Below are positions 1-64,000 of a stretch of 64,000 nt of DNA, piece by piece (positions within the stretch are counted from its first letter, which is position 1; each line of letters begins with the position of its first letter). The notes under the pieces were generated by a model, which saw only the letters and a list, made by a program, of their open reading frames with translations, was not told where the DNA came from and did no database searches. The stretch comes from Setoptus koraiensis (taxonomy: Eukaryota > Animalia > Arthropoda): positions 13,516,001-13,580,000 of the forward strand of contig CM106585.1 of the NCBI GenBank assembly GCA_048013815.1, given 5' to 3'. Made by a program: the position numbers and the translations under genes.

Positions 1-763
1 TTAAAGTCCTATACGTTTGTTGCTGTCGTTGTGTCAGTTTGCACGACCATGGCCACATGTCCACATGAACTGTGTGTGTCATAATTTATAAGACAATCAT
101 GTCTGATTACTTGATTGCTTGATCAAAAGATATATCTTGTTGATGGTGTTTGCTGTGGAGATAAAATTGTAATGGACAAATTGTGAGCTCCATTGAGCAG
201 CCTCTCCTCTCTGCTTGCACACGCTTGTTGATTATGCGGACAACAGTGATTCAGTGTTGACTTAATATATTGACAATATTCTCACAATCTACATTGCCTA
301 TCAAACAAGCTATGCTAACAAGCCTGTGATGGAATACATTTGTACAAATATACGGGTGGTTACTACTATTTTAACGATGTGCCAACTCAACTAATTGACC
401 AGCAAAACTTAAAGAGATAGATAGTATTGGTAATAGACAAGCAACAAGTTGAAAGTTTGTTTGCCGAATATGTGTGAATGAATATTTGTCGGCTGCAATA
501 ATTGTGCCGCTTGAATGGAATAACGGTAAATTGTTATTGTCTATGCTATGTTGCCAATGTCATGTAAAGACTAGTCAATAGTTATCGATTGAATGCTGTC
601 ATCATGGGCAATAAGCGACGCTTATTGACGACAATACCGGTGCTAATTGCAGCGCATTCATCGTTTATGAGGTAGAGACTAATAGAATGATCTAGATATA
701 TGTGAATGATGGTAGTGCGATAAGATAAATGATGATCCAATGTGATGATGAGACGATTCGGCA

Positions 764-1255
764 TGGGATGGGACGGGACGGGATGTCATGTGAGTTGATG
801 GTGATGTGATGTGAAGTTGAGGCGGATCACACCAAAGTAGTTGTTCAATTTAATTTGGTTTGGTTTGATTTAATTTGGTCTGACGTGTCGGGATGAGACG
901 AGACATTGGCCTGAGTTGCAGGTTTCTTTGTGAATTGTGAGCTGTGAGTTTCGAGCTGCGAGTTGCAAGTCGCCAGTTGGGATGGGATGGGACGGGACGA
1001 GATGGAATGGGTTAGAATGAGATTAGATGAGATGAGCAGAGATGAGATTTGATGAGATGAGATTTGATGAGATGGGATGGGACGGGACGAGACGGGCTAA
1101 AATGAAATGAAACGAAACGAAATGAGATGAGATGTTCCGTGCAGTGCCGTGACGTGTCGTGACGTGACTTACATGTGATGTGATGTGACGGGATATGACG
1201 GGATGAAATCAAATGGCATGGTGTGGAATGAGCGGCGCCATGAGATGAGATGAGC
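764..1255. repeat. Degenerate pentanucleotide array (GGGAT/GGGAC/GAGAT/GAAAT/GAAAC/GTGAT/GTGAC units)
   Basis: 5-bp periodic runs visible directly, e.g. gggatgggacgggacg, gagatgagat, gaaatgaaacgaaac, gtgatgtgatgtgac; interrupted at ~840-975 by T-rich pentamer and 7-mer-like sequence. Confidence 0.85.
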
Positions 1256-1324
1256 TCAAAATCTGTTGTGTTGTGGCTACACATCGAACAAGTGCATCGA
1301 ATTGCCACAACTTGCAACTTGTGA

Positions 1325-1326
<2 letters not shown>

Positions 1327-1410
<84 letters not shown>
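1327..1410. repeat. (CT)n microsatellite, ~42 units
   Basis: Perfect dinucleotide run; explains poly-ER/poly-SL ORFs in the track. Confidence 0.99.
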
Positions 1411-1415
<5 letters not shown>

Positions 1416-4400
1416 GTATATATATATATATCACATTCTAACTGTAAACTTCTCTTCTGAAGAAAAGAGGGGGAAGCAATATCGAGACTGATGAATCAAC
1501 ATGTCCCGGCACCAACTAAACGATCATCTTTGTCTTTGAAGTGCCCATTTCGAATTGTTCACCTGTTGCTTAATAACTATAATATTACAATATTGCGAGT
1601 GCCCATACAGATTAATATATGTTCGTTTCTTGGCAAGTCGTCCACTACCGTCGGTAGTTGTAGTCCACCTCTATATGATATAGTAATGATTTTGAGTGAT
1701 GGCCCAGTGACAGTATGAGGCGTGTGTACTTTAGTGGCACACCTTGAATCGAAAGAACGACCATCATGCAGTCACGAGTTAGCTTTTGTTGATGAGGAAG
1801 AAAATTTTTAGAAATAACTGACATTGGCAAGAACTTGTGTGGTTCTTGGCGATGTTTTGAATACGTTTTATAGGCAGAATATGCATTTGGCCCCGGTGGA
1901 AGCGTCATATTGCGTTTATTGTCTTGTTAGCATTTATGAGGCGTGCATCAATCAAAACAATACTACTACCGGCTTTACGTGCCGGCGCTGAGGCCACCTT
2001 GTAATAGGTAATAGTAAAAGATTGCTGGTTGCAGATTATGATTACATGTATGTATGAAGTTGTCCGATGTAAGAGTCGATTTGACAACAATGGCCATGAT
2101 GTAATGCATGTGTTTGTTAAAGCGCCACAAAGTCACTTGTCGGTCAATCGGACTGTCAAATGGTGCGGCATGTCAAATGTTGGGCATGTTGAAATGTTGT
2201 TGTGGCGAACAACAAGTTTTAATTTTAGTGATCGGTGACCGCTAATCAACTGACGAGGGTGTTCTCGAGTGGCTTGTGAACAAAACAAGAGATTGCATTG
2301 ATTGCAAGTTGCAACAACAACAACAAAAAAACAAACGCACGAGAGCAGTGGCAAAATTTGTGCAACTTTGTGTATTGTTGCTGACAGATAAAAGAGACGA
2401 TAGATGGAAAACTAGTCAACACCTAATAGGTCAACACCGAAATGATGCTAATCTAACTAGATAGATCCTGTCAGATATTATTGTATTATTAATTGACTGA
2501 TTATAAATCAATCAGTAGTGTCAGTCAGTGTTGTGTGACTTTGTTTTGTCTTAACGTTTGTGGCATGCATTTGCACCATAAATTCATTCCATGGATTACA
2601 TAATACTATACCTACTTGAGCACACTGTAACAACAAAAGTTGTTTATGGCTCCAACGCAGTGTTAGTTGCAGTAACAAGCAATCATCAACCTATCAGCCA
2701 CCATAAAGTTTATTTACATAATCTCTATATACAGATATAAATACATTGCTCTCCAGTCACTAGACTCTGGTGTGTACGTCTGTTTGTGTCATGAGTAACG
2801 CACTTGGAATAACTAACTCTCTCGCATACTGTGTGTACGCTGAGGTCGTTGACTCTCACAAACTTGTCGACTTACGCATATGTCTATTCTGTGGCTGTTG
2901 CTGATAAATATAGACATGAGTGACATTAGTATTGAACAAAATCTATGATTATCCAATGTGCTCGCGATGTCTTGCGCCACTGCCAACAACGCAGTTGTCG
3001 TTGTTGTTGTTGTGATTGATACATTAGGTCACATACACACACACACACACACAAATGCTGCCAGCTTTATCGTGCTCGGTGTGTCGGATCGGACCAACAC
3101 CAAATGGACGCACCGAATGGACACAACGAATGGACGCCGCAAACCCAACACTGATGCGGCCAACAACGAGCTTGCCAACAAGTGGTTGCAACTTGCATGT
3201 GAGCATGCTGTGTGAGTCGTGGTGTGTGTAGGTCAGAATAGCGCCACATGCAGCCCATTTCAACTGGCCACTATTTTTAGATAGAGACCTTAGCATGTCG
3301 ACGTGAATATGGCACCCCTTTCATTACTAATATTTTACAAATTTTAAACACACAATCATGGGCGACTCATCATGGTTGATATGCTGTTCACATGCTAAGG
3401 TCGTGTGTCGTATGGACAATATTCACGGCACACTGTCATTTATAAACAGCACACTGTCAAGTGTACAAACACTGTCAATCATTGTCTCCATGTTTATATG
3501 TTCATTGTCGTCACACAACCACTGTGAACGATAGCATGCTGGCAAACAATTGCCGGCACAATGACACACAAAACCCAATACAATAGCTATATCATCATGC
3601 CAGTGTATCAAGCTAACACTGACAAGGCACAGCGACAGGGCAACATCATCATCAAATGATATTGACCTCGTTGCCTTTGAATGTCAATTCAATGTCAATA
3701 GTCGGATAGCTTCTAATTGTGCTGCCAACTTGACTTATACAATCAAAAGCGCACATGTGTATCCATTTGATACGCTGATTTTCGCACAAGTAAGCCGACA
3801 CACACACACACACACTACTACTGTACTCATGCCACGACCATCATTATGATTCTTGTTATGTAATTATGTGTCATTGTTAATTGCATCAGTGCTCATCCAT
3901 GTACCACCGCCATTGGCACTACCATTACCATTATCATTATAACTATTACATAACTATCTGTGTATATGGTGTTATATGGTGCTATATGGTTCTGGTTGTT
4001 GGTGGCAAGCGTTGCGAGTGTAAGAAAGAATGATATTGCTAGTGGCAACGATGGTGCCACTAATACCACAAGACACATGCAGTTGGCTCTTCATTTGACC
4101 GACAGGTGGCACAAGGGGGCCGTCAATAGGTGCAAATTGCATCATGTGTATATCTCGTGTGCTGTTAAATAGCGCCAGCGTGACCTGCCGCTGCGAATAG
4201 CAATGGACAGAGATAGTAATGGTGAGATATTATTACTATTGTTACGTTGATTATGGCCACTTTCATTATTAACATACACACACACAACTAACAAAATCAT
4301 AATTATCTCACCCTGCTAATGCTCATTAGTACAACATTGTAGGTTGCATGCTGATCTGGCACTCTAGCCAAGTTTACAATTGTCCGGCATCGCCAGTTGA

Positions 4401-7400
4401 GATGCATGTTGAGCGACTGCAGCAGTTTTATTCTCTAGCCAGCATGTTTTCTCCATTATGCTGACCCTGAGCTGCAGCCAGTGAACTGAAGGCAAACATT
4501 TTGTCAATTTTGAACGCCGCCCATCCGGTTTCGTTGATGGCTCCAATTATGAATGGACGAGCATGGTGCTCGCAACTTGCACTCTAACTTGGCTTCCTTT
4601 TCGATAGTTACAGGCTAGCTGTCCCCTTCATGCTGCCCCCTGTTTGACATGTCTCTTGCCAAGAACAATACATGTCTCATCTGGTGAGATGAGGGGCCCC
4701 TTCTTGGCCGGGCCTGTGCGCGCAAAGTCACCGAAGCGAAGTAATAGTAATAGCAATAATGTGTTGTCCGACACATTCCTAGATATTGTAGCGGAAATGG
4801 CGCAATACAGCACACAGATCGATCAAACCAAACGAACGGTAAAATAGCCGACAGCGACAATGATTTGGCGGTGACAATGATGTGAGTATTGATCACCATC
4901 ATCATCACAAACGTCGCTGGTGGCCTTGATGATGATGTTTGCACACACACACAAATACAATTGGCATTCCCGTTCACCTGTCCAATTGGCTCATCTACTG
5001 GACTTGTCGGCCTGGACCTGTGTGCTGCCCATGTGCTCGCTCTTCAAATATTGGCCTTTCTATATCATCATCATTAATCTTTGAGCTTCAACGACGACCA
5101 AACGACCGAATCAGCATCACAATGATTGTTCTCGACGCCCAAAGTCCGTTGCCTATTCATCTGATCGAATCTCACAACATTCGTACATACAGGTTCATAC
5201 AGGTAGTTTGGCAACACACACACTGTTGGAATACGAAGTGCAAGCCGTAGCGTATGTGCTAAACTGCCGGCAAGAATCCATTATTGTGCGTGCACATTTA
5301 TTGATGATTATGTAATGTGTTTCACTAACTCGGCTTATATCATACACTACACGCTAGTTTTTTACCATACACAATATACTATGGAGCTGCATAATGATTG
5401 TGTGTGCATGTCAGGTAAACAATGCTTGAGATATATCACGCTTTCTTGAGTTTTATTCTATCCATTGTGCGCCTGTTCTATCTGTGGCCATCATCTCTAG
5501 TGGATATGTACACTGTATATATCACACTTGAGAACGACAAGAGGCTTGTTCTTTCAAATGACAACAATAGCAACAGCAACAACAATGGCCAACATTTGCA
5601 GCCATCGTACATAGTGAATGTGCATGAATGAGCATCATATCGGCCGTGATTGTTTCGTATGAATGTGCACACATTAAATACGATACGATGGCAAATTAAT
5701 AGGATACGATGGCAAATTAATACATATATACATTTATACGTAATGAACGCTTGAACAATAGCCAGCGTCATTATCTATGCCAGTTGAGGCATTCATTTAT
5801 CTCTCATGCTCGCCACTAGCAAGATCTTTGTCTTTGACAAGAGCAAGCAACAGAACAGTTAACACCACACTCGGGCACACCAACAAGTGGCCGCCGTCGG
5901 TCGATTCATTAGCGTCGTTGGTCCTAATAATATGCATTTGTCATGCCATTCAACAACTACTGTCATACATTGAATCACGGCTTATGCAAATGCCCTCAGA
6001 CGTCTGGCTGTCTGGTTTTTGTCTAGCTGACCGCTACCACATTACGACACACACTCACACTGTGCAATGCCCAAGTGAAAGTTGAACAAGATAACTAACA
6101 AGCTTTAAGCGAATCAGTGTAAGCCACTGCTAACCGCATGCGCTCTCGGATTGCCGGATTGTCGGATTGTGGCCAGCCGAGTGATCGGCGTCTATTTTTA
6201 GACTTTTGCTTACTTTTGCAGCAGTGTAGTCGATAAGCGCAAGACTTTGCGACTACATTGCACGGTCGCCAGTGGCCCACAAGTTAGTTTGGCATGATGA
6301 TAAACGCTGGCCAGGATCATAAAGAGCGCCCTGTGTCCCGTCATTGCCACAAGTGATGATGATGCCCTCCTATTTTTTTTTTATTTTCCTTAATACACTA
6401 TCGTCATTTACATTGACTGCATTGCCATTTATAATTGCTATTCTTAGAACCAGTCAACAATTTAATTTGGTTGTGTTGCCATGCCAATGGTCACCCATTG
6501 GCATGACTCTCGCCTGACCATTTATAATCGTTTGCAGTGCACTGTGAAACGAAACGCGTCCATTGCATAAAGCTTCGGACTCATTCAGTTCAATTGTTCT
6601 TTTAAAATCTCATGCCTCTTAGTGTTGTTGTTCTCTTCTAGTAAGTGTGTGAGTGCTGAAAATAATTCTAACTTGATTTTAAAAATCTTCGCCCACTTGT
6701 GGCCACTTGCGCCAATGCCAGAATTAGTTGCTCCTTTGTGTTTAGCATTGTGTTAGCCAAATAGAAGCTCCTTTTATATTTTCAATTACATTTTTGACCG
6801 TCTGCAAAATAACTACAAAATATCGACGCCACAATCAACATTGCTGCTAGCTAACCAGCCGGACAGCAATAGAGTTAATGATCGCTGAGCTTATCGGGGC
6901 TGGGTTCAGTTAGCTGCCGCACTGGGTCACTCAAGGAAGTGCCTATCACCCATTGTTTCCTCGGCTTTGCTCGGGCGAAATTTCTCGCAAAATTTTATCT
7001 TTGGTCGTTTATCGCACACACACACACTTGCAGGACATTCACACAGACTAATCACTGACAGTATGAAATATCAACAACATGTAAGAGCTGTCTATGCACT
7101 TGTTGCGCAGCCTTGACGCAAAACTCTTTTCAAATCATAATCATCGACGAGAGATTCTTGCAATTATATTTACCGGCCGGCGAACAGGGCGAGCACACAC
7201 CCAATAGCAGCGAGTATACATTTTGGTACTGAGTATATTTACCGAGTGAAGATGATGAATCGAAAACTTTTATTTTTTTCTTTCTCTCTCTCTCCCCCTC
7301 TCTCCTCGGCCGTCCTTATATCATCATGTGTCGATCTCTCATCTATCAAAAATTTATCTCACTCCGAGATACTGCTACTACTCATAATCTCAAACCAAAA

Positions 7401-7585
7401 ATAAGAATTGCCTAAAATATGATATGATGATGAATACAAAAATGAGCGTCGATTGTCAGGCAAGGTCGACGCTTACTTTTTTGTTCTTTCGTTCTGTTTG
7501 AGACCAGTAGCGTCACTACGGCCACTCCAAACTCTCTCGCTTTTTTTCCGATCCAAAACAATTCAACAATACCTTATTCGTCTCC

Positions 7586-7588
<3 letters not shown>

Positions 7589-7622
<34 letters not shown>
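7589..7622. repeat. (TA)n microsatellite
   Basis: Perfect run. Confidence 0.97.
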
Positions 7623-7625
<3 letters not shown>

Positions 7626-10498
7626 AAAAGATATTAGCGATATTCCGCGCTTACTGTATACAAAAAAGCAACAGGTAGACGTGGCCCAAATCTAGGCACA
7701 CATGCTAACATGACAATTAAATCGCCCTTACACACTGTCTGTTGTCGTGTCTGTAGCCATCAATAATTCTTTGACCTGATGAGGGGAGTCACAGCCACAC
7801 ACAGTTGTCGCATTGGCAAAAGAAGCATTCTTTGAGAACAATGATGACCATCATCCCTCTTATTCTTATTATTCTTCTTCTTCTTGACTGCGCCATTGCT
7901 CCATTCCATCAACTAGCCGAGTGTGTGTGTGTGTAAGTGTGATCAGAGCCACAAGAGGATGGCAGCCGGGATGCGACTTGAATATATTGAAAAGTCGGCT
8001 AATTTTTGCGACAACTAATCACACTTATTGATTGCGCTAGTTTAGTTTATAAGTTGAGGAGTGGTGGCAGTGTGAGGATCTTTCGCTAGCTAAACTCTTT
8101 GAATCATTTGCGCAAAAATCAATGACGACGACTTAACTAGTAGCGGCCCATGTCTTAGCTATTCATGCGTGCTCTAGTTTAGCTCTTGTCAGTGATTTCA
8201 TTTCTAGGCGTACAGTAGAGAAGCCGGCATACGCTACAAATGATGGGCCTTTGTGGTAGTCGCTCTCTACTATGATATCCTGTTTCCTAAAGATTTGATA
8301 GGCTCTAGTGCCGCAGTGTTGCCGCCGCCAGCGCTGTTGCAAGTTCGGACACCAGCATAACAAAATTGCCTTTCATCTCACTTATCTTATAAATACGATG
8401 ACGATGATTATGATTCCGACCAAGGTTAACTCTCGTTTCACACACAGGTAGTTTTGCCATTGCACGGGATTAGAGCCTTTACACTGTTTCGTTTGTCTAG
8501 CAGCGGCAGCCCTGTTACTATGACCACAGTTGCAAGCAAGTAGCATTGTGGTTGTGATTAGTGTGTTCTCTAGCATGTGAGTTGCCAGTTGTGCCTGTCC
8601 GTAGTGGTTGCTAAGCCAGACTGGTGGCGATGGCGTATGGTCTAGACGACACAGCGTGTAGGCAAGAACACTGACTTCGGAGCACACTGGCAAAAGAACA
8701 ACCGATGATACTATTTTAGAGAATTCATTCGTCCACTCGAGAAAGAAAGGGAGAGAACGGCAATGATCCATAGAAACTTAAAACGAAAGTCTCAACTTTG
8801 TTGGCTGCCTGTCTCTAGCACTATCAGGTTATCAACAGCTAACATACGGGGCTAGCCGATAGTTGGGCTCAAAAATCATCATAAATGGTGATGGTGTTAG
8901 ACTCAACAATCCGAATTTTGAGCAGGGGGCAGCAATGAATCATAGTTTGTACATATTCGAGAGCACATGGAGTCGATAGAGTGGATGTAGCGTGTAGTAT
9001 AAGTATGTATATGGGGGGGGCGAGGGCTGGGGCAAGCGCCAAATGTTGCTGTCACTGAATTCCATTGTATGCAAGAGTACTTGTGATACAACAGGTAGTA
9101 ATAGTTGTTGCTGTTGTTGGCATAATGATGGTAGCGAGCAAACCACGTGTGTTTGAGTCCACATGTATGAAAATAAAGCGGGCGTGTCGGGAGTATCTGT
9201 CATGGTAGGGCACGATTTCGTTTTTCGACCTCTTGTCAGTCGGTTAAAGATTTATAGAATCGCTGCCATCGTCTAATTTTATCAGCACTGGTGGCAAAGA
9301 GGAACGATTACACTGCTTTTCTCTCTGTGTTATTTGTATGGCTCGACATCACCATCTATCTTAGTTGAGGATCTATTTTGTCTGTGTATAGTAATAAATT
9401 ACTGTTTGTGTGTATGTATGTATTTCTTTCCGGAATCCCCCCTCTCTCTTTCTTTCATTGAATGCATCAGTAGTGCCGGTGCGCAGTGGCATTAGTAGTG
9501 GACCTGGTGTACACTCATTTGTGTGTCTGTGTGTGTGATAAAGAACAATGGAGAGGGAGCGAGTAATTAATTAAGAGAGTTCATATAAACAGCGTCAGCA
9601 TGTAAAACAACAGGATGATGTTCATCATTGTGTTGCTGTTGTATCATCTAAAGCTAGCGTGCATGTATGTAGCTCGATAGTGATTATTTAAATTTACTGT
9701 CACGAGCTAGTAACAACAGGTCAATTATCATGAGGGTCGCCATCGCAGCAACTAACATAAAAGATAATTTTCGCTCTTATCTCTCTTCCTCATCTCCACT
9801 GGCCACACTACACCATCAACTAGTGCATAGTGTGAGATTATATTAGATATAAACTTGAGTATTGTGTGTGCAATCATCAACAGTACAAAGGTGTCGGTGG
9901 GATCGTCTAACAATAGATTTTGTTAGATATATCAGAGATTATTGAGACTCATCTACTAAATTTACACATTGTTTGGCGACTAACTACCACCACTAAATCA
10001 TTAGTGGACGACTATGCACATCATCAACAAAATGACTACAACAACTGTATGCACTATAACTAAGATGCAGCTTAATGGTTTTAGAGCGGTAATGGTGGAA
10101 AATAGAAGTAGAAGTAGTGCTGGCAACAGCGCAACATGGCATCATTTCGACACGCACTTACCTGGGGCATACATACATACCACTTATGTGTTCAAACTCT
10201 AACTCTCCACCTCACTACCTGCCTAGTCTGTGTCCACCTGTGCGTGGGTCTTTTCTCACACGCATCCACACAGATTATCATGATCGGATGGTCTGGTCAT
10301 TCTTTGAGGGACTGACCGAGACTAAGTAGATATCAATGAGCGAATAGTTTTTGATTAAGAACCGAGGAAAGATCAATTTGTCATCGTGTCATTGGATTCC
10401 TTCATTGTTGTTATTGTTGCTGTTGTTATTGTTGTTGCATTTAAAGTTCATGTTGATTGGTATTGCATGTTGGCAAAACGACTAGCATTTCCAATGTG

Positions 10499-10500
<2 letters not shown>

Positions 10501-10586
<86 letters not shown>
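10501..10586. repeat. (TG)n microsatellite, ~43 units
   Basis: Perfect run. Confidence 0.99.
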
Positions 10587-10589
<3 letters not shown>

Positions 10590-13500
10590 ACCAACCCATC
10601 GAACGAACAAGCAATTCTTTTTTTCGCTCTTCATAAGATAATGCATAGTAATAATAATAATAATAATAATCTAGCCTTAAAAGCACATACTTTGTATATG
10701 AATGTTGTTGAGCGTTGCACTTGTTAAGTGGTGTTGCAAGTTGCCAACCTACAAAGCTAGCCCTCACCTTTACCACTTCTAGTAGTGGAGGTATTAGTCT
10801 TGCAAGAAGGGGATAGACCATATACAATAAAACAGCAGCTCGTGATTGGGGAATCTTTTCCAACTTTGAACTTGTTTTTCTCTTCTTTTTGCACCGGCAG
10901 CTTATCTCTGCTCTAAATTCAAGATCATTAGTAAATACTATTACAACTACGACCATTGGCGTCACTATCACTGCTACTAGTAATAAACAGGCGGTAATAT
11001 TTTTGTGTTCTGTTTTCTTTTTAGCGCTTGGCTGCTTGTTATTGCTTTTTTTCACCTGTCCAAAGGGTAATAAATAACTCTTGACTATTTGCGTGTGTTT
11101 GTGGATATGTAGAGCTATACAAAGCTGCACACTATGTATGGACAATCTGTATTAATAGTGAAATGTCTAATGTTTCTTCTTTCCACTTCTCATGAGAGAA
11201 TCACTTGGCCCTTTCATGGAGCCGCCCCACAGCACCATTTTCATCCGATTCGTTTATTATATGATCGCTGGGCTCAACCAAATCGTTGCTCATTCTCAGA
11301 TAATTTCGCTGAACACATGACCAAGATTTCGGTCGAAATTGGGTTTGAACCAGATTTTTCGACAAGAACTCCATTTTTACCCAAAATTATAGACAAAAAA
11401 AGAAAAAATCCGCCAGAGCCGCTAGACAATCTGCACTGTTTTTCCGGTAAAAATCCTCGGAAATCGACAAAATCTCTGAAAATAACTGCCCCTAAGAAGT
11501 GTGGAAAAGTAAACTGTGTGAAAATCAGCTGAATCGCTCCACTGGTTACGGAGCGGTTATTACAGATTTTTGATGTCCCTAATGATCACTCTCGATGCAT
11601 GATAATTCTCAGATAGGCCAGGTCGAGATATGTGTATTTGTTTCCTTCCATTATTATTAGTGTGTTATTATTATTAGTAGTAGTAGTATTAGTAGCTGTA
11701 GTAGTCATGTGCTTCACATCTTGAGATTATCATCATTATTATTATTTCTTTTTCTTCTGAAACTAGAATCCAAGTTGAATGCACGCCCGATGGCTCTTCC
11801 CTCGTTGCAACCATTGCAAGTCCTCCACATTACACTCAATTAGTATTGATATTGATTAATTTTGCAATTAGTAACTTGTTGCTTTTGCTTTTGTTCCGCT
11901 CATGTCGGCTAATATATCACTCCTGCCTTCTGACAACGTGATCTCTATTAGAGAGGTCAGATGAAGAATTTGCATTTGTTACCCATTCTTGTGATCAACT
12001 CAAGATAACAACAACTATTTAGTTGGGTGATATTAGCGCCATAATAGTAACGATTTGCATAAATTAAGCGCCCAAATATTCTATATGTAGAGAAGGGGAG
12101 ACAAGAATACGAAGAAAAACAAGAAAAATTCTTTCACACAACTGGTTATTTCCAACGTCTTTTGACCGGCGCCAAAAAGTTGCACTGCACGCCGATCTGT
12201 GCCACACATTTTGCTCGTCAATAGTTAGTCTAGCCTTGAACAGTAGAAAGTTGCGCGCGAATTGTGCACTTGTGCCAGGAAGTTGCGCCATAAGTAGCAC
12301 ACTATGTGCACGCAATTGAATCACCTACTACACTGTATCACATTGATACTGATCATACTCGTATTTGTATGTAACACACAGGTATATGCCGAACTGGCAA
12401 TCCATTGCTGTCTATTGAGGGGTATATTACATCCGTTTGGCATCATTAATTATTACATTATATTTATTTATACACGATCGACAGGGGCAACCAATGCTTT
12501 CAATAATAGAAAAACCAGGAGAGAGGGAGAGCAAGGCGATAGGAACGATTGTGCAATGGGAGCCATTGTAAAGTGAAAGTAACTCGATGTAGTTAACAAT
12601 TTGAACGCCTCGTGGCGGCAACTGGTAGCTTTGTCCAGCAAGTAATCTGTTGATTCACGAGAATCTACATACGGACTTCGATAGATCAGTCTATTGTTAG
12701 AGACGACCATTGTTAGAATGTACACAACATTTGGATAACCCCAGGAGCTTTGTTGCAGTGTTGGCGCTGCCCATTCAAAGCTTGATTACAATATGATAAT
12801 AATTTGATTCAATAAGGTCATGCCTCCCATAGCATCCTGGTAAAACTGTTAGTCTCCTCGATGGTGGCGTATATTATGCCTAGTGAACCAGCATTTATAC
12901 TGATAGCAGCGGCGGAATCTATTCTCGGTCAGTTAGTAGCTACAAGCTGGGGAAAAACTACAATTTATAGTGATATAGGCAAGGCTTTTGTTGCTGGTCT
13001 ACACGTCTGCTTTGTTGTGAATCATTTCCAAAGAGGGCGCTGGAAATGCCATGTTGATTGGGGCTATTCTTTATGCACTTGTCAGTGAACAGACCAAGCT
13101 GATATCAATTTTCTCTACAGTGAAGCGCCCGCCCCCTTATGTAATAACTAGAACTTCATCCTATGTGTATGTAGTTACTTTTCATTAGATTCAACAGTAA
13201 CCATGAACATGCTTCAACATTGTGCCAAGTTGTATAACACTGCAGTGATGGTGAAAGCTCTCACTAACACACCCTTTAGTTCACCTGTTGCCTGTGACGA
13301 AGTTGCGAGTATCACCATAATATAAATTAGTAGTCTATCGCTGTACCTATAGATGCTTGCCTTGGAAAACAAGATGCATGCCATCATCAAGTAAGTTATG
13401 GAGCGATTGAGTGCGAACATGAGAGGTTGTCACCCTTTCTGGCTGCAACAAACGCATTCTGCAACGAGCAGCACTGAATTTCGAATATCATTTTTACAAG

Positions 13501-16500
13501 TGCCATGGCTTCTTTCCGGCCAGCTGTGAAACTTGTTGATTGCTTCCTGGCGATTTGGAGCCCAACGGGTCACATAGATCGGGAGATAATCGCATGGAAT
13601 AGTTTTTGAGGAAATCCTCGAAAGACAATCGTAGACTGAAGAACACAAGCCAACTGGTGCACACACAAACAGTTAACTAAAAAGGACAACTTGACAGAGC
13701 GAAAAAACCGTCACGGGTTCTAGTCGGCGTTTTGGGCGTGACTAACATTTGGTCGCCAATGTCGCCTATTAGCCCAAAATCACTTAAGCGACCATGAAGC
13801 GCCCGCACCTCGAGTAATCTCGACCCGCAATCTGGCCGGAAGTCAAATTAGCAGCAGTGTTTCTGGTGTGACGATGTTAGGCCCGCCTGGTTTGTCTCGT
13901 GTCAAAAGAACCTGTAGGCAGGCCTACTCGGATGTGTATATATAATGTCAAAGACATGAGACTTGAAATGTTTGAAAAGACTGAATCCTGTAGCGGTCAC
14001 TCTTTGCACCAGGTCATGAGCAGTAGATGATATATCTATTCATTGCAGGCAAATTTAGATTTGCTCAGATTGAAAGCGCACTATCAGATAGGTATATTTT
14101 GGGAAAAAGTAAGCGATGTATGCAAATGGAGAGACGATTAAATTGGCTGATGATGATAACTTTATTTTATTATAATCAACAACAAGCGCACATTTGTAAT
14201 TACAGGTACGCACGTCTATTGCTATTATTTTTGTTTTTATTTTATTTTGGCCACCACTATGTCACTACTGTCTTCTATCGCGACTGATAATGGCCAGCAT
14301 CATGAGCATTATATTGCATACTGCATAACAACTTTGCTTGATGCCACGATGATGATACTACGAGCACATATATGTACGAGATATGCCAACTATAGCATCG
14401 CGTTGCCACCTACATACTTTCACAAATTAACCATCGGATATACCTATACACATATATTTACAGTATAAGTTGCAGTATAGTGGTGTGACTATTATAGCAA
14501 TGGCAATAGTAATGGCAATGGCAATAGCAATGGCAGCAGAAGCAGTAGCAGTGGCAATGGCAATAAATACATTACTAGAGGCTGTTCTCATCTAAACAAA
14601 AAGTAGGCTGAGATAGTAGGCATCCTTTTAAAAATGCAAATTCATGCTCTTTCGCTTATATGAATATATGAGGCAACTAATACTGGCTAAATGTTGTTGT
14701 GATGATCGCAATGGCGCTCCTTGCAGAGGATAGTCATTAAAAGCGAGTAAAAGAGAAGCGAAGGGAACAAAAATCACAGACACACAGTGATATCAATATA
14801 AATATCAGAGTAGGCTTCTTGATTATATCATCACGCTTTACTTTCATTATGCTGCCATATTAGCGATGCAATCGCAGCAATGCAGCACCTATGCTCAGAC
14901 TGGAGACCATTTCCTATTTGTTATCGTTTTAGTTCTTTCCGTTGGCCCTCACTCACTAAAGAAAGAAAGAGGGAGAGAGAGAGAGAAGTCACTATATAAG
15001 GCTAAGCACATGTATTGTTGCATTGAAATGAACTCACTCACACAATATAATCGGTGTCTAATTGATGACGTAGAATAATTGTGTGGAATAAAAACAGGCC
15101 GACAGACCGAGCGATGCAGGGAGGGAGGGGGCTTGACTGGAGATTGGCTAGACGGATTGGCTAAAACTAATTGACAGAGCGAGCTTCATCTTAGACACAT
15201 AATGATGATTAGACAGACAATCGACTGTCGATCAAGATGACGTTGTTACATGATGATGACCATTAGATATTCAAAAGCTACCACTAGTTACTAGTGACTG
15301 GTAGTATCAAAAGAGTGCAATTGGCTGGTTGCACTCGCTGGCGTAGGGAGGCTTCGTTAGTTTGCAGCTCATGAGAATTTTCTTCTTTCGCTCACAAGTT
15401 GTCAGTGCGACTCACTGTGTCCGTCTGCTGACCAACTAGCAACTAACAACACACACACACAACTTGAAATTAAACTTTTTCAATTTCTCCCAGAAGTTTG
15501 ACTCAGAACACATTTCTATCTCTGGCTCTCCCTGTGTCTGTTGGCTGGCGCTGGCCCGGCGAACAGGTAACAACAGGCACTTGATGAAAGATTGCAGCCA
15601 GAAGTGGATTAGGCGATCATTTGTTGTTGCTGTTGTTGTTGCTGCTGCAGCTGTCCCTGTCGCATCCACACAGCCAACCACTAGTCACAACAACCGACTA
15701 CAACACTACACGAACATGTGCTATTGTCTGCAGCCAGTTTGTACTTTGTACCTGTTAGTAACAGTGACGACGACCATGTGCTCCTCACCTGGTGCGGCTG
15801 CTGCTGCTGCTTCTCTACGTCATGACCGCGGACACCATGTTGTTGGCCTCAGTGTAGTACAAAAACACACGCCATACACTCTGGCGCAGACTCTATGGCA
15901 TGGAGAGCGGATATAAATTTATAAGCTTGCGATGGCATGACATCGCCAGCAACTTTGAGCAGCTATAACCAGAGTTATAGCTGCAATTGCGCTAGTGCTG
16001 CAACAAGTGGAAGTGGTAACTCGCAAGCAGCCGACTGCGGCAACAGGATCAACAAGTTGTTTTTGTTGCTGCTGCCGCTGTTGTTGTTGCTGTTGGCGGC
16101 GGCGGCGGCGGTTGATTGGCCCGCTATCATTACATCTACATTGACTACCAGCAATCGGCCAATATGTGCGCATGATGGCCAACAATGGAGCCATTAGTCC
16201 CATGATGAGCCGTCTGGGCCTATCATTGATTAAACTGATTGCTAAGACGGCCCAAACAGAATGTCGGTCGGTCGCCTTTTTATTTGCACACACTGTATAC
16301 GATATATATGCACTGATACTGCAAAGTATTAGAGGCTGCTGGCGCAAAGAGCTCAAATATTATTTGTAACGGTCGTGTATCTCAGCGGATATTGTGAGTG
16401 ATCCCATACAACTACTAATAGAATAATTGATAGTCTCCATTACCCATGCCCGGCAACTCACATCAACAGCAGCCCTGGCCGCGGCCGCATCAAACCGGGT

Positions 16501-16740
16501 CTAGACTAGTCTTGTCTACTGTCTGGCATCAGTCTGGCATCAGTCTGGCGCAAAGGTCCAATCAATGTCTAGTTGGCGTTGTGATACAAAGGAAAAAGAA
16601 AAAGAAAAGGAAAAAGAGCGAAGGGAAAAAGAAAGACAGCGCACAAATGCTCTGCGAGAATGCTAGCTCTGCCCAACAGGTGAGTTGCAGCAGATTGTTG
16701 CGTGGCTTCGCTGTTGCATGCGTTCATGGCTGCACGCAAA

Positions 16741-16885
<145 letters not shown>

Positions 16886-19800
16886 ATGGCTTCATGCAAA
16901 CAACAACAACAGCAACAACATGGCTGCGGACGACAACAATGGGGAGCACATGTTTTGCATATGTCTAGATTCTGCTAACTTTTCGCATTGGATGGATGAA
17001 ACACATGTTATCCAGGCAGCGTTGCTGGCAAACGAATGCCAGTGTGCTACATGCAATGGCAAATGTAAATGTAGACGCTTACTCTCTCTCTCTCTCTCTC
17101 TCTCTCGTTCGCTCGCATTAGATCATCATCAATATCCATCTAATTTGATATAGAAATAGATCCATCATTCTCAATCATTCAAAGGCCGACTTGTCGTTGT
17201 CGGTGTCGCTCGCTTGCAATACTATCACTAAGCCAGTTGAGGCTTTTATCATTATCAGTTCTGGCGTCCTAACGTTACACTTTCAAAAACACTCAAAGGG
17301 TGTGATGCTCTTGCAATATTTTCTCCTCCTCTTCTTCTTCGTTTTCGATGGACTTGATGCAATTATAAGAATGTCTACTTTTTATCTTGCTCTCAACTAA
17401 CTAATACGAGTAAACTCATTAAATAATTACGTCACCTGACTCGACGGCAGTGCCCGAGAGCAGCAGCAGTAGCAAACAATTTCGTTCGAGGAGGAGACTA
17501 TTGCCATAAGTTGATTAGATTAGATCGTCGAGTCATGAGTTCAACCAAGCAGGCAAACAAACAAACAAACGACAACAGAACGTCATAATGTGTGTGTGTA
17601 TTCCGAGAGTGTGAGTCTGAAGAGACAATTTTTCTGGTGTATAAATAAGAGTTGGTAACGCAAAATTTATGTCACAATTGATTAGCTGTAGCAGTGGTCG
17701 TGGTCGTGGAAGTGGAAGTGATTTAATTAACCCCCCTCTTTTGTTATTTGGATGCAATCTTGTCCTGTGATCGCACACATTGCATAACAACAACAACAAC
17801 AACAACAACATCAACCACGACGGCAATATGTTGAGCTTCGGGCAACTGTCTGGTTAGCCCGCAACAGCATCTTCTTAAGACAGAATTATGCGGGTACTAG
17901 CAGCGTTTGCCGCTCAATTGGCGCCACGAACGAAAGTATTCTGATAGTTTTGCAGGATGATAATTTGCACAAAAAGACCCCAACATTCAGGGGTAAACGA
18001 CCCGAACAAAACGCGAGGCTAACGCGAAAAATAAGTTTCGATAGGTGTTTTTTTTGAAAAAAAAAAAATCGAGCTCGCCTTTTCGTCGCGCTGGGTCATG
18101 AGTCATGAGACTAGGTTCACGTCAACTTGTCCAAGTTACGTCGTTGTGCCTCGGCACTCATTCATAACCTTGGCGTCAATGGCATCTTTTTCTCTATACA
18201 CGGTCGCTTGTGCACATAATCACATATATACATACGTATATAAATATATATATATATATATATATGAATATATATACGAATGCATATTTGTGAGTATTAA
18301 TTGAGCAAACCTAAACTACAGGCCAATGTGGCCTGCGAGCGATATCGTGAATGGTTTTGTTGTTTTTGAATGCATAATTGAATCAGATCTGCCCAATATC
18401 AAGTGCAGACAACCTCTTTGTGAGTCTCTATATTCTTCACACACGCTTGTTGCTGTTGTCATCATTCAATGAGCAGAAACAAGACACTTGTTCACGAACC
18501 AGAGAGACTTGAGGTCTTGAGACACATGATATGCCAAAGTTACTTTATGATCATAACTCATTTGATTGCCAAACTTATTTCTGATAAGAATAAGCCGGCA
18601 AGCCAGCCAGCCAGCCGGCCAGCCAGTTAGCCAGCCACTACTATTCTCAATGGTCATCAATAAACTCTCCTTGCTTACCTTCATTGCTACAGGGCTCAAC
18701 TGCTAGCTATACTGTATGGTGGCTAGTGGAGTAGGAATGGCAAAATGGTGGATTGAGTAGAGTGGCAAAAAGTGGAGAGAAAAGCAACTAAGTGCACACA
18801 CAACCACAGGTGACCAATTCTTTGGCGACTCGTGGCTTCTTTCGTTCGTTTGTTCGTTCGTTCTGCCAGGCAAGCAGCCAGTCAGCCAGCCAGCAGAAAG
18901 GAAGATGTGGCCACCACCATCAGCAAGTTAAAATTATCCAATCGTTAGGCATGGGCTTGTGAACTTGCACACAATTTTATATCAGGTTTTGGTGTCAAGT
19001 TGTTGCCGTTGTTGTCGTTGTGAAGTTGTTTAGTTCAGTCAAGTTGATCGAGCCGAAAAGTGTGTGTCGGTGTGTGTGTCTGCGTACAAAAAGTTGAGAA
19101 AAGTTTTGAGAAAATAGAGGAAGATGGATTAAGAGAAAAAGATAAAATATATAATATGCATATATACAAAATGTACGAGAAAGAGCGAGAGAAGGCTAAG
19201 GGGAGAGAGAGCGAGAGAGAGAGAGAGATGGACACTCAAGTTGCAAGAGTATAATTATATAGATGTTGCAGTAATGGTCAACAAATTTGTTATTATTGCT
19301 CTGTCTGACGCCACAACATTTTTTGATATTTACACACAACACACTTCTTTTTCTTTATTTCTCTCTACCTTTTTCTTCTTTCTCTGATCCATCGCAAGAA
19401 TATATGCACACTATAACAACAACAGTAACAACGAATTGAACAACAACGTCTAGTTCCAGACGACTCGGTGGTAATGGAAATTTGTTTTACAGGTGGCAAT
19501 CAATAAAATAGTGGCCACACTACACTACTCTGCTAGCCGATTCCTATTCTTCTCTGCCTAAAATAACTCACATCTTTGCTCTTGTTCTTCTGGTGACTTG
19601 AAACTTTAGAGAATAATTTCTTTTTTTTACATGTGAATTATAATGTGTGCTAGTATAATTGTAGAAGCGGTTTATTATTCGATCTCGATAAATCATATCT
19701 TTCTGACTATGTTCATGATATGCTAGCTGGACATGGATTCATCATTTCAAAAATTCATTTTTTCCTATAACTTTTGCTGCTGCTTCTTAATTTTATCCCA

Positions 19801-20484
19801 CTATCTTCTTCTATTTCTACTCTTTTGTCTTTGCAGATTATCTTTCGTAGATCATATGAATCTAGGGATATCTAGAGATTCTTTAGTTTAAATTTGTGTC
19901 TATCACATCAGTAACTACAGCGGTCATGATGATGATGATTCATAACAATCATTAAGTCTTGTAACAATTCAATTTATTTTTTGTTGCATATATGCATATA
20001 TACATATATATATATGTATAGTATTATTAAAATCTACATATATCTATATATATTAACATATATGTATAACATGTTTTACATATAAATATATGTGATGTGA
20101 TGTGATAATAGAAATAATAATAATTAATAATAATTAATAATAATAATAATCAATAATAATATTCATATTCTCATCTGTTGAAGAACTATAAGAATTTTAG
20201 CTTCGCATATCATGGTTCTTAATCATTTACAAACAGATTGCATATATGATTTTGCCATATATTAATATGTTTATATTAATATGTGTTCATTCATATACTT
20301 TCTTTTCCCTCTCTAAATATCTCATCTATTTTCCTCTTTCTATCATCATTGTACCCTTTAATCACTAAAATAAGTCCAGTGTGTGCATTGTTGCGTTGAT
20401 GCTGTTGATTTTGTTGGTTGGCTGAGACAATCAGTAATAAGAATAATAATAATAATCTCGATGATATATCAGTCATTTCTGTCA

Positions 20485-21885
20485 TCAAACATTACATGCT
20501 TTTAGTTGGTTTGTATGTTGTGTATGGGTGTATTGGATTCTAAGCTCTTCCAATCGGTGCCTTAAAAATCTTTGTTCCCTCATCAATTGCTCTTTGAGCA
20601 TTTGTTGTTTTCGATCACGATCTTCTAATGTCTTTATAAAACCTTTAGCTTTAGTCAACAATCCTAATGTAGTATGCCTACTTGACTCTGATTCTAATGG
20701 TACAACTTCTTTCAGTTTTTCGAGACAAGTCCTCAAATGTGCACGACGATTCTTTTCCAATTCGTTATGTGTACTTCTATTACCTTGAGATTTTTTCTTT
20801 GGCCGCTTAGATTGTTGTTGTAGTGTTTGATTGGTGTTGATATTCATATTGATTGCATTATGTTGATTGTTACTACTACAGTTGCTTTCACTGGTACTAC
20901 TTCTAGAAGATGATAATTGATTAAATTGTTGCTGTTGGTTTTTTAGGTTAAGATGATTAAGATGTTGATGTTGTTGTATCATGAGATCATTGGGTGGTAA
21001 TGAAGATTGGTTATCACACAGATGCATTGATGATGCTGATGATCCAGGTAAACCTCCAGCGGTACCATATTGATGTAACACCGAATTTCCAATACTGTTA
21101 GCTGCCGCTGCCAATCCCGATAGTGTTACGGCAGCCGCCGTATTCTGGTGAAGATGGTGTGGTTGTTGATGGTTGTGGTGATTATTGTGTTGTTGTTGGG
21201 ACTGGGGCTGGATATGCTGGTGCAGGTGATGGTGGTGATTATTGTTAAGTTGCTGGGAAGTGGAAGCATTTCTAACAATTTGTTGTTGATATGATGATGT
21301 TGTGTGAATATCATCAATACAATCATGAGTTGTAGACGATGATAATGTTGTTGAAGAAGTAGCAGTTGTTGTTGGTGTTGAAGCTGTTGCATTAGTAGCC
21401 GCCAATGAAGTAGCTATAGAATAATCAACAATACCATTGGTATTAGCTGGCGAAGCCAAGCTTCCGATATGATTGCTACCTAGAGTTGATATAGTGCTGC
21501 TACTACTACCACCTGGACTTGCAGGACTAGCTGATCCGTCGGTACTGCCCTCAGTGGAACCTATAGAGCTTCCTGAGGAGCCTAACAATGGATGATGTTG
21601 ATGGGTTAAATTTTGAAAGTTGTTGCGGCTGCTATTAATTAAATGTGATGCTGTTGTATTATTATGTTGTTGATTCCATTTGTTTGTGTTGACCAATGAG
21701 GAGCTGTGCAATGAGCCCCGTGATATACTGTTAGTTGTTTGGTTGTTGTTAGTATGTTGATTAGTGTCCAATGTGGACAATGGTGGCGGCGGCGGCAAGG
21801 TAGACGCATATCCATGTTCGGCCTCTCTCCGTTCTAAATATTCGGCAGCTTGCAATAAAGCTGCAATGCTCAGGTCAGCGGTCAT
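20485..21885 (-). CDS. MXI1: Mad/Mxi1 (MXD-family) bHLH-Zip transcriptional repressor, 466 aa, intronless CDS
   Basis: N-terminal Sin3-interaction domain [23 protein letters not shown] and bHLH-Zip [28 protein letters not shown]...[12 protein letters not shown] are diagnostic of Mad/Mxi1. An additional C-terminal exon cannot be excluded. Confidence 0.93.
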
Positions 21886-24230
21886 CTTTATAAAATTCTA
21901 GATTGAGTAATCTGGCTCGTCTATCTGTTGGTTTGTTGTTGCTTAGGTGCAAATGTGGTGTGATGTTTGTGTATTTGTGGTGGTGGTGGTGGTGGCGTCC
22001 AATGTCAATCTAATAATTTTCTAATTCATTTATTAATAATATGTGTTGTGTGATGCGTGTGTATATTATGTAATAATAATAGTTAAATAATAATATATAA
22101 TTAATAATAAGATTCTATAATAATAGTAATAATTAAATTTACTACTAGCTGCGATGACGCATGAAAATGATGAGGTCTGACAGTAGGTAGCAGACAATTA
22201 ATAATAGCAGCAGCAGCAGTAGCAATGATAAAAATAATAGTATATCAGTTTAATATCAGCTCAATAATAATAATAAGAATTTTAGTATCTATATCTTGTT
22301 ATCTGAATTTTCTCTATCGCTTTAGTGAAGGTAATTTGTGTGGCTGGGACTGGTGTTGTTGTTGCTGTTGTTGCTGCTGATACATATACATACATACGTA
22401 AATATGTATATGTATATATATATATCGAGAGACATATATATGTAGATATATATTATATATATATATAAATATATTTATAATATATACGTATATATCAATC
22501 TGTGAATCTATCTATCGCTCCAAGTAATAGCAATAGTCGAATCAACGATAATAATAATGGATATTTGCATGAATGTGTGGTATGTTGTTGTTGGTGGATG
22601 TGGAGGTGATGGTGTAGATGAAAGAGAGAAGTGCAAGTATGTACGAAGTAGACGTAGAAGAAGAAGAAGCAGAGGAAGAAATGATGATGAAGATGATGAT
22701 GTTGTTGGTGGTGGTGGCGACGGTGGTGGCGAGGATGATGATGATGAAAACAAAAAGAGTAAAAAATTTTGCTGCCTACTGCAGTTCTAACGTCAAACTG
22801 CGTCGTCGTCGATTCTCGTCTCTCACTGCTTCTCTCTCACTGTTCACTACACACAAGTTCTTGTAATGCCATCAGTTGAGCAACAGTCGGCTAGGGGGCG
22901 CAAGGCAATTTCGTGGCATAGCGAGCGTGCGGCGTCAATTGTAAATTGTCAAATTGATTGTTTCTTCAAAATGCCACACAATCACGCTGTGCTAGTAAAC
23001 ATTAATATTGGTAATATTTGTAAAATGATCAAATGTTACCAAATCAATCTATGGAATTACGTCAATTAAACAATTTCACAAGCACTAGGCTCGACATCAT
23101 GGATTAGTATCCATGAGCAATTTAGTGAGCATTAGTGACACGATGGCCAGTTGTTGTGCTCGCATGTGCACATGTTTGTGAGCGCCCCCTTCAGGTGGAC
23201 GTGGCCACTAGAGTGAGTAGTGACTCTTTGCATACACCCGGTAGTAGTTGTTGTAACGTCATATTGTTAGTCATCATCACTGCTATACACTAAAGCCGTA
23301 CTAAAGCTACACTCACGAGCTCCATGTATTTGCGCACACAGACACACACACAAACGCACCGTAAAAGTTAGTGCATTTTTCAGACACACAGGCAAACAAA
23401 CAGAACATGCAGAAGCAACAACAGGAACATGCATGTGTGTGTCTGTGTGTGTGTGTTTGTTTATTTGTGTGTTCTGTTGTTGTTGTTGTTGTTGTTGTTT
23501 GAGCCCTGTTGTGAGTAATGCATTGTCCGTCCAGTACACACGCGCAGACAAACGGCACTAGGGGAATCTGTGTCAGATGGTGACGCACGCACAAACGCAC
23601 ATGCAGTTAGAGTCTGTGTGAGTCAGAAAGAACGCACATGTGCGCCCTAAAATTGGTAAACACTACAGTAGACTGCACACTAAAGCAGCGCTAGCACTGA
23701 CTGTACTGGCAGACACACTCACAAGCAGACGATAGCTGTTTCGAGTGACAGTCGGTACGCTGCTGCTGCTGCAGTATAGCCTGTTGTTGTTGTTGTTGTT
23801 CGTCTGTCCGTTGGTGCGTCTCGCACTCGATAATTTGCGCGCCCCCCGCTTACTTTTGCGCACTGCTGCATTGTTGTTCGCGAGGGCGATGGGGGAAAGC
23901 AGCCACAGGCAGCGGGGGCAGGCACCGACTACCAGCGGCAGGCCCGCCTTTGCTGGCCCTGCTCACTACTGTGCACAGTGCAGCGCGATCATTAGTGCAG
24001 CAGCAGCAGCAGCATACTCAAACACACTGCTGCAGCACTACAGTGCAGACTCACACACACATGCGTACGCGCAGCAGATAGTAAACAAACATGACTTACC
24101 TCCCCCAGTAGCGAACGCTCTCTTCCCCCGGCGTGTTGTCATGAGTGTCAGTGCCCATTTGTCTGTGCGTTTGATATAATACAACCCAACTTTTGCCGCT
24201 GTCCCTGCCACCACTACCACTTGTATTACA

Positions 24231-24231
<1 letters not shown>

Positions 24232-24317
<86 letters not shown>
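24232..24317. repeat. (CA)n microsatellite, ~43 units
   Basis: Perfect run. Confidence 0.99.
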
Positions 24318-24318
<1 letters not shown>

Positions 24319-26304
24319 AGCCGTGTCGCCAGCTAGCCGCTGCAATTTGGAGCAGATATGCAGTAATGCAGTCGGCCATTGTTGAGCTAGCTAGCGAGCG
24401 GCTAGCCAGCCAGCCAGCCAGCCAGCCAGCAGCAGCAAATTTTTCATTTAAAATATTCATCTCACACTCACCTATGGACGCGCATGCGGCGAGAGAGCCA
24501 CCCAAACAACGAATTGAGGTGAGCAGTTGAGACAATTTTGTTGCAACATCACACATGTGTAGTGGCCCGGTGTAAGCATGCTGCAAGTGCACAGTGGCTG
24601 CAACTTTTATACATAGTACGATCAAAAGCTGGCTGGCCTGTGGTGGGTATGGCACAACACATCGTGTTCGTATGTATACAACTTATACTGTATAACTTAT
24701 ACACTGTATGCCAGTACAGTTGTGGGCTTCAGTTTCTCGCTCGGCTCTGGGATGATGCCAAAATGGTCGCTCTATCCAATTTAAATTATTATTTACATCG
24801 AGAGAGAAAGAATAATTCCTAAACCAAAATGAGTTCATGTGCTGTTGTTTACAAAAAACAATAATCAACTAGACTGTCAGTTGGACAGCTTCTCGTGTTT
24901 GCGTGTCTGCCCTGCCCACCGCTCACCTGAGCTGTTGCTTGCAAACTATCATCATGATGTAGCAGTGATAGACTCGAGAAGACAACTCAACTACGCACAA
25001 TTAACAACGCAGATACGCATGTAGCAGAGATTTAGAACGTAGGTTGATCAAGTGTCTCTCCCTCTCTCTCTCTCTCTCCCCTCTCGCGAGTCGAGACCAT
25101 GTTGCTAGTTGCCACTAACAACATGGTCTCAATGTTTACACGCTCATGATACACACGTGTGTTCATTGCTAACGCGGTGTTAGAGTATATATTAATCAAG
25201 CCTCGTTGCTGGCAGCTAGCGCTGCCTGATGCAGTGCCCTATGGCAACCAAGCCAGCCATTCGCCATGGGCTCTGCAAGGCATGCGCTAGCGGTAGCCAT
25301 GGCAAATGCAAAATTACACACAAAATACCCTAGGCTCGGCACAAAGCTTTCACACTCGCGAATATCATTGTTTGTGCGTTAGTCAAGGTTTATCGGAGAA
25401 ATTTATTCGGGCTGTGCTGTGTTCAAGGCCCACGGGCTTCGGTATGCCAGAGTGAAGCAAATAATAGTGATTTTCGCTCGGCTTCGCATTACAAATTGAC
25501 TGTCGCTGTGTTAGCTCGGCTTAAGTGCTTGGCGCGCGCGCGCGCGCGCTCGCGAGCATCTGAAACATACCTGTTGTAAAATTGCCTATCTCTCGTGGCT
25601 TGTGAGCTTATTCTTTTTATCCCTTCAGCACAATCGTTTCTCGCTCTCCCCCTCGTTGCCTGTTGAGCATGTAAGTGTGTCGTTGTGCGCGTTGTCTGGC
25701 GCGATTCTGCAAAAGCCACGCGATCCACAGCGAGCCGGAGAGAGAGAGAGAGAGAGAGCCAGATAAAGGGCCGTAACGGGGAGATAGAAACAAAAGTGGA
25801 AGTTGCCTGTTGTACAAAAGTATGCATTGTTCAAACACACAACAATAATGTTGTTAATGGTAGCGGATACCGGCGTGATATAGGAAACTTCATTGTGTGT
25901 CGATTGTCTGATAAGATGCTATCATTGCTGCGTGCGATTGGCGATGGTGTGGCGGCAAAAGAATGGCAACTGCATTTATCGGCTGCCATGGGATCAATTG
26001 GAATGGGGCAGAGTTGCAATTGTGACTTTCTCTACATCATTTATACCTATTGCCTCATGGTTACACAGGCCAGCAGCAGCCACTTTTGCAGTGCGATGTT
26101 CACCGCGCTGTTCCTCGTTGACTCAAGTCGTGGTCGGGCCTGACTGACCATCATTTGGCTTGGTTGCTGGCGCTGTTGAGCCGCCGACAGAGCACCAACA
26201 GCATGCCAACAGTGCGCCAACAGTGCTGTGCCCCGGCCGGCCGACTAACCATTGACAAATGGCCGGCAACGGTGGGTCATTGTCACGAGCACGGCCACGA
26301 CCAC

Positions 26305-26358
26305 GCAACGAGAGCAACGAGAGCAACGAGAGCAACGAGAGCAACTAGAGCAACAAGA
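26305..26358. repeat. 9-bp tandem repeat (GCAACGAGA)x6
   Basis: Four perfect units followed by gcaactaga and gcaacaaga. Confidence 0.95.
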
Positions 26359-26830
26359 GCAGCGCATAGCGCCGAATCAACCGGGAGGCCAAATCTCGGC
26401 GCTCCTAATGACACAAACTGCCGTACAATGGTGCCATATTGTTTTGCCCTGCGTTCGCAGACACTTCTCCTCACCTAGCGGTGGCCTAATGGAGAGCATC
26501 GGGCATTACGGCCCGAAACACGAGCGAGCGCGCGCGCGCGCGCGCTTCCTTTTTGTCTCATTGTGCGTGCCTCGATTCGTGTGTCGGCTCTTTCGGTTGC
26601 GCATCATCTGTTGCGTTCGGTACAGAACTTGTGGACCAGAAGGTGACGCCGAACCGGAACCCGGAATCGTGTGCGACCAGCCGCGCTGAGAGCCATTAGA
26701 CACAGATTATGTGCTGACCCCGGCGATATGATTTATACGGCACGTCTACTAACCGACGACACTTACTCGCCGCCACTAATGCCGGGGGGTTTGTCCAAAG
26801 CCGCCGGTCCTCGCGGGCCCATTCTGGCTC

Positions 26831-26930
26831 GAACTGCACAACGTCCCCATGATCGGCACACCGTCCGCGTGATCGGCACACCGTCCGCGTGATCGGCGCA
26901 CTGTTTGCATGATCGGCACACGATCACAGG
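26831..26930. repeat. 20-bp minisatellite, 5 units (core GATCGGCACA-CCGTCCGCGT)
   Basis: Units start at 26831, 26851, 26871, 26891 and 26911; units 2 and 3 are identical. Confidence 0.93.
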
Positions 26931-28086
26931 AGTCGGGATGTCGCGCGCGCGCGATCGAATCGCGTAATTAATGTTCGCCCATTCGACCGATGGCAGACGC
27001 CCATTGGGACGCAGCGCGCCAGAATGACATTTGGCGCTGAATCGCGGTGGGACCATGTGCTGTCATCGCGAGTCGCGACAGTGACACGGAGCGCAGTTAT
27101 CGATTGTTACATCACGCGCGCATTTCTTCGTTTGTTAGTATGATTTTGCTCATTAGTTTGCAGCGCTCGCTCTTGGCAACGCCGACGGGCCAATGTCACA
27201 TTGGCAATGTGACACCTGTGCAGGTTTGTGTGGTTGCCAGTGCAACTGGCCAGTCAACGGTGCATGTTTGCTGGCCATTGGCCGCCACCGATGGCGGTTG
27301 CCAGCGATCGCCAACAACAGCACATGTTGTTGCGACATGCGCGACATGTGCACATGAGCTTGCGCACGCCGCATGTATTACATAAGCGTATTACATAAGC
27401 GCATTACAACTTGTGGAGCTACAACATGATGAAACTGATTTCAACAAGTTGCGCAACAACAATAACAACCAATGGACATCTAGATTGGCACCTTGCACTG
27501 GGCGAATCGCCCTCATTAATCTAGCCAGAGAGAGAGAGAGCGGCCCTTTGTTTGTCGACGTGTGTTACTACTGGCTGTTATGTTGGCAACACTCAGCATC
27601 GCAGCCAGCTAATCTGGTTAGGTGTATAGAAGCAACTAACAGCGGCCGTCGGTCGAGCAGCCCATTCGAGCCAGCACCGGCTCGAGTGTTAGCGAAAACC
27701 TGATACGTAGACAAAAAGCCAGCGGAAAGAACAAACATGAGCGCAAGTTGTTTAGTTGTTTGTGTGTGTCTCAATGGTTCTTTCAAATTAACTGAAACAA
27801 GAGATTATAATACATTTCTTGAATTGAATGCAGGCTGTGGTAGCAGCTGAATCGGTAGGCTGTCATAGTAGTTGATAGTGGTTGCGAGTGAGCTATAGTA
27901 GTGGCGCTCCTGGCCAACTATATAATGTATGGCAGCCACTATGGCAGCGCCGCAGTGGTAATTGCAAAAGTTGTCGTAGTTGCTCAAGTTGTTGCTCATG
28001 TCATTTATGATTATGATGGCTGTTATTGTTGGCATATACCTTTTAGTCTAAAAACAATTGCAGACATGGCCGCCATTTAGCCAATG

Positions 28087-28087
<1 letters not shown>

Positions 28088-28132
<45 letters not shown>
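28088..28132. repeat. (GTT)n microsatellite
   Basis: Perfect run. Confidence 0.96.
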
Positions 28133-29861
28133 GCGTAGTGGCAGTGCGTTGCGTTGCGCTGCGCTGCGTTGGCTTGCCTAAAAACAATGTGCTAACAATG
28201 CGCACATGAACATGCTGCGCACGCAGTTGGTGCCGCTGCACACAATCTGCAGCTTACAGTCTGCATTCGGGGCTCAACACTGCACTGTACTGTACCTGGT
28301 GGTAGTAATCTGCAGATTGTTTGTCAGCACACTGCAGTCTGGTGAGCACGGCGCTGCTGTCTGCGGCGAGCAGTGGGCCACCAACGCACGCGTCATGGCC
28401 ATTGATAACAGCAACCCATTGCTCGCCATCGGACTTGTTGCGTACACATGGATATATGGCTGTATATATAGGGATATATCCATATATACGATACATGTAT
28501 CGTATATGTGGAGACACATATGGGCAATATGGCCAACCAGGCCAATATGCGCAATACACGGCCAACACAAAATGCCTGTATGAGGCTAATTGATGATTGC
28601 CAATCGACGCAATCGGCGCTGTCGATCGCGTTGGTGTTGGCGTCCAGCTTGCACAAGATATTGGGAATGCGAGCGGCGACAAGTGCGCACCAACGGACGA
28701 GCAAGTGTGTCAATGCCAACCTGTGGTCAAAAATAGACTGTAAGTGGGTCATGCCACACTCAATCCGGTCCAACAATTAGGCGGCTCAATCATTGTTTCG
28801 CGGGCGCTTGTTGCAGCGAATCTCGGGCCCGTGCATCGCACTTGTTCTCACATTCAGGTTCTCAGGTGGCTCCTGCTATCTACTCTAACGTCGTAGTAGT
28901 ACTATGCACTTTGCGTGTATATACGAATCATGTTATACCCACACGACATTCGCCGGCGCAACACCATTGGGCGAGTTTGCGTTTGCAAACTGTTGCAAAA
29001 AGTGTGCACCTTGGCGACGCACACATGCGCCATTTTGTCTGTTGTTGGTGCCTGTTGGCCGCCTCTCTCTCTCTCTCTCATCATCGTCATCAATTAGCCC
29101 GTAGCCATATAATTATGTTTACTCTGCCAGTCTACAACGTACACGCTACAGGAGAGACAAAGTCGTTGTTGTTGCAAGCGCAAAATAGATATAGATACAC
29201 CAACGTCAACAACAGCACCAACAACAACGTCAGATAATGGGCGACCACCATCAACAACAACAACAACACTGATTGGCGCGCGCGCACATGGCACACAAAA
29301 TGCACCATGTGGGCTGCTGCACACAGTGTGCGTGTGTGTGTTTCTTTGTCAAACGCGCACAGTGATGGCATATCGCGCGATCAACAACACCAGCACACAC
29401 ATGTGCTCTTGTTTCACGCCTCGCGACGGGCCGGTGGCGCCCGCTGGCGCACCCAAAACACAACTCCAACATAATTGCAGCCACGTGGTGTCCTCTGCAC
29501 CATAATTGCACTGAGCATGCCCAATTGTTCCTCGAGGCACTCACAGCATAATAAGTAATATACGTTTATGCTACGCATGTTGTGAGTGCTGTGGTACGCA
29601 GCGATGTGCGCAGTCCGCGTGCCGCCCCCATCGCGCTGCTTGCCCGCTAACAATGCAAACAAAGGAGCTAACGGGCGCACTGTACCTGCGCGATGCAACA
29701 TTCTGGGACCCTCTCAACCAGTTACACCCGAGATCATTCATGTGGCGCGTCCATTGCAATTGTCTAGCTCAGGCCCGATTTGAACCAAATAATATGATAA
29801 ATTCATCTATATCTACTTTATTTTAATTAATTTGTAAAAAAGCCCAATATAAAGAGTAACT

Positions 29862-30896
29862 ATGAGCTCCGGATCTCACTCGGAATTGGATTCCTGGGAC
29901 CCTCTCCGTGAACATTACACATCGGAGGTCAACACTCTGGGTTTGGACGTGACTAGTGACGCCAGCGCTGCCATTCGTGGTTACCAATCTCTATTGAATA
30001 ATGATTACTGCCAGCATTTTGCCAAATATGGAACCTGCATGGACAAACAATATTGCAGAAAAAAGCACCTTGGACCTAATAATGAGGAATTGAACGCCGA
30101 AAAGGAATTTGTCTTTGCGGAGCCTATGATCAGGCGCGACTTCTTTTATGCTAACTCGTCGCAATTATTATTTGCGGATGTTACGTACATAGACAGGCCC
30201 AATTTCTTCTATGTGATGTTGCCCTTTGGAAGGAAGGACTTCAGACACTACAGACGCAAGGATTTGAATTACTTCTCACACAAGAAATACAGAGACTCTC
30301 CAGCGAGACTTGTCTTGGACCAATGTCACAGAGAACTTAAATCCCTGTATGACACAAATTATAGACACGACAACATTAACATTGCACCTGCAATATCGCA
30401 ATTAGTTGCAGTAAAGCTTGCCAATGGTTCCTATTTTAGAGCAGTGGTCACGGACATCAAGTATAGTGATGAATTGGTTGATACTTATGAAGTTAGGCTA
30501 ATCGATACAGGAGCTTTCTACATGCTGCCTCGAGAAAGGATCCATCCATTTCCAGCAAGATTTTTGAGTGTCTGTCCGCTTGCAATACCGTGTCGATTAC
30601 CATTAAGCGTTATTAGAGATGAATCAATTCCTGAAACAGAATTAGTGAAAGGTTGGCCAAAAAAGTCTATGGAAAAATTCGTAGAATTCTGCTCCGGTAG
30701 AGATTTACTTATTAGATTGTTTCATTATAATGACATGGACGAGGCATATACAGTCGACTTATTCGACTTCAACAAAAAGACAAGTTTGATAGAATTGATG
30801 CTTGAGAATCGTCTCGCTAATAAGATTGATTATGATGTCAACGACTACACGTGGATGTCGAAATTTGCCGAAAATTTTGATGATGGATTCATATAA
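29862..30896 (+). CDS. CCCH zinc finger + extended Tudor domain protein, 344 aa, intronless
   Basis: C-x7-C-x5-C-x3-H (CQHFAKYGTCMDKQYCRKKH); extended Tudor signature FYVML...LVAVKLANGSYFRAVV...VRLIDTG...RFLSVCPLAIPCRL typical of TDRD-type proteins. Confidence 0.8.
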   Translation: MSSGSHSELDSWDPLREHYTSEVNTLGLDVTSDASAAIRGYQSLLNNDYCQHFAKYGTCMDKQYCRKKHLGPNNEELNAEKEFVFAEPMIRRDFFYANSSQLLFADVTYIDRPNFFYVMLPFGRKDFRHYRRKDLNYFSHKKYRDSPARLVLDQCHRELKSLYDTNYRHDNINIAPAISQLVAVKLANGSYFRAVVTDIKYSDELVDTYEVRLIDTGAFYMLPRERIHPFPARFLSVCPLAIPCRLPLSVIRDESIPETELVKGWPKKSMEKFVEFCSGRDLLIRLFHYNDMDEAYTVDLFDFNKKTSLIELMLENRLANKIDYDVNDYTWMSKFAENFDDGFI

Positions 30897-31714
30897 TTCC
30901 GAGGAGGATTATCACCACCAGATTGATTTACAAAATATTTGTCCATTCAGTACCGTAAAAAACTCAACAATAAATGACAAATCTTCCATTGTTTCCTACA
31001 AATCAGCTTACTTTTTAGTTTCGACCCTGAAATTACATTGCTCCTTGAAACACTTTCAATTTCACAGCCGATCAATTTGCTCCATATCAGAGATCTCAGA
31101 TTTGCGTCAAGCATCTGGTTGATCTTTAAGACGTCATTTTTCGGAATTTGGATATTGTGAGCAGAGGCTGTCCCGAGATATGTTTCGATTTCCCATCGCA
31201 ACGTTAAAATTCATCGATATCAAATGAATCAATATCATCTGGAAAAATGTTAAGACGCTCAAAGGGCGTAGAATAGTTCAGAGGTCCTGAGGTGCCTAGC
31301 AGTCTAATGGTCAAAGATAATGTGAGGGCTCTCCATAAAATTAACCATCGACAGTTGCCTTTGCTACCCTATACAATAACATCCACAAGCGCACAAAAAC
31401 ATACAAAAGCGCCGCACAGAAAAACATCTTGAATTTACACAAACACATCTACACAAGAAGCACAACAATAATAATAAAATAAATATAAAATTATAAAAAA
31501 TAATGTAGCAAATAAATAAAATAAATATTATCATTAATCAATCTATTTGTTTGGTTGGATACATATTTCGTTTTATCAGATACAAACTACAACCGCATGG
31601 TCAAGAATTATATTTACCCGAGGGAATACTGCACCTCTTCAATCCATTTTGTGTTTTGGTACAAAAATAACTATTTCACGGAGGGGCATTCAACAAGCAA
31701 TTAACAAAATTAAT

Positions 31715-33001
31715 ATGGCACACTTGAAACGTTTCGAAGATGATGTAATAATAGCTTGTGAAAATGGACAAATCACAGCACCCAGATATCTGCTATCTAA
31801 CTGTAGCTGTTATTTAAGGCGCATTCTATTGGAGTTCGCAGAAAAATACCCTGGTCAGAAACCAATGGTTATATTGCAGGATTTAAAATACAACGATGTA
31901 AGATTATTGATTAACTACATGCATGACGGTAAATTGGCTTCATCCCTTGACAGTTCACAGACCCTACAAAAAGCTGCCGAAATATTATGCATAGATAATC
32001 TATTAGGAATAACTAAAGAACACACAACGGCTTATGATCCCAATGTTCACCGGGTAGTTGCCTTGGAGGATAGATCAGCAGACCAACAAAACCAACAAGT
32101 TACTAATAATCATCAACAAGCACTTCATTTCACACCTCAATCGTTGGCCAATTTAGAAAGAGGCTCCATGCTAGCTAATAAGCAACACCAACAGCATCAG
32201 CAACTGAATACATCGATGTTGCAACATTCCCTTGTGAATGTAAATAATATCAATAACTCTAGTGTATCTCAAGTTGTTGGCATCAATTCAGGCACCAGCT
32301 ATTCAAACTCGGGTTATGTGGAGCACCCACAAGCTCATAAAAGAAGAGAGAAGAAAAACAAACAGAGTCCAAATAAATATCCTACATCAACGAATGCAAT
32401 CAATAACGCCTCTAACTCACCGTTCAACGCTCAATCCGGTCAATATGTGTACCAGCAAAACGCACACTCGTCAAGACCTCGCACATTCAACTCAGATGAT
32501 TTAGGTACAAGCCATATTATACTTGAACCAGCTCAAATAATAAACTCCCAACAAGTACAAAAGAAGGGTTCAGGAAAAAGAAAGCGAGTAGATCTGACGC
32601 CGATAGTTTATGCTCCGCAAGAAATAGGTCAAAATTCAGATGTAAAGAACCGTATTAGGTGCCCTTGGTGCGTGAAATCACTATCAAGCAAATATAATCT
32701 AGAACGTCACATTAAAAATATTCATGGTTCGTCCGAGCAGGGATTGATGAATATGCAGATAGTTTCGCTCGGTAAATATAAAGTCTGTCCTGTTTGCAAC
32801 AAAACTATGTCAAGTAAATTCAATCTTCAACGTCACATGAAAAACTTACATGGCGGATTGACTGCTCTACCAGAAACAACTAATAGCACCTCGAAGAATC
32901 CTAGCCGATACAAAGTAGCTTGTCAGCTTTGTAGTAAAACGTTATCTCACAAATATAACCTCGACAGGCATATGAAAAACGTTCACAAATCTTATCAATA
33001 G
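31715..33001 (+). CDS. Tramtrack-like BTB/POZ + three C2H2 zinc fingers, 428 aa from first ATG
   Basis: BTB motif DVIIAC...APRYLLSNCSCYL...KPMVILQDLKYNDVRLLINYMHDG...AAEILCIDNL; three C-x2-C-x12-H-x4-H fingers near the C-terminus. The start is uncertain because the frame is open from 31547. Confidence 0.88.
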   Translation: MAHLKRFEDDVIIACENGQITAPRYLLSNCSCYLRRILLEFAEKYPGQKPMVILQDLKYNDVRLLINYMHDGKLASSLDSSQTLQKAAEILCIDNLLGITKEHTTAYDPNVHRVVALEDRSADQQNQQVTNNHQQALHFTPQSLANLERGSMLANKQHQQHQQLNTSMLQHSLVNVNNINNSSVSQVVGINSGTSYSNSGYVEHPQAHKRREKKNKQSPNKYPTSTNAINNASNSPFNAQSGQYVYQQNAHSSRPRTFNSDDLGTSHIILEPAQIINSQQVQKKGSGKRKRVDLTPIVYAPQEIGQNSDVKNRIRCPWCVKSLSSKYNLERHIKNIHGSSEQGLMNMQIVSLGKYKVCPVCNKTMSSKFNLQRHMKNLHGGLTALPETTNSTSKNPSRYKVACQLCSKTLSHKYNLDRHMKNVHKSYQ

Positions 33002-33371
33002 ACTAATTATAACACGTTTAACTATGATGAATATTATTTGATAATGAACACACTATGACATATAGCTTACTTGTGTAACTAAAACCATGAACTATCAATA
33101 ATACAATAATAATAAAATCAACATCTAGATATTGTAATCTTCTTCTTCGCAGATTGATTTCCTCCTTATTTAAAACTTTGTAACTTAATATTAATTAGTC
33201 CTAACTGCTTCAAGATGTTCTTGTTATCAGTGTTTTATGATATAGTTGATGAAAAGTGTGAATTTCGGGGTACCTAAATATCTCTCTTTTTTTAAATAAA
33301 TTTCTTCATAATTAAATTCTCTTGTACTAGACATTCTAAAACTATTATTACTTGATGAAATTGGCTGTTAT

Positions 33372-34947
33372 CTATAAATTGGCTAATTGTTTGGCTAATT
33401 GGGCCTCTTTTAGCTTTTGTTGTTGATTCCTGTAGGCGACCGCTGCTACTAGGGCTGCACCACGTCCACTACCGTCTTCTGACAGCATTAGGTCAAATTT
33501 GTATTTGGGATCTACTAATTCCTCAATTTTTCTTCTCATTAGGTTCTGAAAGTGTGGATGATGGCGATAAACTGAACCGTCGACACCAACTGTGGTAAAA
33601 TCGCGTTTCATTCTATTCAGCAATGTGGCCACGGCTGCCGATACCAAATGAGCGGCCCTAGATGATACACGGGCACAAATCAACTGTACATTCCTGATGT
33701 CTTCTTCGCTAACTGATGTTATACCAAACACCTCATTCAATACCCATCTTGTCTGAATGGTTTCACCATTACGATCCGACTCCACTATTGAAACATAATT
33801 AGTGCCAAACTTATAAGGCACTATCATCTTACAAGATATCTTTCCACCAAATAAATATCCTCTTTTTGTGAGATCAACAATTATACGGCGCACAATTTCG
33901 CCCATGTACATACCTGAGATCATTTTCTCAAATATTTGATTGCCTCGATTTATGGAGAATTCGTCCAATTCATGATCCCATTTAGTTCTTATAAAATCAA
34001 GACAACCATTATCACCAAATGCTCCCCATTCTGTATTCACTATTATTTGCTGTGGCTCTGGATCGGGCACCAAATTACCACCATTAGGCTTCTCAAACAA
34101 CTCGACCTTATCTAATTGTTCCATGTAGCAGGCATTTGAGCCGGTGCCAACTATAATACCTATCCGACAATCTTTGTTTTTATGGGCACAAGACATAAGT
34201 GTACCAGTGGTGTCGTTGAGTACAGCCATAACATCAATGTCGATATCTTTTCGTCGTTTTATAGCTTCGCGCAATAGTGTCACCACATCACGCCCCTCCA
34301 CATTGGTACACCTGAATCCCTTAGTCCAAGTTACCAGTTTTGCTTTGGTCAGACCCTCTTGTCGACAGGGGAAACTGAAAGTGAAGCCTAATGGCAAACA
34401 ATATTGTTTTATGTCGCGCCTCTCAATAAAATGGGCTAAGCACTCGGCTATGTGATCGAAGAGCTACAGGCATAAAGAAAATGATAAATATAGAGAGAAT
34501 AATAGACGAGAGATATCGTGTTACAATGACAGATAGATGTTTGATGTAGATAAAGAGAAAAGATGATTGTATACAATATAATAAGTCGAGACTGCTTACC
34601 TGTTGACCGGAACCCAGCATGACCTCCTGAGGCACAGCGTAGATTTCTGATTCCATGTCGAAATGGGGCCCGTCGATCTCAATGAGGAGAACGCGAAAGT
34701 TTGTGCCGCCCAAATCCAAGGCCAGAAATCGACCTTTTTCAGTGCCGTCGGGTACGTCTCTGACGTAAGTGGGATACATCTTGATTCTAGCTTCGTCATT
34801 AGTATCCTTGGCTAAACCTAAATTCATCTCGTCCACTAATGACGATTGTAGCGTGTTTAATTGATCTCTAGTTATTATGAGTTCACGTGTTATCTGCTCT
34901 ACGTTCAGCATCTTGGCTGCTACTTCTTCTTTGTCTGCCGCTAACAT
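33372..34947 (-). CDS. HK: Hexokinase (single-domain, ~50 kDa type), 479 aa, 2 exons
   Basis: Exons 34947-34600 and 34463-33372 joined by a GTAAGC...TAG intron of 136 bp. Motifs FLALDLGGTNFRV, LPLGFTFSFP, NDTTGTL, FEKMISGMYMGE, SEDGSGRGAALVAAV. Confidence 0.98.
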
Positions 34948-37064
34948 TGGATACGGTAATGATATATGTCAACAATTAATTAATTAAATATATAGGTACT
35001 AAGCTCGATTAAATTATTAAAACTAAACTATCAACTATTCAACAATGATGTTTAGAGGGTATAATGATTAATAATATGTGAGTGTGTTGATATTGATGTA
35101 AGATAATTATAAATTATTTTAGTAAAAACTTGTATGAATAATATAAATAGGTGTGTGATTCGATGAGTGAGATGTAGTTGTGGTGGTCGTTGTGATGTTA
35201 GTTGCGGTTGGCGTTGTTGCGGTTGTTGTTGTTGCGGTTGATGTTGTTGTTGTGGGTTCTGCTGTTGTTGTCACTTGAGAGATTTGTAGGTCCTTGTTGA
35301 AGGTGCCTCGATTGTTATTGTACCAACATTGACACCACAATAGTAGCAGGCTCTTGATGATGATTTTCTAACTACCACTACCACTTAAATATGTCATTGC
35401 CACGACACACACGCACGCACACAGACATAGCAGCACAGTAGTAGTAATGTTAGCAAATAGAGAGCATGGTATATTTGGACTCGGACGTCTTGGCTTGTTC
35501 TTTTTCTTTTTCTTCTTCTTTTTCTTTTTCTGCTTCTTCTTCTTCACTTCTATATGCCGATAACGCCTAGTGCATTCGCGATCACGGCGACGTCTGGCGC
35601 TCAACGAAAGCCAACATTTATTTTTAGACACGGGCGATGCAGTGCACTACACACGCATTGAGTATATAGCGCTTGTAAATTTTCATGTTTCATGTTTCTC
35701 TTTCTCTCTATACCCGACAATCATTGTATCACAGAAACAACCATTGACTCTCTTCGCGGACTGTTCGCAAACTGCGCTAGAGGAAGCACCGCACCTCCCG
35801 CCGGTGCCCTCTACAGCACACACGCACGCACACACTCTTTCGTACCCCAAAGTGGGTGCGTCCAATTATCTGTCTCATGCTATGTGTATGCCGTGAATAG
35901 TAAGCCTCCGAGAATTGGTAGCCGGCCGACAGACGGCGCCCCGGCATGCCTCTAGTACCCCAAAACTAGCGAATAGCGCATAGTGACTTTCTATGTCGCG
36001 TCTCTTGCTTATAGCGCCACACCGAACACAAGCGCGGCTCACAAGTTAGTTTCCGATAATAAATTATTAGCCCCTATTGAAAAGGCATTCCCTGTCGCCA
36101 TTGCTACGGCTGGTTCAATGTTGATTTTGTGAAAGGCGACTCTCTAATAGCGATATACTGTGAGAGATATACTAGCAATGCTACCGCTAGTCTTCAAGCT
36201 AGTGTTGCACAACGACAACAACAACTAGCTTGCGAACAATATGCAAATATCTACCATTGCGCCATTAGTGCGCAATCGCCGACAGACCTATGTACTGACG
36301 CAAGTGTTGGCGTCCTTCAAATGATACTGCCAGACTAGCGCCAATGATCGGAGCGGCATCTATCGTTTGGACGGTTGAACGATTTGGATCGATTTTTAAC
36401 AGGCTCACAATTATTAAATTACTCATATACACATTAATGAATGCGTCATAGTGTTTCAACACAATATTTCGCAAAACAACTAACAATTCCTGGTAACCAA
36501 CAAATGATCTTGCCAATAGCCGTTGCTTGAGGGGGCAAATGACCGCTCGCTGAAGCCCGCCGACTAGACAGGACATTGGACACCACAATTATCAGCGCTG
36601 TTCATCGTAGTGCCATTAATAAATGCCCAAGTGTGAAGAAACGCTAACAAGATGACTCGTGTTACAAGCATCCCAATGGTACCTCTTTGTGATTGACACT
36701 CACTCTAGTTCATCTGCCCCAAGCCAACAACACACAGCTAGAGTTATAATCCAGTTGACTCATCAACATTAAGTAGTCTCACATGCACACAATTGTAACG
36801 GGTCATATCATGAATCCAATGACACATACGCTCACATATGATCCATAGATTTGTGCATCCATTATTTTAATAATACGTAATGTTGTTACATGTTACATAC
36901 AACAATACACTGTCTTACATTTGATACAATACTCGCCATGGCGGCCCGCTGGTGACAGTACCTATTCCGAGAGGGGCACACATACTCGAGACACAAACAA
37001 CAGCAACAGCAACAACAAACAAACAACAGCAGCAACAACTATTACATTAGGAGAAACAACAACA

Positions 37065-38510
37065 ATGAAAATGAACAACAACGAAATAATTACATCAACA
37101 TCTGCACAAGCTGTTCAGGCTATTGAAGACAACAATTATGAACGCATGAATCGTCTTTTAACAGAGGTCAAATTGGATTTAAATAAGAATAGCGAGTTAT
37201 TAATGTTAGCAATAGAGCTAGGTAGGCACAAGATAGCTAAAGATTTACTTGAGCACGGAGTTAATTGCTATTATTGCGTTGATGATGACTTAACTCTATT
37301 AATGGCCGCCGCTAAAGTGGGCGACAATTATGCCTTGGAGGCCCTGTTAAATATGGGCGCCAATATCAATCAGCAGGACATATTTGGTTGGTCAGCGTTG
37401 ATGTATGCATCATATTATGGCAAAGCAGATTCCGTTAGACTATTATTAGCGTCAGGCGCCTACCCGAACAATTATGATTCCGATCATATGACCTGCCTAA
37501 TATGGGCCTCAGGTAGGGGACACTTGGAGATAGCGGAATTGTTGATTCAGTATGGGGCCAAAGTGAACGCAGGAGACAAGTATGGCACAACACCGTTGAT
37601 TTGGGCCTGTCGCAAAGGTTTCACTAATATTGCAAGTTGTCTATTGAAGGCAAACGCAAATATTGACGCAACAGGAATGTTTGGCTGGTCAGCATTACTG
37701 GTGTCTGTTCGTGGCAATTATCTGGCCACCACCCAAATGTTATTACAGCACAAGCCTAACGTTAATACGTGTGACGCAACGCGTCAATCGCCATTGATGC
37801 TGGCAGCTAAAGAGGGCAATTTGGACATATTGAAATTATTGTTAAAATCGCACGCATTTGTTAATTTAAGTGACAGTTACGGTCACACAGCGCTTATTCA
37901 TGGGGCCAAATCGGGCCACGTTGATATCGTTGATGCCTTGTATAGGGCCCATGCCGATGTTGATCATGTGGGCCAGGACAAAAAAACCGCCTTGTATTGG
38001 GCCGTCGAGAAGGGCTACGTCGACGTTGTGGAGCGCCTTCTCACTATTGCCAGGCCCAATATAGAGTTTATAACTAAAGAGGGCGACACTTGTTTAATAA
38101 AGGCCGTTAAGGGACGCAAATTGGACATTGTCAAATTGTTGTTGGCTCATCAGGCTAAATTGTCGACGCAAGATAAAAATGGCGACACAGCGTTACATGT
38201 TGCCGTGAGGACACAATCGCGCAATATGGTTAGTTTGATGTTGACAAACACAAAAAATCATTATCTATTACATAAGGTCAACAAGCGCAAAGAGACACCA
38301 TTGAGCATCGATTTGCTCAGCGGTATACCCATGTTTCCGGCCCTTCTGGAGGACAGTCAACAGCAGCTACAACAACAAGTTCATTTCAACCAATCGGCGC
38401 CATCGAGCGGACTACTGTCAACGGTTCTGAAAACAACCAATTTGCTGACGTCGTCGACGTCGTTAACTGTGTCATCCGCAGCCACGGAACATCATAATCA
38501 CCACAACTAA
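37065..38510 (+). CDS. KIDINS220: Ankyrin-repeat protein homologous to the N-terminal region of Kidins220/ARMS, 481 aa, intronless; no KAP-NTPase/TM part
   Basis: ~11 ankyrin repeats with Kidins220-specific stretches: WASGRGH...GAKVNAGDKYGTTPLIWACRKG, GQDKKTALYWAVEKG, DKNGDTALHVAVR, LLHKVNKRKETPLSID. Confidence 0.82.
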   Translation: MKMNNNEIITSTSAQAVQAIEDNNYERMNRLLTEVKLDLNKNSELLMLAIELGRHKIAKDLLEHGVNCYYCVDDDLTLLMAAAKVGDNYALEALLNMGANINQQDIFGWSALMYASYYGKADSVRLLLASGAYPNNYDSDHMTCLIWASGRGHLEIAELLIQYGAKVNAGDKYGTTPLIWACRKGFTNIASCLLKANANIDATGMFGWSALLVSVRGNYLATTQMLLQHKPNVNTCDATRQSPLMLAAKEGNLDILKLLLKSHAFVNLSDSYGHTALIHGAKSGHVDIVDALYRAHADVDHVGQDKKTALYWAVEKGYVDVVERLLTIARPNIEFITKEGDTCLIKAVKGRKLDIVKLLLAHQAKLSTQDKNGDTALHVAVRTQSRNMVSLMLTNTKNHYLLHKVNKRKETPLSIDLLSGIPMFPALLEDSQQQLQQQVHFNQSAPSSGLLSTVLKTTNLLTSSTSLTVSSAATEHHNHHN

Positions 38511-41021
38511 TTGCAAACTATCATCTAGATTGAGTTCATCATTTGCATGCCCAACTCACTCTGACAGTCAAACTTTCGTCTAACCGTTTTCCTCAATGAA
38601 ACAAACAAGATTATTTGATAATAAATTCCAGTCATTACCTCGTCACCTCAGCTGGCGGGCAAATTTGCGACTTTTTAATAAATTGTGTGCGCCAATGATG
38701 GCCTGCTTTTGTCGATTATGGGCCCTGGGTCCAGAACCGTGGTGTCCCGACACAGATAGAGCGACAATGTGTTCGGATAAGGGATCAGATAAAGCTCTGG
38801 GCCAGGCAAATAAGTGGATCATTGGGCTAGCAGAGCTGGAAGGCTGTTTCTCACGGAATAGATATTCTTTTGTGTTTATTTGAATGCGTACAGGTGTTGC
38901 CGCCTTTACCCTAAGACGCTCTCAAACGCCGACATAATGGGTGGCTACATCAATCGCAATTTCAACACTATTATTGCCGTCGATTTAGACTTTTCTTCCT
39001 CGTTTTGTGATATTGTTCCCTTCTAGCTGACTTATTTATCACATACACACACACGTACGAAAACTGGCCTTCCTCACCATTCAAAGTAGTACCATTGGCC
39101 TTTGTGAACACTAGTCCAATGGTATAATATATAAATATATATCTATATATATATAGTGACATTGAACAGTATAAACATTTTTCATTATACATAATGTATG
39201 ATAATTATTGCGTAAGTTGTTCTTCCACTATTAGCAACTAGTGCTGATCATTATAAAGAATACTGTTAGTAGTAGCGGCATTTATCTCAATTCAACGCGC
39301 GCGACCACGTTGATAGTGTGAAAGCCAAGAACAACTTGTTGCCTTCCTATTCATCAACATCGGTAAGGTAGGCTAATGCTGACAGACAGGTGTACTTGTG
39401 TATTGGTGCGTTTGTTTGTTTAATTGTGTAACACGTTATGGAATGAAGCCTTACTTATAAGTCCGGATAGACTCCGGTTGAAATAGAACACAACCTCAAT
39501 GTCATTATTATATCATTTCTAGATTAACAACTGGAATTCCAATTCCTTATTGATGGCTCTTGTTGATGTTACTATTTATTTTGAGCCCTTGAAATCCATT
39601 CATTCTGCTCTCTTCGCCAACCTGCTAACTAAAATAACAAAACCAAACTACTTCAACTACTACTGCTGCTCTAGCACATTGATTTATGTCGCTGCGCTTA
39701 ACTGTTTAGCCAAAACTAGCTAGCCCTTGCAAATAGAACAAGACTCAATATCTAATAACATCAATCTACGCAAACAAAATCTTGTTTCTCGTTTGATAAT
39801 TCCATCCATACAAACAGACACAATGCCAATACTTGCAATAGCAACTCGATTGCAATGCACGTAACAAAACACGAGTCGAATAAGCTAATTTAATCAATTA
39901 ACAAAATATAAGAATAGAGAGCTTCTCACTTGTTAATGGGGTATGTCTTCTCTTGCAAATACATCCATTCGGTGATTTATAACAAGAAACATGCACATGA
40001 ATTGAGGCTACTTGACAGTAATTCCGATCAGCTCCGATACCCAAGTCATATAGACAGGCCGACATATGCATACACTCTGGCAGGTCAACTTAGCACGGTT
40101 ACAAACCAGAAAAAGACTATTACGACACAAGGTAGGCCAACACAAATAACACATGGAAAAGGAAGGCACTTACGCCCAGTGTTAGCTTCTAACGTTGGTC
40201 GTAATGAGGAAATAGTTATCCCGCCAAGTTCGTGTCTTCTTAGGCGGAGTCTAAAAATACTTTTTTGCCACCCGTTTTGTTAGCTCATTAGTCAAGGGCC
40301 GGAATAAGAATTCTAAGCCAAGGGGAAAAAATTTTGCGTACTTTTAAGTACGGTTCAGTTTTGGCGACACGTTTCTCTTGTGGCGAGTTATTTTTGACAT
40401 TTTCTGGGCGCCTTGCGTCATTTGTTACGAGACTAATGTAAAAACGTGTGCGAATAAGAACAACAGAAGAATCAAAATCTATCTTCGCTCAAGTAAGAAA
40501 ATTATATCATCATCGATTAGAAACAAAACTTTCTCTGCCTCTCTGCTGTCAGACCTTTGAGATAGCCGATCAAACATCTCAGTAAACCTATTGAGACATT
40601 ATTCTTTTGTCTGATTGAGCAAACAACCCAATGAATAGGTAACTTCCACAGTCGGCAGAAGTTGCTTGTAGCAAGATATTTTGCGTATCTGTGACCCTAT
40701 GTTAAGCACAATAAATATCTTGTGCGATTCTCAATTTAATCAATCAAACAGTTAGATAAGAGGAATATCGTCGATAAGTGTACTTCGATATAATTCAAGT
40801 AATATATTAAGTGGCAATAGTAGTTGTGCAATCGCTTGAGTTTACAATTTTATTGTACTAATGTGATCTAGTATTAGCGATTGTGAGTGTTATTCAAGAA
40901 CATTTGACAGTATTTCATTAGATCAACTCAGAAACGTAATCAAGCTTACTTTTGATACCAGTCTCGACTGGCATAAGCTACAATTGTTGCATCTTACAGA
41001 AGGATATTACTGGGCACTAAG

Positions 41022-44000
41022 ATGACGACCAAAGCAAAAAGAATAGCTTTATTTAATTTATTATTATTTAAGATGACTAAATCAATCAAAATATTAACAT
41101 TTATGATTATAATTACATTATCAGCACCACCACCAATATCCTACACCAAATCAGCTATTGTGATTATGGCTCAAATCAACCAGGCAACAACCATGGACAA
41201 TAGATCCATTGTTCAAGATACCAAAGATCAATTATTATCATTTGGCCAAAAATTACAGTTGTCATTATCTGGGCCTAAAGATTACGACAGAGAATCAACT
41301 CAGCTATTGTTTCGCGATGATCCAACACCTTATTTCCAATCTGAGTCTAGCGCAATATTCAATGATAAAATGACCTATGACGACTATATGACATTATCAA
41401 TGAAATCAATATTGGCAGTGGCGGGCTATGACAATGATTTGCATCGTTACGACAATCACAAAGATCTAGTGAGATCTATTCCAACTGCACTAGGTATAAA
41501 CAGCAACAACAACAACAAAGATATCAACAACAACAATAACAACTACAACAATAATAACAACAACAATAATAATATCAGGTCATTAAATGGCAACAACAAT
41601 CAGCAGCAAGAAGTCAATAATAATAATTATCTAGACGGGCCCGTAACTTCTGAATACGTCGTGCTGATGCGACAGCAGCGCCAATGTGGCCTACATTTAG
41701 ATCTACTGTTGAGTCAACATAGAAAATTAACATCCAGTTTTAAGTCATATTCACAATCAACTAATCTGAATTTGATTGAATTAATCGATTCATTTGGTTC
41801 ACCCCAAGATTCAACAATGCGCGGCTCCTATAATTGGCTAGGTTCCTACGAGCAATGTCTAACGGCAAAAATCTTTTTACCTGTGTTTAGCTCGCAATCT
41901 AGCCAGCCTGCGGCAACAAGTCCTTCAGATGCAGCAAGCAACCAAAACGATCAACAGTCTACAGTAACACTTAAAAATCTCACACATAATAGCAACAATA
42001 TATTGCCGTTAACGCCTTCGGGTGCCACATTAGTCAATAGTAATCTATTGTCAACAAGCGTGGAGCAATTGCAGAGACAACGGTCAACTGTGAATAGTGG
42101 CCCCAGTACGAATAGTCTGAATAATGTTAAACAAATGGTCAAAACCAGATATTGTATAGCGAGCTTCAGGTCACCAAATTGGTTCAATAATTCATTAAGT
42201 CAGGACTACCCAGGCAGTTTTTCCATTAAGATTGGTGTCTGTTTGCCTGAAACGTGTAACTCTTTGTCGTTGAGAAATTATCGGCCTCAATTAGAGAGAT
42301 TGATCAAATCAACAAGACTTACATTGCTTCCCTATAGCGAGTACAACCTCGTAGGCCTCTATTGTCTTCCCGATGAGAGATCGGAATTGAGACAGCTGAG
42401 CCTGTCAGCTAAGGCATTCATAACATTCATTACTCTGTGGGCCTCCCTTGTTGTGTATTACACAATAAAATACGAGTATTATCTACACAACGAAGCTAAA
42501 GGAACTATGAGCTCCCAGGGAGGCTTCGATCGTTCGCCCTCATCAATTGCCAATTCATCTTTGAGCAAAAGCAACAACAAAAAGCATCATGCTGATGGCC
42601 CATCTAAACTAATGAAAATCTTTTCCTTGCGGCTAAGTTGGAATAAACTGTTTGATCATCAAAGTCAGCACCAGCAAGCGAGCAAAAGCCGTTCGTCAAA
42701 CAACAATTGTGGCAATCAGCATGCTAGCACAAATCTATTGATGCAACCCTTGAATTTAGATATTCTTGGTAAGAGAGCAAACAACGACATAATGCACATG
42801 CTTAATAACAATGACCAGCAACTCAATTTGAACACCATTGTATCCAAACAGAGCGTGTCTAGTGGGAAACTTGATCACCGTCACGCAGTCACAGATCTAC
42901 ATAAGAGTAGTATCAATAAACAATCGCCGCCTTCATCATCATCGTTGTCATCTTCAACAACAACCAGCAAGGCAATGGATGCAATTAACGGTCAAAACAT
43001 CATCGACCTCAGCGTAATCGACGGAATCAAAGTGATCAGTATGATATGGTTGATAGCGGCACATTCGTTGTTATTTTTTATTCGAAACATATCCAATGGT
43101 AGAGAGTTTTGGTCCATACTAAAAGATGCCCGATTCACTACAATTATGGCGGGAATCTTCCCAGTGGATACATTTTTTACTATTACGGGTATATTGACTG
43201 CCTATCTCAAATTCAGAAAAGACGATGGCAAGGCGATGCGTGGAGTAAATTACTGGCTAGACGCCTTCATTCATAGATACTTCAGATTCATGCCAATGTA
43301 CCTGATAATTTATTGGTTCACGAAGGATGTGTCGCAATATGTTGGTGCAGGGCCGTTATGGGACTATGCCACTGCCAATACTAGCCTGAGATCGGTGTGT
43401 AAATCAGAGAGTTGGGCAGTTCCTATATTTTTCGGGGCCAATTTCAAGCCACTCAATGAGCATTGCGTCAAACCAGCTTGGTATTTGGCAAACGATTTTC
43501 AATACTTGCTACTGACGCCATTCTTTTTGGTCTTATTGATGAAGTAAGCCAATGGAACTTCATTCCTATCAGCAATCTATAGCTAAAAAACTTGATGCAA
43601 TTGTATTCTAACTTTATCTATCTTCTTTTAATTCTGATTCTAATATCCAAACTATAATCAGATCGCGGTTGCTTGGATACATACTACTGATCACTATTAT
43701 AGCCGCTAGTTTAGCTATGCAATTTGTCACCGTGTTCTTCTCGAGCATAGAGGACTTTGAAGTGCTGGCTAACTTCAAACCAATGTTTGGAACTTAGTAA
43801 GCATACTATAGAAGCGCTCTATCCATCGCATTCGACAGTGCTTGATTAGCTCTTTCCAACTAACTTGACTCTTTGTTCCTTCCCTTACTTCACTAGCATT
43901 CTGAGTAACCTGTGGAGATTATACGTGTTGCCTTACAATAGAATACCACCTTATCTTATTGGACTTCTCACTGGACACATTCTGTACATGAAAGAGCAAC

Positions 44001-44779
44001 AAATTAGAGAGTCACAACAGATAATTCATGATTATGACACAAACACACCAACTAGGCGTACATCAGCGACATCATACTCATCTTGCACTACCGATGATAG
44101 TTCCATCAACAATGATGGAGATTCGAATTTATACAAAAAAGAAGCGCGGATAAACAAACAAGGCGGCCGGCTCAGGCTTCTATGGTCCATAGTGGCTCTT
44201 GTGTCAATTATTTACCTGCCTCTAGTCACAAAGTTAATTTCACAACACGGCCTTGCTGCTAAAGTAACATCAAGCTCTTTGGTGGCTCTCATGAGATTTG
44301 TTTGGTCGATAGCGGTGGCAAGATTGATTTTTGTTTGTGCCACAAAACGAACATCTAGCTTTATATCTAAATTTTTGTCTTGTTCATTGTGGAAACCTTG
44401 GTCAAAAGTGGGCCTTCCAGCTCTTCTAGTACAATGGGAAATTATCATCTATTTAGCACAGACACAGCGATCACTGCCAGACTTGAACATAATCTACCTG
44501 CTTGGCATAATACTGATCAGTATCGTCATAACTTATTTGTTTGCCATTCCAATCCACTTAGTCTACGAGAATCCTTGGTCATCAATCGAACGCCTTTATA
44601 TTCATCCATTTTTTAGTGAAACTAGTCCCACATCAATTCACAACAGCAGAATAGGCAATGGTCAAGAAAACAGCAATATTATGAAAACAAGTCCTGTTAA
44701 ATTATCGATGCCGTCACTTCAAACTGGTGCCAATCATTTAGACAGACTGCACTTCCGTCACAATGTGGTGGCAACTTGA
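41022..44779 (+). CDS. nrf-6: Nose-resistant-to-fluoxetine-6-like (NRF domain + acyltransferase-3) membrane protein, 1179 aa, 3 exons
   Basis: Exons 41022-43543, 43662-43796 and 43897-44779 with GTAAGC...AG introns; total 3540 nt, in frame. NRF motif LIDSFG...GSYNWLGSYEQC and IGVCLPETC; Acyl_transf_3 motifs IDGIKVISMIWLIAAH, VDTFFTITG, HRYFRFMP, WYLANDFQY, LPYNRIPPYLIG. Confidence 0.94.
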
Positions 44780-45360
44780 TGAGTCTTGTGTGAGATTGAT
44801 CCCAAATTGAGTATATTTTATCTATCTTTACGTTTATTTTTTATGTATATATATGTATAAGAAAAATATTGTACTTGTAGTACTACTGTCGAAATGTTGA
44901 TCTACACCAATAGCTAACTATTAGCGGTGTAGATATGTTTGCGATCAATTTCATTATGATAACTTCCGCCAGATCATGCGAAAATCTCGCTCGCATTCAT
45001 AGCTTAGAAAGCAGAATGTGTTATTCCCTAGCGGACAAACATTCTACTAAAAAAATCTCACGTGTCCAATCAATTGTAAGTGAGCTGTTGAACATACAAC
45101 ATTTATAATAAAAGGTGGCATGCTCTCTTATTCGCGTTTATAATCTAGATCTCTCTTTCTCTAGCTAGGTAATACATATTATATTAGAGTATTTTGTTTA
45201 TTTAATATCATCAGAATTCATCGAGCGTTTTTTCCAAGTTTACATCGGCTATTTTCAGCAGAAAAAAAACAATTTATCGGAAATAATTCATGAAACTAGT
45301 GCCCAAGTGTCTCAAAACCTTCCAATAAATCCCAGACAATACACACATATTATTCAAATC

Positions 45361-46668
45361 ATGATGGCTCAAAGCAAACTAGCCTATAAGGTCCGCGACA
45401 TAAGCCTCGCCGATTTTGGTCGAAAAGAGATCGATATTGCCGAAAATGAAATGCCCGGTCTTATGGCCATAAGAAAAGAATATGGCCCCAGTAAACCCCT
45501 TAAAGGTGCCAGAATTGCCGGCTGTCTACACATGACAATACAAACAGCCGTTTTGATTGAGACTCTCCTAGATTTGGGAGCCGAATGTACCTGGTCCAGT
45601 TGTAACATATTCAGTACACAAGATCATGCGGCAGCTGCTATTGCCCAACGAGGTGTGCCGGTATTTGCTTGGAAAGGTGAAACTGAAGAGGAATTCCTGT
45701 GGTGTATTGAGCAGACAATCATGTTTCCTAGCGGAGAGCCACTGAATTTAATTTTGGATGACGGTGGAGATCTAACCGATTTGGTACACACTAAGTACCC
45801 GCATTTGCTCGCTGGAATCAAAGGTATTAGTGAGGAAACTACAACAGGAGTGCATAAATTGTACAAAATGTTCCAAGATGGAGCACTGAAACTGCCGGCT
45901 ATTAATGTCAATGACTCGGTGACAAAGTCAAAATTCGACAATCTCTATGGCTGTAGACAATCGCTTGCGGATGGCATAATGCGTGCTACCGACGTCATGC
46001 TACCAGGCAAAACAGCAGTTGTTTGTGGGTTTGGCGACGTCGGCAAGGGTTCCGCCCAATCATTGAAGGGTTTCGGTTGTCGTGTCATTGTTACTGAAAT
46101 AGATCCAATTTGCGCTTTACAAGCAGCCATGGAAGGCTACCAAGTGACCACATTGGAGGATGCTGTTTCTCAAGCCTCTATATTTGTAACCGCCACAGGC
46201 TGTAAGGGGATCATTAGAGCTGAACATTTCATGCAAATGCCCGAGGACGCCATTGTTTGTAATATTGGACATTTCGACATAGAAATCGACGTTGATTGGT
46301 TAGAGAAAAATGCAGTCGAGAAAATCAATATCAAACCGCAAACAGATCGATACACACTGAGTAACGGCAGGCATATTATTCTTCTTGCCTCGGGGAGACT
46401 CGTCAACTTGGGTTGTGCAACGGGTCATCCTAGTTTTGTCATGTCGTGCAGTTTCACTAATCAAGTATTAGCTCAGATCGAGTTATGGACTAAACCGGGC
46501 CAGTATAAAGTCGGAGTTCATATGCTACCGAAGAAATTGGATGAGGAAGTTGCCAGGTTACACTTGGAGAAATTGGGTGTCAAATTGACTAAACTCAGTA
46601 AGGAACAAGCAAGTTATCTGAATATATCAGGCGACGGTCCAGTGAAGCCCGATCATTATCGTTATTGA
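45361..46668 (+). CDS. AHCY: S-adenosylhomocysteine hydrolase, 435 aa, intronless
   Basis: Canonical motifs [79 protein letters not shown]-terminal KPDHYRY. Confidence 0.99.
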
Positions 46669-47704
46669 TGAAATGTCAACAAAGTTAATAAATAAATGAT
46701 ACACATCCTCTCGTAGAAAGTGTGGCGTTTTTAACGTACATTATATTGAATCTGGCGCTCTAATGTCCTCGGCCACTCATATATAGAAGTCTAAGTTGCT
46801 TTGGACTGGCCATTGCAGTGCGTCTATCGTTATCGCTGTGTGTTGCTCGAGAAAATATATCAACCAATAAAGCCGTAAACGACTGATAAGCTGCTGATTG
46901 TTTTTTCTTTCTTCTAGCTCGCATTTACAGAGCAATGATGATACATCAAAATTAATCCTAAATATTTCAAGAAAGCATATCAGTTTAACGGTTTAAAACC
47001 AATAATTTACCACAATATCCTCACAGAGAAACTAGAGAGGAAGATCACAGAAATACATTATTGCTTATCTTTGTACTACTATTATCCAAGTCCATCTATA
47101 TCAGATCGATTGAAGAAATCATCACACTCAACACTTGGGAGTTTATTTATGATCGCTCAGATAAATCTCATCAGCTGTAGAGTCTTAGGTTGGATCATGT
47201 GAGAGGTTGAATGAACACTGTAAAACACTTGGTGAAGATTGAGCCAGAATCTGTGTTGTGTGACATTGTTGTAAATATATAATTATCAAGAATCGACTAG
47301 ATTTAACTAGACCAGAAATTAAGGCAACTAATTGGGATGGTAGTGGATAGTCTTTGGATATGCCAGGAAGAGAATACACTGTAACTGTCGATCTCAGTCA
47401 ATCAAATAACCTGCGATTACTAGCGTTACACCTGGGCCTCGCATGAATTAGAACAGGAGTGAACCAAGACTTATCTATCTCGTGACTGCTCTGTTGAATA
47501 CCTATGACTTACGGTCTTAACTAAAAAGGGGATACTGATGGTTTAAATTGAGATAGGGTATTGATTATCGATAATTATGTTGAGACTGTTCGATGGTCTT
47601 AAGCACAATGTTCGCTCGGCACATTGACTAGGCATTTACAAACTAATGGTCAAATTGATTTTTTCTTCATAGAGAAAGCAACTAGGATACGGAGAGAAGT
47701 AAAT

Positions 47705-49348
47705 ATGCTCAATTCGAAGTTTGGACTGAAGCAAACTGCCAATACTGTTGATTCAGGTCCATACTGTAACACCTCAATGGACGGACAACCTTGTGTTATT
47801 GCCAAATATGATTATGTGTCACAAGGCCCTCAAGAGCTCACCATTAAAAAATCAGAGAGGCTTATTTTACTAGATGATAGCAAACACTGGTGGAAAGTAA
47901 TCAATTCAAATAAAGTCACCGGCTTTGTACCAAGTAATTACGTGAAGAGGGAAAGACAATCGTTATTGGACAGTTTTAAGAAGGGAATCAGAGTAAATAC
48001 GAAGAAAAAATCATCAAATAACTCTGACACATCACCTCTGTCACCACCTTTAATAACTCAGAATCTCATGGACACTAATTTGCCAACATCTCCAAACCAT
48101 CTGCCATTCACTATGCAACCTTCAAACAACGGACGAACACAAGCAACCTCGAACAGTGAATTATTAGCCAAAGAGTTGGGCCCTCACTTTAATTCATTTG
48201 TCGCAGTTGATGACGCCTCTCCGAAACCAGCCGATAATATTAGTAACATTAACAAAAATCACAACATGGATAGCGTTACTACTAATGGTCAGGCAAAAAC
48301 ATTCGCATTAGTGAAATACAACTATAAGTCTCAACAAGCAGACGAGTTGTCTTTAATGAAAGGCGCCAGTGTTGTTGTTATTGAAAAATCCAGTGATGGT
48401 TGGTGGAAAGGTGAGTTGTGTGGTAAGATAGGATGGTTCCCTTCAAACTATGTCACAGAAACGCAAGCATCATCTTCTAAGGATCCAAATCCCACAATCC
48501 AAAATCAGTTGCCGAAGAAGGATCCCGATGTTAATAATGCATCTAATCAACCGAATACAACTGGTCACAAAGGTTCGCCAGTCGGCGAAAATTTATTGAA
48601 TAACAATAATCTTATAACTAATGACAATAAGATTCTTTCATCAACTTCCTCTCAAAAGACAGTACTATACGTAGTCGTAGCATTATACTCTTTTCAATCG
48701 CAGAATGACGAGGAACTGAGCTTTGAAAAAGACGAGTACTTAGACATTATTGAAAAGCCTCTCAACGATCCTGATTGGTGGAGAGCCTGCAATCAGAATG
48801 GTGAAGTCGGCCTTGTTCCAAGAAACTATGTTCAATTAGTCCCTGATATGAGTTCAATTAGAAATTGGTCAGACAATTCTCCCACTAGACAGTCATTCGA
48901 TACAAATAGGAATCACCCTAGTGAATCACTGAACAACTCAAACTTGGAAACATCCGATCCCAAGAAAATTAAAGATCAACAATTATCAAAAGAAATTTCC
49001 AAGCTCTCAGATGAGATAAACAGTTTGAACCTAATGGATAACGTTTGGTACCATGGGCAAATGGGCCGCAATTTATGCGACCAGCTCCTTAACGCTTACG
49101 CTGAGGACGGAGATTTTGTAATAAGGAATTCAGAGACAAACGCTGGGGACTTTTCTGTGTCACTGAAGGCACCCACACGCAATAAACATTTTAGAGTCCA
49201 CTATGTCGATAGACTGTTCTGTATAGGTCAGCGTAAATTTAAGACGTTGGATGATCTTATAGAGCACTACAAGAAAACACCTATCTATACGAGTCCAACC
49301 GGCGAGAAAATGTTCTTGAAGAAACCCTATCCTCGCGAAGTCATGTAA
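47705..49348 (+). CDS. NCK: Nck/Dreadlocks adaptor (SH3-SH3-SH3-SH2), 547 aa, intronless CDS
   Basis: SH3-1 AKYDY...[11 protein letters not shown]...VPSNYV; SH3-2 KSSDGWWKG...GWFPSNYV; SH3-3 DPDWW...GLVPRNYV; SH2 WYHG...GDFVIRNSE...GDFSVSLKA...NKHFRV. Confidence 0.97.
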
Positions 49349-49407
49349 ATAAAACGAACGAGATGTTAAGTAGGTAGTATTTAATTCAGGATATATTATT
49401 GGTGCGA

Positions 49408-51635
49408 ACAAAGTAATGAATGTAATGAATGCCTTGGCTGATAAGCTCAGCTGTCTCAATCCTGATGGTTCATCGGGAAGACAAAAGAGCCTAATGGGGT
49501 TGCATTCGCTACAGGATAACAATGTCAATCTTGTTGGTTTGATCGATCTCTCTAATTGGAGCCGCTAATTTCTCAACGACAACGAAATACAGGTCTAGGG
49601 CAAACAGACATCGATTTTGATGAGAAAACTGCGGAGTAGTCCTGACACGAAGAATTATTGAACCAATTCGGTTCCTAGAGGCTCTTTGTACAATATCTGG
49701 TTGTGATCATTTGCTCAATATTATGCAGACTATTCGTACTAGGTCCGTTATTTACAGTTTACTGTTCCACGCTTGTTGACAACAGATTACTATTGACTAG
49801 TGTAGCACCCGAAGGGCGTGAATGGCAGTGCAGTGTTGTTATTAAGTGTGAGATTCTTCAGTGCTACGGTAAGACTGTTGATCGTTTTGATTTTGACGAA
49901 AAAGAACGGCGTCAGCAGCAAGTATTGAAAATCGTTTGCCAGATACCAAGCTGGTTTGACGCAATGCTCATTGAGTGGCTTGAAATTGGCTCCAAAAAAT
50001 GTAGGAAATGCCCAACTCTCTGATTAACACACCGATCTCAGGCTAGTACTGACAGTGGCATAGTCGCACAGCGGTTCTGCACCAAAATATTGCGACACAT
50101 CCTTCGTGAACCAATAAATTATCAACATTGGCATGAATCTGAAGTATCTATGAATGAAGGCGTCTAGCCAGTAATTTACTCCACGCATCGCCCTGCCTTC
50201 GTCTTTTCTAAATTTGAGATAGGCAGTCAATATATCGGTAATAGTGAAAAAGGTATCCACTGGGAAGATTCCCGCCATAATTGTAGTGAATCGGGCATCT
50301 TTTAGTATGGACCAAAACTCTCTACCATTGGATATGTTTAGAATGAAATATAACAACGAATGTGCCGAATGCACGAATTATCGAACCAATTTGGTGACCT
50401 GAAGCTCGCTATACAATATCTGGTTTTGACCATTTGTTTAACATTATTCAGACTATTCGTACTGGGGCCACTATTCACAGTTGACCGTTGTCTCTGCAAT
50501 TGCTCCACGCTTGTTGACAATAGATTACTATTGACTAATGTGGCACCCGAAGGCGTTAACGGCAATATATTGTTGCTATTATGTGTGAGATTTTTAAGTG
50601 TTACTGTAGACTGTTGATCGTTTTGGTTGCTTGCTGCATCTGAAGGACTTGTTGCCGCAGGCTGGCTAGATTGCGAGCTAAACACAGGTAAAAAGATTTT
50701 TGCCGTTAGACATTGCTCGTAGGAACCTAGCCAATTATAGGAGCCGCGCATTGTTGAATCTTGGGGTGAACCAAATGAATCGATTAATTAAATCAAATTC
50801 AGATTAGATGATTGTGAATATGACTTAAAACTGGATGTTAATTTTCTATGTTGACTCAACAGTAGATCTAAATGTAGGCCACATTGGCGCTGCTGTCGCA
50901 TCAGCACGACGTATTCAGAAGTTACGGGCCCGTCTAGATAATTATTATTATTGACTTCTTGCTGCTGATTGTTGTTGTTGTTAACGCTTTCATCTAGTAC
51001 AGTTGGAATAGATGTCACTAGATCTATTCGGTCGTCGTAACGATGCAAATCATTGTCGTAGCCTGCCACTGCCAATATTGATTATATTGATAACGCCACA
51101 TTGTCGACGCAGGTCATTTCATCAATGAGTATAGACTCAGATTGGAATTATAGCTGAGTTGATTCTTTGTTGTGATCTATCAAAACAGATAATGACAACT
51201 GTAATTGTTGGCCAAATAATAATAGTTATTCTGTGTTATCTTGAACAATAGATCTGTTGTCCACGCTTGCTGCCTGGTTGATTTGAGCCGTAATGACATT
51301 AGCTGATACAGTGTAGGATGTAGGTGGCAACGCAGATAATGTAATTATAATCATCAATGTTAACCTTCTGATTGATTTGGTCATCTTAAATAATAATAAA
51401 TCAAATAAAGCTATTCTCTTTGTTTTGGTCATCTCATAGCTTAATAATTTCTTTCTACAAGACACAACAATTGCAGCTTCCGCCAGTCGCGACTGGGATC
51501 AAAAGTGAACTTGATCACCTTTTTGAATTAATCCGACGAAAAAATATTGTCATTCGCTCTAGAATAGCATTCACAGTCGCCACAACTAGATAACATCAGA
51601 ACAGTAAATTTGTAAACAAAATCGATTGATACCTC
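49408..51635 (-). pseudogene. Inverted, rearranged partial duplicate of the nrf-6-like gene
   Basis: The reverse complement aligns by eye to 40830-42193, 43057-43532 and again 41940-42440. It carries nonsense codons (e.g. GAA>TAA at 50788-50790), deletions and a scrambled order. Confidence 0.96.
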
Positions 51636-51667
51636 ATTCATTAAATAACTCGATAGACGCCTCGCAT

Positions 51668-54600
51668 CTAAACAACCGATGTGAGATTCGTGTCATCGCC
51701 TTCATCAGAGTACGAGTCGCTATCACCATTAGTACCGTCCATTCTCCTTTGAAAAGCTGCTTGTTGATTTGTTGGCTTAGTCTTCGCTGCTTTAGCAGCA
51801 TAATACTGAGGCTGAGCAGGTTGGCAAAAGCCTCTATTGTCCATAACATTGTTCTTAGTAAGACGTGGTTGTGGTTGTGGCGGTCTACTCTTACGGACCC
51901 CTTCCTCGGATAATGATTGCAGTTTACGGACCTTGTCAGGAGAATCAGCACCAAACTTTAGCATGCCAGTTGGATATGCATAACTCATAATATTAAAATG
52001 ATGATGAGGCCTAAGTTGAGCGGACGGGAAGTTGAAAGATGAGAATGAAGAAAGGGATGAAGACTTTGACAATGTGGGTGAGGGTTGACCATTGTCTGAA
52101 CTTGTTGCGGTATTAACACTATTCATAGATGGTGCTTTATCCTTTTTGGGATCAGGCTCGATTTTGAATGATAGGTCAAATAAATCTCTCTCATCATCAC
52201 AAGTATCACAGCTAAGTCCTCTGTTGATATATTCTTGAATCCTTTTACGCATCAGCCATTCTTCGTACATCTTTTTGTGATCTCTCGAATCATTCAAAAA
52301 TTTATCCAGATATGGTTTCGATGAATATTTAGTTACTTGATTGACTTGCTTAGCTACAAGACGCATCTTGTCAAAATTTACCAACGTCGCAACATCATGT
52401 TTGTTGTCCTCTTCATCCTTAACATAGGTTGGATTTTCTTTTATAAAATAAAAATCTTTCTTGACTTGGGGAAATAGTGGTATTGCTGGAGGCTCTGTTT
52501 CGGACAATAGAGTACGGTATTTTGACATATTTTTTGATGGATTGAAAATTGAATTTAATTCATCAAACATATTTTTATATGCCGTATCAAGCTTTTCGTT
52601 GGTTCTCTTTAGCCTTAATATACATCCATGGCCCAGACCAGATATTATGGCAAATAAAGAGTTGAAATTTTTCAACTTGTTGCACTCTTTTGCTATAAGC
52701 AAAAACTTTTTCATTATTTTGACTCGGTTGTCTCGTTTTGTTTCTCTGAGTATTTCATTTACAACCCAAAACATCAATTTATTAGAGATGTTGGCAAAAT
52801 CTTTGTACTCCGTCATCCAATCGGATGGTATAACGGGACTAGGACTTTCGAAAAAAGTATCGTATAGGAATTGTTGTGGCTCGATACGCCTGAATTTTGC
52901 AAAGTCCATTAATGTCAATTCCTTTGCAAATAGACTTGGGTCCAAATTGATAATATTGACATCCTCTGGACAATCTTTAGTGATTTCATTGAACAGGGAA
53001 TCTCCACCTTCTTCCAAGCGAGTCGGAGCATTGTTTTTTATGTAAAATCTAGATCGTAGAGGGGCCCGAGAAGCCAAATTGGCCATCTGTTCTGGAAGCC
53101 GTCTTTGTTTAATTGTTTTTGCTTCAGGCACAACTGAAACTTCAAACAGTGCCCAATCTAGTGAAGATGATTGATTCTGATTGTTGGCTAGATTAAATTC
53201 CTTCACAGCAATCATCACGATTTCTCTGGCAGTGGTTTCTTCGTGAATCAAAAGATACTTAGAATCATTCGTAGCAGCATTGAAGACTCTGACTACATTA
53301 ATTTGTTGATTAGCAGTGCTGATCATGGATGATAGAGACGACTTTCTCCTACCTTTGGATAAGTTGAGCATCTCATAATATTCCAATGGATTATACTTGA
53401 TCGTTAATGATAGATGAGTTGCTTCATTGAAAATCTTTTGTGCATCGGCTAATTTGATAACACGAAAATTGATGTTATTGACTTCTAGTATTTGATCACC
53501 AGGCTTTAATATGTGTGATCTATCAATATTATTGTTGCGATGACGATCTTCAATGGCAACCATTGATAATGAGGTAGTTAATGATGAATTTGAGAAACTA
53601 GAGGCACTTCTTGTAATTGTGTCATGGGGATTGGTTGGATAATTAAAAACTTGAGATACAAAAATGCCGCAATTCTTGTCATAACCCCCCGAGATTGTGA
53701 AGGGTAAATGCTCCTCTCGACTAGATCTTGAGATTGTGATTTGCCTAGTTCTGGACTTAGCCGATAATGTGGCATGCAATAGATTCAATCCATCTTCCAT
53801 CGATTGTGTCTTGAGACGACGCTCCAAGTTTAGGAAAAAAGAGTGAGAGTAGTTACTATCAACTTCAAAGTCTTGATAGTAAGAGCCCAACCAGTTCAAA
53901 ACTATTTTGACCACTTTGTTTTTGTCCGGGCCTTCACTGAGCCAGTTCAAGAGTCGATCACAGACTTTGGCCATTCCTGGAGGCAAACGATGGTTTTGGT
54001 TGTAGCCGTCATTGCGCATAAAAACTCTAAACGTTAACAGAAAATCGTCTACAAATGTAGGATCATATAAGTCGGATCCATCCACCAGGGCAGCCAGAAG
54101 TCTGTCTTCGGTTGCCTATAGATAAAGATAGATTCCAGAGAAAAAGGTAGAAAGAGAGAAGACAGTTGTTGATTAGATCGACGGTTCCAGGGCGGGAAAG
54201 ATTTATCTCTGAAGATTTTTTTTTTTCAGTTGAAAGGCCTCCATGTTTTATCTTTCATACGACGAGAACGATCAAACAATAGTTTCGATTCGGTCTCTGT
54301 CTCATGAGTGCAAGGATGGAATTCATCATAATAAATAATTGTGATACATGTTGCGCATATTGGCAATGTTGATTTGTGACTTACCTTGACAATCACATGC
54401 CCTTTGGCAATGGGGCTATTGTAGGAATGTGTGAAGTTAGAAGTGCTGTCTTTACATAGGTCTTGATCAACATTCACTTTATAATGGCTGACGCATATAA
54501 CCTTTTTAGATCTATCTCTAATTCTCATTACTTGTTGAATAGGAAAATAAGATTCATTTGTGAGTATTTCAAAAAAATCGTTATGCAAAACGCAAAGAAA

Positions 54601-55008
54601 TGCACAATCCTTGGTAAGTGTTTGTAGATATCCTTCAAAGCGTACTACTTGTTTGGTGGGTTCAGGAAATCCTAATGAGTCTCCAACATTGTAGTAACGA
54701 ATAAGTCGTTTTGTGGGATGATCGACATGCCTACATTGGCCATGAATCAGTACACAATAGGAATTCCAGTCTACATTGTGTGAGAGTGGTTCTTGTCCAG
54801 ATTCATCGATAATTACCAATACAGCATGTGAGGCCAGTTTCCTCCTGATCCTTGGCTCAAATATAGCAAAGCCGGCCAATTGGGAACAGAGATCATATAT
54901 AATATTAATATCTTCGTCTGTTCTATCTGTGACTACTGCATCTAAGGGCTTCTTAGCCTTTAAGATGGCTTTTATCAGGCTCTTTCCTCGTTCATGGTCG
55001 GCATCCAT
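51668..55008 (-). CDS. RAPGEF2: PDZ-domain Rap guanine nucleotide exchange factor (RAPGEF2/6, dizzy-like), 1023 aa, 2 exons
   Basis: Exons 55008-54385 and 54115-51668 with a GTAAGT...TAG intron of 269 bp. Degenerate cNMP-binding region, REM (DPTFVDDFLLTFRVF), PDZ, RA (SKYLLIHEETTAREIV), CDC25 domain (NFNSLFAIISGLGHGCILRLK), C-terminal PDZ-ligand-like SVV. Confidence 0.94.
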
Positions 55009-55442
55009 CCTCCCGAACTGGTCAAATAAATAACAAAGAAGCTGTTGCTTCAATGGTGTTCGCCTTTGGTCCTTTTCTACCTCTTATTTTGATGTCCGTT
55101 TTAGTGTCGATTGATTTATGTTAAAAATATGAGGAGATCCTGTAACAGAATAAATATCTTTCCATATAAAACTTAAAAAATATAAAGCCAATCATTATTG
55201 ATATGATGACCGACTTGACCTCAATTTATACTATTTTATCATTATAGATAGTAATATTATTAATAGTAATAATGAAAATAATAATAGTAGTAATAGCAGC
55301 AGTAGTTATGCATTGGCGTAGAACACATGTAGATTCCCCAAAGGATTAACAAGGCAATGTTTATAAGTTCGTAAATAAAAATCGTAGATTCTCTCCACCA
55401 TCAGCAATACAGGTTGTACCATCATGTACTGCTGTAGTAGTA

Positions 55443-55482
<40 letters not shown>

Positions 55483-56193
55483 TTTGCTTGCAGGCCAAGC
55501 CTACGTCAACTGCCACACAATGCTCTATCTGCTTTCAAGTAATCTGCCTTCGGGTGCGTGTGTCATCTCAAGCAGACTCTAGTATTGCATCGTGTGCCCA
55601 TACAAAATGTGCCTGTTGCTTACTTTGTGCCTTTGTCCTTGCTTTCTTGTGTGCGTGCGCCTCTTCAATAGCAAAATGCATAAACTGTGCACAGCAGACA
55701 CGATACAATTTGTGTGCTATTTCTACAATTGTGCTAACCAAGTCGCTTCACTCGCTCAGCAACAGTTGCTGGGACCTGCATGAGCTCCCTCTACACACTA
55801 GGCCCACGAACTAAATTTACAAGGACTTATCTCACGGAGATTCTCACCTTCCACTCTGTGATACACTGATCAAAATGGCATATTGCTGCCTCAACTGCAC
55901 TGTTTCTGCTTTGCTTACATCCTTCGCCTTGCCCGATTGTGGTCAGTTCTAGATATACAATGTAGCTCCATGTTCACAACTGGACTTTTCAAGTAATGTG
56001 CACATGAATTTAAATACAGAATTTGGAGGACCACAAAAAGTGATATTCAAACCTAATAACAATGTAGATATGTGTTTATAGATTAAGTTCACAACAAAAC
56101 AGGCACGGATCTTGTTTTCTCTTTATTGATCAATGGTCGATAGAAATAGATCATCAATGGATTCATAACCAATATGCTCTTGATACCAGTTTT

Positions 56194-57834
56194 CTATACC
56201 TGGTTATCCGCCTGATTATCTGGTATCAGCGATATAATGAAAGATGATACAACCATATAAATCATCTTTAAGAGTGGCAATCGCGCTTCTTGGCCGGGCT
56301 GGATGTTGCCTGTTAAATCACCCTGCGTAACGGGTTCATTGATATTTTCGTTATTTAATACTGGCGCACCTCTGTTTCTAAGATTATTGTCTCTATCTCT
56401 ATCGAGGTTATGATTGTGTATGGCCTGATCATTCAAAACTTGATTGCGATTGTTATTATTCTCCACCACGCGCTGGTCGTTTTGTCGATGCGCTCGTCTG
56501 TTCGCAACTCTTTTTTTGTAGAAGTAACAAAACGCCATGAAACATACAACAAAAATAAATTTATATGATGAATGCACATAAAGAGCAGTCATGAGGACTA
56601 GGGCTCGGAAGGTGTAATATAGCCAGTCTAGTAAGTGCCTTTGTGCGTCCAAGTTGCCTTCCTGTTGCATTGGTCGAGCTTGATCAACATTTGGTGCATT
56701 ATCTACGAATTCTGCTGCTCCTACCGGATCTTGAGCAGCGTTTACATCTGCTCCATTGTTGTTAAGGTTCACATTAGGTCTAGAATCGGGCCCTCCACGT
56801 ACCAGATTATGTTGAAACTGGTTGACATTGAATTGAGCGCCAACGGAATGGTGGGCCGAAACTGACGAGATGGAGTAGGTGCCTGGTCCCAGAATTGTCG
56901 TCTGAGATGACAGATTAACTGGAATAGCACCAGGTGTGATGGATGCACCAGAAGTCAACTGGTTTAGTTGCGAGGCAACTAATTGGGCCATTTGCTGAAA
57001 CAAGGCTTGTTGGGCTCGAGGATCCAAAGCGGAATTTCTACTATGGATAACATTGTTAAGAAAAGGATTATTTATAGTTCTAGTGTCTAGGCCTGATTCG
57101 CTGTTGTAAGAATTGATTCCAGTCATTATGCTTGCAATATTCGTGGCTGCATTATTTGTCGAATTCGAGGGACTGCTTGACGATGAGGAATTGATATTAT
57201 TGTTTATATTATTAGTTAGATCAAAAACATTGTTGATGATGGTGTTATGGTTTTGGTGATGTTGTTGTGAACCAGAACGGACTAGATTGAAATATGTGTC
57301 CGGCTGTTGATTAGATAAATTCTGATGTCTCCCGTAGGAGGCTGTTTGACTGTTTGTAGTTGACTGCGGCGAAGGTGCTACCATTGGTCCTCTATTGTTG
57401 CTAGACTGTGTAGTTGATGGTACATCTGGTGCTTGCTGAGGTTGGGCACAGACTAGATGTATGGTAAAATCTGCTTTATCGGGATTCTGATCGGTGCACA
57501 TAGAATCCCTAAAGAATATTTGTCTCAGAATGTGATTGTCATTTAGAAGACGACCTGCATAAATCAATCTCTGTTCCTCAACAGCCTGAAAGAGACGGAG
57601 AAATATACATTATTAGTTACGTGACAATAATTGAGTAGTTAGTGGTTGATCAGTTGCTGGTAATAAGATGGCTCGAATGCTCGTGCTATAAGTACTTACA
57701 GGTTTGTTAACATGCGTAATTGCAATGTGCTGCTTAAGCTTATAAACTGTCCATTCTGATTCGCAAGTGGCCACGTAATCGCTTGTTTTTTGGTTGGCCG
57801 ACTTGATAGTTACTTTATATTCTCGACCTGGCAT
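56194..57834 (-). CDS. HERPUD: HERPUD (ER-stress-inducible ubiquitin-like membrane protein), 508 aa, 2 exons
   Basis: Exons 57834-57700 and 57585-56194 (GTAAGT...CAG, 114 bp). UBL domain VTIKSANQK...WTVYKLKQHI...EQRLIYAGRLL...TIHLVC; hydrophobic LLDWLYY...segment; C-terminal SFIISLIPD. Confidence 0.92.
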
Positions 57835-58655
57835 TTTAGGAGACTATCTAGGTCCAACCTGATTGGTTGCTTTGTTTTCAGATTCGATTAATGCAAGTTA
57901 GTTGATAATGAATTGGTATGATGACGTTACAAGTGACAGATTTAGTATGATGGGTATTGCTCGATATGATAGTCCTGTTCGGAGTATTTAATTTTTTAAA
58001 TTCATCCAATCTCTCATGTACGACCTTGTTCAAGACTATACGGTAGATAATATCTAATCTATGCTTGTCTGATTCTTAAACCAAGCGTAAATTAATAATT
58101 TCTTCATAAATAATTGTGATGCCTCTGATAAGAATGGTAAATAATAATGTGGGAATAATACGTAATCCTACAACAGTGTAACAATAATAAATTTTGTTCT
58201 TTCAATGATTGATTTTTCAATATTTAGCACAGATTATCATGCCGATGAAAAATTACAATGATTCTATCCAAAGGATGACGTTATGCTTGATACAGTGGAT
58301 TATCAATATTATGTTGCACAAGATCTAGCTGAACGTATATTACTATCAACGTTTGTCATCCGTTGCCTTGATATTTTCCTTTATTATATTCTCAGCGTAG
58401 CTGTTGTTATCATAAATTAGCCGTTAGCTATCCATACAGACTAGCAATCTTGAAAAATTCATCATTTATTGTGATTATTCATCACTAGAATATAGAGCCC
58501 ATACTGTAGCAAGGTCTACAAGACGAAGAAAAAAAAACACAATATTCACCGAGCGAGCTCAACAATCCAAATCACTTTGTATACGACTTCATACTGGATA
58601 AGATATTTTCTCGAACAACACAACATCAACGATACGCACTCCAATCCTAGCGCAA

Positions 58656-58674
58656 CTTGGCCTCCTGTGATTGG
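58656..58674 (-). promoter_or_regulatory. ERSE-like element CCAAT-N9-CCAAG upstream of HERPUD
   Basis: Minus strand reads CCAAT CACAGGAGG CCAAG, one mismatch from the ERSE consensus CCAAT-N9-CCAC(G/A), oriented toward HERPUD. Confidence 0.45.
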
Positions 58675-59432
58675 CTGACAAGACTAAAGCGCCAGATTCA
58701 AACGCTGCTACAGAAATTCTGTAACAGAGTTAGTCATTGATTAAAACAAACCCAGAGAAGTTCTGACTAATCGAACAAGCGCGACATATCCAAGTTTCGA
58801 TGCTTGATCTTATTCATTTTGTTTACATGAGTCGCGGGGATAAGTTTCTCATAGAACAGTTTCTCGCCGGTTGAACTCGTATTGATGGGTGTTTTCTTGT
58901 AACACTCTATAAGATTGAAAAAAGTCTTTTAGTTTTTACTCTGACCTATAAAGAACAATTTATCGACATAATGGAACTGTTCTCTAGTCTTAAAATTGTT
59001 GAGGCTGGTCAAGAGTTCCCTAATGTGATTATGTTATTTGCTTTGAGAAAATTGTTCTGTTGTCATCTTGTAGGAGGGGCCTTTCCCTTTTGGTCTGACA
59101 TGTTAATGATCAGTCTAGTGCCAAGCAGCAGTTTACATGACACACTTCTGATACAATGCGGTGTCGAGCAATGTCATGAATGTTTCCAGCAATGACAAGA
59201 GATAAGAGCATGTCATATCTTAAACGATCATGCACATGAGAAGTTGTAGCTAATTTTGTTATAATCGTCTTTCCAGATCGATATTCAAGATAATGTGATA
59301 ATGATATAAAGTGAACAAGTGTAATAGTGGCATGGAGCTTATGTGTTGCACTCATACAAAGTACACAAATCACGAGTAGACCAGCTATTGTTAGTAACGA
59401 TTTGTTACAAAACAGAAATGATCAACTTAGAC

Positions 59433-59440
59433 TATCGATA
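59433..59440. promoter_or_regulatory. DRE-like palindrome TATCGATA upstream of the perilipin gene (another at 47566-47573 upstream of Nck)
   Basis: Exact match to the Drosophila DREF element; function in this species is unknown. Confidence 0.3.
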
Positions 59441-59783
59441 TGACCAATCTAAAGCACTCACACTGTGACTGATGGATAGCAGAAACAAGAAGTTAGGAGG
59501 AGAGACAAAAAAACAGCCCCAGTTGTTGGAAATTATCACAACGATATTGGCAAGTACATTTGTGCACTGGTTCATATTGTTCGAGAAACAAATCGACGTT
59601 ACATCCCATCTTTAAATGAAGAGTCAACATGGGTTAGTGACTAGTCATCAATCATTTCACGTTCGCATTAGCACAATCAACTTCATTTTCAAACTAAAAT
59701 CAAATACATAAATCAACCTTTATCAACTATTATCCATAAGTGCCAACTCGCCCCATAGAACAAATCAACGATCAAATACAATA

Positions 59784-60328
59784 ATGGATCATCAAAATGA
59801 AGCATCACCAGAATCGCTCATGAGGCCAGCCATTGTCGACCGTGTCAACCAAATACCTGTCGTAAACATGGCTGTTAACGCCAGTTATAGCCAATACGAC
59901 AAATTGAAACAATCCCATGTCACCGTGGGCAGCGTTATCTCAAAAGCAGAGCAGTTTGCCTTCTTCATGTGGGGTTCCGTACAGCCCATCGTAACCAAGC
60001 TCCAACAACCAAGTAAGTGATCAACTCCTTTAAGTTATCTACACCAATCTACACCCGGAGCTAATTCTAATCACTTTTTCTTTCTTGATCCGCCCACGCA
60101 GTTGTCAAAGTCGACAAACTGGCCTGCCAAACACTTGATTATGTCGAGGAAAAGGTTCCCTCGATAAAAAAATCACCAGAGGAACTACTCAATGATGGCA
60201 AATCAATGAAAGTTAAATATACCCAAGTAGTGGAACAGAGCTCAATCGGTAAATTTGTCAGGATGCTAGCAGATTCTTTTTACAAGACAATCCATTTCTC
60301 ACCACAATCAAACATCGAACAGCAATAA
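59784..60328 (+). CDS. PLIN: Short perilipin/LSD-family (PAT domain) lipid-droplet protein, 151 aa, 2 exons
   Basis: Exons 59784-60012 and 60102-60328 (GTAAGT...CAG, 89 bp). PAT signature IVDRVNQIPVVN...YDKLK...KAEQ...VQPIVTKLQQPIVKVDKLACQTLDYVEEKVPSI; AATAAA follows the stop. Confidence 0.85.
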
Positions 60329-61065
60329 TTCTCTTCTAAGGCAACACGCCCATGAAATAAAAATGTTTCTAGAATAAATCATAATAAACACATTACCAAT
60401 TTGATTTTAAGTCGACATTCTCTACAAGGACAGACTTTTAATTTTCATTTATTTTATTTCTACTTCATCGAGTTCTGTACCATACCTTTGGTCAAGATTC
60501 ACAACCAGTAGTCTTTCGCACTCCCATTTTCTATTTCCGGTCTGATCGTGCTCATTACTCCAATTAATGGGAGATGACAGATTAGTACCGCAGAATTCTT
60601 AATTCACCATATCTTATCAATTGTGATTCATGGACTATAGCACGGATGAATAAATTAAGATTGAGATTGAACTTCAATTATCTTCAACGATCTCTGCCTC
60701 GTTTCATTATTTTTGATGATTGTTACTTTTTAAGATGTTCAATAGAAACAAAATAAATGGGTGAAAAGCAGGATGTACGCTCTACTACACGGGTATACAT
60801 CCTACACAGATACGCGCTCAATTGTCTGGATATACCAGTGTAAAGTTCATATAACACTAATTTGTGGAAGACAGAAATCGCGGCACATGCAACTATAGGT
60901 ATCGACACTCATTTTATTTGGTTCACATACAGCTTATGCATGATAACAATAGGATGTAGATGGACGGAATTGAGTTTAACTTAAATTGTGCAGTGCTAGT
61001 TTACATTTGTACATCTAGAGAGACCGGCATGAGATCTAAACTGTATTGCCCCATCGATCAACTCT

Positions 61066-62761
61066 TCAATCAATATCCTCTTCCTCCGAATCGGGATAGG
61101 GATAATCGCCAAGCTTGTATCTTCTCCAATCAAGTAGTTTCTTTTCTTTTGCACATTCGGCAACCCAATGTTCACGCATTATTCGTCCGTTGTGACTAAT
61201 TACCTCATTGTATTTGGGCGTCCTCTTAAAAGCGCATCTGTGTTATAATGAAAAGAAATAATGGTTATTCCAATTATTAGTTGAGATGATAGATGGGTAT
61301 GCATATCGAAATCAATCGAGGTAAATGGAATCTTTAATTACATTAAATGTGTGCATCCAGAGTTCCAATCACGCTCATACTTTGCTCCCATGTTAATCGC
61401 TAAATCTCTCAATTGACTCCTGAGAGGATTGATGAAACCGCTCAAAACGAACACTACTCCATCCATTATCTTATCGAATGGCAGTATTTTGGGGTATATT
61501 TTCTTGCGCATTCGAACAGTTCCATTGTTGTTTCCGGCGCGACCAAAATCTGACGTGTCATCGCGCGAAACATCACTTGTATCATAAATAACTGGTTGCA
61601 CAACACAAACAATAGATTCATGAGTATCTCTTTCAATATTTGAATCACTTGTGTCATTAAGTCGGCTCGATAGATTAACTCGAGCTGTCGGTGTTCTTCT
61701 GGAAATATTAGTATCATCATGAGAAAACTGTTCGTTTCCTAATTGTAGAGAATTTTGAAAATTGGGGCTAGTATCGCTTCTCCTAGATACATTGTCGCTA
61801 TCTGTTGCCAACTTTTTTGACGTTCCTTGCTCTATAATGCTGTGGTCGTCTCCGTTGGAAGAGTTTGACAGGCGTCTCTGTCTTTTGGCGAAGAAGGAAC
61901 CTACTCTGAGACTCTCTTTGTTAGTATTGTCTCGTTGTCTCAGTTTGAACATCCCCAAATCTAGATTGGGCTCGGGTTCTTTGATGCTCTCGACACATGT
62001 TTCGTCTTTTGTCATTATATGAACATTACGTAGTCCGTAGCTAACGTTCTGTTGGAATGAAATGTTGGCATGTAAAAAAGCGATTTCAGAGATACCAGTT
62101 AGTTTCGGTTTAATTACGAGCATAGAAGAAGAAAATGAAGAAGATGGAAAAAATAAATTACCTTGTTAAATGTTTGCGTACAGACAAATTTGAATAGGTC
62201 CCATTTGTGTTTTCGTGTTTGTTCGTGTAGTAAGTCGTAGTCAAAACAGCGTTCTTTCAATCTGAAACTTTCAAACTTATTTGGCGACGACTGGAGGGGT
62301 GTCATAAGTGAAGATCGGGACAATATTAGCCGAAACTTGCGCTTTTCATTGGGCTCGACAAATTCTTGCGTTCGCGACACATAGACCTCAACAAACGCCG
62401 CACCATCGCTAGTGATCTTAAAGCCCTGAACGAAGACTTCGTCCTTTGTCTTTATGGTTATAGAGGCCTTGTCCACCCAAGAGTCGGTTCTCCAGGACCC
62501 GGAGCAGTCTATGAGGCTCTTGGCGGGATATCCTACATGCTGAACGATGGAATGTCAATGTCAACAGTTGAATGTGATGTCAGTAATAGTTCAATGAAAT
62601 GATTGTGCAGGCCACAAAAAATATAGTGCTTTACTTACGTCTTGACTGTTGCAATCGACAACTTGTTCCAATTCTGCTACATCGTCCGAGTCGTTGGCTT
62701 CCGAACGTCGACTGTCGTCTTGCGAGCTATGGGCATTTGATGTTGATGAGACCCCATCCAT
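61066..62761 (-). CDS. XRCC1: XRCC1 DNA-repair scaffold, 459 aa, 4 exons (NTD + BRCT1 only)
   Basis: Exons 62761-62639, 62539-62162, 62048-61342 and 61237-61066, all GT-AG, 1380 nt in frame. NTD VVDCNSQD...SDGAAFVEVYV...SSLMTP...KWD...VCTQTFN...YGL; BRCT1 MDGVVFVLSGFINPLRSQLRDLAINMGAKYERDW...THLICAFKRTPKY...GRIMREHWV. Confidence 0.92.
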
Positions 62762-63500
62762 TGTTTGTAGCTGTGGCCGACACGTTGAAGATGCCCAACT
62801 CCAATGGACCCTGATTTACTAGAGACTATTTGATGTGATATTATCCGATATTACTGTACACAGAGGAGAATAATAATAATAATAGGGGAAATTTTCATCA
62901 GCATTTTACACTCATCTACAGTATTTATTCGTACAGTATTATATTCGTGTGCACAGTCGTTTGCTCAAAACACACAATCAGCTGCCCCTTTGCGAACGCT
63001 TTTTTGCGCTCGACTGTGCGCACAAACACACGCATGGCCGCCATTTGCTGGCGCGTGCATAGTTGTGGGCAACTATGGTTCAAGCTGCATTGTGTCTAGT
63101 TGGCCGATTAAAAACTTGTTGGTTCGCTAATCGAACTAACGTATCATGCCCATACTGGCGCGATGACCCTGTAACCGGATCGAACTTTCGCACATTGGTG
63201 TATTCTATTATAGAATTTCTATAGGTGACCTTATGCGCAAAGTTAGAACATTATACCGAATAACCGATGAGCACCAAGTCGCCCGTTTAGAACCGAATGG
63301 ATCACATAATATCCCCTGTGGCCGCTTTTGCAGGGCATTTCTCGGAAAGATCGAGCAATGATTGTGACTGCACTGCGAATTCTTGGAGCGCTCCTCACTT
63401 AAGCAATCGAACGCGCGCTCGGATGATAGTCAAAGGCAAAGTATTTATTTCTGTGACAGTATATACATACATAAATTGGATAACATAATTAATAATTGTT

Positions 63501-63998
63501 TTATTCATTGGGATCACTAGAATCTATATCCAATCGCGACTCGGCTCCCTCAGATAATGATGTCTCATTGCGGGCGGCAGAAGTTGCTGTCGACGGCATG
63601 CCACTCGATTCGGTGGAACTAACAAATTCGGTTCCGTTTGCCAACGGATTCGGGCCCTCAATGATAGCCGAGCGAAACTCTTGAGATGAATCCACTTTTG
63701 GTGTGGTGTCACTGAATGAAGAATTTACACTCGCACCAGGACTACGCTCACTTATAAGAGAATTGGACCCCAGGATACCAGGAAGAGGACCATATAGATC
63801 TTCGTCTATTGAGATGATATTCTCGATCCACATTCTGTAGTGGGCTAAATTCACGTAGACACCAGGCACTCCGGCCTGTCCACAGCCTATTCCCCATGAA
63901 ACTAATCCGACAGCTTTGATGAGCCCATCTTGGACGCAATATAAACCGGAGCCACCGTCGCCCTCACAGGCATCTTTGCCTCCCTCGCCGCCAGCACA
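63501..63998 (-). CDS. C-terminal part of a non-catalytic serine protease homolog (masquerade/PPAF-like), truncated by the window edge
   Basis: Translation CAGGEGGKDACEGDGGSGLYC...GLVSWGIGCGQAGVPGVYVNLAHYRMWI; the catalytic GDSGG is replaced by GDGGS. Confidence 0.9.
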   Translation of the reverse strand, partial: CAGGEGGKDACEGDGGSGLYCVQDGLIKAVGLVSWGIGCGQAGVPGVYVNLAHYRMWIENIISIDEDLYGPLPGILGSNSLISERSPGASVNSSFSDTTPKVDSSQEFRSAIIEGPNPLANGTEFVSSTESSGMPSTATSAARNETSLSEGAESRLDIDSSDPNE

Positions 63999-64000
63999 TA

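Follow-up and report, generated by a model that had tools for sequence, protein, structure and literature searches.

The window, a stretch of 64,000 nucleotides from Setoptus koraiensis, is part of a 48.76-Mb assembly with two chromosome-scale pieces. It is animal DNA, AT-rich (41% G+C), and its genes are long and nearly without introns. The scarcity of introns, like the size and the two chromosomes of the genome, is as expected of an eriophyoid mite. Within it, positions 24001-30000 reach a G+C fraction of 0.48-0.54, compared with about 0.40 in the rest of the window. The features around the locus of interest are listed below in the order in which they occur.

41022-44779, plus strand: intact NRF-6-like acyltransferase gene (the parent), with NRF and acyltransferase-3 domains
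45307-46668, plus strand: S-adenosylhomocysteine hydrolase gene
47624-49348, plus strand: NCK-type adaptor gene, with three SH3 domains and one SH2
49408-51628, minus strand: nrf-6-like pseudogene (the copy), made of four pieces of the parent gene
51668-54085, minus strand: PDZ/RA RasGEF gene, convergent with NCK

The copy lies about 8 kb from the parent in inverted orientation and occupies the entire space between the convergent NCK and RasGEF genes, with 59 bp between the NCK stop and the pseudogene and 39 bp between the RasGEF stop and the outer end of the pseudogene. The NCK stop codon is overlapped by an AATAAA at window 49346-49352 on the plus strand (TAAATAAA), which suggests that the 3' UTR of NCK is extremely short. 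On the RasGEF strand, no AATAAA or ATTAAA was found from the RasGEF stop (51668) until 49385. Further along, a TG/CA dinucleotide repeat at window 55446-55500 on the plus strand lies between the upstream exon of RasGEF and the next gene, and appears in the ORF listing as MCVCVCVCVCV.

The parent gene has three coding blocks, at about 41022-43544, 43651-43794 and 43883-44779, which are given here as exons not joined into one model; the first exon is an open frame of 841 amino acids. A Pfam search finds both an NRF domain (PF20146, E=6.9e-8, 33.3 bits against a cut-off of 27) and an acyltransferase-3 domain (Acyl_transf_3, PF01757, 37.3 bits against a cut-off of 31). Two orthologues (P0001 and P0005) match the parent by tblastn in three blocks and nearly over their full length; the orthologues are 1005-1055 amino acids long and about 45% identical to the parent across the three exons, and the closest protein match is 45% identical. 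With both domains and full-length orthologue similarity, the parent gene belongs to the NRF-6-like acyltransferase-3 family. Its first exon contains an AAC/AAT microsatellite (41519-41590, plus strand) which encodes poly-asparagine and is nearly absent from the copy. This microsatellite has many look-alikes across the genome in a whole-assembly DNA search, all of them simple repeats. NRF-domain (PF20146) loci number at least 40 in the 48.8 Mb, a large family for so streamlined an animal, and two of them are only 4 kb apart (C1:20081056 and C1:20085211).

BLASTN of the parent and copy regions, a self-comparison of the whole window and a repeat search find exactly four inverted matches between parent and copy, with E-values from 1e-96 to 0. 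They are listed here together with the filler between the second and the third, as they are met when the copy is read on the minus strand.

A1, old layer: parent 40829-41518 = copy 51628-50969, minus strand, 78% identical with gaps, 111/654 mismatches (17.0%), 8 indels
A2, youngest layer: parent 41591-42193 = copy 50977-50375, minus strand, 99.5% identical, 3/603 mismatches, 0 indels
A2/C filler: copy 50374-50368, minus strand, 7 nt (gtgcatt), the joint being non-homologous and out of frame
C, intermediate layer: parent 43057-43532 = copy 50367-49895, minus strand, 93.7% identical, 27/473 mismatches (5.7%), one 3-bp deletion
B', old layer: parent 41943-42438 = copy 49889-49408, minus strand, 80% identical, 77/477 mismatches (16.1%), 9 indels

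A1 holds 193 bp from upstream of the parent ATG and the first 497 coding bases, and retains a frame of 79 amino acids before a premature stop. A2 differs from the parent, in a global alignment, only at parent positions 41760 (A>T), 41778 (G>T) and 42186 (A>G). The second of these falls on the first base of a GAA codon and turns it into the stop TAA (copy position 50790), and between the second and the third lies the longest perfect run, 407 bp at parent 41779-42185. C corresponds to the start of the acyltransferase domain, ends about 12 nt short of the end of parent exon 1, and has a stop of its own (AAA>TAA at parent 43401). In B', where there is also a 15-bp deletion, eight of the nine indels shift the frame. 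The parent intervals thus follow one another along the copy in the order 40829-41518, 41591-42193, 43057-43532 and 41943-42438, and the interval 41943-42193 is present twice, as is seen both in a three-way alignment and as direct repeats within the copy. Within this doubled interval, A2 equals the parent except at 42186 and B' is about 20% diverged.

A first-pass annotation of this DNA had described four inverted segments, and these were recovered exactly. It had the divergence of A1 right (about 80%, with indels), but had placed the end of the A1 match at parent 41590 or so, which is in fact at 41518, and the outer end of the copy at 51635, which is in fact at 51628. Its three substitutions in A2 including the GAA>TAA change, its stretch of about 400 identical bases, its 863-bp jump to a segment of about 94% identity behind the linker gtgcatt, and its jump back to a segment of about 80% identity that doubles part of the parent all agree with the alignments above.

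The copy is an unprocessed, duplication-derived pseudogene. It includes upstream flank of the parent, lacks a poly(A) tail (there is no A-run at either end of the copy), and has disabling mutations in all layers: A1, A2 and C contain stops, B' contains eight frameshifts, and the reading frame is not kept across the A2/C joint. No copied piece spans a parent intron. C stops about 12 nt before the end of exon 1, and the 863 bp skipped between A2 and C are coding, so the A2/C and C/B' joints do not come from splicing and give no hint of a retrocopy.

To look for further copies, the assembly was searched with four queries: the entire gene, the middle that was not copied, the 3' part and the pseudogene. 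No third copy was found in the 48.8 Mb, and the only DNA matches in the whole assembly are the parent, the copy and simple AAC/AAT repeats, which makes the parent the only possible donor in the assembly. A paralogue was also considered as donor, but no DNA similarity was found in any of the NRF-domain genes other than the parent, about 40 in number. The direction of transfer is from parent to copy, with the ancestral state kept by the parent. At sites in C which are conserved among the orthologues P0001-P0007, the amino-acid differences all arose in the copy, for example G>D, G>E, W>C and K>stop. At position 42186 the old B' agrees with the parent, and therefore the A2 base is the derived one. 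Across the doubled interval A2 and the parent have an intact frame in common, and the frameshifts of B' are found in neither. The copy is decaying in every one of its layers.

Divergence between parent and copy is far from uniform. The first-pass annotation had proposed that the copy is a mosaic of pieces made at different times, a proposal that even divergence along the copy would contradict, and a sliding comparison in 60-bp windows gives a clean step profile of about 0.8, 1.0, 0.93 and 0.8 along A1, A2, C and B', with no convincing sub-blocks of a finer mosaic within C or A1. A chi-square test rejects uniform divergence across the segments (p=2.6e-27). A Fisher test detects no difference between A1 and B' (p=0.75), and over all sites A2 differs from C (p=1.5e-7) and C differs from B' (p=2.3e-7). 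A2 stands out as a bounded tract, with 3 differences in 603 bp set against 17% (p=9e-30) and 5.7% (p=1.5e-7) in its neighbours by Fisher tests; at the rate of C, about 34 differences would be expected in these 603 bp, and the probability of three or fewer is 3.5e-12. A tract so bounded, with its donor and direction identified, probably reflects interlocus gene conversion, as known here from one assembly.

Because raw identity mixes age with constraint on the parent, synonymous and nonsynonymous counts were made for each segment.

A2: dS 0, dN 0.004
C: dS 0.14, dN 0.036
A1: dS 0.23, dN 0.136
B': dS 0.45, dN 0.114

These counts support three age classes, with A1 and B' old, C intermediate and A2 young. 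The evidence for A2 as the youngest class is overwhelming, and holds on synonymous sites only (A2 against C, p=1e-5). The evidence for C as a middle class is good, and the contrast is less dramatic than 94% against 80% implies, since part of it is stronger purifying selection on the acyltransferase domain of the parent and not age alone. Indels also separate C from the old pieces: there is 1 in C against 17 in A1 and B' together (p=0.03), and those that shift the frame can accumulate in the dead copy only. The ratio dN/dS between copy and parent is noisy at 0.25-0.58, with a low end under the roughly 0.5 expected if the copy had been neutral from birth.

The three junctions differ in kind. At A1/A2 the identity switches from about 80% to about 100% inside the AAC microsatellite, where the sequences are homologous but out of register. 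At A2/C there is the 863-bp jump on the parent with the 7-nt filler, and three occurrences of the pentamer ATTCG lie across the joint. At C/B' there are 0-5 nt of ambiguous bases. A k-mer search on both strands around the gene and the copy did not find a template for the fillers at A2/C and C/B'. Two joints are thus non-homologous and one is a homologous switch in the microsatellite, a combination that fits gene conversion together with template-switch or end-joining repair. As the fillers are without an identifiable template, we can only infer the repair pathway behind the joints.

Several other explanations bear on these layers. If there were two layers only, C would come from the same old event as A1 and B' and would look younger through constraint on the parent. 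Among the orthologues, no other part of the protein comes close to the C region in conservation, and when only synonymous sites are counted the difference between C and A1 alone is not significant (p=0.18; dS 0.14 against 0.23). Yet synonymous sites do separate C from B' (p=0.0008) and from A1 and B' together (p=0.008), frameshifting indels number 0 in C and 8 in B', and nonsynonymous divergence, which is mostly that of the copy lineage, is 0.036 in C and 0.11-0.14 in the old pieces. Even if it were as old as A1 and B', C would moreover have required a separate joining event, for it follows neither the order nor the frame of the old copy. A history of two layers seems quite unlikely. A lost or unassembled third copy, or a divergent haplotype, could instead have been the donor of C or A2; a donor about 6% diverged would give C its identity in one event with A2, and the published sample is heterozygous (PMC11920263). 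But 6% is far above the reported heterozygosity of 1.13%, the 48.8-Mb assembly has no part of the gene in a third copy, and the differences in C include disabling changes that are typical of decay in place, which together leave such a donor highly improbable. One could also attribute the near-identity of A2, or one of the joints, to mis-recruited or chimeric reads or to over-correction during polishing. The published Setoptus koraiensis assembly, with two chromosomes and an N50 of 24.53 Mb, was made with Flye from noisy PacBio CLR reads, with NextPolish for two rounds of short-read polishing, from a sample with 1.13% heterozygosity (PMC11920263), and appears to be the assembly used here. Against an artefact, A2 is only 603 bp long and is flanked by unique sequence (A1 at about 80% and C at 94%), so that ordinary long reads span it, and it has kept three private differences including a stop codon. 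Short reads are unambiguous at 94%, and polishing should not erase about 34 differences in A2 yet leave 27 in C. The diverged segments and their joints are impossible to obtain from the collapse of a repeat. An artefact of assembly or polishing is thus very unlikely.

A different kind of explanation would give the copy a function as an antisense or small-RNA regulator, in which read-through from NCK, antisense to nrf-6, and from RasGEF, in the sense direction, would give double-stranded RNA over the copy and selection would have kept the 407-bp match. The arrangement is suggestive in that the copy takes up all the room between two genes that converge on it, and presents a stretch of 603 nt that is 99.5% complementary to the parent mRNA. 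The genome has about ten Argonaute/Piwi genes, and the RasGEF transcript may cross the copy, since its strand carries no AATAAA or ATTAAA before 49385. The NCK transcript, however, may end before the copy is reached, given the AATAAA over its stop codon, and a gene for an RdRP (PF05183) was not found in the genome; RdRP was likewise reported absent from Aculops lycopersici, another eriophyoid (PMC7738191). Conversion alone accounts for the identity of A2, and most of the copy (A1, B' and C) is in free decay. A regulatory role of this kind would be most surprising. As a separate observation on the Argonaute family, one Piwi/Argonaute-domain locus (C1:15504979-15506004) has three stops within its match, which could be due to introns or to a broken gene.

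The locus is probably an inverted, partial and unprocessed pseudogene that derives from the nearby NRF-6-like gene, has three layers or more and was patched from its parent. In the proposed history, an old event would have copied about 1.6 kb of the parent (40829-42438, that is, 193 bp upstream and the first roughly 472 codons) in reverse into a gap of roughly 100 bp between the convergent 3' ends of NCK and RasGEF. This old copy would then have decayed, with A1 and B' as its remnants. In an intermediate event, a break within the old copy would have been repaired with the parent 8 kb away as template. Copying would have entered at the AAC microsatellite by homology, although not in register, and would have run to 42193, where it left the template. 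It would have restarted 863 bp onward at 43057 with the 7-nt filler and stopped at 43532, and its exit would have been end-joined to the old copy at the counterpart of 41943. As a result, the old counterpart of 41519-41942 would have been replaced and 41943-42193 doubled. Very recently, an ordinary gene-conversion tract from the parent would have re-homogenised the entire 603-bp A2 block; alternatively, A2 could be a separate fresh insertion that created the A2/C joint. A2 and C may thus have been inserted together, with A2 later re-converted, or they may be two separate insertions. The divergence of A2 (0.5%) is below the heterozygosity of the published Setoptus koraiensis sample (1.13%), and a conversion tract of about 600 bp that ends where contiguous homology ends is as expected. 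Working from one assembly, we infer the break-repair mechanism, the order of the joints and any number of events beyond three.

The old rearrangement may have left another trace in the window. The self-comparison found no larger inverted segmental duplication, and beyond the nrf-6 matches it gives a single repeat, a 170-bp relic of NCK at window 58807-58975 on the minus strand, inverted and 9.5 kb from the NCK gene, which lies within a 3.7-kb stretch without a long open frame. It consists of the last 50 or so codons, the stop and about 16 nt of 3' flank, is 80% identical, and falls in the same divergence class as the old nrf-6 pieces. This relic may be a by-product of the same rearrangement that produced the nrf-6 copy.

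The first-pass annotation had explained the locus as an old inverted duplicate into which the functional gene was repeatedly re-copied. The ages of the segments, the sole donor and the direction of transfer agree with this, with the reservation that the contrast between C and the old pieces is partly constraint; "repeatedly" comes to at least two later events. It had named template-switching repair or gene conversion as the process, and the types of junction fit conversion combined with template-switch or end-joining repair, with order and mechanism not separable from one assembly. Its image of the pseudogene as a "recording" of its parent is a metaphor only, the copy being an ordinary by-product of interlocus gene conversion. 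The copy reads as a repair scar which has been kept partly fresh by ectopic recombination, and no function is needed to account for it.

Interlocus gene conversion between a gene and a linked, inverted pseudogene is known in humans from PMS2/PMS2CL, IKBKG/IKBKGP1, CYP21A2/CYP21A1P and GBA1/GBAP1. The Setoptus pair is like these in being an old duplicate with a sharply bounded, near-identical tract of a few hundred bases, with linked and inverted partners and a mosaic of divergence along the copy. It is unlike them in that detectable flow runs from gene to pseudogene only, and in that the copy is 2.2 kb long, partial, internally rearranged and placed in a streamlined mite genome.

Template switching in break repair is covered by synthesis-dependent strand annealing, break-induced replication with template jumps and the MMBIR/FoSTeS models, and this kind of event is also familiar from yeast break-repair work. 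As in MMBIR/FoSTeS, several templated pieces come from one nearby locus and are joined out of order, and as in template-switch repair, entry is by homology at one point, while two further joints are non-homologous, share few bases or none and include a short filler. Unlike the products of one MMBIR/FoSTeS event, the pieces here differ in age, so a single complex event cannot account for everything, and in contrast to MMBIR no microhomology is demonstrated at the joints. The 7-nt filler at A2/C and the threefold ATTCG resemble polymerase-theta-type end joining; the resemblance is suggestive only, and differs in that no unambiguous template was found for the filler. Pseudogene-derived endogenous siRNAs and hairpin-RNA loci are known from mouse oocytes and from the hpRNAs of Drosophila. 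The copy is like pseudogene siRNA loci in being an inverted fragment with a long perfect match to its parent at a site of possible convergent transcription. Unlike hpRNA loci, it is without a hairpin of its own, its internal repeats are direct and not inverted, and it is known here from sequence alone.

The locus is an example of a well-known kind of event, gene conversion with patch repair, which is a textbook process, and no general view is changed by it. The genome paper of Aculops lycopersici does not mention gene conversion (PMC7738191). A broader reading, which we consider unlikely, is that the spaces where gene ends converge are recurrent break sites in this streamlined genome, and that breaks there are habitually patched from nearby ectopic templates. 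If true, this would explain why the locus was re-copied at least twice, and in a stronger version of the same reading the converted 603-bp match could possibly be a source of antisense RNA or siRNA against the parent gene.

What the locus offers is an unusually legible case of layered gene-to-pseudogene conversion, in which one interval is present twice and the old B' serves as a built-in outgroup. It indicates that ectopic recombination over 8 kb is active, and has been so very recently, in a genome known in other respects for its streamlining. One product, an inverted repeat of 603 bp with 99.5% identity, could also mediate an inversion that breaks the parent gene.
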